From the NCBI GenBank assembly GCA_964358205.1, contig CAYHNZ010000002.1, positions 1 through 63,239 on the forward strand: a DNA stretch of 63,239 nt. The letters are read 5' to 3'. Both the position numbers and the translations under genes were made by a program. The stretch is from an uncultured Candidatus Saccharibacteria bacterium (lineage in GTDB: Bacteria; Patescibacteriota; UBA1384; 2-12-FULL-50-11). Each line of letters opens with the position of its first letter. The stretch's first letter is position 1. Of this stretch, positions 1 through 63,239 are shown one piece after another. The notes under the pieces were generated by a model. It had not been told where the DNA came from. It searched no databases and was given only the letters and a program-made list of their open reading frames with translations.

Positions 1-166
1 GGGTTTCGGCGTCTTAACAGACAGGCCTCAACCCGCTCGACCGGTTCGAACTAAAGCAGTTTAGTTCTCACGAGCGGTCTCGCCCCCGCACGCTACGCTT
101 ACGCGAACTAGGTAAAAAGTAACTCGCTGGACCGCCAGCTGGCGGTACCATGGCTCGTCACTTTTT
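1..166 (+). repeat. Structured mosaic repeat, copy A (5' part cut off by the window edge)
   Basis: Collinear with 44450-44615 (copy B), with only about nine mismatches by eye. It ends in the family block AAAAAGTAACTCGCTGG-hairpin-TACCATGGCTCGTCACTTTTT. Confidence 0.85.
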
Positions 167-236
167 GACTATCAGGATAATTGACATTAGTTCGAAGGTC
201 TTGCCTGAAAGATAAAAAGAATTTACAGTATTTAAA

Positions 237-515
237 ATGTCCCAACCAATTACCACCGTTGACGAGCAGTACATCTGCGACGAATGTGGCTACACGAGCC
301 CAATTGCTAACGAACGCTGTCCTGACTGCGGCTCGGCGATGAGCGCCCTTCACGACGAAAAACCCAAAGCTAAAGCTCTCGACGGCGAAAGCGAAGAGGA
401 TTTAGCCGAAGAGGGTATGGACTCTGAAGCCCCAAAATCGCTGGAGACCCTCCAAAACGAGGAACAAGAAGAATCCGACAAAGAATACCAAAACGATACC
501 TACGGAAACGAATAA
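237..515 (+). CDS. Small zinc-ribbon protein with an acidic C-terminal tail
   Basis: 92-aa ORF with the CxxC-N13-CxxC pattern (CDECG...CPDCG). It is followed by a GC hairpin. Confidence 0.6.
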   Translation: MSQPITTVDEQYICDECGYTSPIANERCPDCGSAMSALHDEKPKAKALDGESEEDLAEEGMDSEAPKSLETLQNEEQEESDKEYQNDTYGNE

Positions 516-547
516 AAAAAGAGCCCCGCTGCTTCTGCAGGGGGCTC
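514..547 (-). terminator. Intrinsic terminator for the 563-1417 gene
   Basis: GAGCCCC/GGGGCTC stem at 521-547. The A-run at 514-520 becomes a T-run on the minus strand. Confidence 0.6.
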
Positions 548-562
548 TCGGCGTAATCGGAC

Positions 563-1417
563 CTAGCGGAGAATGATGCTCGGGTCGTGCTTGGCGATCT
601 CATTCTGGATCACCGCGACGACCTGGGGCTGAATCGCCGCCCAACTGTAGGCGTCGCCGATGAGAACATCCACCTTGTAGGGGGTGATGAAGATCTCGGA
701 AACACCTTCGATGGCAGTGACCTTTCGGGCAAGCTCAGTGCCGATTGGGCCGAGCCGAGACAGGTCATCACTCCGTTCGTCACCGTAGGTTGTGAATGGG
801 TGACTCCAGCTGCTGATCTCGTAGTGGCTGATCAATCGCCTAGTGCTGAACGAGCGAAAGCAAGCGTTCTCGGACTTCTTGATTGTGACCGGAATTTGCT
901 TGGCTTCGTTGCGAAGTGCAACAACGGCGATGTGCTGCTTGAGACCTAGACCGACATCACGCAGAGTTGCAATAACCTTCGGCTCGACTTCCTTCCAGGT
1001 GAAGGCATCGCCAATCTCGACGTGGACGTCGTAGGGTCTGAACATTAGCTTTGCAATACCCCTTACGGCATATAGCTGCTTGGCGATCTTGCGACAGACC
1101 GGGCTGATTTTGTCGCCCAGTACATCCGCTTTCAGGTCACGGCCGACCTCGGTGATGGAGGTGTTGCAGATTTCGCGGTTGATGTGGAACAGACGTATCC
1201 GGTCGTTTGGCGGGATCTCGACGATCATCGTCAGTGCCTTGCCATTCTTGTGGAAATCGAGTGTCCTGGTTTGCCAGGGCGCTTCGGGAGATAAGTAACT
1301 GCGTTGCCAGCCTTTTTCCAAGCTAGGCCAGATAGAGCCGGGGCGTGCAGAGTTCTGACCAAAAGCAACCGCCGAAGCGATTGCGCAGACCGCGATTGTT
1401 AGTAGAGCATTCTTCAT
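563..1417 (-). CDS. Secreted protein with two internal repeats (GC-rich island)
   Basis: ATG at 1417 is preceded by GAGGG. Signal-peptide-like MKNALLTIAVCAIASAVAFGQ. Two similar segments (FRPYDVHVEIGDAFTWKEVEPKVIA and ITPYKVDVLIGDAYSWAAIQPQVVA). GC is clearly above its neighbours. Confidence 0.75.
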   Translation of the reverse strand: MKNALLTIAVCAIASAVAFGQNSARPGSIWPSLEKGWQRSYLSPEAPWQTRTLDFHKNGKALTMIVEIPPNDRIRLFHINREICNTSITEVGRDLKADVLGDKISPVCRKIAKQLYAVRGIAKLMFRPYDVHVEIGDAFTWKEVEPKVIATLRDVGLGLKQHIAVVALRNEAKQIPVTIKKSENACFRSFSTRRLISHYEISSWSHPFTTYGDERSDDLSRLGPIGTELARKVTAIEGVSEIFITPYKVDVLIGDAYSWAAIQPQVVAVIQNEIAKHDPSIILR

Positions 1418-1605
1418 TTCGTTTTCCCTCTGGAGTACTAGCACGAATGCGAGTAATCCCATTTGGGAAAACGAATATTATGGTCACTTGATTTAAATGA
1501 ACTAATTGAACAAGATAATAGTAGCACTTTTACCCTAAAAAGTCAACTGATGTGGGACAATTTTCCCGCTTCCAAAAAACCCTAAAAACAGGTAAAAAGA
1601 GAGTA

Positions 1606-2955
1606 ATGTTTCATATTTATAACTCCCTTTCAGGCAAGAAAGAAAAGTTTAAGTCGATAAAACCCAAAAAAGTGGGCATGTATGTTTGTGGGCCGACGGT
1701 TTACGACTACGGTCATGTCGGTCACGCCCGAACATATCTAACCTTCGACCTTCTCAACCGTTTTTTGAGCTTTCTTGGCTATAAAGTCAACTATATTCAG
1801 AACATTACCGACGTTGGACACCTGGTAGGGGATGCTGAAACAGGTACAGATAAGATAAAGAAGAAGGCCCAGGAGTCTGGCGAGAGTATTGGCGATATTG
1901 TGCGACATTATACCGAGGCACACCTGGAGGATCTAAAGTCTCTTAATATTATTGAACCAAGTAATTTACCCAAGGCGTCGGAACATATCGCTGATATAAT
2001 TGATTATATCAAGGACCTAATCGCCAAGGGATTTGCCTATGTAACCGAGGAGGGTAATGTTTACTTCAGCGTAAATAAAAAACCTGATTACGGTAAATTA
2101 AGTCGTCGGGGATTAGCGGAAATTCTTACTGGTACTCGGGTCGAGCCAGCCAAAGACAAGCGGATTGCGGCCGATTTTGCACTGTGGAAAACCAGTCTCC
2201 ACCTGGCAGGTGGAGGCGGTATGGCCGAGTTGGTCTGGGATTCGCCTTGGGGTAAGGGTTTCCCGGGTTGGCACATCGAATGTTCGGTGATGAGCCAGAA
2301 ATATCTCGGTGATACTTTTGATATTCATGGTGCGGCTGTTGAGCATGTCTTTCCTCATCACGAGAACGAGATTGCCCAAGCCGAAGCTAAAACCGGCCAA
2401 CCATTAGCCAATTACTGGGTTCATTCCGGCATGTTGACCATCAACGGCCGGAAGATGAGTAAATCGCTTGGTAACACCATTCGCGTTCCCGACGCCCTCA
2501 AGGATTATTCGGCCAATGAAATCCGCCTGGCTTTTTATCTTACTCCCTATCGCCAGCCGTTCGACTACACTCGAGAATCAATGACTCAAGGGGTAGTGCT
2601 TCGCTCCAAACTCTTTAACGCTTATCTGATCGCTAAAGCCGAAGGTGACGAAGGGAGATTAACAGAGGTAATTGACACTCTCGCCGATGATCTAGACACC
2701 CACCGAGCCCTAGACCTGTGGTTAGAGTACGCAGGTAGCTTAAGCAAAGAGCAGTTTGAAAAGCTGTTTGAGATCTTCGGCCTCAAGTTCACCGCCATTG
2801 AAGATAATCCCCAGGCGAAGAAACTAGCCGACGAACGAGAAGAAGCTCGAGCCAAAAAAGACTTCCTCACGGCCGACAACCGCCGTCAAGAGATCGAACA
2901 GCTTGGTTACGAAGTTCTAGACTCGGATTCCGGCACTCGCTACATCCCGCGTTAA
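1606..2955 (+). CDS. cysS: Cysteine--tRNA ligase
   Basis: Class I synthetase motifs HVGHARTY (HIGH) and KMSKS. The CGPTVYD N-terminus is typical of CysRS. ATG at 1606 follows GAGAG. Confidence 0.95.
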   Translation: MFHIYNSLSGKKEKFKSIKPKKVGMYVCGPTVYDYGHVGHARTYLTFDLLNRFLSFLGYKVNYIQNITDVGHLVGDAETGTDKIKKKAQESGESIGDIVRHYTEAHLEDLKSLNIIEPSNLPKASEHIADIIDYIKDLIAKGFAYVTEEGNVYFSVNKKPDYGKLSRRGLAEILTGTRVEPAKDKRIAADFALWKTSLHLAGGGGMAELVWDSPWGKGFPGWHIECSVMSQKYLGDTFDIHGAAVEHVFPHHENEIAQAEAKTGQPLANYWVHSGMLTINGRKMSKSLGNTIRVPDALKDYSANEIRLAFYLTPYRQPFDYTRESMTQGVVLRSKLFNAYLIAKAEGDEGRLTEVIDTLADDLDTHRALDLWLEYAGSLSKEQFEKLFEIFGLKFTAIEDNPQAKKLADEREEARAKKDFLTADNRRQEIEQLGYEVLDSDSGTRYIPR

Positions 2956-2993
2956 GTTTAGGGGTGGGATATAATAGGAATCATTTCCATACT

Positions 2994-3028
2994 TGAAAAT
3001 TGTAAACTGAAAATTGATAATTGCCGAC
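2994..3028. repeat. Degenerate heptanucleotide array (5 units)
   Basis: TGAAAAT TGTAAAC TGAAAAT TGATAAT TGCCGAC, read directly. Confidence 0.8.
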
Positions 3029-3065
3029 GATTTGTCGGTAGCATATACTTTACGCCTGAAAACCA

Positions 3066-3094
3066 TTGACAAACCTTTGATATTCCGGTATATT
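3066..3094 (+). promoter_or_regulatory. Near-consensus sigma70-type promoter of the GC-rich secreted-protein operon
   Basis: TTGACA (3066-3071), a 17-nt spacer, then TATATT (3089-3094). Confidence 0.6.
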
Positions 3095-3123
3095 CCGACC
3101 GTACGTTAAGCGACTGAATTGTC

Positions 3124-3221
3124 GGCGCTGTCTCGGCTGGGATTTGGGAGAGCCGTCACATGAGTTGCTCTAGGGCTTCTCGACGGTTTCCCTCCTTCCC
3201 TTTTCCTGGCTGAGACAGCGC
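3124..3221 (+). promoter_or_regulatory. Structured 5' leader with a long-range helix
   Basis: 3125-3140 pairs with 3205-3221 over about 17 bp. Three of the pairs are G-U and form only in the plus-sense RNA. A GCCCC/GGGGC hairpin (3277-3290) abuts the GAGGTGA ribosome-binding site. Confidence 0.5.
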
Positions 3222-3303
3222 TGATAGTTTACGGACGCCAACGCGTTTATTTACAATTAGTTCGAAAACATGCATTGCCCCGAACGGGGCGAGGTGAAAC
3301 AAG

Positions 3304-4221
3304 ATGAAAAAACTCTGGTTATTCGTCGTCTTCGCCCTCGCGCTGGTTTCACCAGCGTACGGGGGACACTACGTCCTGAAATACGAGAGCAAGGGAATCG
3401 TTTCCCTAGCTCTCGACGACTCAAGAAGCGGTTCGGTAGAACTGATTTTTCAGCTCCTACCGCTGACTGGCGATTACTCGCCAGGCGCAGCCATAGTCAG
3501 ACTCGACGGTCAGCCAATCTGGCAGACTGACGGGTCGAGCTACCTAGGGAGCGTGACAATCCCCGAAACCGGGGAGATTCCCGTCCTAGACGGGACGAAA
3601 TTGCTTGTCCCAAACGTCAAACAGCCAAAGGCAGCTCCTATTCAAGTGAGCCGTCGTTGGTTTCTAGTCAAGCACCAGATTGAGGTTTACTTCTTGGCCA
3701 CAGATGGCCGGGGGAGATCCGACAAGAACCACTCTGCGGCGCCAGCGACGCAGTTCACGATCGAACCGATCGATCCGCCAACGGCGGCAACAACTCTTAG
3801 CGGTAGTCCGCTATCGGCCGATCAGCTCGACGCTGTGATCAAACAGTCTTACGAGCAGGGTGCCGTCGCGGGCAAAACTGCCTGGGAGAAGGAGCGTGAG
3901 CAACTTTTCGCCGAACTTCAAAAAGCGACTGACGAGCTCAACGAGCTTCGTCGAAAAGCTGCGACCCGGGGCGATTCCAAGCCAGGGGCGATGCCCTCGG
4001 CCGTTCGCTACCTGCCAGTTAAATGGGCACATCAAACTTGGCCGGAAGTTGGGGACGAAATGCTACTGGTTGATTCCAGAGGCAAAGTTGTTGCCAGGGC
4101 AAAGGTTGTTGAGGTTCTTCCTCAGCTCAGACGGATTTGGGTCTCCCTGACCCTTCCGATTGATTTCGACGTTCATCAGGGATATACGATCCAACGGCCG
4201 ACCGGCCGAGGAGACAAGTAA
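3304..4221 (+). CDS. Secreted hypothetical protein (GC-rich island)
   Basis: GAGGTGA ribosome-binding site. Signal peptide MKKLWLFVVFALALVSPAYG. Coiled-coil-like EKEREQLFAELQKATDELNELRRK. Confidence 0.8.
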   Translation: MKKLWLFVVFALALVSPAYGGHYVLKYESKGIVSLALDDSRSGSVELIFQLLPLTGDYSPGAAIVRLDGQPIWQTDGSSYLGSVTIPETGEIPVLDGTKLLVPNVKQPKAAPIQVSRRWFLVKHQIEVYFLATDGRGRSDKNHSAAPATQFTIEPIDPPTAATTLSGSPLSADQLDAVIKQSYEQGAVAGKTAWEKEREQLFAELQKATDELNELRRKAATRGDSKPGAMPSAVRYLPVKWAHQTWPEVGDEMLLVDSRGKVVARAKVVEVLPQLRRIWVSLTLPIDFDVHQGYTIQRPTGRGDK

Positions 4222-4222
4222 A

Positions 4223-5068
4223 GTGAAACTACTGAAAGTCATTCTCGCGGCACTGGTGGCCGCCCTCGTCGTTCCCGCCTTCGCGCAAGCGCAGGGCGGT
4301 TTCCTAGACCTAACCAAGGATCCCTTTATCGAAGGGGGTCTCAACGACACGATCGTCCAAGACGAGCTCCTTCCGGCGCTCAACGGGTTTGCTCCCAAGC
4401 TTAAGTCGGATGAAGCCTTCGCCTTCGCCTTCAATATGGACATCAAGAAGTTGCAAGTCGGATACCGGGACAAGAAAACCGGAAAGACCTATACAGCTTC
4501 TGGTTCTCTGCGGGCTGGCGAAAAAGTCCTGGGGACAATCGAATCACGCGAGGACATCGGCAACGGCACGGAAAAGCTGGTCGTTGTCGTTCGCTGGCTG
4601 TGGAAATGCGCCAACCCCCTCTTAATCCCTTTCAAGGTGATCCTCTACATTCCCAAGAGGCAGACTCTGGGGAAGACGATCATCCAGCGTATTGAGGTTC
4701 CCAGCCCATACGCAGTGAATGTCAAGGAGAACACGATCGTTCAGCAGATCGTCCCCTCGGTGGGGGATGTAGTGCTGAACGTCCCTGCTTCGCAAAGGGG
4801 GCGATATCGCCTTGTCGAGACCAGTCACGAAGAGGCCGGCCGAAGGCTCGAGTACCAGAAGAGCTGGTGGGACAATCTCCTCGACTTTTTAAAGGTCGTG
4901 GCGACTCCCATCGCCCAGATCCTCGGACGAACGAACATTAGTCTCAGCGCTACCGGTGGTGCTGGCGGAACGGCCTATGGCGGCAACGCCATTTCGTCAT
5001 CGTCATCGTCAGCCTCGGCTAGCGCTTCAGCCTCTGCGGCCGCTGCTGCGGCCGCCGGCGGCAACTAG
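4223..5068 (+). CDS. Secreted hypothetical protein with a Gly/Ser/Ala-rich C-terminus
   Basis: GTG at 4223 lies 9 nt after GAGGAG and 1 nt after the upstream stop. Signal peptide VKLLKVILAALVAALVVPAFAQA. Confidence 0.75.
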   Translation: MKLLKVILAALVAALVVPAFAQAQGGFLDLTKDPFIEGGLNDTIVQDELLPALNGFAPKLKSDEAFAFAFNMDIKKLQVGYRDKKTGKTYTASGSLRAGEKVLGTIESREDIGNGTEKLVVVVRWLWKCANPLLIPFKVILYIPKRQTLGKTIIQRIEVPSPYAVNVKENTIVQQIVPSVGDVVLNVPASQRGRYRLVETSHEEAGRRLEYQKSWWDNLLDFLKVVATPIAQILGRTNISLSATGGAGGTAYGGNAISSSSSSASASASASAAAAAAAGGN

Positions 5069-5187
5069 CCACCAACCCAATCCTAACCAGGGGAAACTTG
5101 CTCATTCGCAGGTTTCCCCCATCCCTTCTTGAACTAACAGTCGAATTGGTTTAAGAAGTAGATGTAAGTTTAACAAAAAGGAGGAAT

Positions 5188-5754
5188 ATGAAATATTTCA
5201 TCTTTTCACTCATCGCGCTGGCGATTGCTTTCGCAACTCCCGGTGTGATAGTGGCTTCTAGCTCAAGCTCAAGTTCATCTTCAGCTTCGAGCTCAGCTGC
5301 GGCTTCAGCTTCAGTTGGTGGCGGTTCGGCTTCGGCCGGTGCCGGTGCCAGCTCCGGTGCTGGTGCTGCCAGCTCGTCTGGTAATAATTCGTCTGGGTCA
5401 ACCAGTTCGTCTAGTTCCAGTTCGAGCTCCAGCGCTAGTTCGAGCGCTGCTGCTTCCGCAACTAGCGGTAACAAAACTGTTACTGCTGACAGCGTGAAGA
5501 ATTGCACGAGCGCTTCGGCCGGTAGTGCCGCTGGTTCGGGTGCAGCTGCTTCGGCATCTGCTTCTACCAGCTCGGCCGCTAGTGCCGCTGCGGCTACCAA
5601 CTGTCCGAAGACTGTCGTTACGACAGTCAAGACAGTTAAGTCGTTGCCTGCAACTGGTGCCGAAACGGTCCTATTGCCCGGTGCGTTAAGCGCCTTTGCC
5701 CTTGCGGCCCGCAAATTTGCGATGGCCAAAAAGGAAGCTGCTCTCTTAGCCTAA
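5188..5754 (+). CDS. LPXTG-anchored Ser/Ala-rich surface protein
   Basis: AAGGAGG ribosome-binding site and a signal peptide. The C-terminal LPATG is followed by a hydrophobic stretch and a basic tail, which is a sortase sorting signal. Confidence 0.8.
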   Translation: MKYFIFSLIALAIAFATPGVIVASSSSSSSSSASSSAAASASVGGGSASAGAGASSGAGAASSSGNNSSGSTSSSSSSSSSSASSSAAASATSGNKTVTADSVKNCTSASAGSAAGSGAAASASASTSSAASAAAATNCPKTVVTTVKTVKSLPATGAETVLLPGALSAFALAARKFAMAKKEAALLA

Positions 5755-5777
5755 CGGTTAAGAAAGTCGCGAGAAAA

Positions 5778-5798
5778 AGACCCGCAAGGGTCTTTTTC
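5778..5798 (+). terminator. Intrinsic terminator
   Basis: AGACCC-GCAA-GGGTCT hairpin followed by a T-run. Confidence 0.8.
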
Positions 5799-5842
5799 TT
5801 TAGACCCAAGATTTTTTGTTGGTTAACGGATACAATGGAGAC

Positions 5843-6832
5843 ATGAGCAATCAGGAACGAAAAGTGGAGTTAGCCGAAACTTTGCGGATTGACGAGAAGT
5901 CAGCGCGAATAAAGCAGATTGAGGCCGAGATGGCGACGCCGTCTTTTTGGCAAGAACACCAGCGAGCGGCTAAGCTAACCCAGGAGTTGAAGCATTTACA
6001 GGACTTTGTTGCTGAATTTGAGTCAGCCGAGACGGAAGCAGAACTAGAAGAGCTGGAAACCGAAGCGTTCTTTTCCGGCGACCACGACGATTCGTCTTGT
6101 TTTGTTGGCATTCACTCCGGTTCGGGCGGTGTCGATGCTCAAGATTGGGCGGAGATGTTAACTCGGATGTACACTCGCTACGGCGAAAGAGCCGACTACA
6201 AAGTAACCCTACTTGATCAAGCCGACGGCGAGGAAGCGGGGATTAAAAACGCGACCTTACTAATAGAAGGGTTCAGGGCATATGGCAAGCTTAAAGCCGA
6301 GAACGGCGTCCATCGATTAGTTCGAATTAGTCCCTTTGATGCTGCCAAAGCCAGGCACACCTCATTTGCCTTGGTGGAGGTCGTGCCGGAAGTAGCAGAC
6401 GCTCGAGAGGTCGAAATTAACACTGACGAAATCCGCATCGATGTTTACCGAGCCGGTGGCCGCGGTGGCCAGGGCGTTAACACTACCGATTCAGCTGTTC
6501 GAATAACTCACTTACCAACCAAGATTGTCGTTACCTGTCAAAACGAACGAAGCCAATTGCAAAATAAGGTCCAAGCGCTTAAAATTCTTCAGGGCAAGCT
6601 CCAATTACTTGATGACGAGAAGCGACGCATCGCCAACCAAAATCACAAGGGCGAGCCGGTCCTCGCCAGCTGGGGCAACCAAATCCGGTCGTATGTCTTA
6701 CAGCCATACCAGATGGTAAAAGATTTACGGAGCGGCTACGAAACATCTGGTGTCGATGATGTCCTTGATGGCCGTCTGGAGAATTTGATTAATGCTAACA
6801 TTAAACATTTTGCAAACTTAAAGAAAGGATAA
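5843..6832 (+). CDS. prfB: Peptide chain release factor 2
   Basis: SPF tripeptide (RISPFD) and GGQ motif (RGGQGVNTT). The ORF is continuous, so no +1 frameshift site is required. Confidence 0.9.
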   Translation: MSNQERKVELAETLRIDEKSARIKQIEAEMATPSFWQEHQRAAKLTQELKHLQDFVAEFESAETEAELEELETEAFFSGDHDDSSCFVGIHSGSGGVDAQDWAEMLTRMYTRYGERADYKVTLLDQADGEEAGIKNATLLIEGFRAYGKLKAENGVHRLVRISPFDAAKARHTSFALVEVVPEVADAREVEINTDEIRIDVYRAGGRGGQGVNTTDSAVRITHLPTKIVVTCQNERSQLQNKVQALKILQGKLQLLDDEKRRIANQNHKGEPVLASWGNQIRSYVLQPYQMVKDLRSGYETSGVDDVLDGRLENLINANIKHFANLKKG

Positions 6833-6835
6833 AAT

Positions 6836-7147
6836 ATGGAACTACCAAAATTCGGGCAGATGAAAGACATGTATTCGTTGGCCAAGAAAGCCAAGCAGAT
6901 GCAAAAGGAGTTGAAAGATCTTGAAGTCGAGGGACGCTCGGCTAACGGCGAGGTTACGGTTGTCGTTAGTGGTGAGATGAAAATTGTTTCCATCGACATC
7001 AGCGAGCATATGCTAGAACCCAGTAAAAAGCGGGAGCTAGAAGATGTCATCAAAGAAACAGTTGCTAAAGCCCTGGCGACCGCTCAAAGCGAATCGGCCG
7101 CCCGAATGCAGCCGCTACTGAAGGACATGAACTTTCCAGGAATGTAA
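6836..7147 (+). CDS. ybaB: YbaB/EbfC nucleoid-associated protein
   Basis: 103 aa. The KQMQKEL...GEVTVVVSGEMKIVSIDI pattern is typical of the family. Confidence 0.85.
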   Translation: MELPKFGQMKDMYSLAKKAKQMQKELKDLEVEGRSANGEVTVVVSGEMKIVSIDISEHMLEPSKKRELEDVIKETVAKALATAQSESAARMQPLLKDMNFPGM

Positions 7148-7239
7148 AGAATAACTCAAAACTCAAAAGTCCCACCTTCGCCGAGGCTTCGGCGGGCAGG
7201 CAAAAGTTAAAACGAAATATTAGTTAATAAATCAAAAAT

Positions 7240-7803
7240 ATGATTCTAATTATTGGATTGGGAAATCCGGGACAGAAATACGATAAGAACAGGCACAATC
7301 TGGGATTTTTAACGATAGGCGTATTAGCTAATAGGCTAGAACTAGAATCGAAGGAAGATAAGTATATGCTAGCTATGGTTGCTAAAGGCGGGGAGTATGA
7401 GCTGATTGCACCATTAACATATGTCAACGAATCTGGTCTGGCGGTGGTGAAAGTTCAGCAGAAGCATCAAATTGAGCTCAACGATATTTGGGTTGTACAC
7501 GACGATACCGAAATTCCTTTCGGCGAAGTTCGGGTCAAGCGTGGAGGAACTAGTGGTGGCCATAACGGCATCAAGTCGATCGATGAAGCAATCGGTACTG
7601 ACTATTGGCGGATTCGCATCGGTGTTGGTCGTCCGGAGAACCGCCAGTTTGATCTAGCTGACTATGTTTTGAGCGATTTTACGCCTGAAGAAGCGGGAGA
7701 GCTGCCGTTAATAATTGACCGAGTCACCGGTTTCCTGGTACAATCTCTCAAAGACAAGCAATTACAACCAACAACATTTAATGGCACGACCAAAAACAAT
7801 TAA
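7240..7803 (+). CDS. pth: Peptidyl-tRNA hydrolase
   Basis: LIIGLGNPG...YDKNRHNLGF N-terminus and GGHNGIKS motif. Confidence 0.92.
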   Translation: MILIIGLGNPGQKYDKNRHNLGFLTIGVLANRLELESKEDKYMLAMVAKGGEYELIAPLTYVNESGLAVVKVQQKHQIELNDIWVVHDDTEIPFGEVRVKRGGTSGGHNGIKSIDEAIGTDYWRIRIGVGRPENRQFDLADYVLSDFTPEEAGELPLIIDRVTGFLVQSLKDKQLQPTTFNGTTKNN

Positions 7804-8731
7804 CCAACCAGTCGAAGAAGAGAAGCTAGCGGAAGCGCAAAGCGAAATCATGCCTCACCATTCAGCCGAGGCCAGCTTTGATGAGTCGGCGAGCAATGTC
7901 GACGAAGAGGCAGAAAAGGAAACCGCGGTTGAAGAAGGGGCCGGTCTAGACCAAGCCTTACCGGCCGAAGTAGCGGCCATTCATGTCGGCAACGAATCGG
8001 CCATGGCTTTGAACAAAGCCGAGCCGTCGAAACTGGAGCGCAAAAAGGCCAAGAAAGTTGAACGCTCTGTTGAGAAAGCCGAAAAGGCCGCAACCAAAAA
8101 AGAAGTGGAATTAAAGAGTCGTCGCTCCAAAAAATACTTAGCCGCTCGAGCCAAAGTTGAGACAGGCAAGCTTTATTTATTGGCTGATGCCCTGACGTTA
8201 GTTAAAGAACTATCGATGTCTAAATTCGATGGTTCGGTTGAAATTCATCTTCGCCTAAACAAGAAAAAAGCTAAGGGTTCAACGGAATCGAGCCGCGGCG
8301 TCGTCCACCTGCCACACGGTACGGGCAAGGAAAAGAAAGTCGTCGTTTTGGACGAAAAAATGATTGACGAGATCGCCAAGACCAAAAAAATGGATTTTGA
8401 CATCTGTATCGCCAGCCCAGAATTAATGCCGAAAGTCGCTAAAATTGCCAAAATTTTGGGTCCTAAAGGTAAGATGCCCGACCCCAAATCCGGCACCGTC
8501 ACCAACGATCCGAAGAAAGTGATGGAAGAAATCAAGGGTGGTAAAACCGAATACCGCGTTGACGCCAGTGGAATTGTTCATCAAATAATCGGCAAGGTTT
8601 CCTGGGAAGATACAAAGTTGGCCGAAAACGCCAAGGTAGTGATGGCCATCTATCCGAAGTCGCGTCTCAACAGCGCCTTTGTCACTGCTTCAATCGCTCC
8701 GTCAATCCCGCTCGATTTGTCTAAATTCTAA
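7781..8731 (+). CDS. rplA: 50S ribosomal protein L1 with an N-terminal extension of about 100 aa
   Basis: The L1 core runs from SKKYLAARAKV... to the end. ATG at 7781 overlaps the pth 3' end. The start is uncertain; an internal Met at ...SAMALNK is possible. Confidence 0.85.
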   Translation: MARPKTINQPVEEEKLAEAQSEIMPHHSAEASFDESASNVDEEAEKETAVEEGAGLDQALPAEVAAIHVGNESAMALNKAEPSKLERKKAKKVERSVEKAEKAATKKEVELKSRRSKKYLAARAKVETGKLYLLADALTLVKELSMSKFDGSVEIHLRLNKKKAKGSTESSRGVVHLPHGTGKEKKVVVLDEKMIDEIAKTKKMDFDICIASPELMPKVAKIAKILGPKGKMPDPKSGTVTNDPKKVMEEIKGGKTEYRVDASGIVHQIIGKVSWEDTKLAENAKVVMAIYPKSRLNSAFVTASIAPSIPLDLSKF

Positions 8732-8746
8732 ATTCTAGAATCTAAA

Positions 8747-9280
8747 ATGTTAAATCGTCTGGTGGCGCCGTTGGGATTTCTCATCGGCCTGGTGGCACTG
8801 GCTTATGTTATGCAAACGCTGGGAAATTCATCGCCAACAAATAAACCCCTAGCTGGCCCGGAGCTATTAAAACAGTTTGAGATTGTCGAGATTGTCCCGC
8901 CAACGGCTATTGTGAACGACAAAGACGGCAAAAAAATAGATTTGACGACGCTTTTTGCCAAGCCAACCCTACTAACCTTTTGGAGCGTCAATTGTGGCGA
9001 ATGCGATACCGGCCTGCCGGTGCTAGATAATTTTGCTAATAACCAAAGCCAAATCGCAGTAATTATGATCGACACCAAAGATGAGCCGAAAGACGCCGAT
9101 GCCAAACTCAAGTTACTTGACGTAACGCTTGGAACTTATTTCGATCTCGACGGCTCGGCTTTCCAAAATTGGGAAGCGACAATGCCAGCGTCATATTTTG
9201 TTATCAACGGCAAAATCAAATACTATTTCCCTGGTCGAGTCAGTCAAGAGCATCTCGATGCTCTGTTGACGGTCCAGTAA
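8747..9280 (+). CDS. Membrane-anchored TlpA/ResA-like thiol-disulfide oxidoreductase
   Basis: N-terminal TM helix. Thioredoxin-fold motif LLTFWSVNCGECD (CxxC). Confidence 0.8.
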   Translation: MLNRLVAPLGFLIGLVALAYVMQTLGNSSPTNKPLAGPELLKQFEIVEIVPPTAIVNDKDGKKIDLTTLFAKPTLLTFWSVNCGECDTGLPVLDNFANNQSQIAVIMIDTKDEPKDADAKLKLLDVTLGTYFDLDGSAFQNWEATMPASYFVINGKIKYYFPGRVSQEHLDALLTVQ

Positions 9281-9299
9281 ATTTCTGCCACAATCATTA

Positions 9300-9395
9300 A
9301 GTCCAAAGACAGTAGGTGACCTCCGCCAGCCGACGGAACAAGTCGTAAGTCCTACCGAGGCAAGAACCAAATATGCCGGTCTTTGACACGGCTAA
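9300..9395 (+). promoter_or_regulatory. Candidate L10 (rplJ) autoregulatory leader
   Basis: Nested helices CAAAGAC/GTCTTTG and GTAGG/CCTAC enclose a CGAC...GTCG hairpin directly upstream of rplJ. The position matches known L10 leaders. No covariance-model search was possible. Confidence 0.4.
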
Positions 9396-9454
9396 TTCAT
9401 TAACCGTTTGAAAATTTAGTTGTTGAGTATTAATTGAAAACTGAAAATGTCGCT

Positions 9455-9487
9455 GACGCTCGCTCCTCACTTGAGGTTCGTAGTTGA
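9455..9487. repeat. Small hairpin repeat (CGCTCCTCAC-hairpin-GTTCGTAG family), copy R1
   Basis: Flanks are shared with 33172-33210 and 43288-43320, while the inner hairpin differs between copies. Confidence 0.6.
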
Positions 9488-9523
9488 TACTTGAAAATTG
9501 TTAAATCCGGAGGATTTAAGAAG

Positions 9524-10315
9524 ATGCCTATCTTAAGAGCCCAAAAAGTTGATCTAGTCGCCAAACTAACAGAGGAGTTGCAAAACTCCCGTGTTGCGTT
9601 GGTCTTTGCCTATACCGCCTTAAACATGAAGGCCAACGACACTCTACGCACCCGCGCTTTTGAGGGCGGCGCCAAGATTAAGATGATCTCCAATACTTTG
9701 CTAGCGATCATTTTAAAAAATATCGGCAAGGAATTGGAGATCCCACAAAAGACACTGGCTTTGGCCTACGGTTTTAACGACGAAGTAATCGCCGCTAAAA
9801 CTTTAGTCGAATTTGCCAAAGAAACCGAAGCTCTCGAAGTCTTGGGTGGCTGGGTTGATGGCAATTTCTTCGACGCCTTGCAAGTTAAAACTCTGGCCAC
9901 ACTCCCAAACAAAGAGACCCTGCAAGCCCAGTTGGTTGGTCGTCTGAACGGTTTAATCGGTGGTTTGGCATATTCTTTGAACTTCCCAATTCAGAAACTG
10001 GCCTTTGTGATGGAAGCGGTTAAATCTGCTAGCGGTGAGCCTGCAAGCGGTGAGCAAGTCGAATCCGTCGAATCCGCCCAGCCTGCAGTTGAAGTTGCTT
10101 CAGAAGAACCAGAAGCAGAGGAAAAAACAGAAGCGCCTGCTCCCGCCGAAGAGCAATCAAAAGACTTGTCCGATGACTTGTCCGCCGTAGCTTCAGCGGA
10201 GGAGGAAGCTTTAGCGGAGTCGGAAGAAACTAAAAATGAAGAACCCGTGGCTGAATCGCAAGACGAAGCGGGTGAAACGGAAGAAGTTCAAGAAGAAGTC
10301 AAAGAAGAAAATTAA
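9524..10315 (+). CDS. rplJ: 50S ribosomal protein L10 with an acidic C-terminal extension
   Basis: GGAGG ribosome-binding site before the ATG at 9524. L10-like core, then about 90 aa of E/S/A-rich tail. Lies directly upstream of rplL. Confidence 0.88.
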   Translation: MPILRAQKVDLVAKLTEELQNSRVALVFAYTALNMKANDTLRTRAFEGGAKIKMISNTLLAIILKNIGKELEIPQKTLALAYGFNDEVIAAKTLVEFAKETEALEVLGGWVDGNFFDALQVKTLATLPNKETLQAQLVGRLNGLIGGLAYSLNFPIQKLAFVMEAVKSASGEPASGEQVESVESAQPAVEVASEEPEAEEKTEAPAPAEEQSKDLSDDLSAVASAEEEALAESEETKNEEPVAESQDEAGETEEVQEEVKEEN

Positions 10316-10336
10316 GTTAATTAAGAAAGGAAATAA

Positions 10337-10723
10337 ATGGCAGAAAAAACAGACAAATTGATTGATCAGATTGCCGAGTTATCGGTAATGGAATTGAGTG
10401 AATTGGTAAAAGCTATTGAAGAGAAGTTTGGCGTGAGTGCGATGCCAGTCATGGCCGCAGGTGCTCCAGCTGCTGGTGGTGCCGCCGCCGGTGCAGAAGC
10501 CGCGGAAGAGAAGTCGGAGTACACCGTCGTTCTAACCGCTTCAGGCGAACAGAAGATCGCTGTTATTAAGGCCGTCCGTGAGATCAAACAGGACTTAGGT
10601 CTCAAAGAGGCCAAAGATCTCGTTGACGCTGCTCCAAAAGAGCTTGGCGTGATGAAGAAAGCCGACGCCGAAGAAGCTAAAAAGAAACTCGAAGAAGCCG
10701 GCGCTACGGTTGAGTTGAAGTAA
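10337..10723 (+). CDS. rplL: 50S ribosomal protein L7/L12
   Basis: Ala/Gly hinge and the C-terminal domain [11 protein letters not shown]...[10 protein letters not shown]...[10 protein letters not shown]. Confidence 0.95.
10691..10723 (+). repeat. Left copy of the 33-nt direct repeat (last 10 codons plus stop of rplL)
   Basis: Identical to 13555-13587. Confidence 0.95.
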
Positions 10724-10790
10724 TTCAATTCAAGCAACCTCGAGCGTAGTCGAGGGGCGCGAGCATAGAGCTTAAGCAAACGCTTTATTG

Positions 10791-10831
10791 AAAAAAAGAA
10801 GACCGTCAGGGAAAACCCTGACGGTCTTTTG
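10791..10831. terminator. Bidirectional intrinsic terminator
   Basis: 13-bp stem AAGACCGTCAGGG/CCCTGACGGTCTT, flanked by an A-run and a T-run. It lies between rplL and the convergent 858-aa gene. Confidence 0.85.
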
Positions 10832-10846
10832 GTTTAGTGGCAGTTG

Positions 10847-13423
10847 TTACCAGTCGCCACCGGACGATGAGTCACCGCCTCCACCGAAGCTTCCACCGGA
10901 TGAGGAGTCTCCACCTCCGCCCCAGCTTCCGCCGGAGCCGCTGCTTCCCCATGAGCTACTCGTGCTGCTCTCGTAGGAAGATTGACGTTGCCGTTCATCT
11001 TCTTCTTCACGTCGCCGTTTGGCGGCGGCTTCTTGTGCTTGTCGTTGCCTTTCCTCTTCCTCATAAGCGCGCTGAGCCTTGCGGGCCTCGCCTTCCCATG
11101 AAGATTCGTTTTGGTCGAGTAGAGCAAGAAGCACCACGTAGTCGGTGACGTCGCTGATCTGGGGCTGGTTAAAGCCCTTAAGTGTTAGAGAGCCGCCGTA
11201 TTCCTCGATCTTGCGTTGATAGCTGTCGCGTAGCGACTTCATCTTCGCAACGCGCTTCTCGAACTCGGCCTTCTTCTGGTCGAGCTCGTCGCAGTGACGA
11301 ACTGACCGCTTCGCCTGTTCGAGCGCTGAACTGAACTTTTCCAGCGCCCAGTCGGCGTTGTTGCGAGCGTTAAGGTGTCGGTTCTCGCCAAGCTGGCGCC
11401 TGGCTTTGTCCAGATCGCGCTTACCTTCGCTCAAGTGGCTTTCGGCAGCGCCGACAAAACCAGTCTGAACTTTAGCATGTACTTTCTGAGCATTAGTGAG
11501 ATGTAGGGTGGCAGCAGTGATCGCCTCGGTCGCTTCTGCTAACTTCGTCTCGGCCTTGGTGACGGAGTCTTGAGCGCCTTTGATAGCGCTCGTGATCGTC
11601 GCCGCTTGGTCGGCGGCCTTTGTGTAGAGCTCGTTTACCTTCCCGGCCTGCGCTTCAACCTCTGCGACGTCATCGGCACTTGCAAGGGTTCCCGCAAGCT
11701 TGTCCTCTGCGCGTCGGCCCAAATTGAAGGTAATGGTCGGGTCATCGTCAGGGTCGACGACGGTGTGAAGAGCTTCAGGCTGTGAGTCCATTCGGTTCGA
11801 ACGGGCGAGTGCGATCGCGTCAACCAATCGGTTGAATCGGTCGACGACGGTCTGCTCGGCCGAGTGAAGCTCGTTGAGTCGTTCGACGTAGGCTATAGGG
11901 TCGTCCCATGATAGGGCGTTAACCGAAGCATACAGGGAACTGTCTTTTGAATCGTCACCCGCCAACGGATGGTTTTGCAACCAGCGTTGGGGGATACCGA
12001 GCTCTTTCGCTTTGGCGTAGAGCTCATCGAGCGTTTTGGACGGAAACGATTCTTCCGCCGTTTTGCCGCGAGCTGCGAGGGCGTCCTTTAGCTCCTGCCA
12101 ACCTTCGACGTTTTGCTCAAACCGCTTCGCAAGCGATGCGGCGAGTACGGTCGGGTTGATCTTGATGACCTTAGTCTCCGGTTCGAATAGGCTGTCTTTA
12201 TTGACTTTACCGGTGTCGAAATCGAAGGGGCTGTTAAGCATCGCCAGAGCTGTGTTCAACGGTTTGAGGTTGAAGTAGCCGGCTTTCTTCGCCACAGCCT
12301 TGCACCTTTCGGCGTGGTCGCGTAGGGCTTCGACACCTAGGTAGATGTCATCAACCTCTTTGGTCACACTCTCGTAAGCTTCCTTGGTTTTTCCTTTCAC
12401 TGCTGTCAGAGCTAGGATATCACCGCGGTCGCCGTAGATTGCGAAGAACTGCTGAGCGGCATTGGTTGTCGCTTTTACTCGTTTTCCGAACTCCTCTGCG
12501 AACCTTTCCCGCAAATAGGAGTACCTGCGAAGTTGGGACAAAAAAGCCACAATCATTGCGACGAGTATGAGTATAGCCCATAGACATTTCAAGAAGATAT
12601 CCAGCTCACGACGAGCTTCTTCACTCATCCGGTCGCTGACGTAGCCTTCCAGCTTGTCAACGTCTGGCTTGAGTGCTGCTGCTGCGTTAAGCATCTCTTG
12701 GGGGTTGTTTCGTTGTCGAACCTTCCGTGCTTCGTCAAGGCTCTGTTTGTAGCCGCTGACATTGCCAGGCAGATACTCCCTGTGTCGAAGAAGTTCATCC
12801 AGTTTAGTTACCCGCTCGTTGATCAGTCCTTGCGCCTGAATCAGCCTTTCTTGCTCGGCCTGCCTTCTGGCAGCTTCGCGACGTTGGGCGATTTTGGCGG
12901 GGTCAGTCTGGTCGAACAGATAATCGTCGACGGCCCTCATCATGTTGATGATGCCGTTTTTCGGGTCCTTGCGTTGACCTTGAGTCGACGCCTTGAAGAC
13001 GTCGGTATACTGATCGTGCGCGCGGCTTCGAAAGTTGAGTTCGGTCTCAAATTTACTCCCAGCCAGGAAGCGATACTTCCGTGGACTGTAAGCAAGCAAG
13101 AAGATCTGCGACCTCGCCATGTCAAACGACGGATAGCGCTGACCCCACTGTTGAGCAAGGTTGTTGATGGCGTTAGCCGCCAATTGATCGCCATCGCCAG
13201 AACCCGGTAGGGTTTCGACGAGAATCACGTAGTAGGGGAAGTGGCAGCTTTTCGCCGCCCTTTCGATTTCGTCAATCCCGTTGTTGCCGATCATCGGCGG
13301 GTTGAACCCTTCGGGAATCGTGTAGACGAACTGGCCCTCGCGTAAAGCAGGGACATTGAGTTGGGCGCACGCAATTCCGTTGAAAAGCGTAGCGACAAGG
13401 ACGAGTAAGAAACGCATTTTCAT
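10847..13423 (-). CDS. TPM-domain (YgcG-like) membrane protein with a long coiled-coil insert (GC-rich cargo gene)
   Basis: AGGTGA ribosome-binding site and a signal peptide. TPM-like PYYVILVETLPG...IFLLAYSPRKYRFLAG. One TM helix, a coiled-coil region of about 480 aa, and a Gly/Ser-rich ...GGGGDSSSGGDW tail typical of TPM proteins. Confidence 0.85.
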   Translation of the reverse strand: MKMRFLLVLVATLFNGIACAQLNVPALREGQFVYTIPEGFNPPMIGNNGIDEIERAAKSCHFPYYVILVETLPGSGDGDQLAANAINNLAQQWGQRYPSFDMARSQIFLLAYSPRKYRFLAGSKFETELNFRSRAHDQYTDVFKASTQGQRKDPKNGIINMMRAVDDYLFDQTDPAKIAQRREAARRQAEQERLIQAQGLINERVTKLDELLRHREYLPGNVSGYKQSLDEARKVRQRNNPQEMLNAAAALKPDVDKLEGYVSDRMSEEARRELDIFLKCLWAILILVAMIVAFLSQLRRYSYLRERFAEEFGKRVKATTNAAQQFFAIYGDRGDILALTAVKGKTKEAYESVTKEVDDIYLGVEALRDHAERCKAVAKKAGYFNLKPLNTALAMLNSPFDFDTGKVNKDSLFEPETKVIKINPTVLAASLAKRFEQNVEGWQELKDALAARGKTAEESFPSKTLDELYAKAKELGIPQRWLQNHPLAGDDSKDSSLYASVNALSWDDPIAYVERLNELHSAEQTVVDRFNRLVDAIALARSNRMDSQPEALHTVVDPDDDPTITFNLGRRAEDKLAGTLASADDVAEVEAQAGKVNELYTKAADQAATITSAIKGAQDSVTKAETKLAEATEAITAATLHLTNAQKVHAKVQTGFVGAAESHLSEGKRDLDKARRQLGENRHLNARNNADWALEKFSSALEQAKRSVRHCDELDQKKAEFEKRVAKMKSLRDSYQRKIEEYGGSLTLKGFNQPQISDVTDYVVLLALLDQNESSWEGEARKAQRAYEEEERQRQAQEAAAKRRREEEDERQRQSSYESSTSSSWGSSGSGGSWGGGGDSSSGGSFGGGGDSSSGGDW

Positions 13424-13554
13424 GTCATCACCTGTGAAAGGGCAGTAACGGACAAGTCCGTTATGTTTACTGGCTGCATTTTACCCCAACAAACTGATTT
13501 TGTCCAGAGTTCAGGGCATTATTTTGTTACTCTGAAATTGTGAAGAAAAAGCTT

Positions 13555-13587
13555 GAAGAAGCCGGCGCTACGGTTGAGTTGAAGTAA
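13555..13587 (+). repeat. Right copy of the 33-nt direct repeat (orphan rplL 3' end)
   Basis: Identical to 10691-10723. The four preceding codons still read KKKL but with synonymous changes. It is followed by the native-looking terminator. Confidence 0.95.
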
Positions 13588-13612
13588 GAATTCCCAAATT
13601 CTAAATGCGAGA

Positions 13613-13647
13613 ACCGCCCTCCGCCAGCCGGCGGAAGGGCGGTTTTT
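13613..13647. terminator. Intrinsic terminator (convergent)
   Basis: Stem ACCGCCCTCCGCC...GGCGGAAGGGCGGT followed by TTTTT. Confidence 0.85.
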
Positions 13648-13648
13648 G

Positions 13649-14062
13649 CTAATTGCCTAAAATTTTTCTAATTTTTGGGACAACCCGCTGGTGATTGGGC
13701 CAGGTTAAAACCTTGTCTAATTCGTCAAGTAAATACCAACTATGTTCTTCGTTACCCTCTAAATAATGCACGTCGACATTAGGAATCTCAATCAGAAACG
13801 CCCATTCGGTTGAAAGCTTATCCCATGTTTTGAGCTCAACGATTTCCCTGTGATTGAGATTGATAAGCGAGATCGGCTCTACACCTAGTTCTTCGATGGT
13901 TTCGCGCCGAGCCGCTTGCTCAAGCGTTTCGTCCGGGATATTGTCGCCAACGTGGCCACTCAAAACACTCTTAGTATCATCATGGCGATGGAGTACAAAA
14001 AATTCCGTCTGGCCGTAATTTTGACGATAGGCAAACATCAGTATTTTGGTCACTTTTTGCAT
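13649..14062 (-). CDS. Nudix hydrolase
   Basis: Nudix box GHVGDNIPDETLEQAARRETIEELGV. Confidence 0.88.
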   Translation of the reverse strand: MQKVTKILMFAYRQNYGQTEFFVLHRHDDTKSVLSGHVGDNIPDETLEQAARRETIEELGVEPISLINLNHREIVELKTWDKLSTEWAFLIEIPNVDVHYLEGNEEHSWYLLDELDKVLTWPNHQRVVPKIRKILGN

Positions 14063-14132
14063 GTCAGAATCGTACCGAAAAATACCATAGTGTACACTGT
14101 CGGTTTTTTTGGGGAGGGGGTATAATCTGGGA

Positions 14133-14735
14133 ATGAAGCAGCAAGTCTTAGTTATTCACGGCGGGGATACGTTCGATACCAGGGAGGAATATATCAAGTT
14201 TCTGAAAGAACATGAACTAGATTTCCAAAAGATGATGATAGCTGGCTGGAAAGAAAACCTGCGCAGTGATTTAGGCGATGACTACGAGGTTATCCTGCCG
14301 AAAATGCCAAACAATACCAACGCTACCTACGAAGAGTGGGAGATAATGTTTGGAAAACTGATTCCGTTTTTGCACGACGGTCTGATTTTAGTTGGCCACT
14401 CAATGGGTGGGTTATTCTTGGCAAAATATTTATCTGAAAACAATTTCAAACCTAAGGTTAGGGCAACTTTTTTGGTCGCGGCGCCATTTGGCGACAACCT
14501 ACCCGAGTATGAGCTTTATAGTTTCTCGCTTCCTAAAAAGATCGACGGCTTTGCTCGTCAGGCCGGTCAGGTTTTTATCTTCCATAGCAGTGACGACCTA
14601 GCTGTGCCCCCAAGAGACAGCGGTGACTATAAAAACGCCGTGCCAAACTCTGAATTAAAAATGTTTACTGATCGCGGACACTTCGGCCAACCACATTTAC
14701 CAGAGTTGGTGGAAGTGATTAAAAAACTCGCATAG
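14133..14735 (+). CDS. Alpha/beta serine hydrolase (YdeN/RBBP9-like)
   Basis: GHSMGG nucleophile elbow in a protein of about 200 aa. TATAAT (14121-14126) lies 6 nt before the ATG. Confidence 0.8.
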   Translation: MKQQVLVIHGGDTFDTREEYIKFLKEHELDFQKMMIAGWKENLRSDLGDDYEVILPKMPNNTNATYEEWEIMFGKLIPFLHDGLILVGHSMGGLFLAKYLSENNFKPKVRATFLVAAPFGDNLPEYELYSFSLPKKIDGFARQAGQVFIFHSSDDLAVPPRDSGDYKNAVPNSELKMFTDRGHFGQPHLPELVEVIKKLA

Positions 14736-14782
14736 TGTCCGTTTGACGGATCGTATAAGAGTATCTGCTACACTAAATAAAC

Positions 14783-15607
14783 ATGAAAAAGATTTGGTGG
14801 ATTATAATTATATTCATCGTTTTAGTGGTACTCTTCTTGGTTGGTGGGGAGGTGTATAAACGGCAGACTAATTCTCAAACAACAACAAACAGCACAGAAA
14901 TAGATGAAGCACCAACCGTCACCGCCAGCTTTGTAGACCCAACTAAAATCGCCGCGATTACTAAGTTTCGCAGCTGCCAAGGACATATTGTTGTACCGCA
15001 GGACGGGTCGGAGGTGCGGAGCAACATGAAGCACTATTTATACCTCAAAAAAGAATATACCTCGGCTCGGCGACTAGTGGAGTTATATGCGCCGTTTGAC
15101 GGATATGTCAGCGACATCTATAAAGGCGACGAAGATTTTAGCGATCGCAATCCGGCTTCACGAGACCTGACCGTAAGCAAGTCTAAGGGTTTGAGTGCTC
15201 GCTCTGATTGGGGTTTCTCCTTTTTGCACATAGAGCCACGTGATAACCTAAAAGAAGGCGACGCAGTTAAGGCGGGAGAACCGCTTGGTTATGTTTCGCT
15301 AGAACTAATACCGCCGTATTACGCCTTTGATGTGGTTTATGCCAAGATGGGGACTTTCCCCAAGAAAATTGACAAGTGGAACAGCCCGTATGCGGCACTG
15401 GAATCAGCCTTTGCTCACATGGACAGCCAAGCTCTCGCTAAGTTCGCCGTGTTTGGTGTAGATTCGGCTGACGACTTTGTTATTGCCAAGGCAACTCGTG
15501 ACGCCTCACCGTGCCAATACGGTCCCGATGGCCGACAATTTGACCAAACCCGTACCGACGCCTGGTATAACGACTGGTTAGGCAATATAAACGACGCGGT
15601 AAATTAG
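14783..15607 (+). CDS. Membrane-anchored hypothetical protein (paralog 1)
   Basis: MKKIWWIIIIFIVLVV anchor. It shares this N-terminus and a G(E/D)xxG(Y/R)(V/I) beta-hairpin-like motif with the next gene. Confidence 0.75.
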   Translation: MKKIWWIIIIFIVLVVLFLVGGEVYKRQTNSQTTTNSTEIDEAPTVTASFVDPTKIAAITKFRSCQGHIVVPQDGSEVRSNMKHYLYLKKEYTSARRLVELYAPFDGYVSDIYKGDEDFSDRNPASRDLTVSKSKGLSARSDWGFSFLHIEPRDNLKEGDAVKAGEPLGYVSLELIPPYYAFDVVYAKMGTFPKKIDKWNSPYAALESAFAHMDSQALAKFAVFGVDSADDFVIAKATRDASPCQYGPDGRQFDQTRTDAWYNDWLGNINDAVN

Positions 15608-15613
15608 AAGAAT

Positions 15614-16819
15614 ATGAAAAAAGTTTGGTGGATTATAATTGTCATTGTGCTACTTATTGCCGGAGGGGCAGGTTATTTAGCCCAACGTAAATTTCGGGCC
15701 CGCGAAGCGGTAGCTATTCCGTCTGCTGATAGCAGCCAAAGCGAAAAAGATAGCGCTGCAATAAAGGCCGGGAAACAGCTAACAAATAACAATTGCAAAG
15801 GCGATGGACCAGGTGTGCTGACGAGGCTGCCAATGGACGAGCCGGATTACTCGATGATTTTACCGTATGGATTGATGACAGGCGGTCATGTCACCCCCAT
15901 AGACCATCAGTACTTCTCGCCGACAGTTTTCAACTCACCGCGCGACACCTATCCAGTTTACGCCATGGCCGATTCTAAAATAGTCGACATTCAACCCCGG
16001 ACCAACGACAAAGGGACGGAATACCGCTTTGTGTTTACGATGAGTTGTACCTTTCTTTATTATTACGATTTAGTGACCAGCCTTACACCAGAGCTTCAAA
16101 CGGCGCTCAAGCTGAAGAAATTTGATATTGATGTTAAAGAGGGAGATTTAGTTGGCAGAATTGGTGGCCAAACACTCGATTTTGCAGTTTGGGATACCAC
16201 TAAACCACTAAGGAACTTCGTTAACCCGAAAAGCTATGAAGGTGAAGCCTGGAAAATCTATACTGCTGACCCGCTAGACTACTACAGTGTCGACATTAAG
16301 GCCAAAGCATTAGCCAAATATGTTCGAACCATGGCGCCACTTTCAGGCCGGATCGATTACGATATTGACGGCAAATTAATCGGCAACTGGTTTCTGAAAG
16401 GGTCGGGCGGTTACGCTGGGCCGGGCGATGGGAGATCTGGGTACTGGGCCGGGCACCTGTCTATAGCACCAGAGTATCTCGATAATTCAGCCACAATCGT
16501 TTCTTTCGGCTCGTGGAACGGTGGCGAAGCCAAGCAGTGGATGGCTAAAGACCCGGTCGATCCCGCTACAATCGGGATTGCATCAGGACTGACAAAATAC
16601 GAGCTTTACGGTTTTCAGGAGACTAAAACTGACGGCTCTCGTTGGGATAGTATGTCGCTTTATAACGACCCGAAGGCAAAAGTGAACGCTAATGAGTTTG
16701 GCGGCTGTGTACTTTTCCAACTCACCGACAGTCGAACGCTTAAAGCTGAACAGTTTGCTAATAAGAAGTGCACAGCAGTGAGTAGTTTTAGCGGTCAAGA
16801 AGAAACTTACGAACGGTAG
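15614..16819 (+). CDS. Membrane-anchored hypothetical protein (paralog 2)
   Basis: MKKVWWIIIVIVLLIA anchor. VKEGDLVGRIGG motif reminiscent of LytM/lipoyl-type barrels. No firm family call. Confidence 0.75.
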   Translation: MKKVWWIIIVIVLLIAGGAGYLAQRKFRAREAVAIPSADSSQSEKDSAAIKAGKQLTNNNCKGDGPGVLTRLPMDEPDYSMILPYGLMTGGHVTPIDHQYFSPTVFNSPRDTYPVYAMADSKIVDIQPRTNDKGTEYRFVFTMSCTFLYYYDLVTSLTPELQTALKLKKFDIDVKEGDLVGRIGGQTLDFAVWDTTKPLRNFVNPKSYEGEAWKIYTADPLDYYSVDIKAKALAKYVRTMAPLSGRIDYDIDGKLIGNWFLKGSGGYAGPGDGRSGYWAGHLSIAPEYLDNSATIVSFGSWNGGEAKQWMAKDPVDPATIGIASGLTKYELYGFQETKTDGSRWDSMSLYNDPKAKVNANEFGGCVLFQLTDSRTLKAEQFANKKCTAVSSFSGQEETYER

Positions 16820-16833
16820 GATCAATCAAGAAG

Positions 16834-16917
16834 ATGAGTACTATCAGTAATAGTAATTTGTTCTGGATCGCTTTGGTAGCGGTATTGCTGTTCGCCCTTT
16901 ACATTAAATCTCGTTAG
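16834..16917 (+). CDS. Possible 27-aa single-TM micropeptide
   Basis: MSTISNSNLFWIALVAVLLFALYIKSR. It is below the ORF-track cutoff and has only a weak ribosome-binding site. Confidence 0.3.
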   Translation: MSTISNSNLFWIALVAVLLFALYIKSR

Positions 16918-16950
16918 CGTTAAAACGGAAAAAGAAAGGAGGTGAAAAAG

Positions 16951-17115
16951 ATGGAAGAACATTACGCTTGTCCGGGTGGTTGCGGTGGTATGTCGACCGA
17001 CATGAAAGCTTGCGATACCGAGGGTTGCGAAAAAAACGGTCAGATGATGAAGGGGTGCGATTGTCACGATAACGAGCACGCTCAAGTTATGGACGGAACC
17101 GACGAGATTGTCTAG
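16951..17115 (+). CDS. 54-aa cysteine-rich (metal-binding-like) protein
   Basis: Strong AAAGGAGGTGA ribosome-binding site 6 nt upstream of the ATG. MEEHYACPGGCGG...CDTEGCEKNGQMMKGCDCHDNEH has 7 Cys and 3 His. It is absent from the ORF track because it is shorter than 60 aa. Confidence 0.7.
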   Translation: MEEHYACPGGCGGMSTDMKACDTEGCEKNGQMMKGCDCHDNEHAQVMDGTDEIV

Positions 17116-17158
17116 CAGGCACCTGTACGCTCGGGGCTGTTACTGGTAAAATTTCAAT

Positions 17159-17686
17159 ATGATGCCTGAAAAACTTCAGACCATAGTTTTTTTAGTTCGT
17201 CACGGCGAGACCGATTCAGGTTATAGTCAGCAAGCCGGTATTGATAGTCAGCGACAGCTGACAGATGTTGGTCGGGAGCAATCCGTCGCCGTCGGGCGAT
17301 ATTTGGCGGCATTTCAGCCAGTGGCAGTTTATTCTAGTCCACTCGATCGCTGTCAAGAAACGGCCAAAATAATTCAATCCGAAATTTCTCCACCCCCACC
17401 CATTATTTTAAATAAGGCGCTATTCGAGGTCTATTCGGCTGTGCCAAAGATACGTCATGAGGTAGGGGAGAGGGGAGAGACGATTTTTACGACTATTCTG
17501 GCCGCGCATAAGGGCGAGCAGGTTGTCGCTGTCACCCATCAATACATTATTGGCTACATTGTTGCTGATTTCTTGAAGATCGAGTATCGCGATCTGCCGT
17601 GCGAATTTGCCGATGTCTACCGCTTGGTTTTTGCTGGCAATATCCTAGTTGAGGCGATGCGTCTCCAGCCAGCCAAGGCAAGGTAG
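17159..17686 (+). CDS. Histidine phosphatase (phosphoglycerate mutase family)
   Basis: RHGET catalytic motif (LVRHGETD). A later TH motif is present. Confidence 0.85.
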   Translation: MMPEKLQTIVFLVRHGETDSGYSQQAGIDSQRQLTDVGREQSVAVGRYLAAFQPVAVYSSPLDRCQETAKIIQSEISPPPPIILNKALFEVYSAVPKIRHEVGERGETIFTTILAAHKGEQVVAVTHQYIIGYIVADFLKIEYRDLPCEFADVYRLVFAGNILVEAMRLQPAKAR

Positions 17687-17716
17687 ATTTAAGAATTTAG
17701 ATTTACGATTCAATAA

Positions 17717-18895
<1,179 letters not shown>

Positions 18896-18922
18896 CATCC
18901 TAACTTCTGGTATATTTAACTG

Positions 18923-19225
18923 ATGGTGGAGAGGGGAAAGGGGCCAGAATTTCCAACAGGGGCGCCCGAAATAGAAGCGGCACCGAATTTTTCGGGGGAA
19001 GGTAATTTTCTTAATCCCGAACATGACTCGACCGATCCAACGCCAGCCGCTCCCGAGAACATACCGACTCCAACCTCACCAACCCCAGAACAACCAGCTG
19101 ATTCAACTGGACCTATCGCCACTGAAAGAGCCGAAATATTAAATATTTCAGACAGCGGGGACCCACTAGCGACCCAAGATACGATGGAGGGAATATTTTT
19201 AGCGGGGACTGAAACGAATGAGTGA
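18923..19225 (+). CDS. Pro/Thr-rich small protein
   Basis: 100-aa ORF whose stop overlaps the ATG of the next gene (ATGAGTGA). It is low-complexity and has no clear ribosome-binding site. Confidence 0.4.
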   Translation: MVERGKGPEFPTGAPEIEAAPNFSGEGNFLNPEHDSTDPTPAAPENIPTPTSPTPEQPADSTGPIATERAEILNISDSGDPLATQDTMEGIFLAGTETNE

Positions 19226-21650
19226 TTTATTGCCGACCTACCTTATCTACACCATTTTGGCCGCAATTGTCATCCTGCCGTTGGCGTTAATGTGGTTTTT
19301 TCGTTATTGGCAAAAAAAAGACGCCCTTGGCGATGTCAACTCTTTAGTTTGCTTACTAGTGTCGCTTCCAAAAGAAGCCACCGCCGATCCGCACGCCGCC
19401 AATGAACCGGTCAAGGACTTCAAGGGTCTGATTGCGCCAATGGAGCAGTTTTATTCAGCACTGACGACAACTATTCACCAACGACATTTTATCGACTGGC
19501 TTTTTAGTACCCCCGCTCACATTAGTTTTGAAATATACTCTGTCGGAGGGGTCATATCTTTTGGAGTCGTTTGTCCAAAAAGGATTCGAACAATTGTCGA
19601 ACGACAAGTTCACAGTTTTTTCCCCAACGCCCAAATAAATATCGGCGTCCCCCCGAAGGTTTTCACTAGCGAACAAGCCAATGTCTCGGGCGTTGTATTC
19701 GAGCAAGGCAAGAACTTTGTTCTGCCCCTCAAAACCTATCAGTATCTCGAAGCCGATCCGCTCAACACCCTAACAACAGCGTTGACCAAACTGCAGGGTT
19801 CGGGCGCCGCAACAATTCAAATGTTGATTCGACCGATTAGCGATAACTGGCGGATGCACACTGGTATTGCCAGCGGTCATGTCGTGGCCAATAAAATGCA
19901 CCTCGTCAATCGGACCGGCACCTCGCGAATTATTGGCACAATCGGCGAGGCAATAAAGACTACCCCACACGCAGAAATCTCCAAGCAAACCCAGCGCTCA
20001 CCAGCGCAAGAAGAGTTACTAAAAGCCCTTCAAGAAAAAGGCAATAAGACCGGTTTCGAAACGATCATTCGAGTGCTAGCGACTGGCGATACTCCGACCG
20101 CAGCCACCGAAAACACCAAAGCATTAATCAGCGCCTTCTCCCAGTTTTACTCGCCGCAGTTAAATAGTTTAAAGTACCGTCAGGTCGACCAAAAACGAAT
20201 TTCGCGTGACTATCTGCTCCGACTGTTTTCTGGAGCGCCAAAGATGATTTTGAATGTTGAAGAACTGGCTAGCATTTATCATTTTCCCAATCGTTACAGC
20301 GAAGTCCCGGGGATGAAGTGGGTCTTGGCCAAAACCTTGCCGTCGCCACCAAACTTACCAAAAGATGGGGTGGTCATCGGTGAAAGTAATTATCGAGGCG
20401 AGAAGAATTTAATTCGACTCCAAGATGAGGATCGCCGTCGTCATATTTTCATGATCGGTAAGACCGGTACTGGTAAAACTACGCTCTTCGAAACGATGAT
20501 CGAACAGGATATGTATAACGGCAAGGGACTATGCTTTATTGACCCTCTTGGCGATGCCGTTGAGTCGTTACTAAAAAAAGTGCCAACCCACCGCGCTAAC
20601 GACGTCATCGTCTTCGACCCGTCTGATATTCAATTCCCGCTAGGTTTAAATTTATTGGAATATACTAAACCAGAGGAAAAGGACTTTTTAATTCAAGAGG
20701 TAATCGAAATTTTCTACAAGCTTTTCGACCCGAATCGGACCGGCATCGTTGGACCGCAATGGGAACACTGGGCTCGTAACGCCGCCTTGACGGTGATGAG
20801 TCGTCCGGAAGGCGGTAGCTTAATTGATCTGCCTCGACTGTTTACCGATGACGCTTTTCGGGAGCAATCGGTTTCCTATGTGACTGACCCGGTCGTTAAA
20901 GCCTTCTGGGAGCAACAGCTGGCCAAAACCGCCGATTTTCACAAATCGGAAATGTACAACTATTTCATTTCTAAATTTGGCCGGTTTATGACTAACGACT
21001 TAATGCGTAACATCATCGGTCAAACCAAAAGTTCATTTGATTTAAGAGAATTGATGGATTCGGGCAAAATCCTGTTTGTTAACTTAGCCAAAGGTAAGAT
21101 TGGCGAAATAAACTCTAACCTTTTAGGATTAATTCTAGTTTCAAAAATCCAGGTGGCGGCCTTCAGTCGGGCTGATACTCCCGAAGAACAGCGGAAAGAT
21201 TTTTATCTTTATGTCGATGAGTTCCAGAACTTTACCACCGATACATTCGCGACGATTCTGGCCGAAGCTCGCAAGTACCGGCTCAACCTAAATGTCACCA
21301 ACCAATATTTCGCCCAACTAACCGAACACATTCGCGACGCCGTCATCGGTAATGTCGGGACGCTCATTTCGTACCGCATCGGCGCCGAGGACGGCGAATA
21401 CCTAGTCAAGGAAATGCCTGGGCTGACGGCCGAAGATCTAACCAACCTTGATCGGTTCCAAGCCTATGTTAAACTACTGATTGATTTGACGCCAAGCAAA
21501 CCCTTCTCACTCTCCGGCATTAAAAGCCCTAACGCTGGTTCAGTTGAAATGTCCGATTGGCTAAAAAAAGCTACCCGGGCTAAATACACCAAGCCACCAG
21601 TTGTTTTTGCGCCGATTGCCGCACCAGTCAAAACTACACCAAAACCATGA
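19218..21650 (+). CDS. VirD4/TraD-like (type IV coupling protein-like) P-loop ATPase, paralog 1
   Basis: N-terminal TM helix. Walker A GKTGTGKTT and Walker B FYLYVDEFQNF. The LAEARKYRLN and GNVGT blocks are shared with paralog 2. Confidence 0.85.
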   Translation: MSDLLPTYLIYTILAAIVILPLALMWFFRYWQKKDALGDVNSLVCLLVSLPKEATADPHAANEPVKDFKGLIAPMEQFYSALTTTIHQRHFIDWLFSTPAHISFEIYSVGGVISFGVVCPKRIRTIVERQVHSFFPNAQINIGVPPKVFTSEQANVSGVVFEQGKNFVLPLKTYQYLEADPLNTLTTALTKLQGSGAATIQMLIRPISDNWRMHTGIASGHVVANKMHLVNRTGTSRIIGTIGEAIKTTPHAEISKQTQRSPAQEELLKALQEKGNKTGFETIIRVLATGDTPTAATENTKALISAFSQFYSPQLNSLKYRQVDQKRISRDYLLRLFSGAPKMILNVEELASIYHFPNRYSEVPGMKWVLAKTLPSPPNLPKDGVVIGESNYRGEKNLIRLQDEDRRRHIFMIGKTGTGKTTLFETMIEQDMYNGKGLCFIDPLGDAVESLLKKVPTHRANDVIVFDPSDIQFPLGLNLLEYTKPEEKDFLIQEVIEIFYKLFDPNRTGIVGPQWEHWARNAALTVMSRPEGGSLIDLPRLFTDDAFREQSVSYVTDPVVKAFWEQQLAKTADFHKSEMYNYFISKFGRFMTNDLMRNIIGQTKSSFDLRELMDSGKILFVNLAKGKIGEINSNLLGLILVSKIQVAAFSRADTPEEQRKDFYLYVDEFQNFTTDTFATILAEARKYRLNLNVTNQYFAQLTEHIRDAVIGNVGTLISYRIGAEDGEYLVKEMPGLTAEDLTNLDRFQAYVKLLIDLTPSKPFSLSGIKSPNAGSVEMSDWLKKATRAKYTKPPVVFAPIAAPVKTTPKP

Positions 21651-24600
21651 CCGTATCAGCAATCAATTATTTATTCTCGGGTTTATTTTTGTTTGGGGCG
21701 TTATTATTGTGGTATCGATCGGTCAGAATGAGAAAGAAGATAGATTGGAGCGAGCCGACCGAGTATACCCTCATTTCAATTTCAGTACCCAAAAACAATG
21801 AGCGAACGCCCCAGGCGGCCGAACAAATGTTCGCCACATTGCATGGCATTTTTCGTGACGGCGCCACAGTCCAGCCGCACGTCAGCTTTGAGGTAGTTTC
21901 AAAAGCCAAATCAATTCGTTTCTATACCTTCATCCCGAAAGAGTTAAAAGAGTTTGTCGTTAGTCAAATTTTTGCTCAATACCCAACAGTCGAAATCGAT
22001 ATTATCGATCCCGATGACGATTACACCCATCTGGCAGAGGGCAAACAAATTGCCGCTACCGAACTTGATCTCAAGAAGCCCGCCCCATTTCCGATTAAAA
22101 CTTTTCAGAGCTTTGAAGTTGATCCGCTCTCGTCAATTACCGGTGTTTTAAGCTCAACGAGTGAGAGCGAGGAAATATGGATTCAAGTTTTGGTTCGGCC
22201 GATTGACGATGATTGGCAGGAGTTGGGTAAGGCCGAAATCAAGAAAATCAAAGAACCCGGACCAAAATCGATGAGCTTTGGTCAGCTGATAGCGACCGAG
22301 GTTAAGACGGTCTTATTTGATTTAGTTAAACACATTGTTACCGGACCGCCCGGAGAGGATAAAAAGAAGGATGAGAAGAAAAAAGACGACAAAGACAATC
22401 AAGAAAATGCCGCCGCCAAAGCGATCGAAGAGAAAATTACTAAACTTGGTTTCGCTACAAATATTCGGATACTGGCCGCCGCCAACGATGAGTACTCTGC
22501 TCGAGCCAAACTAGAACAAACCGTTGGCGCCTTCAAGCAATTCAATACCATCAACCTCAACGCTTTTATAGCCAAAGCCATTACCAGCGACGAGCAAGCC
22601 CATCAATTCTTTCGCGATCGAACTTTCGGCGACAGCTCGATGATTTTTAACATCACCGAGCTAGCCTCGATTTATCACTACCCATCTCAAACCGTTGTCA
22701 CGCCAACTATTGCTTGGGCCGGTTCAAAAAAGGGCGAACCACCAGCCAACCTACCGTTAGACGGAACTATACCATCGGATGAATTGACAGTTTTCGGCCA
22801 GACCAACTTCCGTAACGAAGTTAAAAGATTTGGCATAAAAAAGAAAGACCGGCGATTACATATGTACATCATTGGTAAAACTGGTACCGGTAAGTCGACG
22901 TTGATGGAGAATATGATTATCGACGATATTGTTGAGGGCAGGGGAATGGCTGTTGTTGATCCGCACGGCTCACTCATTCAGCATGTTTTAGAATTTATTC
23001 CCGCCAGCCGCTTACAAGATGTTATTTATTTTAACCCGGCCGATCACGATCATCCAGTTGGCTTCAACCTGCTAGAAAATGTTAATCCCGAGCAGAAAAA
23101 CATTGTGGCTTCCGGCGTGGTCGGTATCATGGAAAAGATCTTCGGTGAAGTATCTTGGGGTCCACGACTGGAATACATCTTGCGCAACGTCATCCTGGCA
23201 CTGCTGGAGTATCCCAACTCCACTTTTATGGGGATCATGCGCTTACTGACCGACAATGCTTATCGACGAATGGTCTTGAATGAAGTTAAGGATCCGGTCA
23301 TCCGCGATTTCTTTATTAATGAATTTGAAAAGTACGAGCCAAAATTTCGAACGGAAGCAATTGCGCCGATTCAAAATAAGGTTGGCCAGTTTCTGTCGGC
23401 CTCAACAATTCGGAACATTGTTGGCCAGCCAAAATCAACCATTGATATTCGACGTATTATGGACGAGGGCAAAATTTTACTGGCCGACTTATCGATCGGC
23501 AAAATCGGTGAAGATAATTCAGCTTTGCTCGGCTCAATGCTGATCACCAAAATTCAACTGGCGGCGATGGGTCGAGTGGACGTGGCTGAAGACGAACGCC
23601 GCGATTTCTATTTATATGTTGATGAGTTTCAGAATTTTGCCACTGAATCGTTCGCGACCATTTTGTCGGAGGCCCGTAAGTATCGGCTCAACCTGGCTAT
23701 GGCTAACCAATATACGGCCCAAATGCCGGAAGCTGTCTCTAACGCCGTCTTTGGCAATGTCGGGACGATGGTTAGTTTTCGAGTTGGGGCGCAGGATGCC
23801 GATGTCTTGGTTAAAGAGTACGAGCCGATTTTTGACTCTAACGATCTAGTTAATCTAGATAACTATCAAATCTATCTCAAAATGGCGATTGATGGAGTAA
23901 CGGTTCCAGCATTTTCGGCTGGTACTTTACCGCCCCGGACGGAGAAAACCAATCTTGTTGATCAGATAATCGCCAACAGTCGCCAGATGTACTCGCGGCC
24001 AGTCGAGGAAGTAGAGGATTATATTACCGAATGGTCAGCACCAATTAATCTATCGGATCCATCAAAGCAAACTGTCCCCCAGCCTTACGAAGAACTGAAG
24101 ACTAAAACTAATGCCTTTAGTGAAGCCCCAAATCCCAAACCCCAAATCCCAAACAACGACCGAATCCAATCCCAAAATCTCAAAGAAGGGAATGGTGATA
24201 TGATGAAACTTGAAGTAGGGGATGGCGAAGAAAAAAGGGGAGTCGCTGAAGCACCTAAGGTTTTTGAGGAAGAGGGGAATGAGGCAACAAAAGTAGCTAA
24301 GGCCCAGCTGGGTCGGGTAGAATTGCCCGAGGGTGTTAAGACCGAAATAATCAAAGACAGGTTCGACCGACAGTGGTATGCGGTGACGGAAGGGGACAAG
24401 AATCACGAATTAGGAATTAAGAATTACGAATTACAAGATAGTAGTGCGGAAGAGTCTAGTGCCCAGTCCCCAGTTCTTAGTCCCACTGAAAGTAGGGGAG
24501 GGGGGCGAGTCGAAGAAGGGTCTAGCCCCCAGTCCCAAGATCCTACCAGTCCCCAGTTCCTAGCTCCTAGTTCCGACGATTCAAAAAATACACAGCCTGC

Positions 24601-24796
24601 CGTTCAGAGCGGGCCCGCCAGCTACGCCAGTGAGACACAGACGAGCTTGGCGGGCAGGGGAGTCGGGTCGGAAAGTGACCGTTTAATATCCTGGGATGAT
24701 GCCGAACAGCTTGGTATTGAGGCGTCACCAGCAGATGTTGAGCCAGCTAAAAGTGATTCCGATCATGGGTTAACGCCCTTAGACGAAATCCGTTAA
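21647..24796 (+). CDS. VirD4/TraD-like P-loop ATPase, paralog 2, with a low-complexity tail of about 280 aa
   Basis: ATGA start/stop overlap with paralog 1. Walker A GKTGTGKST and Walker B FYLYVDEFQNF. The C-terminal third is encoded partly by heptanucleotide arrays. Confidence 0.85.
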   Translation: MTVSAINYLFSGLFLFGALLLWYRSVRMRKKIDWSEPTEYTLISISVPKNNERTPQAAEQMFATLHGIFRDGATVQPHVSFEVVSKAKSIRFYTFIPKELKEFVVSQIFAQYPTVEIDIIDPDDDYTHLAEGKQIAATELDLKKPAPFPIKTFQSFEVDPLSSITGVLSSTSESEEIWIQVLVRPIDDDWQELGKAEIKKIKEPGPKSMSFGQLIATEVKTVLFDLVKHIVTGPPGEDKKKDEKKKDDKDNQENAAAKAIEEKITKLGFATNIRILAAANDEYSARAKLEQTVGAFKQFNTINLNAFIAKAITSDEQAHQFFRDRTFGDSSMIFNITELASIYHYPSQTVVTPTIAWAGSKKGEPPANLPLDGTIPSDELTVFGQTNFRNEVKRFGIKKKDRRLHMYIIGKTGTGKSTLMENMIIDDIVEGRGMAVVDPHGSLIQHVLEFIPASRLQDVIYFNPADHDHPVGFNLLENVNPEQKNIVASGVVGIMEKIFGEVSWGPRLEYILRNVILALLEYPNSTFMGIMRLLTDNAYRRMVLNEVKDPVIRDFFINEFEKYEPKFRTEAIAPIQNKVGQFLSASTIRNIVGQPKSTIDIRRIMDEGKILLADLSIGKIGEDNSALLGSMLITKIQLAAMGRVDVAEDERRDFYLYVDEFQNFATESFATILSEARKYRLNLAMANQYTAQMPEAVSNAVFGNVGTMVSFRVGAQDADVLVKEYEPIFDSNDLVNLDNYQIYLKMAIDGVTVPAFSAGTLPPRTEKTNLVDQIIANSRQMYSRPVEEVEDYITEWSAPINLSDPSKQTVPQPYEELKTKTNAFSEAPNPKPQIPNNDRIQSQNLKEGNGDMMKLEVGDGEEKRGVAEAPKVFEEEGNEATKVAKAQLGRVELPEGVKTEIIKDRFDRQWYAVTEGDKNHELGIKNYELQDSSAEESSAQSPVLSPTESRGGGRVEEGSSPQSQDPTSPQFLAPSSDDSKNTQPAVQSGPASYASETQTSLAGRGVGSESDRLISWDDAEQLGIEASPADVEPAKSDSDHGLTPLDEIR
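24407..24490. repeat. Heptanucleotide array inside the ATPase tail
   Basis: GAATTAG GAATTAA GAATTAC GAATTAC AAGATAG ... CTAGTGC CCAGTCC CCAGTTC TTAGTCC. A second block lies at about 24521-24575. Confidence 0.8.
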
Positions 24797-25263
24797 AACG
24801 CCTCCCCTCTCCCGGGCGGAGAATTGTGCATATTTTTAAATTTATTTCGCAGTTCCCCACCCGGCTCCAGGGGAGAGAGGGTGTGGGATTACAATGAAAT
24901 TGATACTATCTTGACTACCCCTCTTGTCAGCTTTTTTTAGGCAAATTCCCCTCTCTTCGCAAGTTATGTCGCACAAGATACATTATCAGACAAGAATCGA
25001 CATCGAATCTGTTAGATTGCTCTCGAGACTCAAAGCTCCTCATCTCCGCCAAGAAGTCCTTGTAAGCCAAAACCTCTATGTTCCCTGTTAGGATCTATCG
25101 GTCCACTTTCTCTACATCCCTTCACAAAATTAGCATATACTCCGAACCAGTAAAAACACACTTTACGGTCAAATTTGCGTTTTAAGACACGCAAAATTTT
25201 TCGATGATGAACTAACCGTCGAACATCCAAAATCTACTAACGCCAACCGCGGTAACGGCAAAC

Positions 25264-26247
25264 TTAGATGTGTTTGCCGTGATGGTTAATGCGGTTTTGC
25301 CAAACAACTAGCAATGGTGTGGCGGTGAAAATCGATGAGTAGGTGCCAATAACGATACCAATCAGGAGGGTTACCACAAAGCCGCGGATGCTCTCACCGC
25401 CCATAACCGTCAAGGCAGTTAGGGTAAAGATAACCGTTAGGCTAGTCGCCATCGAGCGGTTTAGGGTTTGAGATAAGGACATATCGGCGATTGTTTCAAA
25501 ACCGAGCGACTCTTCTTTGTGCTTGGCTAGATTCTCTCGGATTCGATCGAAGACGACAATCGTGTCGTGAACCGAGAAACCCATTACCGTTAACAGAGCG
25601 GTGATAAAGGAGGCGTCAACCTCGAAGTGGAAAAAATGAGCCAAGATCGAGAAAACTCCGACGGTAATAACTAAATCGTGGAGAAGGGCCACTACCGCTA
25701 CGACTCCAAAGCGCCAGGACGAAACGGGGAAGGTAACCGTTCGGAAGGAATAAGCGAGATATAGAATAATAAAGACCGAGGCCAAGACGACCGCCAGAAT
25801 CGCTTTGCGGGTTAGGTCTTGGCTAACGCTAGGGCCAACTAGTTGGTATTGCTTTTCAGTTACTGATCCAAAGTCCTCATTTATTTTTTTGATAATTGCT
25901 TGATGTTGCTCGTTAGTAATTGGTAGCATTCGTAGTGTTAAGGCTGATTGATCAGTTTTAGTGACGACTAGCCCCTCAACATCGGGATATTCACTGACCT
26001 TTTGTCGTAAGTCGGTCTCCCCGACTGGTTTGTCAAAACTTAAATCCATCTGGGCTCCACCCTTGAAATCAATGCCAAAAGGCAATTTCCAGATGATTAA
26101 GAATAATATCCCAACAATAAATAAGCCGAGTGAAATAGTAAACCAAAGCTTCTTTTTTCGCCCCAAGAAAAGGTAGTGGTTAGAATTTAGATTTTCGATT
26201 TTCGAATTTCGAATTTGGTTTCGTGATTCTTTATTCTGCATCATCAT
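25264..26247 (-). CDS. secF: Protein translocase subunit SecF
   Basis: GIDFKGGAQ motif and six TM segments. ATGA overlap with the secD stop. The N-terminal 25 aa are encoded by a heptanucleotide array, so the true start is uncertain. Confidence 0.9.
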   Translation of the reverse strand: MMMQNKESRNQIRNSKIENLNSNHYLFLGRKKKLWFTISLGLFIVGILFLIIWKLPFGIDFKGGAQMDLSFDKPVGETDLRQKVSEYPDVEGLVVTKTDQSALTLRMLPITNEQHQAIIKKINEDFGSVTEKQYQLVGPSVSQDLTRKAILAVVLASVFIILYLAYSFRTVTFPVSSWRFGVVAVVALLHDLVITVGVFSILAHFFHFEVDASFITALLTVMGFSVHDTIVVFDRIRENLAKHKEESLGFETIADMSLSQTLNRSMATSLTVIFTLTALTVMGGESIRGFVVTLLIGIVIGTYSSIFTATPLLVVWQNRINHHGKHI

Positions 26248-27509
26248 ATTTTTCCCAGCTGCCTCTCCCCTATTTTGGACATCGCCAATATACGCAAGAA
26301 TGCTCGGCTGGCGGTAATTGAGCTAAAGAGCGAAACTATCACGCCCAGTGCCAAGGTGAAGGCAAATCCCCTGACCGAGCCGGTGGTGGTGTAATACAGA
26401 ATGGCGCAAGTGATAATAGTTGAGGCGTTGGAATCGCGAACCGACGGCCAAGCCCTCCGAAAGGCCTCTTCGAGAGCAATTTTCAAGGCCTTCCCCTCTT
26501 TCAGCTCTTCACGCAGGCGCTCAAATATTAGAATATTAGCGTCAACAGCCATGCCGATCGACAGGATAAAACCAGCGATCCCCGCTAGGGTCAAAGTGAC
26601 CGGAATAAACTTAAACAGCGCTAGAGTGATTAAGGCGTAGCCGGTCAGAGCGAAAACAGCAATTAACCCGGCTAGTCGGTAGTTAAAGATCATAAATAAC
26701 GCTACTAAAATTAAACCAATGATGCCAGCCACAAGCGATTTTTTGACTGAATCAGCGCCGAGCGTTGCACCGACGGTATGTTGTTCTATCAGTTTAATCG
26801 GCACGTCCAGTGCGCCAGCGTTTAGGAGGCTGACTAACTGCTTAACCTCTTCGAGGGCGAATTGACCGGTAATAACGGCTTCACCACCAGTAATTTTCTG
26901 CTGAACATTTGGAGCAGACAAAATCTGGTCATCTAAAAAGATCGCCACCTGTTTATTTATATTTCGCTCGGTGATTTGCTCGAATAATGTTGCGCCGTCG
27001 GCGTTAAATTGGAGGCTAACTTGAGGGGCGTTAGTTGTTTGGTCAAAACTAACTTGGGCGCGTTTGAGTTGTTTGCCGGAAAGATTGGTCGGTAACCACT
27101 TGACGTCGCTTTGAGTTGAGGTTGGGTCGAGCTCTTTGAATTCGAGCTGGGCAGTTTTGCCGATTAAATCAATAGCCTGCTGGACATCTTTAATACCTGG
27201 TAGCTCAACTATAACGGTGTTTGTCGTACCCACTTTGGCCGGCTGGATTAATGGTTCAGAGACACCGGTGCTGTTAACTCGGCGTTCGATGACCTGGCGG
27301 GTTGATTCAATAGCACTAGTTTTTTCGCTATCAGCAGTTTTGGATAGATCGAGCTCATAGGCTAGTCGAACTCCCCCTTGAAGGTCCAAGCCTTGTCGGA
27401 CTGGCAAATCGCGGCCCAAGAACTTTTCTGTTACCGGATATGAAATGTAACCAGACAGGCCGATAATGGCCAAAATCAGTAATAACCCAATCCAGAAACT
27501 ACGACGCAT
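26244..27509 (-). CDS. secD: Protein translocase subunit SecD
   Basis: GLDLQGGV motif, periplasmic domain and C-terminal TM bundle. ATG at 27509 (MRRSFWIGLLL). Confidence 0.9.
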   Translation of the reverse strand: MRRSFWIGLLLILAIIGLSGYISYPVTEKFLGRDLPVRQGLDLQGGVRLAYELDLSKTADSEKTSAIESTRQVIERRVNSTGVSEPLIQPAKVGTTNTVIVELPGIKDVQQAIDLIGKTAQLEFKELDPTSTQSDVKWLPTNLSGKQLKRAQVSFDQTTNAPQVSLQFNADGATLFEQITERNINKQVAIFLDDQILSAPNVQQKITGGEAVITGQFALEEVKQLVSLLNAGALDVPIKLIEQHTVGATLGADSVKKSLVAGIIGLILVALFMIFNYRLAGLIAVFALTGYALITLALFKFIPVTLTLAGIAGFILSIGMAVDANILIFERLREELKEGKALKIALEEAFRRAWPSVRDSNASTIITCAILYYTTTGSVRGFAFTLALGVIVSLFSSITASRAFLRILAMSKIGERQLGKI

Positions 27510-27540
27510 TACTTCGAACCTCCAGTTCGAAGATAACTCA

Positions 27541-27672
27541 AAAGGCAAAAGTCAAAAGCCAAAACTTTAACTATTGTCGCTAGCGCTCGCTTCTCGGCTA
27601 CGCCTCGCAGTAGCTCAAAGTTAATTAGTTTCGAGTTGTAGTTTTGAGTTCTAACCTTTGAGTTTTGAGTTT
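27541..27672. repeat. Heptanucleotide array filling the manC-secD spacer (about 19 units)
   Basis: AAAGGCA AAAGTCA AAAGCCA AAACTTT ... GCGCTCG CTTCTCG ... TAGTTTT GAGTTCT AACCTTT GAGTTTT GAGTTTT, all in one phase. Confidence 0.8.
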
Positions 27673-28725
27673 TCATAAGTATTTTCCGTGTCCGAGCTCA
27701 TCTAACTTTTCTACCAGTTTTTTAACGTCTTGAACAGAGTCTCGCTGGCAGACGAGGATTGCCTCATCCGTTTCGATAATAATCGCATCCTTAATGCCAA
27801 CGGTGGCGATTAGTTTATTCTGACTAATAATCAAAGAATTTTCGGAGTTGATCCCCTGGTGAGTACCAACAACGATATTGCTGGTGTCGCTCTTTTCAAG
27901 CAGAATTTGATAAAGTGCCTCCCAGTTGCCAAGGTCGCTCCACTGGACGATGGCGGGTATGACGGCCCGGTGTTTAGCTTTTTCTACCACCGCGCTGTCG
28001 AAAGGCTGTGACGGTACCGCTTGGTAGGATTTCGTTTGTTGATTGGCTCGGAATTCTTTTATTCCGCTATCAATTTCCGGTGCGTGTTCGGCGAAAAGCT
28101 TATTAATTGTTTCGGCTCTGGCGAAGAAACAGCCGGAGTTCCATAAAAATTTGCCACTTCGAACATATTTTTGAGCGGTTTTTAAATCCGGTTTTTCGCG
28201 AAAGCGTTTGACAGCAAATACTTGATCTTTTTGGGCACTAATTGGCCGACCGACTTCGATATAACCGTAGCCGGTGTTGGGTTCGGTCGCTTGAATGCCA
28301 GAAGTCAATAAATACTGTTGATGTTGACGACAAAAATCTAGGGCTTTCTTACAAACAACTTGAAACTCTTTTGGCAGGCCGATGTAATGGTCGGACGGGA
28401 AAATTGCGAGATTCGCTTCTGGGTCAATGTCGATTATTGTTTGAGCGGCTAAGCTGATCGCGGCGGCGGTGTTACGACCGCAAGGCTCGCAAATAATCTG
28501 TTGAAGTTTTAGTTGTGGTAACTGGGTCTTTGTTTGCTCGGCATGATCGTTTATTGTTACTAACCAAACATTATCCTTACCAACCAATTTAGCGGCTCGT
28601 TCAAATGTGTGTTGAAGTAAAGTTCTTTTACCCAAAAAACTCTGAAATTGCTTCGGCGAGCTTCGGCGCGAAAACGGCCAAAGTCGAGTCCCCACTCCCC
28701 CAGCTAAAATCACAGCATGATTCAT
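27673..28725 (-). CDS. Mannose-1-phosphate guanylyltransferase-like nucleotidyltransferase
   Basis: N-terminal ILAGGVGTRLWPFSR sugar-nucleotidyltransferase motif. ATG at 28725. Confidence 0.85.
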   Translation of the reverse strand: MNHAVILAGGVGTRLWPFSRRSSPKQFQSFLGKRTLLQHTFERAAKLVGKDNVWLVTINDHAEQTKTQLPQLKLQQIICEPCGRNTAAAISLAAQTIIDIDPEANLAIFPSDHYIGLPKEFQVVCKKALDFCRQHQQYLLTSGIQATEPNTGYGYIEVGRPISAQKDQVFAVKRFREKPDLKTAQKYVRSGKFLWNSGCFFARAETINKLFAEHAPEIDSGIKEFRANQQTKSYQAVPSQPFDSAVVEKAKHRAVIPAIVQWSDLGNWEALYQILLEKSDTSNIVVGTHQGINSENSLIISQNKLIATVGIKDAIIIETDEAILVCQRDSVQDVKKLVEKLDELGHGKYL

Positions 28726-28805
28726 GAATCCCCAGTTTAACAGATATAGGAGGTATCTCAACTTCGTTGTTGCTTCCCCCATGATTCTATAAGTAATGCA
28801 CAATC

Positions 28806-35714: not shown

Positions 35715-38700
35715 TCAGCTACACCCCCCCGTAGTTGAGCCGCAGGACAAGCAGGTGTAGCAGGTGCCGGTTTTGAAGGTCAGTGAGCCACAGCTTGGGC
35801 AGGGCGGCGCGTCGGTTTGTTGCTGTTTTCGCGTTGGAATTGTTTCGTTCTCCTCAATTGGTGGCTCAAGTGGTTGGGCGAGAGGTTCTGGGGTGGCGGC
35901 CATATCACCGTTGGTCGGTTCGGGCAACTTTGTTGGTGCGGGGATAGCGCTGAAATCGAGTTGGGCTTGGGCGCTGGAAGCGTCGCCGTCGGCCTTGATC
36001 CCCAGCTCCACTTGCTCCTCGGGCGTTAAGAACTTGAGACCGAGGTAGCGAGCAATGTAGTCAATGATCGATTTGGCAATGCGGATCTGCGGGTTGGTGG
36101 TAAAGCCGTACGGCTCAAAGCGACTGTTGGCGAATTGGCGAACAATCATCGCCAGCGGGACGCCGTATTGCAGGCCGATGGAAATAGATTTGGCAAAAGC
36201 GTCCATCAAACCCGAGATAGTACTGCCCTGCTTGGCCATGGTGACGAAAATCTCGCCCGGCTGACCGTCTTCGTACAAGCCGACGGTGATGAAACCTTTG
36301 TGGCCGGAAATAAGGAATTTGTGAGTAATTGAGCGGCGCTCATCAGCCAAACGACGACGCTTGGGCGCGTAAACAACTTTTTCCACAATTCTTTCGACTA
36401 CCTCGGTCTCGTTCCCAGTTTCGTCCTTTTTAGTGTTGAGCGGTTGAGACAGTTTGGAGCCGTCGCGGTACAAGGCCAGCGCTTTCAGCCCGAGCTTCCA
36501 AGATTGAAGGTAGACTTCCTCAACATCCTCAACCGTCGCCTCGTTGGGCATATTAATAGTTTTAGAGATAGCCCCAGAGATGAATGGCTGAACGGCGGCC
36601 ATCATTCGAACATGGGCCAGTGGAGCGATGAATCGTGTCCCAGTTGGTCCACAACGGTTGGCACAGTCAAAGACCGCCAAATGTTCGTCTTTAAGATGTG
36701 GCGCGCCTTCCAAGGTTTGGGTACCGCAGACAATGGTGTTTGATTGGTTAATTTCTTCCTGGCTAAAGCCGAGCCGACCAAGCAGGGAAAAACTTGGCTG
36801 TAGCTCTTCGGTTTCGGTAATGGTTAGACGACTGAATATTTCCGGTCCCAAGACCGTGCGGTTGAAAGAAAAACTGATATCGAACGAGCTCGATAGAGTT
36901 GACTCGACTTTGTCGATTTCGTCGGTGGTCAGACCTTTGGCAATTAAGGTGGTCCGATTAATCGGCGAACTTTCGACGAATCGGCCAACACCGACGGCGA
37001 AGTCGATCATCTCTCCTTGTTGCTCGAGGGTGTAGCCGAGGTTGCTTAAGGCCTGTTTGACAGCGTTGTTAACGATCTTCATCGAGCCGCCGCCGGCTAA
37101 CTTTTTGAACTTGACCAAAGCAAAGTCCGGTTCAACACCTGTCGTGTCACAGTCCATCAAAAGCCCAATAGTGCCAGTTGGGGCAATTACACTCGCCTGA
37201 CTGTTGCGGTAGCCGAACTGCTCACCTAACGCCACTGCCTCGTCCCAGTCTTGGCGGGCGCCGGCTAATAAGTCGGTCGGACAATCAGTATTGCTAATGG
37301 CGTAGGCGGCTTGGCGATGCATCTTCATGACATTCAGCATCGGGGCGCGATTTTTGACGAAGCCTTCAAATGCGCCCTTAATGGCAGCCATTTCGGCCGA
37401 AGTTTTGTAGGCATGCCCGGTCATAATCGCCGATAATGCGCCAGCGATCGCCAGGGCTTCCGGCGAGTCGTAAGGGATACCTTTGAGCATCAGTAGGGTG
37501 CCAAGATTAGCAAAACCCAATCCGAGCGGTCGGTAGTCGTGACTGTTTTTGGTGATTGCTTCGGTTGGATAGCTCGACAAATCAACCTCGATTTCTTGGG
37601 CGATAAACATAATTTTGCAGGCGTGACGATAACTCTCGACATCAAAATTGCCTTTGTCATCGGCGAACTTGACGAGATTAATAGATGCCAAATTACATGC
37701 AGAATTATCTAGGTGGGTGTACTCGGCGCATGGATTTGAAGCGTTAATACGGCCGGTATTCGGCACGGTGTGCCATTTATTGGCGGTGGTGTCAAACTGC
37801 ACTCCAGGATCAGCACACTGCCAGGCGGCGTTAGCAATCTGATCCATTAATTCTTTGGCGCGGTAAGTTTTGTGTGGCTCGCCGTTAGAAACATAGCGAG
37901 TCGTCCACTCGCCGTCGTTAGCAACCGCCTCCATGAATTCGTCGGTAATGCGGACGGAATTATTTGAGTTCTGGCCGGACACGGTGTGGTAGGCCTCACC
38001 GTTGAAGTCCGACGAATAGCCAGCGGCAATCAAGGCCATCACTTTCTTCTCCTCGTTGACCTTCCAGTTAATAAAATCTTCAATTTCTGGGTGCGACATA
38101 TCAACCACCACCATCTTGGCGGCTCGACGAGTGGTGCCACCAGACTTGACGGCGTCAGCGCCACGATCAAACACCCTCAAAAAGCTCATCATACCGCTCG
38201 AAGTACCGCCGCCTGATAGTCGCTCATAGCGGCTACGAAGTTTGGAAAAGTTAGCGCCGGCTCCGGAGCCAAATTTGAAAATTCTGGATTCGGTTTTGAG
38301 TAAATTAAATATGCCGTCAAGCGAGTCCTCCACCGCCAAAATAAAACAGGCCGAGCACTGGGGGTTGCGGTAAGAATCCTTAGTTTCCAAAACTTTCTCT
38401 TGCTCGAAGTCCCAATAAAAACTTCCGCCCGAGCCGGCGATCTTATATTGATGATACAAACCGCAGTTGAACCACACCGGCGAGTTAAAAGCCGCTTTTT
38501 GGTTGACTAAAATATGGGTTAGCTCATCTTCGTAGCTAACTCGGTCTTCAGGTGAGGCAAAATAGCCGAATTTTTCACCGAAATCGGCAATAGTATGGGC
38601 AATCCGATAAACGGCCTGTTTGAGCGACGTCTCTCTCCCCTGCCCGCCGTGCCCGACAGTGCCTGTTGTGGTAGGCTGGCCTGTAGGCGATGGCAGGCGG

Positions 38701-39014
38701 GCCTCTTTGGTGGGGACGCCGGCCTTGCGCAAGTATTTATAAGCTAAAATGTCAGTTGCCAGTTGGGTCCAAGTGGTGGGTACCTCGACATCGGTAATTT
38801 GGGAGATGATATTGCCTTTTTCATCGCTAATGGTGGTGGTTCGTTTGTCCCATTCGACGGTATCAAAAACATTTTCGCCGACTTTGGTGTAACGGCGAGC
38901 AACTTTGAGGCCAAGTTTCTTGGTCGAATTATTCTTTTCTGGCAATTCGGCCGAAATTTCAACGGGCTTTAAGGCAATCTCGCTTAATCGATCATTTCGG
39001 TCTTTCTTGGCCAT
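35715..39014 (-). CDS. nrdJ: Class II (adenosylcobalamin-dependent) ribonucleotide reductase with a C-terminal zinc ribbon
   Basis: 1099 aa with the NPCAE and PTGT(I/L)G blocks of RNR. The tail is CPSCGSLTFKTGTCYTCLSCGS. A B12 adenosyltransferase lies adjacent. Confidence 0.92.
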   Translation of the reverse strand: MAKKDRNDRLSEIALKPVEISAELPEKNNSTKKLGLKVARRYTKVGENVFDTVEWDKRTTTISDEKGNIISQITDVEVPTTWTQLATDILAYKYLRKAGVPTKEARLPSPTGQPTTTGTVGHGGQGRETSLKQAVYRIAHTIADFGEKFGYFASPEDRVSYEDELTHILVNQKAAFNSPVWFNCGLYHQYKIAGSGGSFYWDFEQEKVLETKDSYRNPQCSACFILAVEDSLDGIFNLLKTESRIFKFGSGAGANFSKLRSRYERLSGGGTSSGMMSFLRVFDRGADAVKSGGTTRRAAKMVVVDMSHPEIEDFINWKVNEEKKVMALIAAGYSSDFNGEAYHTVSGQNSNNSVRITDEFMEAVANDGEWTTRYVSNGEPHKTYRAKELMDQIANAAWQCADPGVQFDTTANKWHTVPNTGRINASNPCAEYTHLDNSACNLASINLVKFADDKGNFDVESYRHACKIMFIAQEIEVDLSSYPTEAITKNSHDYRPLGLGFANLGTLLMLKGIPYDSPEALAIAGALSAIMTGHAYKTSAEMAAIKGAFEGFVKNRAPMLNVMKMHRQAAYAISNTDCPTDLLAGARQDWDEAVALGEQFGYRNSQASVIAPTGTIGLLMDCDTTGVEPDFALVKFKKLAGGGSMKIVNNAVKQALSNLGYTLEQQGEMIDFAVGVGRFVESSPINRTTLIAKGLTTDEIDKVESTLSSSFDISFSFNRTVLGPEIFSRLTITETEELQPSFSLLGRLGFSQEEINQSNTIVCGTQTLEGAPHLKDEHLAVFDCANRCGPTGTRFIAPLAHVRMMAAVQPFISGAISKTINMPNEATVEDVEEVYLQSWKLGLKALALYRDGSKLSQPLNTKKDETGNETEVVERIVEKVVYAPKRRRLADERRSITHKFLISGHKGFITVGLYEDGQPGEIFVTMAKQGSTISGLMDAFAKSISIGLQYGVPLAMIVRQFANSRFEPYGFTTNPQIRIAKSIIDYIARYLGLKFLTPEEQVELGIKADGDASSAQAQLDFSAIPAPTKLPEPTNGDMAATPEPLAQPLEPPIEENETIPTRKQQQTDAPPCPSCGSLTFKTGTCYTCLSCGSTTGGCS

Positions 39015-39184
39015 TCAATACCCTCCTTACTAAAGCGGCTTCTGGCAACTGGCAAACAGCAACTGGCTGGGAGCCGGCAAACGAACCGCAAAACTTCTCC
39101 AGACATCTACAGTACCACGCCCGGACAGTACCTTGTCAAGGGTAAATATTACGGGGTTTGTATGGGATTTGTTCGCCTGTGCGA

Positions 39185-39247
39185 AAAGTCTGAAGTCTCA
39201 AGGCTAAAGTCTGAATTAAGTGATAAGGACTAAGTGGCAAGCTAATA
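39185..39247. repeat. Heptanucleotide array (9 units)
   Basis: AAAGTCT GAAGTCT CAAGGCT AAAGTCT GAATTAA GTGATAA GGACTAA GTGGCAA GCTAATA. Confidence 0.85.
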
Positions 39248-39250
39248 TCA

Positions 39251-39340
39251 CACTCCAGCTGACCTGCTTTTGATGGGTCATGTCGCTTTCGCTCGCTTCT
39301 CGCTCTGCTTTTGGCAGTCTCGCAGTGGCTCGCGGTTTTT
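39251..39340 (+). repeat. Structured mosaic repeat, copy F (3' fragment carrying a nested 44-nt insert)
   Basis: It matches the 3' block of copy E (CTGACCTGCTTTTGATGGGTCATG...GGCTCGCGGTTTTT). It is interrupted at 39283-39326 by a CGCTCGCTTCTCG-type element. Confidence 0.75.
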
Positions 39341-39351
39341 CGGTAATTAAT

Positions 39352-39390
39352 ATAAAAAATCCCCCTCTCTGCCGAAGCTTTGAGGGGGAG
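39352..39390 (-). terminator. Intrinsic terminator (minus strand)
   Basis: CCCCCTC/GAGGGGG stem followed by ATTTTTTAT on the minus strand. Confidence 0.8.
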
Positions 39391-39592
39391 GTTTACTGCC
39401 TTTAAACCTTGTGAGGCAAACGAACTCACTTCGGTCGAGGTCAACAGGACCACGCGCTGGGTACGATACCCAGGGCGCTTTCTCGCTGTTCAATCTCCAA
39501 GAAGCCCGCGAGATGACTTCAGGTTGAGTTAAATTTAGCACTAGGGTGCCAGATTGTCTATACTTATCGTCCGAAAAATTAGCTCTATTATC

Positions 39593-39760
39593 TACTTCAG
39601 ACTTTAGCCTTGAGACTTCAGACTTAGTAGAAAATTATTGCCTTAATTTTCTACGGATGAAAGAAGGTACATCGAGCTCGTCTTCGTCTGTACCTCCATC
39701 TTTGATGTCACGACTGCGACCCTTAGTGACAAAAGCATTGTCGGCTGTTTCGGTCTCGAC
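39593..39760 (-). repeat. Copy of the ftsZ 3' end (last 42 codons, stop and 3' UTR), fused to the Nudix gene
   Basis: Offset by 731 nt from 40324-40491. 39620-39712 is identical. 39713-39760 differs at 13 of 48 positions, all synonymous. Confidence 0.95.
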
Positions 39761-40267
39761 CGTTTCGAGCCACGCTTGAACCATCTCTTCACCGTTTTTA
39801 AATGCCATTCTCTCGGGCAACTCATTATAGGAAAACCATCGCAATTCTTCGATGTCATCGCCTGGCGTTAAAACACCCCCGATCACCTCGGCAATAAAAC
39901 AGATATTCAGGGTTTTCTCGCCGGTGGTTCCGTAACTATCCATGAAAAATCCGAGCATATCCCCCAGCTCAACAGACAGTCCGGTTTCTTCTTTTGCCTC
40001 TCTCACCGCACCGTCTTCTGGTTTTTCACCCAAATTTAAGAAGCCGCCGATTACATCCCACCTTCCCTTGGCAGGCTCAATCCTTCTTTTACCTAATAAA
40101 ACTCTATTCCCGTCAGTTATAAGAGTACTTGCTGTGGGCTTAGAATTTAGATAAACAACAGAGTTGCAGTTTGAGCACGCATATCTTTCTGGTTCGCCCT
40201 GGTGGTCGTATTGGATACTACAGTTAGGACAATATTTATAATCCATGTTGGTATGATAGTAATTCAT
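39635..40267 (-). CDS. NudC-like Nudix hydrolase (N-terminal zinc ribbon) carrying the FtsZ C-terminal linker and peptide
   Basis: CPNC...CSNC ribbon and Nudix box GGFLNLGEKPEDGAVREAKEETGL. The last 42 aa ([10 protein letters not shown]...[15 protein letters not shown]) are identical to the FtsZ C-terminus. Confidence 0.85.
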   Translation of the reverse strand: MNYYHTNMDYKYCPNCSIQYDHQGEPERYACSNCNSVVYLNSKPTASTLITDGNRVLLGKRRIEPAKGRWDVIGGFLNLGEKPEDGAVREAKEETGLSVELGDMLGFFMDSYGTTGEKTLNICFIAEVIGGVLTPGDDIEELRWFSYNELPERMAFKNGEEMVQAWLETVETETADNAFVTKGRSRDIKDGGTDEDELDVPSFIRRKLRQ

Positions 40268-40323
40268 TGCCTAGCCAATGAATGGTTCTCTGTTTGAAAA
40301 CTTGATTCTTGTGACTTATTATT

Positions 40324-40491
40324 TACTTCAGACTTTAGCCTTGCGACTTTAGACTTAGTAGAAAATTATTGCCTTAATTTTCTACGGATGAAAGAAGGTA
40401 CATCGAGCTCGTCTTCGTCTGTACCTCCATCTTTGATGTCACGGGAACGGCCTTTGGTCACAAAGGCGTTGTCGGCTGTTTCAGTTTCAAC
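40324..40491 (-). repeat. ftsZ-resident copy of the duplicated 3' end
   Basis: See 39593-39760. Confidence 0.95.
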
Positions 40492-41592
40492 TGGAAAAGA
40501 TGGTTGTGGTTGGATGGGTGTTTGGTGACTAAAAAATGGAATGTTTGAGGCGAAAGGCGCTTGAGGTGCGCCGAGAGTAGCACCAAAACCTACCGGCTCT
40601 TCTGAACCAAATCGTGATCTTGCCTTTGGAACTGGTTTAGATATTTCATTTTCAAAACCAGTCGCGATAACCGTGACTTTAATCTCGCCCGACATCGAAT
40701 CATCGACAGTGGCGCCGAAAATAACATTGGCTTCGGGATCGGCCGCTTCAGTGATAGCCTTAGACACCTCCTCAACTTCATACATAGTCATATCAGGTCC
40801 GCCGGTGATGTTATAAAGAATGCCCCGCGCCCCATCGATTGATAGCTCAAGCAGAGGCGAGTCAATCGCCTGACGAGCCGATTCAATCGCTCCATTTTCA
40901 CCAGCCGCCAGACCGATACCCATTAAAGCCGATCCGGCATCTTTCATAATTGTTCGAACGTCAGCAAAGTCAACATTAATAATAGCCGGTACGACGATAA
41001 TTTCAGAAATTCCCTGAACGCCTTGGCGTAGGATATCGTCAACAATACCAAAGGCGTCGCTCATCGAAGTTTTCTTGTCGATGACCTGCAATAGGCGGTC
41101 GTTGGGAATTGTAATTAATGTATCGACCTTCTCCCGGAGTTCTTCGATACCGAGTTCAGCGATTTTTTTGCGACGAAGACCTTCAAAACTAAACGGTTTA
41201 GTAACAACACCGACAGTCAAAGCACCGAGTTCTTTGGCAATCTGGGCGATCAACGGTGCTGCACCAGTACCAGTACCACCGCCAGCGCCACAAGTGACAA
41301 AAACCATATTAGCCCCCTTAAGCACTTCGTAAATCTCGTCCTTGTTTTCCTCTGCTGACTTACGCCCAACCTCCATATCGGCCCCCGACCCTAATCCTTG
41401 GGTAGTTTCCTTGCCGATTTGAACTTTAATGGGCGCTGGATTACCCATTAACGCCTGCGCATCAGTATTGATAGCGATAAACTCGACGCCACGAACTCTA
41501 GCGGCGATCATTCGGGCGACGGCGTTGCCGCCAGCACCGCCGATACCGCAGACTTTAATACTCGCGAACGTGTCTAAAGTTTCCTTATTCAT
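40366..41592 (-). CDS. ftsZ: Cell division protein FtsZ
   Basis: Tubulin signature [17 protein letters not shown], and the conserved C-terminal peptide DVPSFIRR. Confidence 0.97.
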
Positions 41593-41625
41593 AAATTATT
41601 TGGGTGTTTTCTTAGGGTAGCATTG

Positions 41626-42861
41626 TTAATTACTAAAATTTCGTAGGATCCCACGAAATCGGTCAAATACCCCCCCAAATTTTCCGAAATCCAGTCTCCT
41701 ATGTCCATCGTTGGTCTGACCCTCTTCTACGCCCCACATAACTAGCCCAACGGCGCAAGCGTAAATCGGATCGTCAAGCTTGTCAAGCATGCCCGAAAAT
41801 TTGGCGGTGGGAAAACCGACCGTTGCTGGTAAACGAAGCTCGGTTCTGGCTAGTTCGGTTAGACCCTCGATGTCTGATCCGCCACCAGTAAAGATCGCTC
41901 CGGCTGGTAATAAACCATCTTTTCCAACCTTCTTTAGCTCCTCTTTGATCAGATGAAAAATCTCGGCAACGCGAGCTTCAATAATTTCACAAATTTGCCT
42001 TCGAGAAACCTTTTCGTCCTCGGCCGGATCAAGCGACGACAAATTGATTGTTTCCGACTCGCGAATTTTGTCCGGTAATACCGACCCATATTTGTTTTTT
42101 ATCACTTCGGCCACATCAAGGTTGGTTCGCAGACCAATGGCGATATCATTGGTGATGTGCATCGACCCAACTGGCAAAGTGGCGCAATAAATTAGTTCTG
42201 TTTCTTCAAAAACGGCGATGTCTGTCGTTGTCGCGCCTAGGTCGATTAAAATTACCCCGGAATCGCGCTGTTTCTTGGTTGTTAGCGCTCGGGCGGTCGC
42301 TAGCGGTGAGTAGACTAAACCGTCGATTTGGATTCCAGCTTGTTCGACAGCTTTGACTAAATTGCGCAAGGCGGCCGATGAGGCGCTAATAATTAAGGAG
42401 TCAACTTCCAAACGGATTCCGTTCATGCCGATTGGATCACGAATTTCGTCTTGGCCGTCGACGGTAAAATGATGTGGAAAGGTGTGAATCAGCTCTCGGT
42501 TTTGCGGCATGGCGACGGTTTTGGCGGCATCAATCACCCGAGATACATCTTCGGCTTGAATCTCACCGTTCGGGCGAGCGACGGCGATGACGCCCTTGGC
42601 TGGTTGGGCTAAAATATGGCTACCGTTGATTGAGACGAAAGCGTGGGTTAAGGGGAATCCGCACATTCGCTCCGCTTCTTCCAGGGCTTGTGACAGGGCA
42701 CTGACAGTATCTTCGATATCAACGATCATCCCCCGTTTCATACCGCTATGGGCGACCGAAGTTACACCGACAATCGAGGTGACGCCGTCAACGACATTAC
42801 CAACACAAACGGCAATCTTCGAGGAGCCGATGTCTATTCCTGCGACCAGCGGATCACGCAC
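41626..42861 (-). CDS. ftsA: Cell division protein FtsA
   Basis: Actin-fold motifs GIDIGSSKIAV and DLGATTTDIAVF. Proposed GTG start at 42861 after AAAGGA. The upstream part of the listed ORF is heptanucleotide-array sequence. Confidence 0.88.
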   Translation of the reverse strand: MRDPLVAGIDIGSSKIAVCVGNVVDGVTSIVGVTSVAHSGMKRGMIVDIEDTVSALSQALEEAERMCGFPLTHAFVSINGSHILAQPAKGVIAVARPNGEIQAEDVSRVIDAAKTVAMPQNRELIHTFPHHFTVDGQDEIRDPIGMNGIRLEVDSLIISASSAALRNLVKAVEQAGIQIDGLVYSPLATARALTTKKQRDSGVILIDLGATTTDIAVFEETELIYCATLPVGSMHITNDIAIGLRTNLDVAEVIKNKYGSVLPDKIRESETINLSSLDPAEDEKVSRRQICEIIEARVAEIFHLIKEELKKVGKDGLLPAGAIFTGGGSDIEGLTELARTELRLPATVGFPTAKFSGMLDKLDDPIYACAVGLVMWGVEEGQTNDGHRRLDFGKFGGVFDRFRGILRNFSN

Positions 42862-42881
42862 GACAAATCCTTTCAGGATTT

Positions 42882-42916
42882 GAAGTTGCAAGGCTGAAGT
42901 CTGAAGTCTGAAGTAT
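42882..42916. repeat. Heptanucleotide array (5 units)
   Basis: GAAGTTG CAAGGCT GAAGTCT GAAGTCT GAAGTAT. Confidence 0.85.
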
Positions 42917-43043
42917 GGAGTTGTTATTCCACGACTTACGCACAGCAAAGAATAAGTGGTGGAAACACGACGCGACACAAAACCCATTGAGGAGATTTAG
43001 ATACGTAAGTCGTGTATTCAAAAATCGCGGAGCGACACCACAG

Positions 43044-43078
43044 TTTAGACTTGAGACTTTAGACTTTAGACTTTCGTC
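43044..43078. repeat. Heptanucleotide array (5 units)
   Basis: TTTAGAC TTGAGAC TTTAGAC TTTAGAC TTTCGTC. Confidence 0.85.
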
Positions 43079-43098
43079 GATGACTCCCCTCCCCCTTT

Positions 43099-43572
43099 TC
43101 ATCGATGACTGTATCCCAACAGGTGCAGTAGACCGTGACTGGAGAGCGTTTTGAGCTCATCAATCAGTTCAATCCCGGCCTGGGCGGCTTGTTTGGTGGC
43201 GGTTTCGACAGAGATGGCGATTGAACCAGTCGGGCCATCAACTCGGTCTCTAGAGTCGGCTAGTGTTTGCTTCGAACGCTTGTCGTTGACACTCGCTCCT
43301 CGGTGTGACCTCGTAGTAAGACCCGCCGCTCCCGCGTGAGAGACAAATTCTGGCCGATCGTACGTAAAACTCAAAACATCGGTTGGCTCGTTAATTCCTA
43401 AATATCGTTGTTTCAGCTTTTTAATCTCCTTGTCGGTAATTAATGATATCTCTACCTCCACTCTACCAACCGTTTTCAGGCGTCGCAAGATAGCCACCAA
43501 GTGTTGGTGGATTTTATCCTTATCGACTTTGGTGTCGGTGTTGTTTTGCCAGTCGATCGTCAGCTCGGCCAT
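43099..43572 (-). CDS. ybeY: rRNA maturation RNase YbeY (with an internal insertion, ending right after the His motif)
   Basis: TDVLSF and HGLLHLLGYSH motifs. About 30-35 extra residues lie between them (approximately 43240-43345). Confidence 0.85.
   Translation of the reverse strand: MAELTIDWQNNTDTKVDKDKIHQHLVAILRRLKTVGRVEVEISLITDKEIKKLKQRYLGINEPTDVLSFTYDRPEFVSHAGAAGLTTRSHRGASVNDKRSKQTLADSRDRVDGPTGSIAISVETATKQAAQAGIELIDELKTLSSHGLLHLLGYSHR
43288..43320. repeat. Small hairpin repeat, copy R2, inside ybeY
   Basis: GACACTCGCTCCTC...TCGTAGTAAG compared with R1 GACGCTCGCTCCTC...TCGTAGTTGA. Confidence 0.55.
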
Positions 43573-43581
43573 ATCTGGCTC

Positions 43582-44028
43582 TTAGCCGTTTTGAATTTTC
43601 TGACGAAGAATTTGGGAAACCAAACTCATATCGGCCTGGCCTTTAAGCTCGGCACTCAAGGCCCCCATCGCCTGGCCCATCTGGCTCATCTCGGTTGGAT
43701 TGGCTTTGAGATATTTTTCGACGACAACGATTACGGTCGCTTCGTCCATCTGTTCGGGAAGATATTTTTTCAAGAGCATCATTTCCTGATACTCTTTGTC
43801 AGCTAAATCGATTTTATCGATATCGCGGTAAATCGCTTCGGCTTCGACCCTTTTTTTGACCTCACGCTGAATAATAGTCGTCACTTGCTGATCGTCGAGC
43901 GGCTTACCGGTGTCGATTTCGGCGTTTTTAATAATAGATTTCAAGAAACGCAAAGTTTCTTTGGTAAAATCGTCACCGGCTTTAAGGGCGGCCAAAAGGT
44001 CAGCTTCAATGGAGGTAATTAGATTCAT
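43582..44028 (-). CDS. GatB/YqeY domain protein
   Basis: 148 aa with LLAALKAGD...TLRFLKSIIKNAEI, typical of YqeY. Confidence 0.85.
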   Translation of the reverse strand: MNLITSIEADLLAALKAGDDFTKETLRFLKSIIKNAEIDTGKPLDDQQVTTIIQREVKKRVEAEAIYRDIDKIDLADKEYQEMMLLKKYLPEQMDEATVIVVVEKYLKANPTEMSQMGQAMGALSAELKGQADMSLVSQILRQKIQNG

Positions 44029-44064
44029 TAATTTAGACTTTAGCCTTCCGCCTTTAGCCTTGTG

Positions 44065-44262
44065 CTAGAAAGTTCGGAACGCTTTTCGACGGACGGCTCG
44101 GGCTTGTGCCGATTGACGGCGTTTAAAACGAGTGGGCTTCTTCTCGAAGAATCGGCGTCGTTTAATCTCGGTCATAATCTCCGACTGTTGGACATCGCGA
44201 AAAAATCGTCGCAAAACGACTTCAACCGGTAGGGCTCTTTTTTCTTCGCTGTATTCAGCCAT
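44065..44262 (-). CDS. rpsU: 30S ribosomal protein S21
   Basis: 65-aa basic protein with an LRRFFRDV...RRRFFEKKPTRFKRRQ pattern. Confidence 0.85.
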   Translation of the reverse strand: MAEYSEEKRALPVEVVLRRFFRDVQQSEIMTEIKRRRFFEKKPTRFKRRQSAQARAVRRKAFRTF

Positions 44263-44335
44263 TAGTTTTTAAATTGTAGCAGGAAATTGGGAATTAGTTA
44301 ATGGGTTTCGTGCCGCCGACCGGCGGCGTGAGTTT

Positions 44336-44615
44336 GCGACTGCGTCGCTGGCTTTTTTGTGAGGGTGGAGGGGGTTACTCTCGCTAGAGAGCGAGCGAAC
44401 TTCGGTTCGCGACAATTGCGAAGCACCCCCTACAACATTAATGAAGCCGGGGTTTTGGCGTCTTAACAGACAAGCCTCAATCCGCTCGACCGGTTCGAAC
44501 TAAAGCAGTTTAGTTCTCACGAGCGGTCTCGCCCCCGCACGCTACGCTATCGCGAATAAGGTAAAGAGTAACTCGCTGGACCGCCAGCTGGCGGTACCAT
44601 GGCTCGTCACTTTTT
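44336..44615 (+). repeat. Structured mosaic repeat, copy B (long form with a 95-nt internal insertion)
   Basis: The 5' 99 nt are near-identical to copy E. 44435-44530 is an insertion shared only with copy A. The 3' block is shared with A, C and D. Confidence 0.9.
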
Positions 44616-44708
44616 GGCTAGTAATAACTATGGCTTGCGGTTTTTTATCTTGCACCAGAAGTGGATTCGTACTATTATCCTTGCAGGCAACGCTACGAGG
44701 TGAACCTT

Positions 44709-44984
44709 ATGTATGAAGAAGATGAGATCGACGGATGCAAAAATAAGATCGCTGATGGACAGAATTGTGGGCTGTGTGTCATCCCTGGTTGTGACGGGAA
44801 GATAATCGCCCACGTCTCTAGCCATTGTATGGCAGACCTTGGAAACATGATCATTGGTCCAGGCAGTGCGGGTCAGTGGGAGGAGAGAGTCATCTACGCC
44901 TGCAACGACTGCTGTGTGATGTATTCATCTCCGCCCGGGAAACGACCTCGACGAATGCGAGAGGCCGAACGTGCGATCAGATAA
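44709..44984 (+). CDS. Cysteine-rich 91-aa hypothetical protein
   Basis: GAGGTGA ribosome-binding site 5 nt before the ATG at 44709. Eight Cys residues, including GCKNK...NCGLCVIPGC and CNDCC. Confidence 0.65.
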   Translation: MYEEDEIDGCKNKIADGQNCGLCVIPGCDGKIIAHVSSHCMADLGNMIIGPGSAGQWEERVIYACNDCCVMYSSPPGKRPRRMREAERAIR

Positions 44985-45052
44985 CGAACCAAACCAGTAG
45001 CCGTGGGCGAACCCTACGGCTACTCCCTTGAACTGAGTCAGGAAAGGTTGAG

Positions 45053-45787
45053 CTAAATGTCGAATTCTAGGATCAAGGCCTGGTGATCGGAGACGACAGC
45101 GTCAGACGCCTCAAAACTTTTTACTTTGACTTCTTTGCTGACAAAGATGTAGTCACAGGCTTCGGTTTTGCGAGTTAAAGATGTTCGTGTGGTTTTGAGC
45201 TTAGCTCTTAGGGTTAGGTTCGTCAGAACTTTATTAATTTGCTTGATTGATACGGATTCTGGAACGAGGTTAAAGTCCCCAGTTAGAATTACTGGACCGT
45301 CCAGCGAGGCGGCGTAATCGGCGATCATCTGGCATTGGCGCAGAGATTCCTCGTCCCCATTTTTATGGTGAGGAACGTGATAGCCGTGGTGATTCAGGAT
45401 GTGCAACTTTTTCTTGCTCGTCAATTCAATTACAGCATGCTGGAAGTTGCGCGTGTTGGTGTCGTCCTTGATTACGTCCAAGTTCTCTATGAACTTTTGA
45501 TGAGTAAAGACCGTTTCTGACCGCGTGATCGGATAATGACTAATAATGCAGTTGCCAAAGTTGGCTTTGCGGTTCATGTAATTGAAACTGAAAACCGGCG
45601 AGAGAAAGACGTAAGGAAGTTCGACCTCCTTTCGCAGGTCTTCGATAGTGCCAAGGAACATTCCGTCGCCTCCAGGTACATCCAGCGCTTCTTGCAAACA
45701 CAGAATATCGGGTGCTTCATCTTTGATGAACTCCCCTAATTGGTACGGTAGTCGTCCGGCTCAGACATTGAGCTGAATCAGTTTCAT
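45053..45787 (-). pseudogene. Endonuclease/exonuclease/phosphatase (EEP) family gene interrupted by an in-frame TGA
   Basis: ATG at 45787 reads MKLIQLNV, then TGA (45761-45763), then the same frame continues AGRLPYQLGEFIKDEAPDILCLQEALDV...GDFN...SDH. Confidence 0.75.
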
Positions 45788-46335
45788 TAGAATGTTTTGA
45801 GACTATTAAAATTAATCGCAAGCTTCACTTGTTCTAGCTCGTCGCCAGTTAATAACCGTGTTTGGTCGGCGACTTCTTGGGCGGAGGCTAGGCCAATACC
45901 TAGGCCGTTGGGGCGGGTGTAAAGCGTGACGTGAAACGGTTGGGTTGGTATTTCTAGATCTAGAGCTTTTCGCATTCCAGCAAAGAACTCCTCTGCCCCG
46001 CTCGTTTCACACATGATTATGACTGTTTTTTTATCGCGCTTCTCGGCAACTCTAACTTCGTCCTTGAATCTGCTTATACTGATGGGCATTTCTATAAGTA
46101 GATGATTTGATTCCTCTAGAATCTTTTCTTCCGCTTCTTCGAGTGTTACACCAAGCTTCTCCGCCAAAATCGGTGCGTACTTCTTAACCGAAAATATACT
46201 CAAATGAAACTCCGGCTTAGCAACTAACTTCTCGCCGTCGACTTCAATCTCGGGAGCAATTTTAAGTTGTGGGAGTTCTAGGCCGACATAACCGCCCTCG
46301 TACCGATAACCGTCCGGAAGGTTCGCTGTGCTCAT
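45787..46335 (-). CDS. 2H phosphoesterase superfamily protein (LigT-like)
   Basis: Two HxS/T motifs (FHLSIF, FHVTLY). There are TAATG stop/start overlaps on both sides. Confidence 0.75.
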   Translation of the reverse strand: MSTANLPDGYRYEGGYVGLELPQLKIAPEIEVDGEKLVAKPEFHLSIFSVKKYAPILAEKLGVTLEEAEEKILEESNHLLIEMPISISRFKDEVRVAEKRDKKTVIIMCETSGAEEFFAGMRKALDLEIPTQPFHVTLYTRPNGLGIGLASAQEVADQTRLLTGDELEQVKLAINFNSLKTF

Positions 46336-46781
46336 TACAGCCCCCAATCTATTAGTTCTGTGAATCTGACATAGAATCCATACGGATCAGTCATTCGAAA
46401 ATCATGCCAAGTTCTTTTGCCGTCTTTTTTCTCTATGAGCTCTTGTACAATATTCTCGCTTAAGTCTTTGGATGCCTTTTGATAAAAAGTATGGATATCT
46501 TCGACCGGTATTGTCAGTGAAACCGCATAACCTCGTGTAGTTTTCTTATCGAACTGTTTGAAATACGACTGCTCGTAAACTCGTTCATCGTCTCCATAGA
46601 AATTTATCATCGTATTACCGAGCGGGTCCCGTCTTTGCATAACCATGTAGCCGGGATATTCTCCCTTAACATCTTCCGATATGATTTCAAAACCAAGTTT
46701 TGAATAAAAATCCTGAACCGGAGCAAACTCCGGCACATGAAGCTCTATAATTAAATTGTTTTTGATTGGTATTTTCGGCAT
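46335..46781 (-). CDS. Glyoxalase/bleomycin-resistance (VOC) family protein
   Basis: IELHVPEFAPVQDFYSKLGFEII beta-alpha-beta-beta-beta pattern. Confidence 0.75.
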   Translation of the reverse strand: MPKIPIKNNLIIELHVPEFAPVQDFYSKLGFEIISEDVKGEYPGYMVMQRRDPLGNTMINFYGDDERVYEQSYFKQFDKKTTRGYAVSLTIPVEDIHTFYQKASKDLSENIVQELIEKKDGKRTWHDFRMTDPYGFYVRFTELIDWGL

Positions 46782-46803
46782 TACTCAAAGCTATCTCAGG
46801 GCG

Positions 46804-47277
46804 TCATGATTTCGTCTCAAGCGCGAGTGTAACTTTTGTCTTTATCGCTTCAATACAGTTCGGTAACCTTCGGGCCATTCTTGGGCTCAGAAGCTTGGAA
46901 CACTCATCGATTGGTTTGAAGGCGTACTCGTCTAACTCCTCGTTTTGTAGACTGATTTTTCCAACCTGTTCTTTCGTAAGGACGCCACCGTAAAAGAAGA
47001 ACTTGAGAGAATCTTCGTGATTTTTGGCTGTGTAATTGTGATCAACACAGAGTAACTGTTTGTAATCAAGCTTGAGACCTACCTCCTCTAAAACCTCCCT
47101 ACCGCAGGTCTGGAGCGGAGACTCTCCCTCATCACTTACACCGCCTGGAATATTCCAATGATCTCGGTAATTTGGCTTAACGATCAACATCTTGCCTTGT
47201 TCGTCGAAAATGAACGCACCTGAAGCAACGATTTTCCTTGATAGGGATTTGATATATTCATCGTGAGGTAAATACAT
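46804..47277 (-). CDS. Nudix hydrolase
   Basis: Nudix box GGVSDEGESPLQTCGREVLEEVGL. Confidence 0.88.
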   Translation of the reverse strand: MYLPHDEYIKSLSRKIVASGAFIFDEQGKMLIVKPNYRDHWNIPGGVSDEGESPLQTCGREVLEEVGLKLDYKQLLCVDHNYTAKNHEDSLKFFFYGGVLTKEQVGKISLQNEELDEYAFKPIDECSKLLSPRMARRLPNCIEAIKTKVTLALETKS

Positions 47278-47283
47278 GTCCTC

Positions 47284-47327
47284 ATTCTACTCCCGAACCT
47301 GCTGATCCGCCAGCTGGCGGAGTCGAG
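47284..47327 (-). promoter_or_regulatory. Cassette intergenic module, copy m1 (with an inserted CCGCCAGCTGGCGG hairpin)
   Basis: On the minus strand: CTCGAC-hairpin-GGTTCGGGAGTAGAAT, then 6 nt, then ATG. Confidence 0.6.
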
Positions 47328-47918
47328 CTATTTCTTTTTTGCTAAGAGCCAGGCGGGCTCGGGGATGAAAGTGATTTCTGGCCAGGCATCGATCTCGTGC
47401 TCGGTAAAGTCGTAGTATTTTTGGTAGGCCGTCTCGACACTACCGTGCATTGCATCTTTCCAGTCAAAACCGAGTTTACTGGCCAACTTTTTTATATCTA
47501 ATTCGTTCGGTGCTTCTAGCTCGACAAATGTCGGAATCCACGGCCAGGTATCGATGGTGATTTCGCAGTCGCCAAGGGCCCACTTCTCTCTTTTGGTCTC
47601 TTGGTAGGATTTTTGTACTAGGCCAATGGCCTTAAGCAAGCTGACAGTTTTTTCGAAGTCCCCTACCGTCGTTTCGATCTCTTGTGTACCGTGAAGGGTG
47701 CGATCATTCAGTTGTTTATAAGAAAAAGTAATCTTGTCGCCTTCGTCGCGAACGCGGATCCAGCCACCGATTTCTTTTAGTCGCGAATCTGGATAATCAA
47801 AAACACAGCGACGCATCTGACGTTCGGAGTGCACTAATTTAGCGCCGATTGTACTCAACTTGCCACGTAGATCGTCGGCATCAATATCCAAAAACTTAGC
47901 CTCAACCTCTACCTGCAT
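47328..47918 (-). CDS. CYTH-domain protein (CyaB/ThTPase-like)
   Basis: N-terminal EVEAKF (ExExK) motif in a protein of about 196 aa. Confidence 0.85.
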   Translation of the reverse strand: MQVEVEAKFLDIDADDLRGKLSTIGAKLVHSERQMRRCVFDYPDSRLKEIGGWIRVRDEGDKITFSYKQLNDRTLHGTQEIETTVGDFEKTVSLLKAIGLVQKSYQETKREKWALGDCEITIDTWPWIPTFVELEAPNELDIKKLASKLGFDWKDAMHGSVETAYQKYYDFTEHEIDAWPEITFIPEPAWLLAKKK

Positions 47919-47924
47919 TTCCCA

Positions 47925-47953
47925 ATTCTACTCCCGAACCCAGAATTGTCGAG
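47925..47953 (-). promoter_or_regulatory. Cassette intergenic module, copy m2
   Basis: On the minus strand: CTCGACAATTCTGGGTTCGGGAGTAGAAT, then TGGGAA, then ATG. Confidence 0.6.
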
Positions 47954-47981
47954 CTACCGAGCAATGCAATTGAAGATTTGG

Positions 47982-48371
47982 TCAGTTGAGTTTCAACAAC
48001 AACTCCTCTGGAGAGTTTATAAAATCGCGGAACAATACATTCCGACACAGCTCGTTGGCATCTTTGGTGAAAGCGTATATCGGCTTATTCAATGCGACCG
48101 CGCAACCAATCTCTAGGGTCGTGCTAACTCCCGAATAACCATCTTTGTTATAGATGTAAACCACATCAGCCGTACGTATTTTTTGAAAGTGGTCATGAGT
48201 CAATCCGAGGACGACATAGTTCTTGTTTCTGGCCGACAGCTGATTCCAACCATCTTTTGTTTCGTATAGGTAGGGTTCGTAAACGATAATTCCAGCTTCT
48301 TTCAGCCTGCGACCGAACTCTCTGATATCTGACTTGAACCTCCTACTACCACACAGTACGACGGACTTCAT
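47982..48371 (-). CDS. Nucleoside 2-deoxyribosyltransferase-like small Rossmann protein
   Basis: MKSVVLCGSRRF...IIVYEP N-terminus in 129 aa. The family call is from memory and is moderate. Confidence 0.6.
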   Translation of the reverse strand: MKSVVLCGSRRFKSDIREFGRRLKEAGIIVYEPYLYETKDGWNQLSARNKNYVVLGLTHDHFQKIRTADVVYIYNKDGYSGVSTTLEIGCAVALNKPIYAFTKDANELCRNVLFRDFINSPEELLLKLN

Positions 48372-48447
48372 CCTTCTACAGTTACACAGTCGAGCAATGA
48401 ATTACAATATTTTCCACCTGCCTAAGCCAGTTTCTTTAACGTTCCTG

Positions 48448-48471
48448 TATCCCGAACCTGGGAATGTCGAG
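48448..48471 (-). promoter_or_regulatory. Cassette intergenic module, partial copy m5
   Basis: On the minus strand: CTCGACATTCCCAGGTTCGGGATA, directly after the def stop. A second CTCGAC...TAGAAG piece sits at 48373-48394. Confidence 0.45.
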
Positions 48472-48476
48472 GAAAA

Positions 48477-49031
48477 TTAGACATCAACTAACTCGGCTGT
48501 ATTTTTGTATTCGTCAAAATCGGCTACGAATTGAATGGTTTTCAAATCGGCACGCTCAATAAACAGCACTCCATTCAAATGGTCGATTTCATGCTGAAGA
48601 ATTCGGGCTAATTTACCGTCAAAGCTTTTTTGTTGATGATTACCATTCTCATCTAGGTAACGTACCTCAATTTCGGCCGGTCGGATAACCGCCGCAATTA
48701 AAGGCAAGCTACTTAAGCATCCTTCCGGAAAAGTATTGTTATTTTTTGAATGCTTAATAATAACTGGATTAATAAATGGAAGGTAAAGACCTTCCCAAAA
48801 GACGACAGTTAACGATTTAGAAATGCCTATTTGCGGCGCCGCAAGAGCGACTCCCCTACCCAGCCTTCGGATCTTATTCAATGTTTGCTTGAGTTTCTGA
48901 ATATCTTTAGTTGTTTGGCCACAACTAATTTCGTTGTTTGTGATTTGCTTCGTCTTGGCGCGAAGGATAGGATCGCCCAACCAACGAATTTCTTCTGGGA
49001 ATTTTGCTAGTTTTCTCAACTCTTCTTTCAT
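48477..49031 (-). CDS. def: Peptide deformylase
   Basis: Motifs GVALAAPQIG, EGCLS and HEIDHLNG. Confidence 0.93.
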   Translation of the reverse strand: MKEELRKLAKFPEEIRWLGDPILRAKTKQITNNEISCGQTTKDIQKLKQTLNKIRRLGRGVALAAPQIGISKSLTVVFWEGLYLPFINPVIIKHSKNNNTFPEGCLSSLPLIAAVIRPAEIEVRYLDENGNHQQKSFDGKLARILQHEIDHLNGVLFIERADLKTIQFVADFDEYKNTAELVDV

Positions 49032-49037
49032 AATTAG

Positions 49038-49066
49038 ATTCTACTCCCGAACCTAGAAATGTCGAG
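49038..49066 (-). promoter_or_regulatory. Cassette intergenic module, copy m3
   Basis: On the minus strand: CTCGACATTTCTAGGTTCGGGAGTAGAAT, then CTAATT, then ATG. It starts directly after the upstream stop. Confidence 0.6.
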
Positions 49067-49681
49067 TTAGTCGTTAATAATTATTGCTCCGCTATTTGTC
49101 AGGAATGTAGTAGCGCGACCCCTAGCTCTGTGATGACGATCAATGTTCAAGAGGTTGTCCTTATATTCCGGAACACCCCAATGCGGCAAGATGAGCTTGT
49201 TATACAAGCCTAACCCTTCCTCAATAATTTCTGGTACGTCGGCCAAATCTTCCGGATTATCTTCGCTGAGTTCAATATTTGGTGCAACGACCATGGCACC
49301 GGCGCTCTCACCGGCATACACTAACCCATTGGTTAAAAGCTTTTTAATGATTTTATCGAATCCCGACTTAGCCATCGCCCAGCGGAGATAATGGGTGTTA
49401 CCGCCGGCTATCCAAACTCCGTCAAGTTTCTCGAGCAATTTCTTAAGCTCCCCAGTTTTTCCAATAAAATCAAGCAATCTCACCGGGATAAGCTCGAGTC
49501 CGTATCCACGCAGCTGCTTTTCTGAACTATCTAACCAAGGAGTTGAGCCCTTTGCTATGTAAGGTTCTGCCGCGTCCGCAATCCAAGCAATCTTCGGCGG
49601 ACTATTTCGCTTTGGAAGTAATGAAAAATAAGCTTCTTCGTAGGCAGGTTGTAACCCCTGTGATACTAGGAAAAGCTTCAT
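49067..49681 (-). CDS. Peptidase S51 (peptidase E-like)
   Basis: GGNTHYL and GESAGAMV motifs. Confidence 0.82.
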   Translation of the reverse strand: MKLFLVSQGLQPAYEEAYFSLLPKRNSPPKIAWIADAAEPYIAKGSTPWLDSSEKQLRGYGLELIPVRLLDFIGKTGELKKLLEKLDGVWIAGGNTHYLRWAMAKSGFDKIIKKLLTNGLVYAGESAGAMVVAPNIELSEDNPEDLADVPEIIEEGLGLYNKLILPHWGVPEYKDNLLNIDRHHRARGRATTFLTNSGAIIIND

Positions 49682-49687
49682 TTTCTG

Positions 49688-49716
49688 ATCTTACTCCCGA
49701 ACCCAGAATTGTCGAG
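49688..49716 (-). promoter_or_regulatory. Cassette intergenic module, copy m4
   Basis: On the minus strand: CTCGACAATTCTGGGTTCGGGAGTAAGAT, then CAGAAA, then ATG. It starts directly after the upstream stop. Confidence 0.6.
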
Positions 49717-50247
49717 CTACTGCAGGAACTTGCCTACTTCTTTGTCAGAGAGGAGGCGGTAAGAATTGCAGAAACTAATCATTCCTTTGCTGGGTTGATG
49801 AGAGAACCCGATGTATTCAACCTTCATCTTCTTCTGTTGGGCTTTCTTTATTGCTGGCGAAAGATCGGTGTCGGAAGAAACGAGAATCGCCTTATCACAA
49901 GTCTCCTCGTATGCAGAAACCAATAAATCAGTTGCCATTTGAACGTCAACACCCTTCTCGTGATATCGTCCGTCAGATTTCATTAAATAACCGAAGCTAT
50001 AACGCAAGCCGGACTTTTTTAATAGAGCGATTAGCTTCTGTTGATTAGAGAAAAGCTTTTCGGTCTTTTTTGTGCCATCTTGGCGGATCCGGCCAATATA
50101 GTAGCAAGCGTCGATAACATTGTTATCATCAGCTACGAATTTAACGAAGGCACGAAAGTCAAATTTTAGTAAATCATTTAGCTTCAGGTCTTTTAGCTTG
50201 AAGTAAAAATTACTACCATCTATCAGAATAGTTACTCGAGGTCTCAT
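49717..50247 (-). CDS. NYN-domain (LabA-like) protein
   Basis: ILIDGSNFYF and SSDTDLSPAIKKA motifs. ATG at 50247. Confidence 0.82.
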   Translation of the reverse strand: MRPRVTILIDGSNFYFKLKDLKLNDLLKFDFRAFVKFVADDNNVIDACYYIGRIRQDGTKKTEKLFSNQQKLIALLKKSGLRYSFGYLMKSDGRYHEKGVDVQMATDLLVSAYEETCDKAILVSSDTDLSPAIKKAQQKKMKVEYIGFSHQPSKGMISFCNSYRLLSDKEVGKFLQ

Positions 50248-50401
50248 AATTTCAGGGTATTCAAAAAGCCCTGCAAATGCCAGAGGCCTCACAGGGCGTT
50301 TTAGTACCTAAAGAATAACACTCAGTAGCCTCGTCGTCAATATCTGACCTGCCGGAGCCCGTCTATCTTTCCTTCGCCGGGAGCAGGAGTATAAATGTAG
50401 T

Positions 50402-50923
50402 ATGGAGCTCAAAGGGTTTAGACGGGCGTATACGAAGGGGCTGAAGAAAACCACGCTGGGGATTATCCGGAAATCATCGGGCGAGATTTGTTTAGCAATG
50501 AAAAAGCGTGGTTTTGGCACCGGCAAGTGGAATTTTTCTGGTGGCAAAGTCTTGCCCGATGAGACACCCGAGCAATGTCTCGTTCGTGAAACCGAAGAAG
50601 AATTTGGGACAAAGATCAGTAATCTTCGCCCGGTTGGTATTCTCTACTTCTACTTTTCCGATGTTCCAGTCGAGAAAAATTAGAATCAAAAATGCTATGT
50701 ATTTGAAGCCGACAGCTGGGACGGTGAGCCGCAAGAGAGCGAGGAGATGCTCCCGAAATGGTGGCATCGCGATAACATTCCCTACCAGGAGATGTGGCAA
50801 GAGGACAAATCCTGGATCGAACCTGCCCTCGACGGACAGGTTCTGACCGGCTATTTTCTCTTCACCTCAAAAGATGTCTGTCTGGAAAAAGAAATTGTTA
50901 TCGGGAAAATTATCGACGAGTAG
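50402..50923 (+). pseudogene. MutT/MTH1-like Nudix gene interrupted by an in-frame TAG
   Basis: KKRGFGTGKWNFSGGKV...RETEEEFG, then TAG at 50681-50683. The same frame continues YVFEADSWDGEPQESEEMLPKWW...IPYQEMWQEDKSWIEP to the stop at 50921-50923. Confidence 0.75.
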
Positions 50924-50927
50924 CGCA

Positions 50928-51509
50928 TCAGCGCTTACGCCAGTTCTTATCTAGATCTTCGTCGGTGACACGGAATATAGTTTCGTGATCGCCGGGCTTA
51001 AGGCTATGGAGCTTGCAAAACTTTTGGCCGTATTCACGCTTCTCTTTTTCTTTTGCTTCTTTTTCTTTTAGGATCTCTGGCGGAAAAGTGAAATCGGTAT
51101 TAATGAGATCGCAAGTATATTTTGGCCCAAACAGCAAATTGAGCGTCCAATGAGCCCGTTGACTCATTGGATAAATACTAACTAAAGCTACCCGCTTCCA
51201 ATTATTTGGAATGAGGAAATTCTTCTTGATGAAATAAGCATTTGTGACGGTGGTGTACGCATCTTCCTCCAGCAAAGTCGCACTCTCTGGCAGTCCGAGA
51301 CTTTGGGCGTAATCAGCCATTGCTCGGGCTTCGGTGGTTGGCGGAGTGTAGTCGAGGGTATATGTCCACTTACCACTGAATATTATTCTGTCGGACAGGC
51401 CTTTATTAAAAAGTTCGACGGCTTTCTCGACGGTAGACTTGGCGCTTTCAGAAGTTGACCCATCTTTATATACTCCCCTGCCCAAAACCAAAATAGCATC
51501 ATATTTCAT
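50928..51509 (-). CDS. DUF218/YdcF-like protein
   Basis: MKYDAILVLGRGV... N-terminus in 193 aa. Confidence 0.7.
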   Translation of the reverse strand: MKYDAILVLGRGVYKDGSTSESAKSTVEKAVELFNKGLSDRIIFSGKWTYTLDYTPPTTEARAMADYAQSLGLPESATLLEEDAYTTVTNAYFIKKNFLIPNNWKRVALVSIYPMSQRAHWTLNLLFGPKYTCDLINTDFTFPPEILKEKEAKEKEKREYGQKFCKLHSLKPGDHETIFRVTDEDLDKNWRKR

Positions 51510-51544
51510 TCCCCGATTGTACCCATAAACTCAAAATTGAGCCA

Positions 51545-51580
51545 TAAAAAAGCGGTTCGGAGAGCGATCTCTCCGAACCG
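51545..51580 (-). terminator. Intrinsic terminator of the HD-domain gene
   Basis: 12-bp stem CGGTTCGGAGAG/CTCTCCGAACCG with a T-run on the minus strand. Confidence 0.85.
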
Positions 51581-51588
51581 AGGGTTGG

Positions 51589-52875
51589 CTACGCTTGCGC
51601 GTGGCGGTGGACGATGTCTGTCACCTCTTTTATCGCAGAAGGAGTGACGATGCGTTGCTGATGCTCGCAGTCAACGGCGATATAGAATCGAGCGTGCCGT
51701 CGAGCCTTCGCTTGCGCTGCGGACCATTCCAGAGAATCGAGCTCGCGCATATGAAGAACGCCAGAATTGGTCTGAAAGTAGATCTCCGGTGGTTCGAACC
51801 GACGCTTCGGCGCCGCTGGAGTGACGAGGATCGAGAGCTTTGGCAGGCCCAGAGCCTGTTCAAGTTCTCGTTCCAACAAGTGGAGAAGTTGTGGCTTGCG
51901 CATCCGTTCGGCAAAAACCTCATCAGACGCCGGCTGATGAATTGTTCGGCCATTGCTATCCCAATTGATCCGATAGTACGGATCGAACTGGTAGACAATC
52001 GCCGCTACTGGCACGTCGCCGTCCAAGTAGCGTTGATAGTGCTTGCGGATAACGGGATTTTTTGCCGATTGTAGCGCCACGTCGAGCTGGCTATCAACCA
52101 TCGACAAAAGCCCTTCCTCGGTTATTTCCTGTTCTTCGCCGGTTTGACCCAATAAGCCACTGATCATTCGCTGTACAAACCGCTCAACGATCACGACACG
52201 ATCCAAAAAATAGACCTGGTCATACATTGTCCAAAAGTGGTTGAGTAGCGATAGAACGAGCTGATAGATCTCTGCATCGACGACAATTTTCCCGTCGATA
52301 TAATCGACACGGTCGAGGAATGGTCCGATGTCGAGCATCCCGTTGATTCCGGTGTGGTAGCTGTCCCGAGCGAGGTAGTCAAGCTTGTCGACACCCAAGA
52401 GCGGATGGGAAACAAGCTGACCGAGCGGGTCTTGCTTAAGAATCATGTGTATAATTCTCTCCGGATTGGCACCAGACGCAAGGATGCAGTCGGTCATCTC
52501 CTGTACTACTTGTGTCGCCCGCTCGTTATGGCCATTACTGACCAGCCAGTCGGTGATGTGAGAGTACGGACCGTGAGAATCGTCGTGAACCAGCCCGTGG
52601 ACTTTGGAGTCGACAATGTCCTGCCCGTTGATTCGTCCAGCTTGTTGCAGTCTTAGCCCCCGTTGGGCAGCCAGCTCGTAGGTGCCAAGTTCATGCTCAC
52701 CTCTCATATGCTGGGCGCCAGGGTAGGCAACATGGGCGAGGCCCAACTGTTTTCGGAAGTTGCTCTTTTGATGAAACGGATGGTTGATGATTGCCTCGAC
52801 CGGCTTGATATCAATCGAACCGGTTACGGGCACATGAATTGTGATTCGGTTGCGTGGTCGACAAACCAATGTCAA
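51589..52875 (-). CDS. HD-domain dNTP triphosphohydrolase-like protein (dGTPase/SAMHD1 type), GC-rich
   Basis: FRKQLGL...PGAQHMRGEHELGT, VHGLVHDDSHGPYSH and GVDKLDYLARDSYHTGI. The start codon is uncertain (TTG at 52875 or 52869). Confidence 0.82.
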   Translation of the reverse strand: MTLVCRPRNRITIHVPVTGSIDIKPVEAIINHPFHQKSNFRKQLGLAHVAYPGAQHMRGEHELGTYELAAQRGLRLQQAGRINGQDIVDSKVHGLVHDDSHGPYSHITDWLVSNGHNERATQVVQEMTDCILASGANPERIIHMILKQDPLGQLVSHPLLGVDKLDYLARDSYHTGINGMLDIGPFLDRVDYIDGKIVVDAEIYQLVLSLLNHFWTMYDQVYFLDRVVIVERFVQRMISGLLGQTGEEQEITEEGLLSMVDSQLDVALQSAKNPVIRKHYQRYLDGDVPVAAIVYQFDPYYRINWDSNGRTIHQPASDEVFAERMRKPQLLHLLERELEQALGLPKLSILVTPAAPKRRFEPPEIYFQTNSGVLHMRELDSLEWSAAQAKARRHARFYIAVDCEHQQRIVTPSAIKEVTDIVHRHAQA

Positions 52876-52958
52876 ACCTCCTTTTTAACTTGCGCCCTAG
52901 GGGCGGGTTTGACTGGAATGTAACTGGTAGAAGAGATAAATGCAAATATATGTAATAT

Positions 52959-53621
52959 TCAACTCACAGATTTGAGCAATCTCAAGAAGGTATCGTCAGC
53001 GAATAGCTGTTTAGTTAGTTTGATGACACCAGAACCTTTTGTGTATTTCTCGGCTAAATATTTTCTTAGTTCCTGATGTTGTGAGTAACCGCGATCATCG
53101 CGTTCCACAAGACCTCTGAATTCTAGGTTCAAAAGTTCGGTTAAAGACTCTTTGTAGCTGTTGTACTGTTGGGAGCTGATGTCTAACTTTATGTATTTAT
53201 GAGTGAACAGGTGTAATAGCTCATGGACGCAGACCATATTTGGTTCAGCGCTAAACAAATTGAGAAAAAAATAGCCTTCTTGGGTGTTGTAGCTGCAGCG
53301 TTCGTTGAGACTAAGATAGCAAATGAACTCCATATCGTCGTTTTCTACCTCAAAAAGCTTGGTAAGGCGTTCAAACACGTCTTGTTCTACGGCTCGCCAT
53401 CCACCAGAAAACAGTCGAATCTTTTCTTCGGCAGATATCCCCTCTTCGGCGATAATTTTTCGGCAGGCTGCAGTGACAGTCGTTTCGGAGTTGATATCGA
53501 CACCTAACTCTTCGAGTTTTTTACTAAAGTCTGAAGGGTGACTGCGATTATGGGATTTATTACCAGCTTGAAGGTTGAGAAATTCTTTTTCGGCTTCGTA
53601 ACGGAATTCAAGATGCATCAA
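52959..53621 (-). CDS. Hypothetical protein with an HExxH motif (putative zinc metallopeptidase)
   Basis: VCVHELLHLFTH. The start overlaps the HIT gene stop. Confidence 0.65.
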   Translation of the reverse strand: MMHLEFRYEAEKEFLNLQAGNKSHNRSHPSDFSKKLEELGVDINSETTVTAACRKIIAEEGISAEEKIRLFSGGWRAVEQDVFERLTKLFEVENDDMEFICYLSLNERCSYNTQEGYFFLNLFSAEPNMVCVHELLHLFTHKYIKLDISSQQYNSYKESLTELLNLEFRGLVERDDRGYSQHQELRKYLAEKYTKGSGVIKLTKQLFADDTFLRLLKSVS

Positions 53622-53950
53622 TACATACCTTTGGCTGGGGTGCCGCCGAGGAGGTGGAGGTGGGCGTGGTCAATCTCTTGGCCGGCGTGCTGGCCAACAT
53701 TGAATAATAGTCGATAGCCAGTTTCTTTGACGCCGAGAATTTGAGCAACTTCCTCTGAACCCAAAAACATATCGTGCAATTCTTCGGCTCGCAGACTTTC
53801 CGGCCGTTCGACATGGCGCTTGGGCACGATCAAGACATGAACAGGGGCTTTAGGATGAATATCTTTGAAAGCCATGTAGTGGCTTGTTTCAATTACTTTT
53901 TCACACGGCATCTTACCAGCGATAATTCGGCAAAATAAACAACTTTCCAT
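53618..53950 (-). CDS. HIT-family (histidine triad) nucleotide hydrolase
   Basis: CLFCRI... N-terminus and the HxHxHxx triad (DHAHLHLLGG). Confidence 0.9.
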   Translation of the reverse strand: MESCLFCRIIAGKMPCEKVIETSHYMAFKDIHPKAPVHVLIVPKRHVERPESLRAEELHDMFLGSEEVAQILGVKETGYRLLFNVGQHAGQEIDHAHLHLLGGTPAKGMY

Positions 53951-54136
53951 TGGTTAGATACTAGCACAATCTTGAACCGGTTTTTATATTGCTGATTGCT
54001 GTTTGCTGATAGCTGAAATGCTGGCGTAAGCCATTGACATATGCTATGCCACCTGCTAAGATACTCAAACTTCCGCTGGGAAGCTTTTCCGTTAGTCGCT
54101 GGGTAACTGGCGCTGGAAGTATAACCAGAGGATGCA

Positions 54137-54859
54137 TTGAAAAAAGTAATGAAAAAAACCTTGTTTGGCCGTTTGGCCAAACTTCAAGGGAGGATTCGTA
54201 AGTACCTGAAAAAATCGCGAGATACCAAACGCTTCATCTTAACGATGGTCGCCGTTTGGACCGTCATCCCCGCTCTGTCTGTTAACGCGGCCGGCAGTAA
54301 TGTCGTCCCGGCTGAAGTCGTCGTTACTAATGTGACGATCGACCAGAACCTACAGATCGAGAAACCGAAATATACTGTCGAAGTTCGCCAATCGCCTCGC
54401 CAAGCGGCCAAACAGGCTGCGGCGGTCGAGGCTAATCGTGCCGCAACCCAGGCAGTGACAGTCAGCATTGCTTCTACTGAAACGACTGACCCCGGTATGG
54501 ATGTCAAGCGTCAGTGGACTCAAAATGCCGCTAGTACCTGGAACATCGACTGGAAGCTCTTAGAAGCTGTCTGGCAGATCGAAACGGGCAAGACTTGGTA
54601 TACAAGTCGTGGTTCGTCTGCCGGTGCTCAAGGACCGCTCCAGTTTATGCCGGGTACTTGGCGTGGTTACGCCCAAGACGGTAACGGTGACGGCGTTAAG
54701 AATATTAACGACGCCCGCGATAGTCTGTTTGCCGCCGCGAAACTATTAGCGGTTAACGGCGCCAATAAGGGAAATGTTGACGGAGCTTTGTTCCGCTACA
54801 ACCACTCCCTGGCCTATGTCGCTAAGGTCAAACGGATTATGGCGTCAATTGGTGGCTAA
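54137..54859 (+). CDS. Membrane-anchored lytic transglycosylase (SLT/MltB-like)
   Basis: GAQGPLQFMPGTWRGYAQDGNGDG and LFRYNHS motifs, with an N-terminal TM helix. The start is TTG at 54137 or ATG at 54149. Confidence 0.82.
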   Translation: MKKVMKKTLFGRLAKLQGRIRKYLKKSRDTKRFILTMVAVWTVIPALSVNAAGSNVVPAEVVVTNVTIDQNLQIEKPKYTVEVRQSPRQAAKQAAAVEANRAATQAVTVSIASTETTDPGMDVKRQWTQNAASTWNIDWKLLEAVWQIETGKTWYTSRGSSAGAQGPLQFMPGTWRGYAQDGNGDGVKNINDARDSLFAAAKLLAVNGANKGNVDGALFRYNHSLAYVAKVKRIMASIGG

Positions 54860-54918
54860 AATCGTGATGTCACGACGTTCGCCCCTCGCTTAAAAGCTCG
54901 AGATAAAACGGCAAGAAG

Positions 54919-54942
54919 TCCCGCAGAAATGCGGGGCTTTTT
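54919..54942 (+). terminator. Intrinsic terminator
   Basis: TCCCGC-AGAAAT-GCGGGG followed by CTTTTT. Confidence 0.75.
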
Positions 54943-55029
54943 GTTGGGATCAGATATCGAATTGCTTTTTACTACAATGTTTAACATATTTCACAAATAC
55001 TAAGGCCACAAAAACCCTCATCCAACGTA

Positions 55030-55058
55030 TTGACTTTTTTAGAAATAAATTCTACAAT
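55030..55058 (+). promoter_or_regulatory. Near-consensus sigma70-type promoter
   Basis: TTGACT, a 17-nt spacer, then TACAAT, about 55 nt upstream of the 55112 ATG, which has a GAGGA ribosome-binding site. Confidence 0.6.
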
Positions 55059-55111
55059 ACACCTGACGCGTTGGCTGATCATATGCCATTAGCGATGCGA
55101 GGATTAAAAAC

Positions 55112-55831
55112 ATGTTTCTACGCGATCTTCCTCGGGGAACAACGATCTCCCCTACCTTCTTTTCAGAAACCTTTCTGAAAGACAGCTCTTTAGAGTTGCA
55201 AAATTCTAACTCGACAGAACAAAAAGTGTGGTGTCTTCTTGAGCAAGGCTTCTACTACGAACTATGCAAACGAGAGTTGGATCCGGACAAACGCATGGGC
55301 GCCGCCGAGCGAAGTTTTCGCAAAGCCTTATCCCTGGCCGAAACAACGGGCGATCTGGTATTGATCGGTACAGCGTGCCAGTATTTGGCCAGTACCCTGC
55401 TCGATTACTCAATTATGTTAAATGTTCGCCAAAGCACAACCTTCAACCAACGGAACCGAGAAAAGTTAAAGCGGCGGATAGAGAGCTCCGACAATGAGGC
55501 CATAGTTAACTTCGAAAGGGCACTCAAGGCATTCGGTTCCATTGACGACCTTGAGGGGGAGATGTCGATTTGCTGTAACTTGGCCGGTAACTATATCCGT
55601 TACAGATTGGCGGTGTTGGCCTTGTCGGATCAATATGACCTACAACTGACACTGTCGTTGGGTCTGATGGAAGCGGAGAAATCTATCCTCCAGCAACTGC
55701 GTGTAGGTATGGAAAAGCTCAAGCTTGACCAGCCTCCTCGGCCCATTCTTAACAGGGTAGGAAGGCAGGTCGAGGCCTTGGTAAAACTAAGCGAATTCGG
55801 TGAGGCCTACGATCGGCTACACCTCATTTGA
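55112..55831 (+). CDS. Hypothetical helical-repeat (TPR-like) protein
   Basis: 239-aa ORF with its own promoter, ribosome-binding site and terminator. No catalytic motif seen. Confidence 0.7.
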   Translation: MFLRDLPRGTTISPTFFSETFLKDSSLELQNSNSTEQKVWCLLEQGFYYELCKRELDPDKRMGAAERSFRKALSLAETTGDLVLIGTACQYLASTLLDYSIMLNVRQSTTFNQRNREKLKRRIESSDNEAIVNFERALKAFGSIDDLEGEMSICCNLAGNYIRYRLAVLALSDQYDLQLTLSLGLMEAEKSILQQLRVGMEKLKLDQPPRPILNRVGRQVEALVKLSEFGEAYDRLHLI

Positions 55832-55844
55832 ATCCTTCTTTTTT

Positions 55845-55894
55845 CCTGAGCCCTGCCCCTGTTTCAAAGCAGTGGGGTGGGCTCAGGTTTTTTT
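55845..55894 (+). terminator. Intrinsic terminator
   Basis: CCTGAGCCC...GGGCTCAGG stem followed by TTTTTTT. Confidence 0.85.
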
Positions 55895-55961
55895 ATGCTT
55901 CACGAGATAAAGGACTCTATCTTTAGGTTTGACCATCGATCACCCGGGTGCTTCTTGCACC

Positions 55962-56291
55962 CTACTTCCCCGCTAGTTGAAACCAGATAACTTTAACTAT
56001 CGTGTCCGGCCCGACCGATCGCTTATAGTAGTCAGAAAAAGTTTCATACATTTCTTCGTCGCTGGCGTATTTCTCATGTCCCTCAATCTCCTCTTGTTTA
56101 AGTTTTCCCATGGCTCGCTCAATAACTTTCGTCACGCTAGCACGTGCAAAAACCTCATTAGTCTCGGCACTTACAAAGTTTATTTCATCACCCTCTTGGA
56201 TATTCTTATCGTCAAACAAACGCCACGTAGAATACTTCTCACCCGACAAAACCAACGGCACTAGATTTTCTGCAAACTTCAAAGTTTTCAT
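55962..56291 (-). CDS. ASCH-domain protein
   Basis: 109 aa. LKFAENLVPLVLSGEKYSTWRLFDD is typical of ASCH/PUA-like folds. TAATAT lies 6 nt before the ATG. Confidence 0.75.
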   Translation of the reverse strand: MKTLKFAENLVPLVLSGEKYSTWRLFDDKNIQEGDEINFVSAETNEVFARASVTKVIERAMGKLKQEEIEGHEKYASDEEMYETFSDYYKRSVGPDTIVKVIWFQLAGK

Positions 56292-56306
56292 TACCCTATA
56301 TTAACC

Positions 56307-56456
56307 AAAAAGTGACGAGCCATGGTACCCCAGCGAGTTAGTTTTTACCTTGGTCGCGCCAGCGTAGCGTGCGGGGGTAGGGAGCGCGAGGGGCTAGGGG
56401 ACCGCCTCGCAATTAGGCCCCCTGGTCCTCGCAGAAGCCAGGCGGCTGCAAGCCGC
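56307..56456 (-). repeat. Structured mosaic repeat, copy D (most divergent helices)
   Basis: Same block order as copy C, but the helices are rewritten with compensatory changes: GCGGCTTGCAGCCGC, and GCGAGGACCAGGGGG...CCCCTAGCCCCTCGC. Confidence 0.88.
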
Positions 56457-56463
56457 AAGATTC

Positions 56464-57552
56464 TTAGGCGCTTGGCGCCGTAATTGTCCCGTCTTGCGGC
56501 AGAACTTCAACCCAAATCTTCCCGCGGTTGAGGGGGATTTCAACTCCTTGAGAGTCGTAAAATCGGGTTCGTTCTAAACGGGAGGATTTCTTCCAGGTGC
56601 CATCAGTCTGGGTGCCATCCTGGAAAATACTGGCTACGCCCGAGCCGATCGTCGTCATTGACCATTCCGACTCTTTGCCGGTGCCGGCGTACGGCGCATT
56701 AGCAGAGTGACTGACAGTCATCGCAACGATCGTTTTAGCGGTAATCTGTTCACCGGAGACCCGGTCTTTATGGGCGGTACCATTCATAACTCGAGAGTAG
56801 GCATTCGTTACAGGATCGTGGGTCCAAACAGATTGGAATTGACTGGTAGAAAAGTTGAGGGTTATCTTAGAAATCGTGCCAAGGGTTGTAGCGGGATCCT
56901 TAAATTTCCAACTGGGAGTGGCGTAGGTAGCCGGCCACTTTTTATTACTGACTCCTAAATTGTAAATTTTGGAGACATCAACAAACAGCGTGTGCTCGCT
57001 AGCGATACCGTTTTGAGGAATTCGAACATAGGCATCGTTGGAGTGAGGATAATCTTTAATTCCGTAAGAACTAATCCGGGCTAGCGCCGTTGGCGAACCG
57101 CCGGCGTGGGCATAGAAGGCGTCGTATTCACTTAGCCAGTCAATAAAATAGGAGCGAGCGGAACGAACTGGCCCGGCTTTAGTTGGGTATGTTTGAGAAA
57201 AAATGCCCATAAATCGGGTTATACCGCCTTCGGTAACTGCTTCGTAAACAATATCAGCACCGGTCAGTCCGGCTTGCGGTCGGGCGTCAGGTGAATTCTC
57301 AATCATAACGGCGACTGGATGCCGATTGGCTATATCCGGCGCCACCAGCACCCCGTTGGTCAAGCTCGCAATTAGTGCTGTAGAGGTTTTTTTCTTGCTG
57401 ACGACATCGGTAGTATTTTCACTAGGAGCCGGTTTGGTAATAAACCAGAAAACAGCGGCAATGCCGACAACGAAAATTATTGGCAAGACTACCAAAAAGA
57501 GCTTTCTGTGATTAATAAAAAACAGCTTAAATCGGCTTGTCTCCCCCTCCAT
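56464..57552 (-). CDS. DUF3048-domain membrane-anchored protein
   Basis: N-terminal TM helix. HPVAVMIENSPDARPQAGL...IVYEAVTEGGITRFMGIF is characteristic of DUF3048. Confidence 0.82.
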   Translation of the reverse strand: MEGETSRFKLFFINHRKLFLVVLPIIFVVGIAAVFWFITKPAPSENTTDVVSKKKTSTALIASLTNGVLVAPDIANRHPVAVMIENSPDARPQAGLTGADIVYEAVTEGGITRFMGIFSQTYPTKAGPVRSARSYFIDWLSEYDAFYAHAGGSPTALARISSYGIKDYPHSNDAYVRIPQNGIASEHTLFVDVSKIYNLGVSNKKWPATYATPSWKFKDPATTLGTISKITLNFSTSQFQSVWTHDPVTNAYSRVMNGTAHKDRVSGEQITAKTIVAMTVSHSANAPYAGTGKESEWSMTTIGSGVASIFQDGTQTDGTWKKSSRLERTRFYDSQGVEIPLNRGKIWVEVLPQDGTITAPSA

Positions 57553-57572
57553 TACTCCACGCTACCCAATAT

Positions 57573-58928
57573 TTAGTCTCGTGCCAAGTCTCGGGCGATT
57601 TGCTCGGCGGTTTTTTTGTCTTCCTGGTCGAGCTGACCATCCAAAACCAATTGCAATAGATGCTCTTTGATTGGTTTAATCCATGGCCCGGCGCTGCGGT
57701 GGAAGATGGTCATCAGTTCCTCGCCGTCGAGTGGGCTATGGATTTTGGCGATTTCGGCTTGTGCCTCGAGTTCGACGATTCGCTCCTTCAATTCAGCTCG
57801 CATTTTCTGGTACTTAGCTAGTTTATTCTGATTATTACCGGTTGAATCGGCTTCGGCGAATGTAAAGAGATCCCCCAGCGCACTATCGGCATCTCGAACA
57901 AATCGGCGAACCGCTCCATCAGTCCAGACACCGTCGTTGTTGGGGATACGCTGGTGAAGATAGCAAAGGCTTGAAACATATTGGATAAACTCATTACCGT
58001 ATTTTAGGCGTCGAAGAATACCTTTTGCCAAACTTGCGCCAACCACCTCGTGGCCTAAAAAGTGATACTCACCGCCGATCTTCTGACGAGTTAGGGGCTT
58101 GGCGATATCGTGAAGTAGCGCACACCAGCGTAACTCCAATTTGGCCGGTGTTTGATCGAGCACTTGCAAAATATGCCTATATATATCTTTATGTTCAGTC
58201 GGGTCGAACTCCAGATCGATACAAGGAATTAGTTCGGGCAAAATATAGTTGATTAGGCCGCTCTCGACGAGCAGGTCTATCCCCCGACTAGGTTTTGCTG
58301 AAAGTAAAATCTTGTCCATTTCTTGAGCGACCCGTTCGGCTGATAGAATAGCAAAACGCTCTCGTTCTAATTTAATGGCCTCAAAAGTTTTTGGTTCAAT
58401 TTCGAAATCCAAGATGACGGCAAAACGAATCGCTCGCAACATTCGGAGCGGATCTTCTCTAAAACGACTTTCCGGATCGCCGACCGCTCGAATCACTTTT
58501 TGCTCTAGGTCGGCTTGGCCTTGATGGGGGTCGAGTAACCGTGGCTGGAGTAAATCAAAAGCGATGGCGTTAATTGTAAAGTCGCGGCGAGACAAATCTT
58601 CTTCAATTGATCGACCGAACTCCACCGTCGGCTGGCGACTATGCTCTTCATAACTTTCGCCGCGGAAGGTCGTGACTTCAACTTGATGTCCGTCCAATTC
58701 GGCGGTGACGGTGCCGAAGCGTTTGCCGATTAAGCCAATATTCTTGGTTTTTTGCCGCAAAATCTTTTCCACTTCCGACGGCTTGGCGTCGGTGGCTAGG
58801 TCCCATTCGATAATTTTTCGACCCACCAGTTCATCGCGGACCGCTCCCCCGACCATAAATAGTTGATACCCAGATTCAGAAAAAGCTTTGGCCAGTGATT
58901 CCAGCCAAGCTGGCACGGTGGCGAGCAT
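57573..58928 (-). CDS. cca: CCA-adding enzyme / poly(A) polymerase-family tRNA nucleotidyltransferase with an HD domain
   Basis: GGAVRDELVGR...DLAT head domain, RDFTINA, and an HD motif (LHDIAKP). Confidence 0.88.
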   Translation of the reverse strand: MLATVPAWLESLAKAFSESGYQLFMVGGAVRDELVGRKIIEWDLATDAKPSEVEKILRQKTKNIGLIGKRFGTVTAELDGHQVEVTTFRGESYEEHSRQPTVEFGRSIEEDLSRRDFTINAIAFDLLQPRLLDPHQGQADLEQKVIRAVGDPESRFREDPLRMLRAIRFAVILDFEIEPKTFEAIKLERERFAILSAERVAQEMDKILLSAKPSRGIDLLVESGLINYILPELIPCIDLEFDPTEHKDIYRHILQVLDQTPAKLELRWCALLHDIAKPLTRQKIGGEYHFLGHEVVGASLAKGILRRLKYGNEFIQYVSSLCYLHQRIPNNDGVWTDGAVRRFVRDADSALGDLFTFAEADSTGNNQNKLAKYQKMRAELKERIVELEAQAEIAKIHSPLDGEELMTIFHRSAGPWIKPIKEHLLQLVLDGQLDQEDKKTAEQIARDLARD

Positions 58929-59003
58929 TTTTTTGTTAACGAGTTAGGCCGATGCCAAAAAAGACCGAACCCAGAATCATAAACACCACCATTAGCCAAA
59001 TTA

Positions 59004-60107
59004 TCAGCTTAACCATGATGTTTTGATTGTAACCGATTCGGTCGATTCCTGGTAGCTGGTCAGTATCACCATTAGCGCCATATTGACCCCCAATACTAGC
59101 AGTACCCCGGACAGATTAAGCTGCCACAGGAATAAATAAATCATCCCCAAGGCAACTAGCTGGAGAATAACCATCCACCAACCACCCAGTAAACCATAAT
59201 TATCAAGCAGACGAGCCGACCGACTAATTAGTAGCGCATCAATTCCGCCAGTCAAAAAAATACCAGTCAACCAAACAGTGTCAACAACGTTTAATTGTAG
59301 TAGACCAAAGAGTAAGGCCCAGCTAATAACGGCCAATATCAAAGTACCGGCGATACTTACGGCAAAATCAATCGCTCCGACTGTCGTTGGTAGCCCGGGA
59401 AATCTTTCCAGCAAACTGCTCGATAATGCAGTTAGTCGGTGACTAATTATTATCGACAGAATCACCATGCCGCTGGTGAGAATTATTAACCAATTACCAA
59501 TCGGAAACCAACCCATTCCATTAGCTACCAGAGTAAATATCAAGAAGGTTAGGGTGGCGATAAAGAATCGGTCGCGACCGATCCGCAGCACGCCCATTGT
59601 CACCAAATTACCCATGCCGGTGAAGCTGGGGAAAACTTGCCGACGACTAAAAACTGTCAAAAATTGGCGGGGTCGAATTGGCTGGTAATCTTTAGTTAGT
59701 TCAAATAGTGCGGTGATGGTGCCTAGAAGTCCTATGCCGATCAACATGGTGAGTAATTGGGAATATATCCCTGGCCCATTGATATTAGTAATAACCACCA
59801 AGGCAGGATTATAGGTCGAAACCCACCCGACCGATATCGCTAACAGAAAAATCGCCGCCCAATACGGCAGCCTCCGCCAAAGGAATAGAATCCACAATCC
59901 AAAGACGCTAGTATATAAGCCGATATTTACCAGTAATAAGATGGTTGTACTTATCGAGAGAATCGTCCAATGACTCCAGATCCGCCCAATTAAATAAACA
60001 AAACAAACTAGGAGCAGTACCAGCAGATAATCTGGTCCGGTTGTTTTATTTAGTAGCTGATTCAGGCGAATTTGCCAGAAGCGAACGGTGCCTTTAAGCA
60101 TATCCAA
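59004..60107 (-). CDS. Multi-pass membrane protein (likely permease partner)
   Basis: About 10 hydrophobic segments. It overlaps the upstream ABC-like gene by 14 nt. Confidence 0.75.
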   Translation of the reverse strand: MDMLKGTVRFWQIRLNQLLNKTTGPDYLLVLLLVCFVYLIGRIWSHWTILSISTTILLLVNIGLYTSVFGLWILFLWRRLPYWAAIFLLAISVGWVSTYNPALVVITNINGPGIYSQLLTMLIGIGLLGTITALFELTKDYQPIRPRQFLTVFSRRQVFPSFTGMGNLVTMGVLRIGRDRFFIATLTFLIFTLVANGMGWFPIGNWLIILTSGMVILSIIISHRLTALSSSLLERFPGLPTTVGAIDFAVSIAGTLILAVISWALLFGLLQLNVVDTVWLTGIFLTGGIDALLISRSARLLDNYGLLGGWWMVILQLVALGMIYLFLWQLNLSGVLLVLGVNMALMVILTSYQESTESVTIKTSWLS

Positions 60108-60816
60108 AGATAGTTTTCATTACGCCATCTAGTGAGTGGGCTCGGCTTTTTGTCTGGTTGATTAATCGTTGAAGAGTACCAGCCAGTAGTATCTGTCCTT
60201 GGTCGAGGATAATTATCTCATCGGCCAGGCGTTCGGCTAGTTCTAAATTGTCGGTTATTAGTACTACCGAACTTCCCTCATTGGTTTGGTCGGTAATAAG
60301 TCGCTCCACCTGTTTCTGACCGACAAAGTCTAGGTATTGAGCTGGCTCGTCGAGAATTAAGACTTTTGGGCTATGAATTAAGGCGATGGCCAGAGCAATC
60401 TTTTGTCGCGTCGCTGGGTCAGTCGACTCAATTACCGAGTAGAGCGCTTGACCAATTTCGAGCGTGTTAGCTAATACGGCAATCCGTTGAGTGCGGGCCA
60501 CTGGCGATAAGTGGTACAGCGACCCAATTAAATCGAGGAGTTCAAATCCAGTCAAAAACTCTTCAAGCTGAACCGGGTTAGCCAGGTAGCCGGTCTGAAT
60601 TTGAGTTTTTTGTCTGTGGGTGTGACGGCGATAGTTGTTGGTAATAATTTCACCAGAAATAGCAGGGCATTTTCCGGCTAGAATCTCACCCAAGAGATGT
60701 TTACCAGAGTCACTCTTGCCCAAAATTGCCAGGACCTGCCCATTTTTTACTTCAAGGCTGATGCCACTCAAAACCTCTTTGATTGAACGGGCGCAAAGAT
60801 CCTGGATTCTGAACAT
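60094..60816 (-). CDS. ABC-type ATPase-like protein with degenerate motifs
   Basis: The Walker A-like GKSDSGKH has His in place of Ser/Thr. There is no LSGGQ signature. Walker B LILDEP is present. Confidence 0.78.
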   Translation of the reverse strand: MFRIQDLCARSIKEVLSGISLEVKNGQVLAILGKSDSGKHLLGEILAGKCPAISGEIITNNYRRHTHRQKTQIQTGYLANPVQLEEFLTGFELLDLIGSLYHLSPVARTQRIAVLANTLEIGQALYSVIESTDPATRQKIALAIALIHSPKVLILDEPAQYLDFVGQKQVERLITDQTNEGSSVVLITDNLELAERLADEIIILDQGQILLAGTLQRLINQTKSRAHSLDGVMKTIFGYA

Positions 60817-60822
60817 TCAGCC

Positions 60823-61323
60823 CTACCTAATCAAGTACTGCTTTGAATCGGCGTCAAGGTCGGTAAATTTATCCAAGTGTTCAATCAGCTTTGCCGAAGT
60901 ACTTCGACCAAAAGACATGCCCTCTACCCGACAACCCTTGTTTTCCTTCAAGTAAGTGACTAGTGGCGTAAAGTCGCCATCCCCGGTCACTAATACCACG
61001 ACATCGAGCCGGTCAGCAATTTTAATAGCGTCAACGGCAATTCCAACATCCCAATCCCCTTTTTTGGCGCCGCCGGCAAAAATCTGAATGTCTTTGGATT
61101 CCAGCTCTATTCCAAAATTGGCTAGGGCATCAAAAAAGCCCTGCTCTTTTGGCGCATCCGATTTAATAACATAGGCAATTATCCGGATCGGCTGACGCTT
61201 GTCGATCGCCTTCTCAACTATCTTGCCAAAATTAACATAGCTTTCGTACATTGCTCGAGCCGAATAATACAAATTCTGCACGTCAACAAAAACCCCTACC
61301 CTTTGATTATCGTAATTAATCAT
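60823..61323 (-). CDS. NYN-domain (LabA/DUF88) protein
   Basis: VGVFVDVQNLYYS and LVTGDGDFTPLV motifs. Confidence 0.85.
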   Translation of the reverse strand: MINYDNQRVGVFVDVQNLYYSARAMYESYVNFGKIVEKAIDKRQPIRIIAYVIKSDAPKEQGFFDALANFGIELESKDIQIFAGGAKKGDWDVGIAVDAIKIADRLDVVVLVTGDGDFTPLVTYLKENKGCRVEGMSFGRSTSAKLIEHLDKFTDLDADSKQYLIR

Positions 61324-61412
61324 TTTATCTCGTTTTAAAGCTCCCTCTATTTATATGGTGAAATGCCACCCAAACAATCATTTACTTCCACTTAATATAC
61401 AGTATTAAGTGC

Positions 61413-61967
61413 TTAGTTGGTTCCAAGTAGTATCAATATGTCGAATGTTCCCGAAATCTTGGTCTCTTTTAGGGTTACTTGCCTCTCCGGCATAGTCGAG
61501 CCAATTTTTTCTGCCTCCGCTTTTAAGCCAGTCCGATACCAAACATACGTCTTATCGTAATTAAATTGGGAATTATCGAGGTTCTCGGCCGAATAGCCCA
61601 AGGTTTTCAGTTTTTCCTGTAACGTCTTAACTTTATCTGCCCCAGCACCAGAGTCGTAGATTTGAACGGTTGGCGTCGAACTCTGTGGGGTTAGTAAGCT
61701 CTTATTCTCACCGCCGAGTTTGCTATCGATCTCGCTGGTGATCGATGGTGCTGGAGTCGCTGTTTTAGCAACGGATACTGGTTTAAAGTACTGCCAGAGC
61801 GCCCAAGTTCCCAGCGCCACGAGAATAATTATCAGTATCCACAACCAGGCTAATTTAGTAGTTGAATTGATCGGCTGGATTGGCTTAGCCACCGTTTTTG
61901 TCGGGGGAACGGTTGAAGCAGTTACCGACGGTCTTCGACGGCGTGAAAAATCTAAGTCCCTAGCCAT
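61413..61967 (-). CDS. Membrane-anchored LytR_C-domain protein
   Basis: One TM helix. The C-terminal VQIYDSGAGADKVKTLQEKLKTLGY pattern matches LytR C-terminal domains. Confidence 0.75.
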   Translation of the reverse strand: MARDLDFSRRRRPSVTASTVPPTKTVAKPIQPINSTTKLAWLWILIIILVALGTWALWQYFKPVSVAKTATPAPSITSEIDSKLGGENKSLLTPQSSTPTVQIYDSGAGADKVKTLQEKLKTLGYSAENLDNSQFNYDKTYVWYRTGLKAEAEKIGSTMPERQVTLKETKISGTFDILILLGTN

Positions 61968-62051
61968 ATTGACATCATATCACAGCGTCGTTTTTTAGCT
62001 GCCAATTACTGACCTCGTAAAAAAGTCGTCCACTCGTATCCTAGAGCGAGC

Positions 62052-62306
62052 CTAAAGTTCCGGGATTGGTTGGAGGCCGTTATCTGATTTAGCAGCCTCT
62101 GGCTTTTTCGAAGCCGGTGGTTTTTCGGCTTGATTGCTGGAGACCTGACCAAAACGTAGCACCACTCGTTTTCTTGTTCGGTCTAGTTCTAGCCGGACAC
62201 TCTCCCCCCTTTTGACTCCAAGCTCTGTCAACCATTTTTTCGGCAGAAGCAACGCTAGCGAGTAGCGGCCAAAGAGAAATAATTTTCGAACACTCTTTCT
62301 GGCCAT
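62052..62306 (-). CDS. AbrB/SpoVT-like small DNA-binding protein
   Basis: SLALLLPKKWLTELGVKRGESVRLELD swapped-hairpin motif. ATG at 62306. Confidence 0.65.
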   Translation of the reverse strand: MARKSVRKLFLFGRYSLALLLPKKWLTELGVKRGESVRLELDRTRKRVVLRFGQVSSNQAEKPPASKKPEAAKSDNGLQPIPEL

Positions 62307-62344
62307 GAATAACATATACTACAAATCGCTCAAAACTCAAATTT

Positions 62345-62944
62345 TTACCCGAACTTACGAATCACCCCCCTGACCTTGCCCTGAATTGTCACCTTCTTAA
62401 CTCGAATAGGCTGATATTTTTTGTTAGCTGGCTGAAGACGAATATGGTCTTTCTCGCGATAAAAGCGCTTTAAGGTCACATTGTCTTTATCAATTAGAGC
62501 TACAACGATATCGCCATTTTTTGGATAGTTGCATGGTTCTATCACCACATAGTCGCCATCCAGAATGCCGTCGTCGATCATCGAATCCCCTTTCACCTTT
62601 AGGGCGAAGACATTTTTACTCATCATATCGCGAGGAATTTCTAGGGATTCGCTAGTTTTAATTGCCTCAATTGGTTTACCAGCTTGGATAGCACCGAAAA
62701 GCGGAATATTGAAGCCCATAAAAGCACTGGATTCATCAACTTCGATCGGCTTAAGGGAGCGATAACCAGTTTCGCCAGTAGCTAAGTAACCCTTAAGTTT
62801 CAAATTATCAACATGCTCGGCGACGGTGGCAACCGATGAAAACCCAAAATGGTCAGCAATCTCCCGATAACTTGGCGCATAGCCGTTAACTTCTAGGTAC
62901 TTATCGATAAAATCTAAAATTTGTTTCTGTTTAGGTGTTAACAT
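62345..62944 (-). CDS. lexA: LexA repressor
   Basis: N-terminal winged helix (LTPKQKQILDFI...YAPSYREIA). S24 peptidase with VKGDSM and a downstream Lys. Confidence 0.92.
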   Translation of the reverse strand: MLTPKQKQILDFIDKYLEVNGYAPSYREIADHFGFSSVATVAEHVDNLKLKGYLATGETGYRSLKPIEVDESSAFMGFNIPLFGAIQAGKPIEAIKTSESLEIPRDMMSKNVFALKVKGDSMIDDGILDGDYVVIEPCNYPKNGDIVVALIDKDNVTLKRFYREKDHIRLQPANKKYQPIRVKKVTIQGKVRGVIRKFG

Positions 62945-63056
62945 TTTCTCCTTTCGTCAAAGATTCATTCTTTTCGGTACGCAGTTCCGCTTTCCAGCGA
63001 AGCGGACTGCTCGGGTCTCGCCGCCGTCACTTCTCGTTTCACTCGAAGACCAAGCT

Positions 63057-63111
63057 GACGGCTGGCTCCGACACGCCCGAAAAGCTCGAATCTTTGCCTC
63101 AAGGCAGCCTC
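63057..63111. repeat. Direct repeat, copy 1 (55 nt or more)
   Basis: GACGGCTGGCTCCGACACGCCCGAAAAGCTCGAATCTTTGCCTCAAGGCAGCCTC recurs exactly at 63185-63239. Confidence 0.95.
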
Positions 63112-63184
63112 TGCGGGGAGATTGGCGAGACGCCCGCGCGAGCACAATTCTTAAACAATGAGCGATATTTTAAGATGCAGTGGG

Positions 63185-63239
63185 GACGGCTGGCTCCGAC
63201 ACGCCCGAAAAGCTCGAATCTTTGCCTCAAGGCAGCCTC
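63185..63239. repeat. Direct repeat, copy 2 (truncated by the window end)
   Basis: Exact copy of 63057-63111, with a period of 128 nt. Confidence 0.95.

Follow-up and report, generated by a model that had tools for sequence, protein, structure and literature searches.

What does a GC-rich block of three genes for secreted proteins do between cysS and prfB in a Candidatus Saccharibacteria genome, and why does a long structured leader stand in front of it? The cell surfaces of CPR bacteria are poorly known, though their presumed attached lifestyle depends on them. An earlier note on the window (the whole stretch of DNA analysed, 63,239 nucleotides) had suggested that the block might have been acquired from a high-GC host or neighbour. 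We find that it occupies a class-wide locus, a concrete candidate for the main variable surface structure of these bacteria, tagged by an easily searchable RNA. This RNA adds an uncatalogued structured family with strong covariation, and the locus offers a clean system for asking how surface variation in reduced genomes is shaped by mRNA leaders, by recombination and by the decay enzymes RNase J, Y and III.

All features of the locus lie on the plus strand. The conserved upstream flank is cysS (1552–2955) and the downstream one is prfB (5843–6832). A sigma-70-type promoter, TTGACA-17-TATATT (3066–3094), agrees with the consensus at 11 of 12 positions and is the best site in 2800–6000; the promoter scan returned seven promoter-like sites against 1.3 expected from shuffles. 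The pattern TTGAC(A/T)-17-TAnnnT is found at the equivalent place in most members of the family and in family f34. With the last base of the -10 element at 3094 and the ATG of the first gene at 3304, the leader measures about 200 nt from the predicted transcription start. Gene A (g1; 3304–4221, 305 aa) is followed by gene B (g2; 4223–5068, 281 aa, with a Ser/Ala/Gly tail), whose GTG start lies 1 nt past the stop of A, and by gene C (g3; 5188–5754). Signal peptides were called in all three by eye and with a simple heuristic. An intrinsic terminator, AAAAAGACCC-GCAA-GGGUCUUUUU followed by CUUU (5774–5801), has a 13-bp stem, a GCAA loop and a fold energy of -23.4 kcal/mol (z -5.0). The single unit of promoter, leader, three signal-peptide genes and clean terminator that the earlier note had described is thus borne out. 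Two strong hairpins (5090–5160, z -5.2) occupy the spacer between B and C, and a promoter-like site lies near the start of C (5170–5197).

The earlier note could name no domain in the three proteins, and Pfam and NCBIfam found none either, including S-layer, SLH, CWB2 or other cell-wall-binding domains. The structure model of A (pLDDT 74) combines a predicted Ig-like beta-sandwich with a long helix and a small beta-barrel, for which Foldseek gave no PDB match at E ≤ 1e-3; the model of B was unusable (pLDDT 42). Relatives of A amounted to only 29 clusters in a protein search of 1.84 billion representatives, and those of B to only eight in an exhaustive search. Searches of 1.84 and 5.8 billion proteins gave no homologues of A or B beyond the lineage, and hence no outside donor.

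The leader opens near the predicted transcription start with a small hairpin in the minimum-free-energy fold (3101–3115), which holds the conserved CGUACGUUAAGCG; this motif is kept after the -10 element in family f1, with GUACAUUA in other families. The leader core (3119–3227), recognised by covariation, distribution and strand asymmetry, is built on a long helix with arms at 3117–3149 and 3197–3229. Within it, P1 pairs 3119–3142 with 3204–3227 over 24 bp, including invariant G-U pairs. Beyond P1 lie a U-rich internal loop, a purine/pyrimidine helix in which GGGAGAG (3146–3152) pairs with part of a pyrimidine tract (3187–3207, containing CCUCCUU), and a variable apical hairpin, P2 (3153–3186). 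The proposal that the long helix is specific to plus-strand RNA agrees with these G-U pairs, with whole-fold energies of -91.2 kcal/mol (z -5.6) on the plus strand versus -66.3 (z -2.4) on the minus strand, and with leader model scores of 117.6 versus 33.3 bits. Past the core, hairpin P3 (GGACGC-CAAC-GCGUUU) and a conserved UUUACA (3250–3255) together span 3233–3255; by eye, ACGCG(U) and UU(U/G/A)ACA can be made out in most loci downstream of the core and ahead of the Shine-Dalgarno site. Since no -10 element follows UUUACA, this motif is not a promoter. Finally, a GC-rich hairpin of the fold (3275–3292) abuts the Shine-Dalgarno sequence GAGGUG (3291–3296), so that the two cover 3275–3296. It is found only with type-I cassettes, and G014 has a compensated version, CUCCCA...UGGGAG.

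The leader core is a structured RNA family absent from Rfam. A cmscan of 2900–5900 at E ≤ 10 gave only chance miRNA and sRNA matches far below gathering scores, and none fell on the element in eight other leader loci at E ≤ 0.1. RNAalifold recovered an identical P1 from 6 and from 28 MAFFT-aligned sequences, and 13 and 19 pairs, respectively, were compensated. When 27 sequences were aligned to the model, 94% of cells paired and 28 of 40 pairs changed on both sides; the 183 compensated cells compare with 55.8 ± 7.2 in shuffles (0 of 500 reached 183) and 19–42 in slid controls, although related genomes are not independent samples and such counts overstate the statistical support. As an example, the leader of G022 has GCG:CGC in place of GAG:CUC. 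P1 and the core are also retained in long leader variants, where compensation is seen at 30 of 43 pairs.

The conservation of this structure, which the earlier note had wanted checked, extends far beyond the genome at hand. The leader is present in 17 of the 19 genomes of the family (13 of the 13 high-quality ones), at one locus each, and model R2 detects it in at least 85 of 151 genomes of the class, which is recorded under the names Berkelbacteria, Saccharimonadales or Saccharibacteria; with filters off, weak divergent copies appear in R2-negative genomes. None of 144 other Patescibacteria has it. One locus per genome is the rule, except that G042 and G059 carry a truncated second mini copy elsewhere. 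In 42 of 45 loci, the first ORF after the leader starts with a signal-peptide-like stretch, a feature of 146 of 609 ORFs genome-wide. G132 has the leader but no cassette, and G019 is devoid of A-B and of the leader, yet retains a C-like gene.

The order cysS-A-B-C-prfB is held in five relatives from four other genera, and the same architecture recurs in 45+ loci across the class, spanning dozens of genera, after cysS or a dusB-like gene and before prfB. The locus is therefore ancestral to the clade and not an import. Within it, at least four unrelated types of A occur side by side in the genera labelled g1, g2 and g3 (these labels denote genera, not genes), and the B type goes with the A type. 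Between the same-genus genomes G000 and G005, CysS is ~85–86% identical (61–67% to other genera) and RF2 94%, but A only 48% and B 51%, and the A and B of each are nearer to a genome of another genus (53–60%). Nucleotide identity is ~80–90% in the flanks and leader versus 35–65% across 3243 to 5760, and the similarity patterns of A and B are at odds with those of the flanking genes. Such patterns show that A-B is an exchangeable module, replaced among members of the clade. The earlier idea of horizontal movement thus holds as replacement within the clade and fails as import from outside. No flanking direct repeats, tRNA or mobility genes were found at the locus. Because the leader stands at a fixed site before fast-swapping secreted genes and a predicted wall-anchored protein, this appears to be the principal variable surface locus of the clade rather than a recent import from a GC-rich host.

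Keeping this in mind, we think it reasonably probable that we are dealing with a fixed ancestral surface locus made of conserved and exchangeable parts, in which the leader is a constitutive cis element. The near-consensus promoter and the structured leader RNA would drive the operon, whose last gene is the conserved LPxTG-type C, while A and B would be swapped as a module between lineages by recombination; the leader on one side and gene C/prfB on the other bound the diverged island and could serve as homology arms. Acting in cis, and constitutively rather than under the control of a ligand, the leader may shield the 5′ end of the mRNA by means of the start-proximal mini-hairpin and the 24-bp P1 rod. 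The decay enzymes encoded are RNase III, RNase J and RNase Y (Bacillus-type), and no RNase E/G was found in the genome. The invariant core, which combines the tandem G-U helix GGCUGGGA/UCCUGGCU with the U-rich loop and the purine/pyrimidine helix, might offer a specific site at which a protein, RNase III or the ribosome docks or processes the RNA. The outcome would be a long-lived, heavily translated mRNA for an S-layer-like coat. High expression, stabilisation, a binding partner and the coat function are what we infer from this arrangement, and we favour a leader that acts constitutively in a predicted highly expressed operon, by stabilising the 5′ end, by being processed or by serving as a platform to which proteins bind. 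A plain stabiliser would not need the approximately 35 leader nucleotides that are invariant across many families, so a specific partner would be required.

Several known systems resemble parts of this arrangement. In Gram-positive 5′ mRNA stabilisers, such as the aprE leader, ermC and the cryIIIA STAB-SD element, a start-proximal stem-loop or a Shine-Dalgarno-like leader sequence guards the mRNA from 5′-end-dependent decay by RNase J/Y. The genome studied here likewise combines RNase J and RNase Y with a lack of RNase E/G, and its leader has the Shine-Dalgarno look-alike GGGAGAG; unlike in those stabilisers, this sequence is paired inside the rod, and the whole element is far larger and more conserved. 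RNase III-processed leader hairpins (phage T7 R1.1, and the rnc and pnp leaders) also offer a helix of at least 20 bp with a small internal loop in the 5′ leader, and RNase III is encoded here. Known RNase III sites, however, rarely show the degree of sequence conservation seen in this leader, whose cleavage is putative.

As for the coding part, the slpA region of Clostridioides difficile contains a variable S-layer cassette exchanged between lineages by homologous recombination. The two loci share a fixed site, conserved flanks, unrelated alleles across lineages and trees incongruent with the core genome. They differ in phylum and proteins, in that the 5′ boundary here is a conserved RNA leader, and in that the module keeps its own GC3 whatever the genome GC. 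S-layer genes unite strong promoters and biased codon use with long, structured 5′ UTRs that stabilise the mRNA, and in lactobacilli mRNA half-lives of ~15 min are ascribed to the structure of the 5′ UTR (PMC3666127). The slpA leaders of Lactobacillus acidophilus and L. crispatus are comparable to ours in the efficient promoter, the long stable 5′ UTR and the biased codons, and slpA similarly gives a secreted, highly variable surface protein from a single locus. Unlike slpA, which has no sequence or structural homology to the present locus, the latter has its invariant leader nucleotides and three genes, including a sortase-type anchor, and no SLH or S-layer anchoring domain. Four traits expected of an S-layer locus are present here: a strong promoter, a long 5′ UTR that is structured, codon bias and a terminator; the bias runs in the other direction than in ribosomal proteins. 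This likeness, seen at the level of the genes, would fit a putative S-layer-like coat encoded by A-B-C.

Among other explanations, we have weighed a leader that acts as a sensor, in the manner of a riboswitch or through a protein, and thereby switches the surface operon on or off. A riboswitch couples a conserved aptamer to an expression platform with mutually exclusive helices. Here, the platform could free or hide the Shine-Dalgarno site through the pairing of CCUCCUU, an anti-Shine-Dalgarno look-alike, with GGGAGAG, or it could control the weak hairpin and U-run at 3233–3255. The internal leader nucleotides are indeed highly conserved, the long variants gain a junction and a hairpin with the conserved loop CCCAUAAACAAUGUGGG, ACGCG and UUUACA are conserved past the core, and, besides the look-alike pair in the core, another hairpin touches the real Shine-Dalgarno site. 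However, CCUCC gives way to CUCGCC, CUCUCC or CUCACC in the long variants, the Shine-Dalgarno-proximal hairpin goes with the cassette type and not with the core, and the P3 stems measure merely 3–6 bp. P1 with its 24 bp and a core fold of ~-60 kcal/mol leave no competing helix evident, and such a long closing helix argues against a classical riboswitch. The single gene context per genome is unlike that of metabolite riboswitches, and no Rfam class was matched. Overall, we regard a regulatory switch as unlikely.

An independent small RNA of ~100–150 nt, expressed from its own promoter or cut from the leader and either trans-acting or a divergent SRP or 6S RNA, seems to us distinctly improbable. 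It would agree with the normally single locus with its own near-consensus promoter, with the 4.5S-like size and rod shape, with G132, where the RNA lacks a cassette, and with the Rfam SRP (RF00169, RF01854) and 6S (RF00013) models matching nothing in this genome and 31 relatives. Nevertheless, the SRP models are also empty in 81 genomes phylum-wide, whereas the leader RNA is confined to one class, so the two absences do not map onto each other. No terminator separates the core from gene A, which always follows on the same strand at a distance of 13–330 nt (511 nt in G060), and the large central bubble of 6S RNA is missing. In SRP RNA, the apical domain IV is conserved and binds Ffh, with a GNRA tetraloop and conserved symmetric and asymmetric loops; the apical part is variable here and has no GNRA or AGCA motif. 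We therefore rejected the leader as a bacterial SRP RNA (4.5S), given an apical hairpin that varies in sequence and length and the unmatched RF00169 and RF01854.

The base composition that first drew attention to the block bears on its origin. The GC content of genes A, B and C is 0.557, 0.576 and 0.561 against an ORF mean of 0.478 (sd 0.036), at percentiles 98.5–99.7 of the genome's ORFs, so their composition is atypical, as had been claimed. The accompanying claim of deviating codon choice is reflected in the GC3s of A and B (0.58 and 0.68; genome 0.49); that of C is an ordinary 0.47, its high GC being due to Ser/Ala codons (GC2 0.74). The cassette's codon choice differs from that of the genome and of the ribosomal-protein/EF-Tu set (27 ORFs, GC3s 0.44); being opposite to the latter, the bias is not the usual high-expression signature. 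The two other genes named in the earlier note, at 563–1417 and 10847–13423, do share the signature (GC 0.551 each, GC3s 0.67 and 0.61). Both the atypical GC and codon use and the other GC-rich secreted-protein genes of the window, which are lineage-specific insertions (563–1462 is missing from G005), would fit three genes newly acquired from a high-GC host or neighbour. Against this, at 39 of 43 loci A/B GC3 is higher than flank GC3 (mean difference +0.16), and it stays at ~0.6–0.7 while flank GC3 spans 0.26 to 0.87; in the high-GC relative G024, the cassette (0.67–0.70) is even below its flanks (0.83–0.87). Raised A/B GC3 is a conserved property of the cassette, decoupled from the host genomes in both directions, which warns against taking GC deviation as evidence of a foreign donor. 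The class-wide synteny, the lack of homologues outside the lineage and of repeats, tRNA or mobility genes, and the native GC3 of C likewise make a recent island very improbable, and the proposed acquisition from a high-GC organism is not supported.

Just as remote is a role of the inverted repeat at the DNA level, be it in anchoring recombination, as a cruciform or as an operator in cassette exchange. The repeat does coincide with the 5′ border of the divergence island and is conserved while everything downstream is swapped, but its invariant G-U pairs would be A-C mismatches on the opposite strand, fold energy and model scores are strongly strand-asymmetric, and it lies downstream of the promoter in constant orientation relative to gene A. 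A homology-arm role could exist alongside an RNA function, to which it would be subordinate.

Returning to the ancestral surface locus with a cis-acting leader, it is tempting to go further, if only tentatively. The leader could possibly be a new class of RNA-protein or RNA-ribosome control element reserved for the single coat locus of these ultra-small bacteria, and A-B their hypervariable outer coat or host-contact determinant subject to serotype-like exchange, with GC3 held at ~0.65 by mRNA selection independently of genome GC (36%–65%).

Finally, we would like to comment on gene C, which the earlier note had singled out for its LPATG motif. From the N-terminus, it comprises a predicted signal peptide, MKYFIFSLIALAIAFATPGVIVA (called by eye, and passing the simple heuristic), a Ser/Ala-rich low-complexity region, LPATG, a hydrophobic segment and an RK...KKEAALLA tail. 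The C-terminus, LPATG-AETVLLPGALSAFALAA-RKFAMAKKEAALLA, is the sole LPxTG-type one found in the genome and makes C a plausible sortase substrate. The curated LPXTG-anchor models of NCBIfam (E ≤ 0.01) and Pfam (E ≤ 1) do not match it. A sortase, the presence of which had been named as a check, is encoded by one gene (C19:16733–17125; PF04203, 94.1 bits; TIGR01076, 59.3 bits at a cut-off of 39.35); it carries a TLITC catalytic-cysteine motif, is not assignable to classes A–F and probably links the gene C protein to the wall. C resembles Gram-positive LPXTG substrates in its predicted signal peptide and in the succession of LPATG, ~17 hydrophobic residues and basic residues; it differs from them, besides the lack of a curated-model match, in a motif that varies among relatives (LPATG, LPAAG, LPKAG, LPKTG and LPQAG) and in an unusual extension of 10–12 residues (ARKEAALLA; 12 residues in C itself) past the basic residues, which is conserved across family f1.

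All of the features that the earlier note listed for the operon between cysS and prfB (3066–5800) are present: a promoter, a structured leader, three signal-peptide ORFs, an LPATG motif in the last of them and a terminator. The promoter, TTGACA-17-TATATT (3066–3094), matches at 11 of 12 positions, in a region with seven promoter-like sites against the 1.3 expected from shuffles. Transcription would start near 3101, and the leader extends for approximately 200 nt to the start codon of gene A at 3304. Gene A (3304–4221) is followed by gene B (4223–5068), the GTG start codon of which lies 1 nt past the stop codon of A, and by gene C (5188–5754); a hydrophobic, signal-peptide-like N-terminus was called by a heuristic in each of the three products. 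The C protein ends with LPATG, 17 hydrophobic residues and RKFAMAKKEAALLA, being the sole C-terminus of this type found in the genome, and the terminator (5774–5801) is a 13-bp stem with a GCAA loop. Two strong hairpins form in the predicted fold of the spacer between B and C (5069–5187; −41.2 kcal/mol, z −5.2), and a promoter-like site was observed in the same region, at 5170–5197; thus, C may be expressed from signals of its own or be preceded by a processing site. Two further candidate elements were rejected: a leader peptide starting from the ATG at 3270 is not conserved, being out of frame with A here and in frame in the same-genus genome G005, while the TTTACA/TTGACA sequence conserved after the leader core lacks a −10 element 16–18 nt downstream in every locus and can hardly be a second promoter.

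A protein search in 40 relatives returned homologues of A in six other genomes, five of them from the same family and with an identical order of cysS, A, B, C and prfB. By probing with the leader RNA, we collected 45 further loci across the Patescibacteria class of this organism, records of which are titled Berkelbacteria, Saccharimonadales or Saccharibacteria. Nearly all of these loci share one plan: cysS or a tRNA-dihydrouridine-synthase-like gene, then the RNA, one or two GC-rich secreted-protein genes, a gene with an LPxTG-like C-terminal signal and, finally, prfB, ybaB and pth. Around the locus, we found neither direct repeats nor genes for tRNAs or mobility functions. Among 1.84 billion representative proteins, an exhaustive profile search gave only 29 clusters related to A, a word-indexed search of 5.8 billion proteins gave eight relatives of B, and no donor lineage for either gene was visible in these sets. 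The search for related loci returned nothing with B alone and, when an alignment was supplied, just the five loci already known. The supposition that the operon was acquired horizontally from a high-GC host or neighbour is thus not supported: the locus is syntenic across the class, the GC offset is bound to the cassette formed by A and B, and no donor lineage was seen. Judged from these sequence comparisons, the locus is ancestral and not an import.

Some variation around this plan was observed. In genome G019 (locus L217 on contig C1), the interval between cysS and prfB contains neither the leader nor A and B, and an anchor-type gene (…SLPPAGGESFGLGFVLSLMSALIVTTRKLLARQRRILGRLTH) stands behind a plain promoter; this arrangement is a minimal form of the locus that occurs naturally. 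In genome G132 (L086, G132:C55:4769–4868), the leader RNA is kept and no secreted-protein cassette precedes prfB. The closest relatives carrying the cassette entered the databases as MAGs labelled Patescibacteria group, Candidatus Saccharimonadales or Candidatus Saccharibacteria, and RF2 of two class members is identical to that of Berkelbacteria GW2011_GWE1_39_12 and GWB1_38_5; the class labels therefore conflict.

The atypical GC content and codon choice of the operon, as distinct from the origin proposed for it, hold as an observation. Compared with the 785 ORFs of at least 100 aa (mean GC 0.478, sd 0.036; mean GC3s 0.493, sd 0.065) in the genome (862,613 bases in 43 contigs, GC 0.478), genes A, B and C, with GC of 0.557, 0.576 and 0.561, occupy percentiles 98.5–99.7. 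GC3s is raised in A (0.58) and B (0.68) and not in C (0.47), the high GC of which is due to Ser/Ala codons. Codons that end in C or G are preferred in the cassette, and the ribosomal-protein/EF-Tu set (27 ORFs) has a GC3s of 0.44, below the genome mean; the bias of the cassette thus differs from that of translation-machinery genes, and we rejected the idea that GC3 is raised by a codon bias for high expression. Across the class, GC3 of A exceeds that of the flanking housekeeping genes in 39 of 43 loci (by 0.16 on average) and GC3 of B does so in 32 of 39, with the anchored last gene slightly under its flanks in the 43-locus comparison. In most loci, A and B lie at approximately 0.6–0.75, while GC3 of the flanks ranges from 0.26 to 0.66. 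The offset is reversed in G024, a high-GC member of the class (L216, G024:C1:79100–87200), where the flanks have GC3 of 0.83–0.87 and the cassette 0.67–0.70, which makes GC-biased gene conversion unlikely as the sole cause. Since the deviation persists in dozens of genera and in both directions, it is no mark of recent foreign origin here; it may come from selection on mRNA or codons, or from rapid turnover out of a shared allele pool.

The two other GC-rich secreted-protein genes that the earlier note named do share the compositional signature. One GC-rich gene of the window, at 563–1462 on the minus strand, encodes a secreted protein, the two halves of which resemble Nfu_N (Pfam PF08712, E 1.3e-12); in G005, where the gap between the zinc-ribbon gene and cysS is 148 nt, the gene is missing, and it is thus an insertion specific to the present genome. 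Purine-biosynthesis-like genes are GC-rich outliers as well (C15:9550–14471 and C29:9705–10376; GC 0.54–0.56, GC3 up to 0.71), being PurH-like, SAICAR-synthase-like, adenylosuccinate-lyase-like and PurN-like, as judged by their N-terminal sequences.

All-against-all BLAST divided the A proteins of the family into at least four unrelated types, which are mixed inside genera (three types in genus g1, two each in genera g2 and g3), and the type of B tracks that of A. Within type I, the present genome and G005 share 86% identity in CysS and 94% in RF2, against 48% in A and 51% in B; A and B of each are nearer to those of a genome from a different genus (53–60%), and the nearest partner for A differs from the nearest partner for B. 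Nucleotide identity between the two genomes, approximately 80–90% in cysS, the promoter, the leader and prfB, drops to 35–65% from 3243 to about 5760. A hairpin proximal to the SD (3275–3292) is restricted to type-I cassettes, which places the upstream breakpoint past the conserved leader core and before the ribosome-binding site. Overall, these alignments show the pattern of a surface-antigen cassette swapped by recombination between conserved arms.

Neither Pfam nor NCBIfam names a domain in any of the three proteins, just as the first reading had found none. A sortase, which the interpretation of C as a sortase substrate called for, is encoded by one gene on contig 19; it passes the cut-offs of Pfam PF04203 and TIGR01076, has a TLITC motif and fits no sortase class. 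The AlphaFold model of A (pLDDT 74) combines an Ig-like sandwich with a helix of 50 residues and a small barrel; Foldseek gave no match in the PDB at E ≤ 1e-3, only generic Ig/FnIII-like sandwiches, and the model of B was unusable (pLDDT 42). The secretion signals, the anchored partner, the hypervariability and the expression signals together suggest that the proteins form a coat or serve in host contact. We found no earlier description in the literature on Saccharibacteria with S-layer, sortase/LPXTG or structured RNA.

The leader core (109 nt, 3119–3227) is conserved far above the proteins. It is closed by P1, a 24-bp helix with invariant G-U pairs in its inner part (GGCUGGGA/UCCUGGCU); an internal loop rich in U comes next, then a purine/pyrimidine helix formed by GGGAGAG and part of UUUCCCUCCUUCCCU, and a variable hairpin, P2. 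RNAalifold recovered the same P1 from MAFFT alignments of six sequences (13 compensated pairs) and 28 sequences (19 pairs). In a model-fitted alignment of 27 sequences, which is biased towards structure, the MAFFT result being independent of fitting, 94% of cells pair, both sides change in 28 of 40 pairs, and compensated cells number 183, against 55.8 ± 7.2 in shuffles and 19–42 in slid controls. Folding energies are −91.2 kcal/mol (z −5.6) for the plus strand and −66.3 kcal/mol (z −2.4) for the minus strand, with model scores of 117.6 and 33.3 bits, respectively; the claimed structure is thus borne out by covariation, and its specificity to the plus strand by this asymmetry. In other families, a long form of 130–153 nt (mostly 144–153) keeps P1 and the core and has a branched domain in place of P2, including a hairpin with the conserved loop CCCAUAAACAAUGUGGG. 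The leader of G024 carries an extra hairpin inserted into the 3′ strand of P1. No family in Rfam 15 matches the RNA.

Covariance model R1 of the core found one locus in 17 of the 19 family genomes, while model R2 had hits in 85 of the 151 genomes of the class, as a rule at a single locus, and no hit in 144 Patescibacteria that do not belong to it, the genomes searched being samples of their groups. With filters off, weak divergent copies appeared in two R2-negative genomes that bear the cassette, and a third was seen by eye; 85 of 151 is thus a lower bound. The N-terminus of the first downstream ORF is signal-peptide-like in 42 of 45 loci, and the same heuristic flags 146 of 609 genome ORFs, a comparison that is descriptive, since related genomes are non-independent. 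A metagenome search with the pattern GGCTGGGAN{3,5}GGAGAG gave at least 120 stretches, which we regard as chance matches, as none of the 80 fetched matched R2.

We favour the view that the leader is a constitutive element. The main rival, a regulatory switch, seems unlikely to us: riboswitches rely on a labile P1, which is hard to reconcile with a helix of 24 bp and a core of about −60 kcal/mol, and no helix competing with the core fold was found. The long form does not retain the anti-SD-like CCUCC, so SD sequestration by this motif was also rejected as a universal mechanism. As for how a constitutive element might act, genes for RNase III, RNase J and RNase Y were found in the genome, and none for RNase E/G; this enzyme set is that of Bacillus-type decay, in which mRNAs are protected by 5′-proximal structures. 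According to the predicted fold, the transcript begins with a mini-hairpin (3101–3115) directly followed by P1, and the two would shield the mRNA from such decay. The approximately 35 invariant nucleotides imply a specific partner, which might be a protein, RNase III or the ribosome. The closest functional analogue is found in the leaders of lactobacilli S-layer genes, in which strong promoters and biased codon use go together with long 5′ UTR structures that have a stabilising effect (PMC3666127).

To the idea that the leader is a housekeeping RNA (SRP or 6S) we give little weight: in its favour, Rfam models RF00169 and RF01854 (SRP) and RF00013 (6S), to which control genomes respond, match nothing in this genome or 31 relatives, but they are also blank in 81 Patescibacteria genomes across the phylum, whereas the leader is limited to one class, has a variable apical part where SRP RNA has its conserved Ffh-binding site, and never has a terminator between it and gene A. 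The SRP RNA of the phylum is either very divergent or lost by the first-look filter of the search; a domain-IV-like candidate at C24:~13067 has no Rfam match. Finally, we would like to mention a second, mini core of 75 nt, seen in genomes G042 (L085, G042:C3:19415–19489) and G059 (G059:C52:5591–5665), in which P2 is a 4-bp GGGG-UUCA-CCCC stem-loop. The G042 copy is preceded by a thioredoxin-like ORF and followed by a helicase-like ORF of 968 aa, and these two mini copies are the only ones seen away from the surface locus.

Follow-up and report, generated by a model that had tools for sequence, protein, structure and literature searches.

A direct repeat of the 3′ end of rplL flanking an inserted gene in an uncultivated groundwater bacterium looks like the trace of ordinary homologous recombination with DNA of a related lineage, rather than a new mobile element. 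Judging from sequence comparisons, the footprint probably arose by Campbell-type single-crossover insertion-duplication, carried out by host homologous recombination on donor DNA from a related Patescibacteria lineage. The process is of a known kind, and its variant features here are a natural event, short homology, and a relative's chromosome as donor. Gene gain in streamlined, uncultivated Patescibacteria is poorly understood. Four footprints suggest one route, in which short homology at a conserved gene's end may suffice to capture a relative's neighbouring gene. The leftover gene end would be a datable scar. Such scars would mark recent inter-lineage transfers without composition signals, tell donor from recipient alleles, and occasionally produce accidental fusions, as of a NUDIX hydrolase with the FtsZ C-terminal peptide. 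They also urge caution, as not every duplicated gene end is an integrase att site.

Repeat and insertion at rplL

The window (the whole 63,239-nt stretch of DNA that was analysed) is colinear with six independent assemblies from Hainich H43 at 99.85-100% identity. Its features are listed in Table 1.

Table 1. Features at the rplL and ftsZ loci, in positions of the window
Feature	Position	Strand	Remarks
rplL (ribosomal protein L7/L12), intact	10337..10723	+	Pfam Ribosomal_L12_N and Ribosomal_L12
Left copy, 45-nt duplicated rplL 3′ end	10679..10723	+	Exact 33-nt block 10691-10723, stop codon last
Bidirectional terminator common to rplL and inserted gene	10792..10835		Within inserted DNA; conserved in L009
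Inserted gene, 858 aa, sole ORF between the copies	10847..13423	-	
Promoter-like site of inserted gene, TGGACA-17-TAAAAT	13478..13506	-	Conserved in L009
Right end of inserted DNA	13507..13542		Weak similarity to right arm and tail of relatives' native rplL terminators
Right copy, rplL 3′-end remnant (14 residues and stop)	13543..13587	+	Exact block 13555-13587
Native rplL terminator, also ending the convergent NUDIX gene	13607..13649		
NUDIX hydrolase gene, 137 aa, native downstream side	13649..14062	-	
Right copy, ftsZ 3′ remnant, continuous with native downstream sequence	39586..39775	-	Exact block 39620-39712
Inserted NUDIX gene, 210 aa	39635..40267	-	
Left copy, duplicated ftsZ 3′ end	40317..40506	-	About 140 nt coding and 50 nt downstream; exact 93-nt block 40351-40443
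ftsZ, intact	40366..41592	-	Pfam Tubulin and FtsZ_C

The sequence GAAGAAGCCGGCGCTACGGTTGAGTTGAAGTAA (33 nt) occurs exactly twice in the window, at the positions that the preliminary description had reported, and no match was obtained in 100 shuffles with up to 3 mismatches allowed. The full repeat is 45 nt long with 91% identity. Its four mismatches are all third-position changes in the KKKL codons, which differ synonymously as originally observed, and their spread, with 4 in 12 nt and none in the 33-nt block, departs from random (Fisher p = 0.003). The first 12 nt of the remnant, AAGAAAAAGCTT, match the state in rplL of relatives L009, L091, and L093. No homology was detected outside the 45 nt on either side of the copies (403/500 and 482/500 shuffles reach the score).

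Such a repeat could result if an assembler wrongly joined two co-existing strains at a k-mer common to both, and k-mers of 33 nt are in common use in assemblers. This origin is extremely improbable. Both rplL junctions are spanned by three independent assemblies (L001, L002, and L004, from different samples and filter fractions) at no less than 99.85% identity, empty-type and occupied-type strains have no sequence in common at the junction 13542/13543, and the fusion at ftsZ described below was independently called on another contig (P0036). The repeat is thus confirmed not to be an assembly artefact.

In L091, L093, L094, and L095, rplL is followed directly by its terminator with no inserted gene, which bears out the earlier claim of an insertion at this site. 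Window positions 13588-13652 are approximately 90% identical (by eye) to the sequence directly 3′ of the rplL stop codon in cargo-free L093 and are homologous also to the post-rplL sequence of L091. By this orthology, the hairpin downstream of the second copy is the native rplL terminator, as had been proposed. Because the second copy and the terminator are orthologous to the native rplL context of L093 and L091, the gene between the copies is an insertion that duplicates the rplL 3′ end. The segment at 13507-13542 is weakly similar to the right arm and tail of the native rplL terminators of L091 and L093 (56/2000 and 61/2000 shuffles reach the score) and shows no similarity to the window's own terminator (787/2000); it may be left over from the terminator of the donor. 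Non-coding DNA inside the inserted unit amounts to 123 and 119 nt. Neither the window nor the repeated non-coding element had a match in Rfam.

In L009, rplL, the bidirectional terminator, the inserted gene, and its promoter are colinear with the window and no repeat is present. The preliminary description had itself named the inserted gene at the same place without a repeat as a finding that would count against its proposal. Past the inserted gene, L009 has a perfect 14-nt match to the native terminator's right arm (0/2000 shuffles), and its orthologue of the 137-aa NUDIX gene lies 7.4 kb farther from the cargo.

The neighbouring genes differ in ancestry. Window rplL shares 88.5% nucleotide identity with L009 and 80.6% with L091, whereas window L10 shares 87% with L091 and 68% with L009. 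L10 and L1 group the window with L091 and L009 with L093, while rplL groups the window with L009 and L091 with L093; the switch of the window's nearest relative falls within the tail of L10. By these groupings, rplL is a recombination joint. Since the whole of rplL is L009-like, beyond its last 45 nt, more than one exchange is indicated at this locus, and a larger island may have brought in a duplication that had formed in another lineage. The DNA downstream of rplL is different in every relative examined and is flanked by conserved genes of mosaic phylogeny. An L12 scan of genome contigs returned 80 loci, all at or below 65% identity; with no close relatives among them, the scan serves as a negative control only. 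A second copy of the rplL end was found at 0 of 83 other rplL loci.

Footprints at ftsZ and heliorhodopsin

The same architecture recurs, as had been noted, at ftsZ in the window, and it is found twice more behind the heliorhodopsin gene of L009, where two 3′ remnants are stacked. Altogether there are four footprints of like kind in approximately 80 kb of two related genomes.

The inserted NUDIX gene behind ftsZ lacks its own last six or so codons and runs in frame into the FtsZ C-terminus remnant (41 residues and stop). This fusion is unique among 107 NUDIX homologues and is found only in the window's population. Loci L106, L107, and L108 carry a normal 165-185-aa NUDIX gene directly behind ftsZ, while L105 and L104 have none there; what follows ftsZ in L105 matches the window on its right-copy side. 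Removal of the last cargo codons at the right junction is unlike a defined element end. The joints, where homology-facilitated illegitimate recombination would call for a few bases of microhomology, lie at 13542/13543 in the rplL case and within ...GCGTGGCTCGAAACG|GTCGAGACC... in the ftsZ case. FtsA docks at the FtsZ C-terminal peptide, and in principle the fused NUDIX enzyme could therefore be directed to the division ring.

The duplicated lengths are 45 nt at rplL, approximately 190 nt at ftsZ, and approximately 103 nt at heliorhodopsin. Copy-to-copy differences are 4 synonymous and 0 non-synonymous at rplL, 11 and 0 at ftsZ, and 10 and 1 at heliorhodopsin (25 and 1 in total). These near-exclusively synonymous differences suggest that both copies evolved as working gene ends. 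Three of the four cases contain an exact block (33 nt at rplL, 93 nt at ftsZ, and 26 nt at heliorhodopsin) surrounded by diverged homology. In the fourth, L009 remnant 1, no exact block of at least 24 nt is shared with the present heliorhodopsin gene, and by eye its longest stretches of identity measure about 14 nt. The minimal identity that RecA requires is reached or exceeded by the blocks of 33, 93, and 26 nt. For two of the three targets, relatives show both the empty state and a repeat-free occupied state.

No common motif was found among the three targets, whose longest shared words are 7-8 nt. A candidate common end motif, TGAAGTAA, where the rplL and ftsZ repeats end on their 3′ side, was considered and rejected: chance alone would give approximately 0.2 matches, and neither the right ftsZ copy nor heliorhodopsin contains it.

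Comparison with known systems

Campbell-type integration inserts a circular molecule carrying a chromosomal fragment and is used for insertion-duplication mutagenesis in naturally transformable bacteria. As here, the homologous segment is directly duplicated on both sides of the insert, neither a recombinase nor a specific sequence is required, the gene stays intact only if the fragment contains its 3′ end, and the event is reversible through the repeats. The present case differs in being a natural event with very short homology (45-190 nt) between diverged donor and recipient alleles, in having a piece of a relative's chromosome rather than a plasmid as its presumed donor, and in that a circular intermediate is only inferred.

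Classical events of homology-facilitated illegitimate recombination mostly delete recipient DNA, rather than duplicate it. Such recombination (Prudhomme 2002, de Vries and Wackernagel 2002, and Meier and Wackernagel 2003, as cited in PMC5361080) and the "sequential displacement" model, put forward for arrays of T6SS effectors and immunity genes and for orphan Rhs/CDI 3′ regions (PMC5361080), share with our cases a conserved anchor stretch, new DNA placed beside it, an old 3′ part displaced downstream and kept, arrays built by repeated events (compare the heliorhodopsin remnants of L009), and no integrase. In those systems, what is displaced works as a toxin or immunity module, whereas here it is a remnant with no function or forms a fusion tail by accident.

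Integrase-borne elements also use gene 3′ ends; e14 and phage 21 do so at icd in Escherichia coli. They resemble our cases in that the repeat is an exact 3′ end including the stop codon and the element brings a synonymous replacement end. Such elements carry their own tyrosine integrase beside att together with transfer or phage modules, whereas here there is one cargo gene and no recombinase, and the further targets have unrelated sequences. ICEs of the ICESa2603/Tn5252 family have the same target as the present insertion, rplL, in streptococci, and their integrase-made repeats end exactly at the stop codon (PMC4701971). Replacement flexible genomic islands are exchanged by homologous recombination in conserved flanking genes (PMC4033161) and, as at this locus downstream of rplL, form a variable region bounded by conserved mosaic genes. 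They arise by ordinary double crossover without a duplicated gene end, unlike the case here.

Origin of the duplication

In the reading that we favour, a chromosomal stretch from a related Patescibacteria lineage, in which the TPM-fold gene already lay directly behind rplL (compare L009), would have entered a cell with rplL directly before its terminator. The fragment would have begun 45 nt before the rplL stop codon, taken in the gene with its promoter, and ended a few dozen bases farther on, with the rplL 3′ end as its sole homology to the recipient. A crossover within the exact 33-nt block would then have inserted a 2864-nt unit, the donor molecule having been circularised or its far end joined illegitimately. 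The outcome would be a complete rplL on the left and, on the right, a 5′-truncated remnant on the recipient's own terminator and downstream gene. Like insertion-duplications would account for the NUDIX gene behind ftsZ, later fused to the FtsZ C-terminal peptide, and for the pair of stacked heliorhodopsin remnants in L009. Recombination between the direct repeats could in turn permit precise loss or further spread. Only fragments containing the stop codon keep an essential gene intact, which gives the surviving cases the look of 3′-end targeting. An allelic difference between donor and recipient copies of one gene is a better explanation of the synonymous flank. The inserts are colinear with one contiguous donor-type stretch, for which L009 (rplL-cargo) and L106, L107, and L108 (ftsZ-NUDIX) are stand-ins. 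A pure Campbell event alone would not make the core identical, so prior identity or an associated conversion tract would be needed. The recA gene is not in the 63-kb window; Patescibacteria are reported to have retained genes for homologous recombination and competence and to exchange those for ribosomal proteins (PMC12455944).

The preliminary description had proposed a recurring, trans-mobilised mechanism acting at highly expressed essential genes. Heliorhodopsin as the third target does not fit that choice of genes, and a dedicated, site-specific mechanism of this kind is not supported. Site-specific integration of a minimal or decayed integrative element (CIME/IME-like), with an att site mimicking the rplL 3′ end and its tyrosine or serine integrase elsewhere in the genome or lost, is unlikely. 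In this case, the 33-nt identity would be an att core kept by integration and excision cycles. The attL/attR-like repeats that contain a target-gene 3′ end are present (45 nt, exact for 33 nt to the stop codon, where the repeat ends). Further points in its favour are the sharp border between identical core and synonymously diverged flank, which resembles e14 and phage 21 at icd, and the stacked remnants in L009, which resemble accretion at an att site. Against it, no recombinase or transposase family (Pfam) was matched among the window's ORFs of at least 110 aa, approximately 12 of which have no Pfam match at all, and none is on record at the L009 locus; the 123 and 119 nt of non-coding DNA leave no room for a decayed integrase. 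A CIME would depend on the integrase of a resident ICE, and the window contains no ICE. The cargo was correctly described as lacking a recombinase, with one TPM-fold ORF between the repeats, which also enclose no conjugation, mobilisation, or phage module. The three targets have no common motif and very different repeat lengths, the ftsZ junction cuts the cargo ORF, all population contigs found with an identical L12 protein (7/7) are in the occupied state, and the rplL 3′-end pattern had 0 matches in viral contigs. Homologues of the inserted gene elsewhere lie at unrelated loci without exact direct repeats. One of these, in the Berkelbacteria locus L007, lies in a 9-kb block between rpsJ and rplC with no direct repeat of at least 18 nt and is therefore not counted as a further case. 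With no terminal inverted repeats and no transposase, and a 45-nt repeat that is not a target-site duplication, the insertion does not resemble a transposon, IS, or MITE. No attC or dif-like site was seen, as the boundaries hold no imperfect palindrome besides the two terminators, and by eye the repeat core is GC-rich coding sequence without a dif-like AT-rich centre.

It is quite unlikely that the arrangement arose in situ, by an old insertion and local duplication of the rplL end in the ancestor of the window and the L009 segment, with no inter-lineage transfer. Gene conversion would then have kept the 33 nt identical, and in L009 a deletion of 120 nt between two AGGGC repeats would have removed the remnant. 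L009 does read ...cagaggc|ggtttttgcta... where the window has AGGGC at 13513-13517 and 13635-13639, a deletion between these repeats would yield the L009 sequence, and the terminator likeness of 13507-13542 is marginal. However, an old neutral remnant should show non-synonymous changes and indels, whereas the rplL remnant has none in 45 nt and the synonymous excess holds over all three cases. The remnant flank also agrees with rplL as found in other lineages, the site is empty in L093, which is the sister of L009, the rplL phylogeny is incongruent with its neighbours, and the ftsZ fusion is confined to one population. In L009, the remnant may have been lost by deletion between the AGGGC repeats or may never have been present. 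Recombinase-free "homology cassettes" (a gene plus the recoded 3′ end of its neighbour), or an undiscovered trans-acting enzyme targeting gene 3′ ends, are likewise improbable. If true, the recoded 3′ end of a conserved neighbour would be a portable attachment site for host RecA, and cassettes could loop out, integrate again next to that conserved gene's counterpart in another lineage, and build arrays, a systematic mechanism of gene gain in ultra-small genomes.

VirD4/TrwB-like ATPases are encoded at 19-25 kb of the window, outside the inserted unit and colinear with L091.

The inserted gene

The 858-aa protein has a signal peptide, a TPM-fold domain, one membrane helix, a long coiled coil, and a Gly/Ser-rich tail. 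An exact look-up of the protein gave no match; population contigs carry it at 99.9% identity. A profile search of the PDB with the family returned weak coiled-coil noise only. The earlier assignment to the TPM domain holds for the fold and not for the Pfam match, which is below threshold (PF04536, residues 52-166, E = 0.017, 15.5 bits against a cut-off of 22.1) and appears weakly in 2 of 19 family members. The AlphaFold model (pLDDT 91) supports a TPM fold: Foldseek PDB ranks 1-6 have probability 1.0 and target-normalised TM of 0.54-0.65 (E = 3.7e-4), the top matches being the TPM-domain proteins 2kw7, BA41/BA42, TLP18.3, and Psb32.

The family was found in Patescibacteria only. The cargo is GC-rich as described (55.1%, against 47.7% in the rest of the window), but the suggestion that its GC is atypical did not stand: in each of the six genomes checked, the homologue exceeds its surrounding locus in GC. 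The excess is thus a property of the family and does not point to a foreign origin.

The window, which comes from a Patescibacteria population of groundwater well H43, Hainich, contains just two exact copies of the 33-mer GAAGAAGCCGGCGCTACGGTTGAGTTGAAGTAA. The first copy is the 3′ end of the L7/L12 gene, rplL (confirmed by Pfam), and shuffled sequence gave no match even with 3 mismatches tolerated. When extended, the repeat measures 45 nt with 4 mismatches, all of them at third positions of KKKL codons, where they are synonymous, and nonrandomly placed (4 in the first 12 nt, 0 in the next 33; Fisher p = 0.003). No homology continues past the 45 nt on either side of the copies. The unit between them contains a single open reading frame and only 123 + 119 nt of noncoding DNA, and has no terminal inverted repeats. 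Six independent assemblies are colinear with the window at 99.85 to 100% identity, and both junctions are spanned in three of the six; the repeat and insert noted in the preliminary description are thus confirmed, and we give an assembly artefact almost no chance.

Features of the window and of related loci
Locus	Feature	Position	Strand	Details
Window	rplL	10337-10723		
Window	33-mer copies	10691-10723, 13555-13587		exact
Window	Extended repeat	10679-10723, 13543-13587		45 nt
Window	Bidirectional terminator	10792-10835		between repeat copies
Window	Single ORF	10847-13423	minus	858 aa, between repeat copies
Window	Promoter-like site of the ORF	13506-13478		between repeat copies
Window	ftsZ end and its duplicate	40317-40506, 39586-39775		
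Window	NUDIX gene	39635-40267	minus	between ftsZ copies
L091	After rplL stop			hairpin ...aaaccgcctttccgggcggtttttgcta..., then heliorhodopsin gene
L093	After rplL stop			gaatccttaaattctaaatgcgagagccgccctccgccaactggcggatgggcggtttttgcta
L094, L095	After rplL stop			terminator directly
L009	After rplL stop			homologue of 858-aa gene, 59% aa
L009	Array	4864-7155	minus	heliorhodopsin, 133-aa gene, remnant 1, NT5C gene, remnant 2
L009	Heliorhodopsin 3′ remnant 1	~5658-5748		74% nt, reading frame intact
L009	Heliorhodopsin 3′ remnant 2	4864-4966		87% nt, 26-nt exact block
L007	Block with cargo homologue	3449-12417		~9 kb, nine genes
Window	Noncoding element	1-171, 34120-34262, 44300-44620		140-320 nt
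Window	55-nt repeat	63057-63111, 63185-63239		exact, 128 nt apart
Window	45-nt conserved sequence	47275-47320, 47913-47957, 49026-49070, 49676-49720		

The rplL loci of five related lineages were found by a metagenome scan with L10 and context look-ups. Four of them (L091, L093, L094, and L095) have a hairpin or terminator at the rplL end and no cargo; L091, from the same well, is the closest relative of the window by prfA, L1, and L10 (92-94% amino acid identity). Because the L093 sequence is ~90% identical by eye to window positions 13588-13652, the second copy is the native end of rplL and the hairpin its terminator, as had been proposed, and by sequence comparison the 858-aa gene is, as also proposed, an insertion relative to the related lineages. 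L009 alone has the gene at the same position, together with the cargo's bidirectional terminator and promoter, and lacks the rplL repeat. Synteny downstream of rplL agrees with the earlier account at the four empty loci and departs from it at L009. Behind the L009 promoter comes GGCGGTTTTTGCTA, which matches the right arm of the native terminator over 14 nt without a mismatch (0/2000 shuffles); window positions 13507-13542 are marginally similar to the terminator tail, at a score reached by 56-61 of 2000 shuffles. In L009, the remnant (the truncated second copy of the gene end) either never existed or was lost when the DNA between two AGGGC repeats was deleted. No second rplL end was found at 83 other rplL loci. 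The DNA 3′ of rplL differs in every relative, which marks this as a flexible spot.

In L10 and L1, the window pairs with L091, and L009 and L093 form the other pair; in rplL, the partner of the window is L009 and that of L091 is L093. The window neighbors compared with rplL span 9524-10315, and the switch of nearest relative lies in the L10 tail. On these groupings, rplL is a phylogenetic joint and appears to have been exchanged repeatedly among the four lineages. The entire rplL of the window, not merely its end, is L009-like, yet the two cargo proteins are only 59% identical, so the history of the locus is layered, and a third lineage may be where the duplication arose.

The arrangement recurs, as had been claimed, at ftsZ in the window and also twice behind heliorhodopsin in L009; the window holds no further duplicated gene ends besides those of rplL and ftsZ. 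The duplicated segment at ftsZ consists of its final ~140 coding nt and ~50 nt downstream, with a 93-nt exact block between diverged flanks. A 98-nt spacer separates ftsZ from the inserted NUDIX gene, which has lost its own last ~6 codons and reads on in frame into the ftsZ remnant, so its product ends in the last 42 FtsZ residues, including the conserved C-terminal peptide. The other 106 NUDIX homologues found, mostly of 160-200 aa, align with the NUDIX part only, and the fusion (1/107 homologues) is thus a recent accident. The tail might be neutral or might let the enzyme dock to FtsA. The relatives' ftsZ loci display both reference states, a normal NUDIX gene directly after ftsZ without a remnant (L106, L107, and L108) and no NUDIX gene (L104 and L105), and the L105 sequence 3′ of ftsZ matches the side of the right ftsZ copy in the window. 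The L009 array represents two successive, stacked insertion-duplications behind a nonessential gene. In L009, the genes for an antitoxin, ParE, heliorhodopsin, and others through radical SAM form a 7.4-kb block, which is missing from the window between the cargo and NUDIX137; at its far end, next to the L009 orthologue of NUDIX137, is a sequence (~250-420) that looks tRNA-like by eye.

All homologues found of the 858-aa protein are from Patescibacteria (Berkelbacteria and Uhrbacteria among them) and sit at unrelated chromosomal sites, with neither a recombinase nearby nor exact flanking repeats. Its Pfam match to TPM is subthreshold. The N-terminal 285 residues are modeled confidently (pLDDT 91), and their best PDB fold matches are TPM-domain proteins; the remainder comprises one membrane helix, a long coiled coil, and a Gly/Ser-rich tail. 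The gene has a GC content of 55%, and the family lies 2-10 points above its own locus in 6/6 genomes checked, so the GC excess, on which the preliminary description had drawn, is no sign of foreign origin. In Candidatus Berkelbacteria (L007; CP066697), the block with a cargo homologue separates rpsJ and rplC, which are adjacent as a rule, and has no flanking direct repeat of at least 18 nt.

We consider recombination-driven insertion-duplication from related lineages the best explanation and a moderately probable one; the crossover itself we infer, with no donor, circle, or recA seen. Differences between copies are almost all synonymous (25 versus 1 nonsynonymous over all cases), so both copies once evolved as working gene ends before being joined, and the rplL remnant flank, AAGAAAAAGCTT, is the rplL state of L009, L091, and L093. 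We think it improbable that the copies stem from an old in situ duplication and were kept identical by conversion. For 3/4 events, the diverged homology encloses 26-93 nt of exact identity, a place where one would expect the crossover and its conversion tract. The only homology on the incoming molecule would be the 3′ end of the gene, and that molecule would be circularized or have its far end joined illegitimately; a single crossover would then leave the homologous stretch on both sides of the insert, as in textbook Campbell insertion-duplication. An essential gene would stay intact only if the fragment included the stop codon, which would account for the apparent targeting of 3′ ends. Homology-facilitated illegitimate recombination and the "sequential displacement" model of T6SS/Rhs arrays (PMC5361080) come close to this recombination. 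Patescibacteria have been reported to retain genes for recombination and competence and to trade ribosomal protein genes (PMC12455944).

A trans-acting integrase, possibly encoded elsewhere in the genome, is also unlikely, if slightly less so than duplication in situ. The rplL repeat does end exactly at the stop codon, like the repeats that rplL-targeting ICE integrases leave in streptococci (PMC4701971), but no recombinase or transposase family was matched in Pfam among window ORFs of at least 110 aa (63 kb; about a dozen ORFs have no Pfam match), none is on record at the L009 locus, and the noncoding DNA of the unit is too short to conceal a decayed one. Moreover, the rplL, ftsZ, and heliorhodopsin targets share no motif, their duplicated lengths are unequal (45, 190, and 103 nt), and at ftsZ the joint truncates the cargo gene. 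The earlier idea of trans-mobilized cassettes aimed at essential genes is not supported: the window ORFs gave no recombinase match, the targets have no common motif, and heliorhodopsin is nonessential. Duplicated ends of this kind may serve as a marker of gene gain in these small genomes.

The window also contains three copies of a structured-looking noncoding element with a variable middle and a conserved 3′ part (...CCCCGCACGCTAC...GTAAAAAGTAACTCGCTGGA..GTACCATGGCTCG..ACTTTTT), which matches nothing in Rfam even at E ≤ 1; in L105, a sequence resembling it by eye separates ftsZ from the ribonucleotide reductase gene. The second copy of the 55-nt repeat runs to the final base of the window, and the assembly probably stopped within it. 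The 45-nt conserved sequence is found immediately 5′ of four small minus-strand genes that are unrelated (NUDIX, CYTH, deformylase, and peptidase S51); its pattern, TCGACA-N17-TAGAAT with ATG after 6-7 nt, suggests a common promoter that yields nearly leaderless mRNAs.

Follow-up and report, generated by a model that had tools for sequence, protein, structure and literature searches.

The locus considered here raises the question of how an enzyme came to carry the end of a cell division protein, and what that end may do for it. It lies in a stretch of 63,239 nt from an uncultured Candidatus Saccharibacteria bacterium (contig CAYHNZ010000002.1), referred to below as the window, in which a zinc-ribbon Nudix hydrolase and FtsZ end in the same 42 residues. 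The genes concerned are found on the minus strand in the order ybeY, ftsA, ftsZ, zinc-ribbon Nudix and class II ribonucleotide reductase (RNR), and their coordinates are collected in Table 1. FtsZ scores 418 bits against its NCBIfam equivalog (TIGR00065), for which the cut-off is 295. The true start of ftsA probably lies near 42891, and for the Nudix gene a start at the second ATG agrees with where its homologues begin. A scan for consensus promoters and terminators found none between ftsZ, the Nudix gene and the tail; as none separates them, co-transcription of the fusion with ftsA and ftsZ is plausible.

Table 1. Coordinates of the genes, repeat segments and small elements of the ftsZ-Nudix locus in the window.
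Feature	Position	Strand	Remarks
ftsA	41626..42987	-	Pfam FtsA, SHS2_FTSA; 421 aa as called in scaffold L001
ftsZ, complete, 408 aa	40366..41592	-	Pfam Tubulin and FtsZ_C; NCBIfam TIGR00065
Nudix ORF with tail, 210 aa	39635-40267	-	203 aa from second ATG at 40246
Native part of zinc-ribbon Nudix gene	39761..40267	-	Pfam NUDIX 2e-22; alternative start 40246
FtsZ-derived tail, in frame with Nudix	39635..39760	-	42 codons and stop
Class II (B12-dependent) ribonucleotide reductase	35715..39014	-	Pfam
Repeat copy 1, native ftsZ 3' end	40317..40491	-	D1 40444-40491, core 40351-40443, U1 40317-40350
D1	40444-40491	-	recoded 16 codons of copy 1
Identical core, copy 1	40351-40443	-	26 codons including stop, and 15 nt of UTR
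Repeat copy 2	39586..39760	-	D2 39713-39760, core 39620-39712, U2 39586-39619
D2	39713-39760	-	13 synonymous differences from D1
U2	39586-39619	-	3 mismatches to U1
Hairpin straddling ftsZ stop	40358..40385	-	GTAGAAAATTA-AGGCAA-TAATTTTCTAC; inverted repeat; fold energy -10.3 kcal/mol
Second copy of stop-codon hairpin	39627-39654	-	in repeat copy 2
7-mer tandem array	39595..39625	-	AAGTCTG/AAGTCTC/AAGGCTA/AAGTCTG; distal end of repeat copy 2
Partner 7-mer array	40326-40356		in repeat copy 1
Further 7-mer array	39186-39209	+
Further 7-mer array	42890-42913	+
Further 7-mer array	43050-43073	-
Further 7-mer array	44038-44061	-

The duplication of the ftsZ 3' end reported in the preliminary description is real and a little longer than first noted, forming a direct repeat of 175 nt with 16 mismatches, the copies of which are 731 nt apart. 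Common to ftsZ and the Nudix gene are the last 42 codons, the stop codon, a hairpin at the stop codon and 49 nt of 3' UTR; about 45 nt of UTR had been claimed, while the coordinates given for the core and its flank were exact. The fusion is in frame, with the tail continuing the reading frame of the Nudix ORF across the junction at 39760/39761 (AWLET/VETETADN, the slash marking the junction), and the tail contains the canonical FtsZ C-terminal peptide, identical to the end of the resident FtsZ. Within the repeat, the 93 nt of the core are 100% identical between the copies, and in the 48 nt beside them (D1 and D2) 13 differences are spread over 11 of the 16 codons, every one of them synonymous, including a Ser codon written AGT in one copy and TCC in the other. 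By the Nei-Gojobori method pS in this flank is ~0.91 and pN is 0 outside the Ser codon, and in simulation the peptide was preserved in none of 200,000 sets of 10 random substitutions. Codon preference, compared between the two recoded copies, does not differ. DGR-type mutagenesis was considered as a source of the differences and rejected, as only 3 of the 13 involve A and most are C/T transitions; no reverse transcriptase is present among the called genes.

A short repeat in a low-coverage assembly (~4-6x) could be an artefact, produced by wrongly joining the Nudix gene to a variant ftsZ 3' end from another strain, and the 100-N gaps of two scaffolds (L001 and L144) do fall inside the repeat. 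These gaps are located exactly within the 93-nt core, one in each copy, which is what a true short repeat is expected to produce in short-read assembly. The repeat is present without gaps in two independent per-sample assemblies (ERZ1292626 and ERZ1292632, 99.9% identical), which cover both copies and both junctions and so answer the mis-assembly concern raised with the preliminary description. The gap-free contigs, L142 and L143, run uninterrupted from ftsA to RNR through ftsZ and the Nudix fusion, at 99.9% identity to the window. Three ENA contigs, each from a different assembly of Hainich groundwater samples, encode the exact 210-aa protein, and the 203-aa version was called on an NCBI MAG scaffold. 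Since the Nudix-to-tail junction is a unique sequence found in all five assemblies, and a chance join is unlikely to fall in frame just where the Nudix protein naturally ends, an assembly artefact is extremely improbable.

The origin of the fusion was considered by comparison with relatives that carry the Nudix gene alone. About 100 or more homologues, mostly from Patescibacteria, are 160-175 aa long and end 5-10 residues after a conserved 'AW', and none of them has an FtsZ tail; in the window's protein the tail stands in for these ~5-10 non-conserved native C-terminal residues. The four closest homologues (L139, L140, L141 and L083), which are 66-73% identical to the window's protein with L139 at 73%, are encoded 31-110 nt downstream of ftsZ; each keeps its native C-terminus, and the ftsZ 3' end is not duplicated in any of them. 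RNR follows directly after the Nudix gene in L141 and L083, its position being known only where contigs reach it. Colinearity between the window and L140 extends over ftsZ, the spacer and the Nudix gene and is lost ~20 nt before the junction, after which the ftsZ end reappears. Other Berkelbacteria-like relatives, whose FtsZ is 67-88% identical, have the order ybeY-ftsA-ftsZ-RNR without a Nudix gene; none is found between ftsZ and RNR in L008-L023, and RNR is the conserved gene downstream of ftsZ in the wider clade (L008-L023 and L048). As the Nudix gene occurs in four relatives with its native end and without the duplication, it was resident before the tail was added. On this comparison, ftsZ-nudix-RNR is the resident order of a sub-clade, and the tail was added later, in the window's lineage only.

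This bears directly on the explanation first proposed, in which the sharp identical core beside a recoded flank was read as the signature of site-specific integration. According to that explanation, the Nudix gene arrived on a mobile element that entered the 3' end of ftsZ at a specific site and brought a recoded substitute for it, in the manner of e14 or phage 21 in icd. The resemblance is genuine, as in those systems too inserted DNA is flanked by direct repeats of a host gene's 3' end, the copies of which differ mainly at synonymous sites, and a sharp core next to a protein-identical recoded flank is reminiscent of att-site duplications. The gap between ftsZ and RNR is also variable among relatives (about 0.2 to 2.7 kb), and in L011, whose FtsZ tail is one residue different from those of L139 and L141, the place of L141's Nudix gene is taken by an unrelated segment of 440 nt. 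In e14, it is the part distal to the crossover that comes from the element, and icd runs into the prophage; the displaced end, icdC, is an untranslated fragment beyond a 15-kb element with its own recombinase (PMC13626634). The geometry in the window is reversed: it is the recoded part that adjoins each gene body, with the core lying distal to it, so that any element crossing over in the core must already have had the Nudix gene fused to the FtsZ tail. In further contrast to e14, the second copy reads in frame as part of another protein, and the insert is a single resident gene that relatives have without the repeat, so that the comparison of empty sites suggested with the original proposal turned out against integration.

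No genes of an element are found either. The 731-bp unit holds the Nudix ORF only, and in agreement with the preliminary description no integrase or other recombinase was seen in or near it, the other neighbours being ftsA, ftsZ, RNR and housekeeping genes. A search for a tRNA that could act as an att site found none. Viral contigs scanned with an alignment of the tail returned nothing, and tblastn against phage and plasmid collections recovered only distant Nudix genes at 41% identity or less. Integration is thus a very unlikely origin; the model is already largely refuted, and local duplication followed by gene conversion is preferred.

The silent-only divergence of the flank is best judged against FtsZ tails in general. 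Two pairs of orthologous tails (L009/L010 and L139/L141) are identical in amino acid sequence with 39-44% of their codons different. FtsZ tails are therefore normally under strong purifying selection, and divergence at silent sites only is what would be expected of two functional tails; the idea that the FtsZ tail evolves too fast for such a pattern was rejected by this calibration on closer orthologue pairs. At the residues shared with L139 and L141, D1 differs from these relatives in 2-3 of 9 codons and D2 in 6-7 of 9. As D2 is the farther of the two, most changes occurred on the Nudix copy, and all of them were silent. The earlier proposal that the tail of the Nudix protein is under purifying selection is supported by this pattern, an argument that rests on 16 codons in a fusion seen in one lineage (five near-identical assemblies from one aquifer), and the fusion is real and probably functional.

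The same observations can be read in another way. The fusion might be real and neutral if the recoded 48 nt were imported ready-made, by recombination between strains, from a related strain whose ftsZ allele had diverged but encoded an identical protein, in which case the tail may do nothing. An allele of this kind would look recoded on arrival, given that orthologous tails can be protein-identical with ~40% of codons different; all relatives are closer to D1 than to D2, and the recoded extra ftsZ-end modules of relatives, described below, could be displaced former ends. The donor is nonetheless hypothetical, since it would need to combine an identical protein with saturated synonymous sites, and the peptide of the window's D region occurs in no sampled relative, all of which differ at >=6 of the 16 residues. 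The ORF is open and in frame even if the flank was imported. For these reasons, import is considered unlikely, although clearly less so than integration. The timing of the duplication also deserves mention, as D1 and D2 differ synonymously in 69% of codons compared to 29-54% between the window and its nearest Nudix-bearing relatives, a divergence that would fit an origin after the split from those relatives awkwardly unless D2 evolves faster.

The account considered reasonably probable is that of a lineage-specific chimeric gene, formed by local recombination and shaped by selection and later gene conversion, with no mobile element involved. In a sub-clade of Berkelbacteria-like Patescibacteria, a small zinc-ribbon Nudix gene is found between ftsZ and RNR. 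In the window's lineage, the ftsZ 3' end would have been copied onto the 3' end of the Nudix gene by local ectopic recombination, the copied piece reaching from the last 42 codons and the stop, with its hairpin, to the end of the 7-mer array in the 3' UTR, and displacing the last few native Nudix codons and their stop. This probably happened by break repair or template switching, for which the 7-mer arrays already following both genes would have served as anchor, with repair running back into the ftsZ coding end and then an illegitimate join in the coding end of the Nudix gene; no microhomology is visible at the Nudix/tail junction today. Purifying selection has since kept both tails protein-identical, even as synonymous changes came to saturate the 16 proximal codons, and the distal 93 nt would have been homogenised later by gene conversion, in a tract that stopped at the triple-mismatch Ser codon.

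The evidence for separate ages of the two parts is found in the repeat itself. If the core had changed at the rate of the D region, the probability that none of its 26 codons differ would be 7e-14, meaning that the identical 93 nt are much younger than the flank, and a two-step history of duplication and then partial conversion is suggested. The pattern is that of a conversion tract, with 0 differences in 93 nt beside 13 in 48, and its edge is the 3-nt heterology of the Ser codon; an identical tract with a sharp edge against diverged sequence is typical of conversion that stops at heterology. Concerted evolution by gene conversion is well known from gene pairs such as tufA/tufB, and chimeric genes formed by partial duplication similarly arise when a segment of one gene is copied into its neighbour. 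The present case differs from such genes in that the captured piece is a disordered linker with a short linear motif and not a folded domain, and in that it also holds a stop codon, an RNA hairpin and UTR.

The 7-mer arrays (AAGTCTN) may have provided pre-existing homology for the first of these steps. All six are located within about 5 kb of the gene cluster and none elsewhere in the window, and in L140 such arrays follow both ftsZ and the Nudix gene. The array of U2 is identical to the inverted array at 39186 and differs from that of U1 at 2 of 29 positions; as it matches the former and not its own partner in the repeat, it indicates that conversion among the arrays is probably ongoing.

Turning to the protein, its membership of the Nudix superfamily is evident from a match to PF00293 at 2e-22, a box of the form GX5EX7REUXEEXGU and a confident fold model. 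The Nudix box (G75-L98, GGFLNLGEKPEDGAVREAKEETGL) is conserved in the alignment of homologues, in which the four Cys residues of the zinc ribbon are invariant. The preliminary description called the enzyme NudC-like, which holds for its architecture of a zinc ribbon with a Nudix domain and fails as a statement of family membership, since the protein scores 53.4 bits against the NCBIfam NudC profile NF001299, well below the cut-off of 158, and covers only profile positions 99-240 of 263. The top matches, both in sequence and in structure, are NudC and 3cng, a zinc-ribbon Nudix protein that is uncharacterised, with 3cng the nearest structure and NudC the next; they share with the window's protein a four-Cys zinc ribbon ahead of the Nudix fold. 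Structural matches to NudC span the zinc ribbon and Nudix part only, as the window's protein does not have the N-terminal domain of NudC. NudC itself is an NAD+/NADH diphosphatase which also acts in the decapping of NAD-capped RNA.

The tail is predicted to extend flexibly from the enzyme, with a canonical FtsZ C-terminal peptide at its end. In the AlphaFold model, the Nudix core has pLDDT above 90 to about residue 170, residues 183-210 fall below 50, and a short terminal helix is seen at 205-208 (FIRR). The end of the tail, D-V-P-x-F-I-R-R, fits the consensus D-[IV]-P-x-F-[LI]-R, with a basic variable end after it, and this docking motif is located at the extreme C-terminus, after the predicted disordered linker. 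In FtsZ, the linker and C-terminal peptide are flexible and fold on binding, and the peptide is a docking motif with FtsA, ZipA, SepF, MinC and others as ligands. The likeness thus extends to the order of disordered linker and motif and to the gene neighbourhood, in which ftsA, encoding the expected partner of the FtsZ C-terminal peptide, is adjacent to ftsZ; the difference is that the motif is carried by a Nudix hydrolase and not by a tubulin-like polymer. Judging by the motif and its setting, the tail would most likely serve to hold the hydrolase on FtsA at the division ring, or to let it compete there with FtsZ. No literature report of an enzyme carrying the FtsZ C-terminal peptide was found. 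An exhaustive HMMER scan of 1.84 billion representatives recovered no other protein with the tail, matching only an FtsZ fragment and a low-complexity artefact, and in a scan of metagenome contigs every tail match with upstream sequence was the end of an FtsZ.

The copied piece also includes the hairpin at the ftsZ stop codon, the 5' arm of which is formed by the last ftsZ codons (RRKL-R-stop) and the 3' arm by the sequence after the stop. Covariation of the arms across 18 relatives is 0.279 compared to 0.170±0.022 in shuffled alignments, none of 500 of which reach the observed score, and slid controls give 0.107 or below. A search for known RNA families found none in the window, in 38.9-40.5 kb at E <= 1, or in the loci of six relatives. 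Just 3' of this conserved hairpin, 47-66 nt past the ftsZ stop codon, 11 of the 27 loci of the clade whose FtsZ ends in R or RQ have one or two additional modules of the form '(E/K)IRRKLR(Q)-stop', the 11 including the near-identical L013 and L014. These modules score 19-34 against the FtsZ end of their own genome, with a background of 11 or less. The changes that set them apart from the resident end, and from one another, are of synonymous type, among them switches within the six-fold codon families of Arg and of Leu. The terminal residue of each module (Q, R or K) is that of the genome's own FtsZ.

How these extra modules would be expressed, if at all, is constrained by their sequence. They occur in varying frames and have no start codons, which rejects them as independent ORFs; they do not form one ORF with ftsZ, and a single frameshift or readthrough reaching all modules fails in L020, L034 and L048. 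No conserved RNA structure covers them, and in L013/L014, the one close pair, the module looks as if it evolves neutrally. The modules may reflect recoding, earlier ftsZ ends that allelic replacement has displaced, or a binding motif that mirrors a coding constraint. As far as the sequences of these loci go, the modules show duplication of the ftsZ end to be recurrent in the clade, of which the fusion in the window would be the most elaborate instance. That the FtsZ C-terminal module is a portable, selected unit used outside the ftsZ ORF in this clade is doubtful, and somewhat less likely than the import of the recoded flank discussed above. If the modules were translated, through stop readthrough, frameshifting at the A-rich RRK codons or reinitiation, they would constitute an undescribed recoding site in ftsZ and a family of FtsA-directed tail peptides, with the Nudix fusion being one of them.

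The processes suggested here, chimeric gene formation and the capture of a short linear motif, are known ones, and their basis in this case is sequence evidence from one lineage, in which the locus would offer a small-scale example of chimeric gene building by partial duplication and gene conversion. It also serves as a caution that an identical core with a recoded flank is not diagnostic of site-specific integration. The host lineage is uncultivated and has a reduced genome, and its division machinery has barely been studied. The FtsZ C-terminal peptide is the hub by which the division ring recruits its partners; thus, an enzyme with a captured linker and peptide under selection would represent a natural experiment in the rewiring of protein localisation by motif capture.

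In loci of relatives such as those tabulated below, the C-terminal peptide of FtsZ, (E/K)IRRKLR(Q), recurs once or twice in recoded form, together with a stop, 47–66 nt beyond the ftsZ stop codon. These modules have no start codon and their reading frame differs from locus to locus; the changes within them are solely of the synonymous type, and the last residue of each is that of the same genome's FtsZ. They were not found in the more distant clade whose FtsZ ends in K, with L034 as the sole exception. The ftsZ stop codon itself is spanned by a hairpin, in which the RRKL codons make up the 5' arm and the 3' arm begins past the stop. Clade-wide compensatory changes, seen when the homologous sites of 18 relatives are aligned (alignment A3), back this structure, and in the window it was copied together with the tail now fused to the Nudix hydrolase gene.

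Coordinates of features in the window and in loci of relatives (L-numbers)
Feature	Locus	Position	Strand
Recoded module	L020	6231-6278	
Recoded module	L021	6312-6362	
Recoded module	L022	6243-6289	
Recoded module	L023	6249-6343	
Recoded module	L085	4109-4155	
Recoded module	L034	3952-4007	
Recoded module	L008	1430-1495	
Recoded module	L013	6213-6265	
Hairpin across ftsZ stop	window	40358-40385	
Hairpin, second copy	window	39627-39654	
7-mer arrays	window	39186-39209, 42890-42913	+
7-mer arrays	window	39595-39625, 40326-40356, 43050-43073, 44038-44061	-
Candidate small RNA gene, ~170 nt, between Nudix tail and RNR	window	~39350-39560	-
ftsZ-RNR gap	L011	6258-6882	
ftsZ-RNR gap	L034	3952-6701	
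ftsZ-RNR gap	L015, L016, L085		
RNR intein	L008	3101-4438	
RNR intein	L009	8312-9649	
Nudix (P0005)	L141	523-1080	

The 7-mer AAGTCTN/AAGGCTN forms six tandem arrays, all intergenic, in the S21-yqeY-ybeY-ftsA-ftsZ-nudix-RNR cluster, and no others occur in the rest of the 63-kb window. Some of them form inverted pairs, and L140 likewise carries them; possible identities are operators, REP-like elements or MITE ends. Inverted arrays flank the candidate small RNA on both sides; its signals are a promoter-like site (TAGACA-17-TAAATT, with TG) and a strong intrinsic terminator (CCTCCCCCTC...GAGAGGGGG, then a T-run), and it matches no Rfam family.

In relatives the gap between ftsZ and the class II ribonucleotide reductase (RNR) gene is a replacement-type variable region of 0.2–2.7 kb, and close relatives hold different content there: the Nudix gene, 440 nt of unrelated GC-rich sequence or, in L085, a gene resembling NlpC/P60. 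The RNR gene of two close relatives, L008 and L009, is split at residue 429/430 by an in-frame 446-aa intein that includes a homing endonuclease of the HNH type (Pfam domains Intein_splicing, HNH_3 and NUMOD3); the intein is absent from the window's RNR. The L141 Nudix bears a C-terminal extension of ~18 aa (...KRLKKQLELLPGSTADIIPPRYSI) that differs from the window's and has no relation to FtsZ; this Nudix family therefore has an evolutionarily labile C-terminus.

Follow-up and report, generated by a model that had tools for sequence, protein, structure and literature searches.

The leaderless promoters of Actinobacteria and Deinococcus carry their -10 element, TANNNT, some 6-7 nt ahead of the start codon. 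Cortes et al. reportedly described the leaderless transcriptome of Mycobacterium tuberculosis in 2013 (cited in PMC12641261). The DdrO-type regulons of Deinococcus have an operator, the 17-bp palindromic RDRM, which lies across promoters of leaderless genes and for which the repressor is known. To our knowledge, almost nothing is known about the transcription signals of the largely uncultured candidate-phyla-radiation bacteria, and our literature search found no report of leaderless transcription for the lineage of this group studied here. Shared upstream sequences have been described as putative mobile promoters, defined by 80% or higher identity across 50 nt or more between positions -150 and -50 of non-paralogous genes (Matus-Garcia, Nijveen, van Passel, NAR 2012; commentary PMC3575422). 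Correia elements, ERIC and REPIN are miniature repeats that likewise bear promoters (PMC3575422).

The window, that is, the whole stretch of 63,239 nt analysed here, contains a run of small genes on the minus strand, four of which are preceded by the same short module. [quoted passage not shown] Judged by sequence, the module is a putative conserved and reused promoter, and very probably a complete sigma-70-type core promoter placed such that the genes behind it would be autonomous leaderless units. The run belongs to an island flanked by DUF218 and rpsU and comprises the following features:

49717-50247, minus strand: NYN-domain gene (Pfam), the first of the same-strand run, without a module of its own.
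49688-49719, minus strand: module m4, TAG (NYN stop codon) followed by CTCGACAATTCTGGGTTCGGGAGTAAGAT; TCGACA, 16-nt spacer, TAAGAT, then 6 nt to the ATG of the S51 gene.
49067-49681, minus strand: peptidase S51 gene, 204 aa (Pfam Peptidase_S51), the predicted unit of m4.
49038-49069, minus strand: module m3, TAA (stop codon of the S51 gene) followed by CTCGACATTTCTAGGTTCGGGAGTAGAAT, then 6 nt to the def ATG.
48477-49031, minus strand: peptide deformylase gene def, 184 aa (Pfam Pep_deformylase), the predicted unit of m3.
48450-48471, minus strand: degenerate module copy CTCGACATTCCCAGGTTCGGGA (nhmmer E=1.2e-5), which breaks off before the -10.
47982-48371, minus strand: nucleoside 2-deoxyribosyltransferase-like (NDT) gene, 129 aa (Pfam Nuc_deoxyrib_tr).
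47925-47956, minus strand: module m2, TAG (not the NDT stop) followed by CTCGACAATTCTGGGTTCGGGAGTAGAAT, then 6 nt to the CYTH ATG.
47328-47918, minus strand: CYTH gene, 196 aa (Pfam CYTH).
47284-47330, minus strand: module m1, split form, TAG (stop codon of the CYTH gene), CTCGAC (47322-47327), a 22-nt hairpin replacement TCCGCCAGCTGGCGGATCAGCA (47300-47321) and the core GGTTCGGGAGTAGAAT (47284-47299), then 6 nt to the Nudix ATG.
46804-47277, minus strand: Nudix gene, 157 aa (Pfam Nudix), the predicted unit of m1.
45053-46781, minus strand: island tail without modules, with the three genes below.
46335-46781, minus strand: glyoxalase-like gene.
45787-46335, minus strand: gene for a Berkelbacteria-specific unknown protein, 182 aa.
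45053-45661, minus strand: EEP-family gene.

Within the tail, the glyoxalase-like and 182-aa genes overlap (ATGA) and a gap of about 125 nt precedes the EEP gene. The arrangement is identical in eight contigs assembled from separate samples, so the assembly is robust.

The initial annotation had placed the module before the Nudix, CYTH, def and S51 genes, with its last hexamer always 6 nt from the ATG, and both observations hold. The core GGTTCGGGAGTARRAT occurs four times on the minus strand (47284-47299, 47925-47940, 49038-49053 and 49688-49703) against 0.13 occurrences expected from shuffling, with none of 100 shuffles reaching four, and the full 29-mer CTCGACAWTTCYRGGTTCGGGAGTARRAT occurs three times (47925-47953, 49038-49066 and 49688-49716; shuffle expectation 0.00). 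In all four copies, the ATG (Nudix 47277, CYTH 47918, def 49031, S51 49681) lies exactly 6 nt beyond the end of the hexamer, and no copy was found away from a gene start in the 63-kb window. Three copies (m1, m3 and m4), not two as first counted, begin directly after the true stop codon of the preceding gene; m2 is adjoined by a TAG, yet the NDT stop is a TGA further upstream. A split copy had also been proposed before the NDT-like gene: the degenerate copy at 48450-48471 is indeed present, but its -10 hexamer is lost and its end is separated from the gene by some 75 nt of unrelated sequence. The 14-nt palindrome CCGCCAGCTGGCGG was found at all three positions reported for it, 47307-47320 (in m1), 132-145 and 44581-44594. 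Small GC-rich palindromes of this type are inserted both in the module and in another repeated intergenic module.

The resemblance of TCGACA, a 16-nt spacer and TAGAAT (or TAAGAT) to a -35/-10 pair, noted at the outset, stands up to closer analysis. The spacing falls within the 16-18 nt range of such pairs, and a sigma-70 consensus scan of 45-51 kb returned m3 and m2 as its top two sites, each matching 10 of 12 positions. We then aligned 27 unique copies from at least 10 populations. The last hexamer reads TAGAAT, TACAAT, TATAAT, TAAGAT, TAAAAT, TAGGAT, TATTAT or TAAAGT; T1 (T27) and A2 (A28) are invariant, A5 (A31) and T6 (T32) are conserved in at least 90% of copies, and position 29 may be G, C, T or A. 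Over about 30 copies, the hexamer keeps to the general form TAnnAT, and TCGACA stays constant at its 16-nt distance. This conservation resembles the information profile of a -10 element, with variation concentrated at positions 3-4. Among the 27 aligned copies TCGAC is invariant, so that the second-position C of the -35 is present in 27/27, and spacer positions G17, G18, T19, T20, G24 and G26 as well as the GGGAG motif are nearly so, though copies were partly recruited by core similarity, which makes core conservation look inflated and is only partly offset by comparing orthologues. In that comparison, identity at third codon positions is 30-79% for the CYTH, glyoxalase-like and unk18x orthologues (unk18x about 0.30-0.35, near random) versus 76-90% for the adjacent modules; as judged from these alignments, the module is under purifying selection across species. 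In m1 the insert displaces the -35, so that only the core and its -10 part can act.

The position of the -10 relative to the start codon follows a pattern that extends well beyond the module. TANNNT ending exactly 6 nt before the start was found in 13 of 69 gene calls in the window (0.87 expected) and in 22 of 207 Berkelbacteria gene calls without the module (2.7 expected); in all four window copies, the -10 ends 6 nt before the start with no Shine-Dalgarno sequence in between. The leaderless-type promoters outside the module favour T-15, G-14 and G-13, resembling an extended -10 (G-14 in 34 of 50), and have a weak -35, cTTGnCa; the module has A at -14, yet a good -35. Taken together, the two groups of predicted promoters show the classical either/or pattern of extended -10 and -35. 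We infer that RNA polymerase would start at the ATG of the module genes and that their transcripts would be translated without a leader. The original proposal of a promoter giving leaderless or near-leaderless transcripts thus gains support from every computational test applied, among them those of hexamer pattern, spacing, orientation and lineage-wide geometry. By this evidence, a sizeable share of Berkelbacteria genes, about one-fifth of crude gene calls, may be leaderless.

About 35 further copies were identified in at least 10 related populations of groundwater Berkelbacteria, ahead of some 20 unrelated gene families that include Nudix, CYTH, NDT, HAD, 2H-like, glyoxalase-like, methyltransferases, def, Vut_1 transporter, SET-domain and SDR. 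Absence of the motif elsewhere, or relatives having the same genes without it, had been named as evidence that would count against the module; related genomes do carry it. Every copy faces an ATG or open reading frame, and the gap from -10 to ATG is nearly always 6-8 nt (6 nt in 11 and 7 nt in nine of the relatives' copies, 8 or 10 nt in a few). Island orthologues occur both with and without the module. The S51 orthologue has it in L149, in another genomic context, and lacks it in L150 and L151; before the NDT orthologue of L136 the module is intact and its gap is 6 nt. The module also precedes the CYTH orthologues of L136 and L144 and the glyoxalase-like genes of L125, L136, L140 and L142. 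In L144, the module or a close variant is found at seven of 11 forward genes. The M15 peptidase gene (L140, L144), the dCMP deaminase gene (L144) and two L122 genes have CTCGACA at -35 with a different spacer. Half-modules exist as well, the left half alone after a GDSL gene (L136) and the right half alone in L125:2114, and in four split copies (m1, L017, L055:1627 and L055:4245) 22-56 nt separate CTCGAC... from GGTTC..., with both halves kept. In about 10 copies, a TAR triplet stands before CTCGAC though it is not the stop codon of a long upstream open reading frame.

In the explanation that we favour, TCGACA as -35, the 16-nt spacer and TAGAAT (generally TAnnAT) as -10 would act as core promoter, and transcription would begin at the A of the ATG or 1-2 nt before it. 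This placement would make each small accessory gene an autonomous leaderless transcription unit. The promoter, spacer included, would have been propagated ahead of about 20 unrelated gene families, and units could be gained, lost and reshuffled without operon context because only 35-38 nt are needed between the upstream stop codon and the ATG, which would fit the hypervariable content of the island.

A plain promoter does not account for the near-invariant spacer and the invariant C of the -35. The insertions in the split copies destroy the -35/-10 spacing, and retention of both halves counts against it, as do the TAR triplets that are no stop of a long upstream open reading frame. The conserved spacer (GGTTC...G.G) and the C of TCGACA most likely reflect an additional protein contact, made by a regulator or between polymerase and spacer. 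It is possible, though we hold it only tentatively, that the spacer (TTCYNGGTTCGGGAG) and CTCGAC box form a regulator site or the promoter of an alternative sigma factor, through which house-cleaning and accessory enzymes would be co-regulated; such a promoter plus operator extends the main explanation and does not exclude it. Between species that have reached saturation at synonymous sites, the spacer is as well conserved as the hexamers, and the second-position C of the -35 never varies, yet the spacer shows neither the dyad nor the direct-repeat symmetry typical of operators, save a weak TTCnnGG/TTCnGG repeat, and some related promoters have other spacers. Likewise, copies cluster in islands and the genes downstream include an excess of small hydrolases and of enzymes acting on nucleotide metabolites (Nudix, CYTH, NDT, HAD, 2H-like, glyoxalase-like, methyltransferases), but their functions are heterogeneous (def, Vut_1 transporter, SET-domain protein, SDR) and no conserved regulator gene lies beside the islands in any locus.

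The leaderless core promoter must also be weighed against readings in which the module serves DNA exchange. The content of the island differs among the window, L136, L140, L142 and L144, and the variable content and the orthologues with and without module bear out one part of the initially noted resemblance to a cassette array. The other part fails: Pfam scans of 40 window open reading frames revealed no tyrosine or serine recombinase and no transposase, recombinase families are absent from the Pfam tables of the related loci L128-L145 and L149-L151, and no attC-like site was found. With neither integrase nor attC-like site, the island is not an integron; no IntI was found, and the sole candidate helix (CTCGAC/GTTCGGG) lacks covariation. 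We consider it unlikely, but worth stating, that the module is a self-contained cassette head (stop codon, -35, factor-binding spacer, -10, leaderless start), with a spacer recognised by a regulator or polymerase contact specific to Berkelbacteria. The near-identity of its copies would then provide portable homology for swapping units by recombination, which would be plausible in bacteria that probably rely on DNA uptake, and the island would be an integrase-free analogue of the integron.

That the module is primarily a recombination site or portable homology patch (attC-like, dif-like or for homologous recombination), with promoter activity secondary, seems improbable. It would agree with island content that differs in every relative, with S51, M15 peptidase, unk18x and 147-aa protein genes that carry the module in differing neighbourhoods, with the usual abutment on the upstream stop codon, as in attC, and with the half-modules and insertions at the same junction. 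Against this, neither the scanned window open reading frames nor the relatives' Pfam tables contain a recombinase or transposase, modules do not mark the synteny breakpoints on both sides, and at 29 nt the module has half the length of the shortest attC, with no R''-L''/L'-R' and no palindromic arms. Its variable left-half positions track the downstream gene, as in a promoter (AATTCCT before the glyoxalase-like gene in L125 and L142, where upstream sequences differ).

Readings at the level of RNA fare worse. The chances are very slim for a structured RNA or for an RNase processing unit that would cut a polycistron into monocistronic mRNAs. Pairing of CTCGAC with G(T)TCGGG is possible (standard pairs in 96.9% of helix cells), the insertions of the split copies lie in the would-be loop, and the L017 and L055:1627 inserts differ by compensatory changes in a hairpin of their own (ACCUC/GAGGU versus ACUCU/AGAGU). 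However, a third insert relative, L123:1450, does not retain this hairpin, and the commonest variant, G22 to A (five copies), breaks a pair of the module. Two candidate helices show no covariation: at most one pair is changed on both sides, the covariation score is 0.076, below the mean of 0.083 for shuffles, and the real alignment is equalled or surpassed by 400-473 of 500 shuffles. Rfam gave no match at the gathering threshold or at E<=1. The processing unit that the initial annotation had offered as an alternative is disfavoured by these results.

Its other alternative, GGGAG as a Shine-Dalgarno sequence on read-through polycistronic RNA, with or without translational coupling, is to be regarded with strong scepticism. 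GGGAG is nearly invariant, and a scan of 45-51 kb found no terminator-like site in the spacers between module-driven genes, so that the module is probably present in read-through RNA. The motif ends 12-13 nt from the ATG, too distant both for the usual position about 5-9 nt upstream and in comparison with the clear Shine-Dalgarno sites of the window at 3-7 nt, such as AAGGAGG plus 7 nt (RNR gene) and AGGAG plus 3 nt (62944). TAnnAT and the TCGACA 16 nt upstream of it have no part in this model, and the single copy with a 17-nt gap to its ATG has its own Shine-Dalgarno-like GGTGAG. A selfish miniature repeat (MITE, REP or Correia-like) with a chance outward promoter, as the many near-identical intergenic copies per genome and the GC-rich palindromes that invade two repeated modules might suggest, is scarcely credible for a sequence with no terminal inverted repeats or target-site duplications, with strict orientation and ATG register in essentially all copies, with none off gene starts in the window and with conservation at orthologous positions across species. 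The absence of terminal inverted repeats and the single orientation of the copies also set it apart from MITE, REP and Correia families.

As a leaderless core promoter, the module would provide a concrete, testable putative promoter for Berkelbacteria, with bearing on gene calling, start-codon assignment and the design of expression tools for these genomes. Since single-gene units of a hypervariable island are marked by it, the module could serve to tag accessory genes in metagenomes. It may also be a clean case of promoter reuse with selection acting on the entire spacer.

Compared with known systems, the module shares with the leaderless promoters of Actinobacteria and Deinococcus a TAnnnT 6-7 nt before the ATG, the lack of a Shine-Dalgarno sequence and a lineage-wide occurrence. 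Whereas those promoters mostly conserve the -10 alone, at times an extended -10, here a 29-nt unit with -35 and entire spacer is repeated with little change before unrelated genes and across species. As in RDRM/DdrO regulons, a conserved motif lies over the core promoters of numerous functionally diverse, often leaderless genes, but the module has neither dyad symmetry nor a candidate regulator. Like Correia elements, ERIC and REPIN, it is a short repeated intergenic sequence able to supply a promoter, and it differs from them in lacking terminal inverted repeats and target duplications, in its strict start-codon register and in its conservation at orthologous sites. Integron arrays likewise consist of small unrelated genes on the same strand, with a repeated element that starts at the stop codon and with variable content; in the island there is no integrase, the element measures 29 nt against 57-141 nt for attC and has no attC secondary structure, and units have their own predicted promoter, whereas integron cassettes are mostly promoterless. 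Putative mobile promoters, finally, are similar upstream sequences before non-homologous genes, within and between genomes and of unknown mode of spread, all of which applies to the module as well. At 29-32 nt and at about -38 to -7 it lies outside their formal definition, which mostly excludes the -10, but the concept of a reused promoter applies, here in the form of a predicted complete core promoter that leads directly into a leaderless start and is clustered in hypervariable islands.

The core of the repeated module, GGTTCGGGAGTARRAT, occurs four times on the minus strand within 47284-49719, whereas shuffled sequences are expected to hold 0.13 copies and none of 100 shuffles reached four. 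The full 29-mer, CTCGACAWTTCYRGGTTCGGGAGTARRAT, is present three times in the window (0.00 expected from shuffles). All four copies end exactly 6 nt before an ATG, and Pfam assigns the genes that follow to Peptidase_S51, Pep_deformylase, CYTH and NUDIX, which confirms the repeated module at a fixed 6-nt distance that the initial annotation had described.

Module copies in the window, all on the minus strand
ATG at 47277: copy m1, before the Nudix gene
ATG at 47918: copy m2, before the CYTH gene
ATG at 49031: copy m3, before the def gene
ATG at 49681: copy m4, before the peptidase S51 gene
48450-48471: truncated module copy CTCGACATTCCCAGGTTCGGGA, 5' of the NDT-like gene

Direct adjacency of the module to an upstream stop codon, first reported for two copies, is real and extends to three: in m1, m3 and m4, CTCGAC abuts the genuine stop codon of the preceding gene. 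A TAR triplet precedes CTCGAC in module copies. In m1, 22 nt stand in place of 7 nt between CTCGAC and GGTTC, and this replacement contains the palindrome CCGCCAGCTGGCGG, whose further window copies at 132-145 and 44581-44594 lie, as had been observed, in the two copies of the large repeat.

The window is chromosomal, with genes for CysRS, RF, L1/L10, TGT, SecDF, FtsA/FtsZ, class II RNR, the CCA-adding enzyme and T4SS ATPases; no tRNA genes or Rfam families were detected in it. The identical gene arrangement is found in eight contigs assembled from several Hainich groundwater samples and is therefore not an assembly artefact. Homologues of the 182-aa lineage-specific protein encoded in the island occur in MAGs only, and those with a name carry the label Candidatus Berkelbacteria. 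Several other repeats lie in the same window, among them A/T-rich periodic ones that may be UP-element-like or curved DNA.

Other repeats in the window
1-171 (copy A) and 44450-44620 (copy B): second intergenic repeat module, AAAAAGTAACTCGCTGG(A/G)GTACCATGGCTCGYCACTTTTTGG; 95% identity across 171 nt; palindrome CCGCCAGCTGGCGG inserted in each at CTGGA^GTACC; copy B upstream of rpsU; fold z-score -2.0, no Rfam match
34209-34276 and ~56292-56340: shorter relatives of this repeat
13600-13645: strong intrinsic-terminator-like hairpin AACCGCCCTCCGCCAGCCGGCGGAAGGGCGGTTTTT, with a one-mismatch relative of palindrome CCGCCAGCTGGCGG
39586-39760 and 40317-40491: 175-nt direct repeat (family D1), 91% identity, overlapping two genes at their 3' ends, Nudix (39635-40267) and ftsZ (40366-41592)
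63057-63111 and 63185-63239: exact 55-nt direct repeat (family D10), spacing 128 nt, the last copy ending where the window ends
8700-8746, 17673-17722, 35593-35640, 43028-43080 and 44023-44061: periodic A/T-rich repeats (TTTAGACTT / TTAGAATT type) upstream of several genes

In species-representative genomes, the bare 16-mer gave mostly chance matches; among the matches listed, informative copies were found only in L017, L050 and L055, loci of two Berkelbacteria genomes with genuine module copies. Scanning metagenomes with a 22-base pattern returned seven contigs only, each with a gene start 6-7 nt past the module, so that the module in its exact compact form is seldom found outside the Berkelbacteria lineage. 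Orthologous loci were retrieved via the proteins of the island, and relaxed and profile searches gave 27 unique compact copies (alignment A2). With three or four more copies in locus L149 and about six split copies, they come from at least 10 populations. The motif might have been absent from the same genes in relatives, an outcome the initial annotation would have counted against itself; loci of relatives and other Berkelbacteria genomes carry it. Viral contigs contained no module, their three matches being unrelated and devoid of a -10.

The genes after the module are mutually unrelated. Those tested with Pfam encode Nudix, CYTH, def, peptidase S51, NDT, SET, HAD, two methyltransferase types, F420-ligase-like, alpha/beta hydrolase, Vut_1 transporter, AAA_33 kinase, SDR and EEP-family proteins. 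A glyoxalase-like protein has a sub-threshold Pfam match only (E=0.01), 2H-phosphoesterase-like and PALP-like proteins were assigned by eye only, and no family was found for a 147-aa protein or for the lineage-specific family of 18x residues (unk18x). One near-identical sequence, CTCGACAATTTTGAGGTTCGGGAGTAGAAT, lies at 5291-5322 of a Parachlamydiaceae MAG (L097; JBDHQB010000005.1), adjoining a tmRNA gene and 38 nt upstream of ileS; with TCGACA, 17 nt, TAGAAT and a 38-nt leader, it is probably an ordinary sigma-70 ileS promoter that matches the module by convergence. Four Chloroflexota MAG loci (L008, L088, L089 and L093), apparently homologous to one another, share GGTTCGGGAGTARRATC[CG]GTCCAGCACC, which includes the 16-mer of the module, with TTGACA just upstream in three of the four.

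Several lines of evidence support the earlier reading of the module as a -35/-10 promoter predicted to give leaderless or near-leaderless transcripts, namely its geometry, the type of variation at the -10 and a spacing found throughout the lineage. Across the 6-kb region scanned, the TCGACA-16 nt-TAGAAT copies are the top sigma-70 consensus matches, and the spacers separating module-driven genes contain no terminator-like sites. Among the 27 aligned copies TCGAC does not vary. Their last hexamer (TAGAAT, TACAAT, TATAAT, TAAGAT, TAAAAT, TAGGAT or TATTAT) always has T1 and A2, conserves A5 and T6 to at least 90% and leaves position 3 free; this variation is that of a -10 element. Every copy has an ORF ahead of it, at a gap of 6 nt in 11 copies, 7 nt in nine and 8-10 nt in a few. 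One copy only has a 17-nt gap, with its own SD-like GGTGAG; there (L055, 1270-1640) a 65-aa ORF, a terminator-like hairpin, a split module and a methyltransferase gene follow, an arrangement that is a leadered variant of the module unit.

A TANNNT ending exactly 6 nt before the start was found for 13 of the 69 crude gene calls in the window (0.87 expected) and for 22 of 207 non-module gene calls in Berkelbacteria loci (2.7 expected), the latter with a lesser excess at 7-9 nt. Since non-module genes are also enriched, this placement of the -10 relative to the ATG is shared beyond the module. Tallying gene starts from the window, L136-L144, L122, L055 and L017, we found T-15, G-14 and G-13 (G-14 in 34 of 50) in non-module genes with a -10 located 6-9 nt before the start, and only a weak cTTGnCa as -35. 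This class looks like extended -10-like leaderless promoters of the Berkelbacteria lineage. The module has A at -14 and a good -35, and the two sets of predicted promoters are the familiar either/or arrangement of a good -35 or an extended -10.

In three gene families with module-bearing orthologues across genomes, third codon positions are 30-79% identical (about 0.30-0.35, near random, for unk18x) compared with 76-90% for the modules; selection therefore maintains the unit in full, spacer positions G17, G18, T19, T20, G24 and G26 included, and recent copying by itself does not account for it. Neither the spacer conservation nor the invariant C of TCGACA is explained by a plain promoter model. 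Related promoters before an M15 peptidase gene, a dCMP deaminase gene and two genes of L122 have CTCGACA with another spacer, so the spacer is favoured, not obligatory.

The module-bearing genes of the window lie in an island between a conserved upstream flank (CCA-enzyme, DUF3048, HIT, DUF218) and a conserved downstream flank (rpsU, YqeY, YbeY, FtsA, FtsZ, RNR), and the gene content between these flanks differs from one examined relative to the next (window versus L136, L140, L142 and L144).

Gene content of the island in the window and in related loci
Window, 45053-50247: NYN, S51, def, NDT, CYTH, Nudix, glyoxalase-like, unk182, EEP
L136: unk157, NDT, CYTH, hydrolase, GDSL, Nudix(-), glyoxalase-like, unk186, CYTH
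L140: 109-aa protein, M15, glyoxalase-like, unk183, EEP
L144: EamA, 147-aa protein, CYTH, dCMP deaminase, hydrolase, M15, Nudix(-), 147-aa protein, SDR, PNPOx, unk184

The module or a close variant precedes seven of the 11 forward genes of L144. A given gene does not always carry it: the glyoxalase-like gene is preceded by the module in L125, L136, L140 and L142 but not in the window; S51 carries it in the window and again, among other neighbours, in L149, but not in L150 or L151; the unk18x gene follows a module in L122, L143 and L144 and is elsewhere translationally coupled to the upstream gene. Because island content varies and a gene may or may not carry the module, the likeness to a cassette array suggested earlier is real as regards autonomous units, each a gene with its own promoter, within a variable region. 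It does not extend to machinery or architecture: Pfam showed no recombinase or transposase among the 40 window ORFs scanned, nor in the tables of any related locus, and the module, at 29 nt and without paired boxes, does not resemble an attC site. A clean module indel between the same gene pair is not demonstrable in L122 versus L138, where the neighbours differ (PNPOx-unk18x in one of the two loci, Ham1-unk18x in the other).

Half-modules and inserts had also raised the possibility of a recombination breakpoint at the junction of the left and right halves. Inserts of 22-56 nt separate CTCGACAWTTCC from GGTTC in m1, L017, L055:1627 and L055:4245, and both halves persist in all four despite the insert; L123:1450 has the same type of insert before GGTTC without an upstream CTCGAC box. 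The inserts, which contain GC-rich hairpins, are mutually related (...TGGCRG..(N)..ACR before GGTTC). The breakpoint reading is disfavoured because the variable left-half positions go with the downstream gene. As promoters, split copies would be limited to the core and -10 part, since the inserts displace the -35, and in this they would resemble most leaderless promoters of the Berkelbacteria lineage.

Of two alternatives set against a promoter in the initial annotation, one was an RNA processing unit. The hairpins CTCGAC/GTTCGGG and ATTCT/AGAAT both lack covariation in the 27-copy alignment (score 0.076 versus a shuffle mean of 0.083), the commonest variant disrupts a pair, and Rfam searches of the window, the island and related loci gave no match at the gathering threshold or at E<=1 other than the tmRNA of L097; this alternative is accordingly very unlikely. 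The other, GGGAG as ribosome-binding site, fails on register: GGGAG lies 12-13 nt from the ATG, compared with 3-7 nt in the clear Shine-Dalgarno genes that the window also contains. On visual inspection the split-copy TGGCRG box fits neither a sigma-54 (TGGCAC-N5-TTGC) nor an ECF promoter, and a DNA-uptake sequence, parS and dif are disfavoured by copy number, clustering and absent symmetry.

Judged from sequence comparison, the feature is very likely a conserved, reused sigma-70-type promoter, by which small Berkelbacteria accessory genes would be individually transcribed as leaderless units in a hypervariable island. A literature search on CPR, Patescibacteria and Berkelbacteria found no specific report of this motif or of leaderless transcription there. 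Leaderless promoters are known in Actinobacteria and Deinococcus, and their mechanism matches the one proposed here. Putative mobile promoters (PMC3575422) follow an operational definition that does not cover the module; the promoter reuse described there is like that of the module, repeated before unrelated genes.
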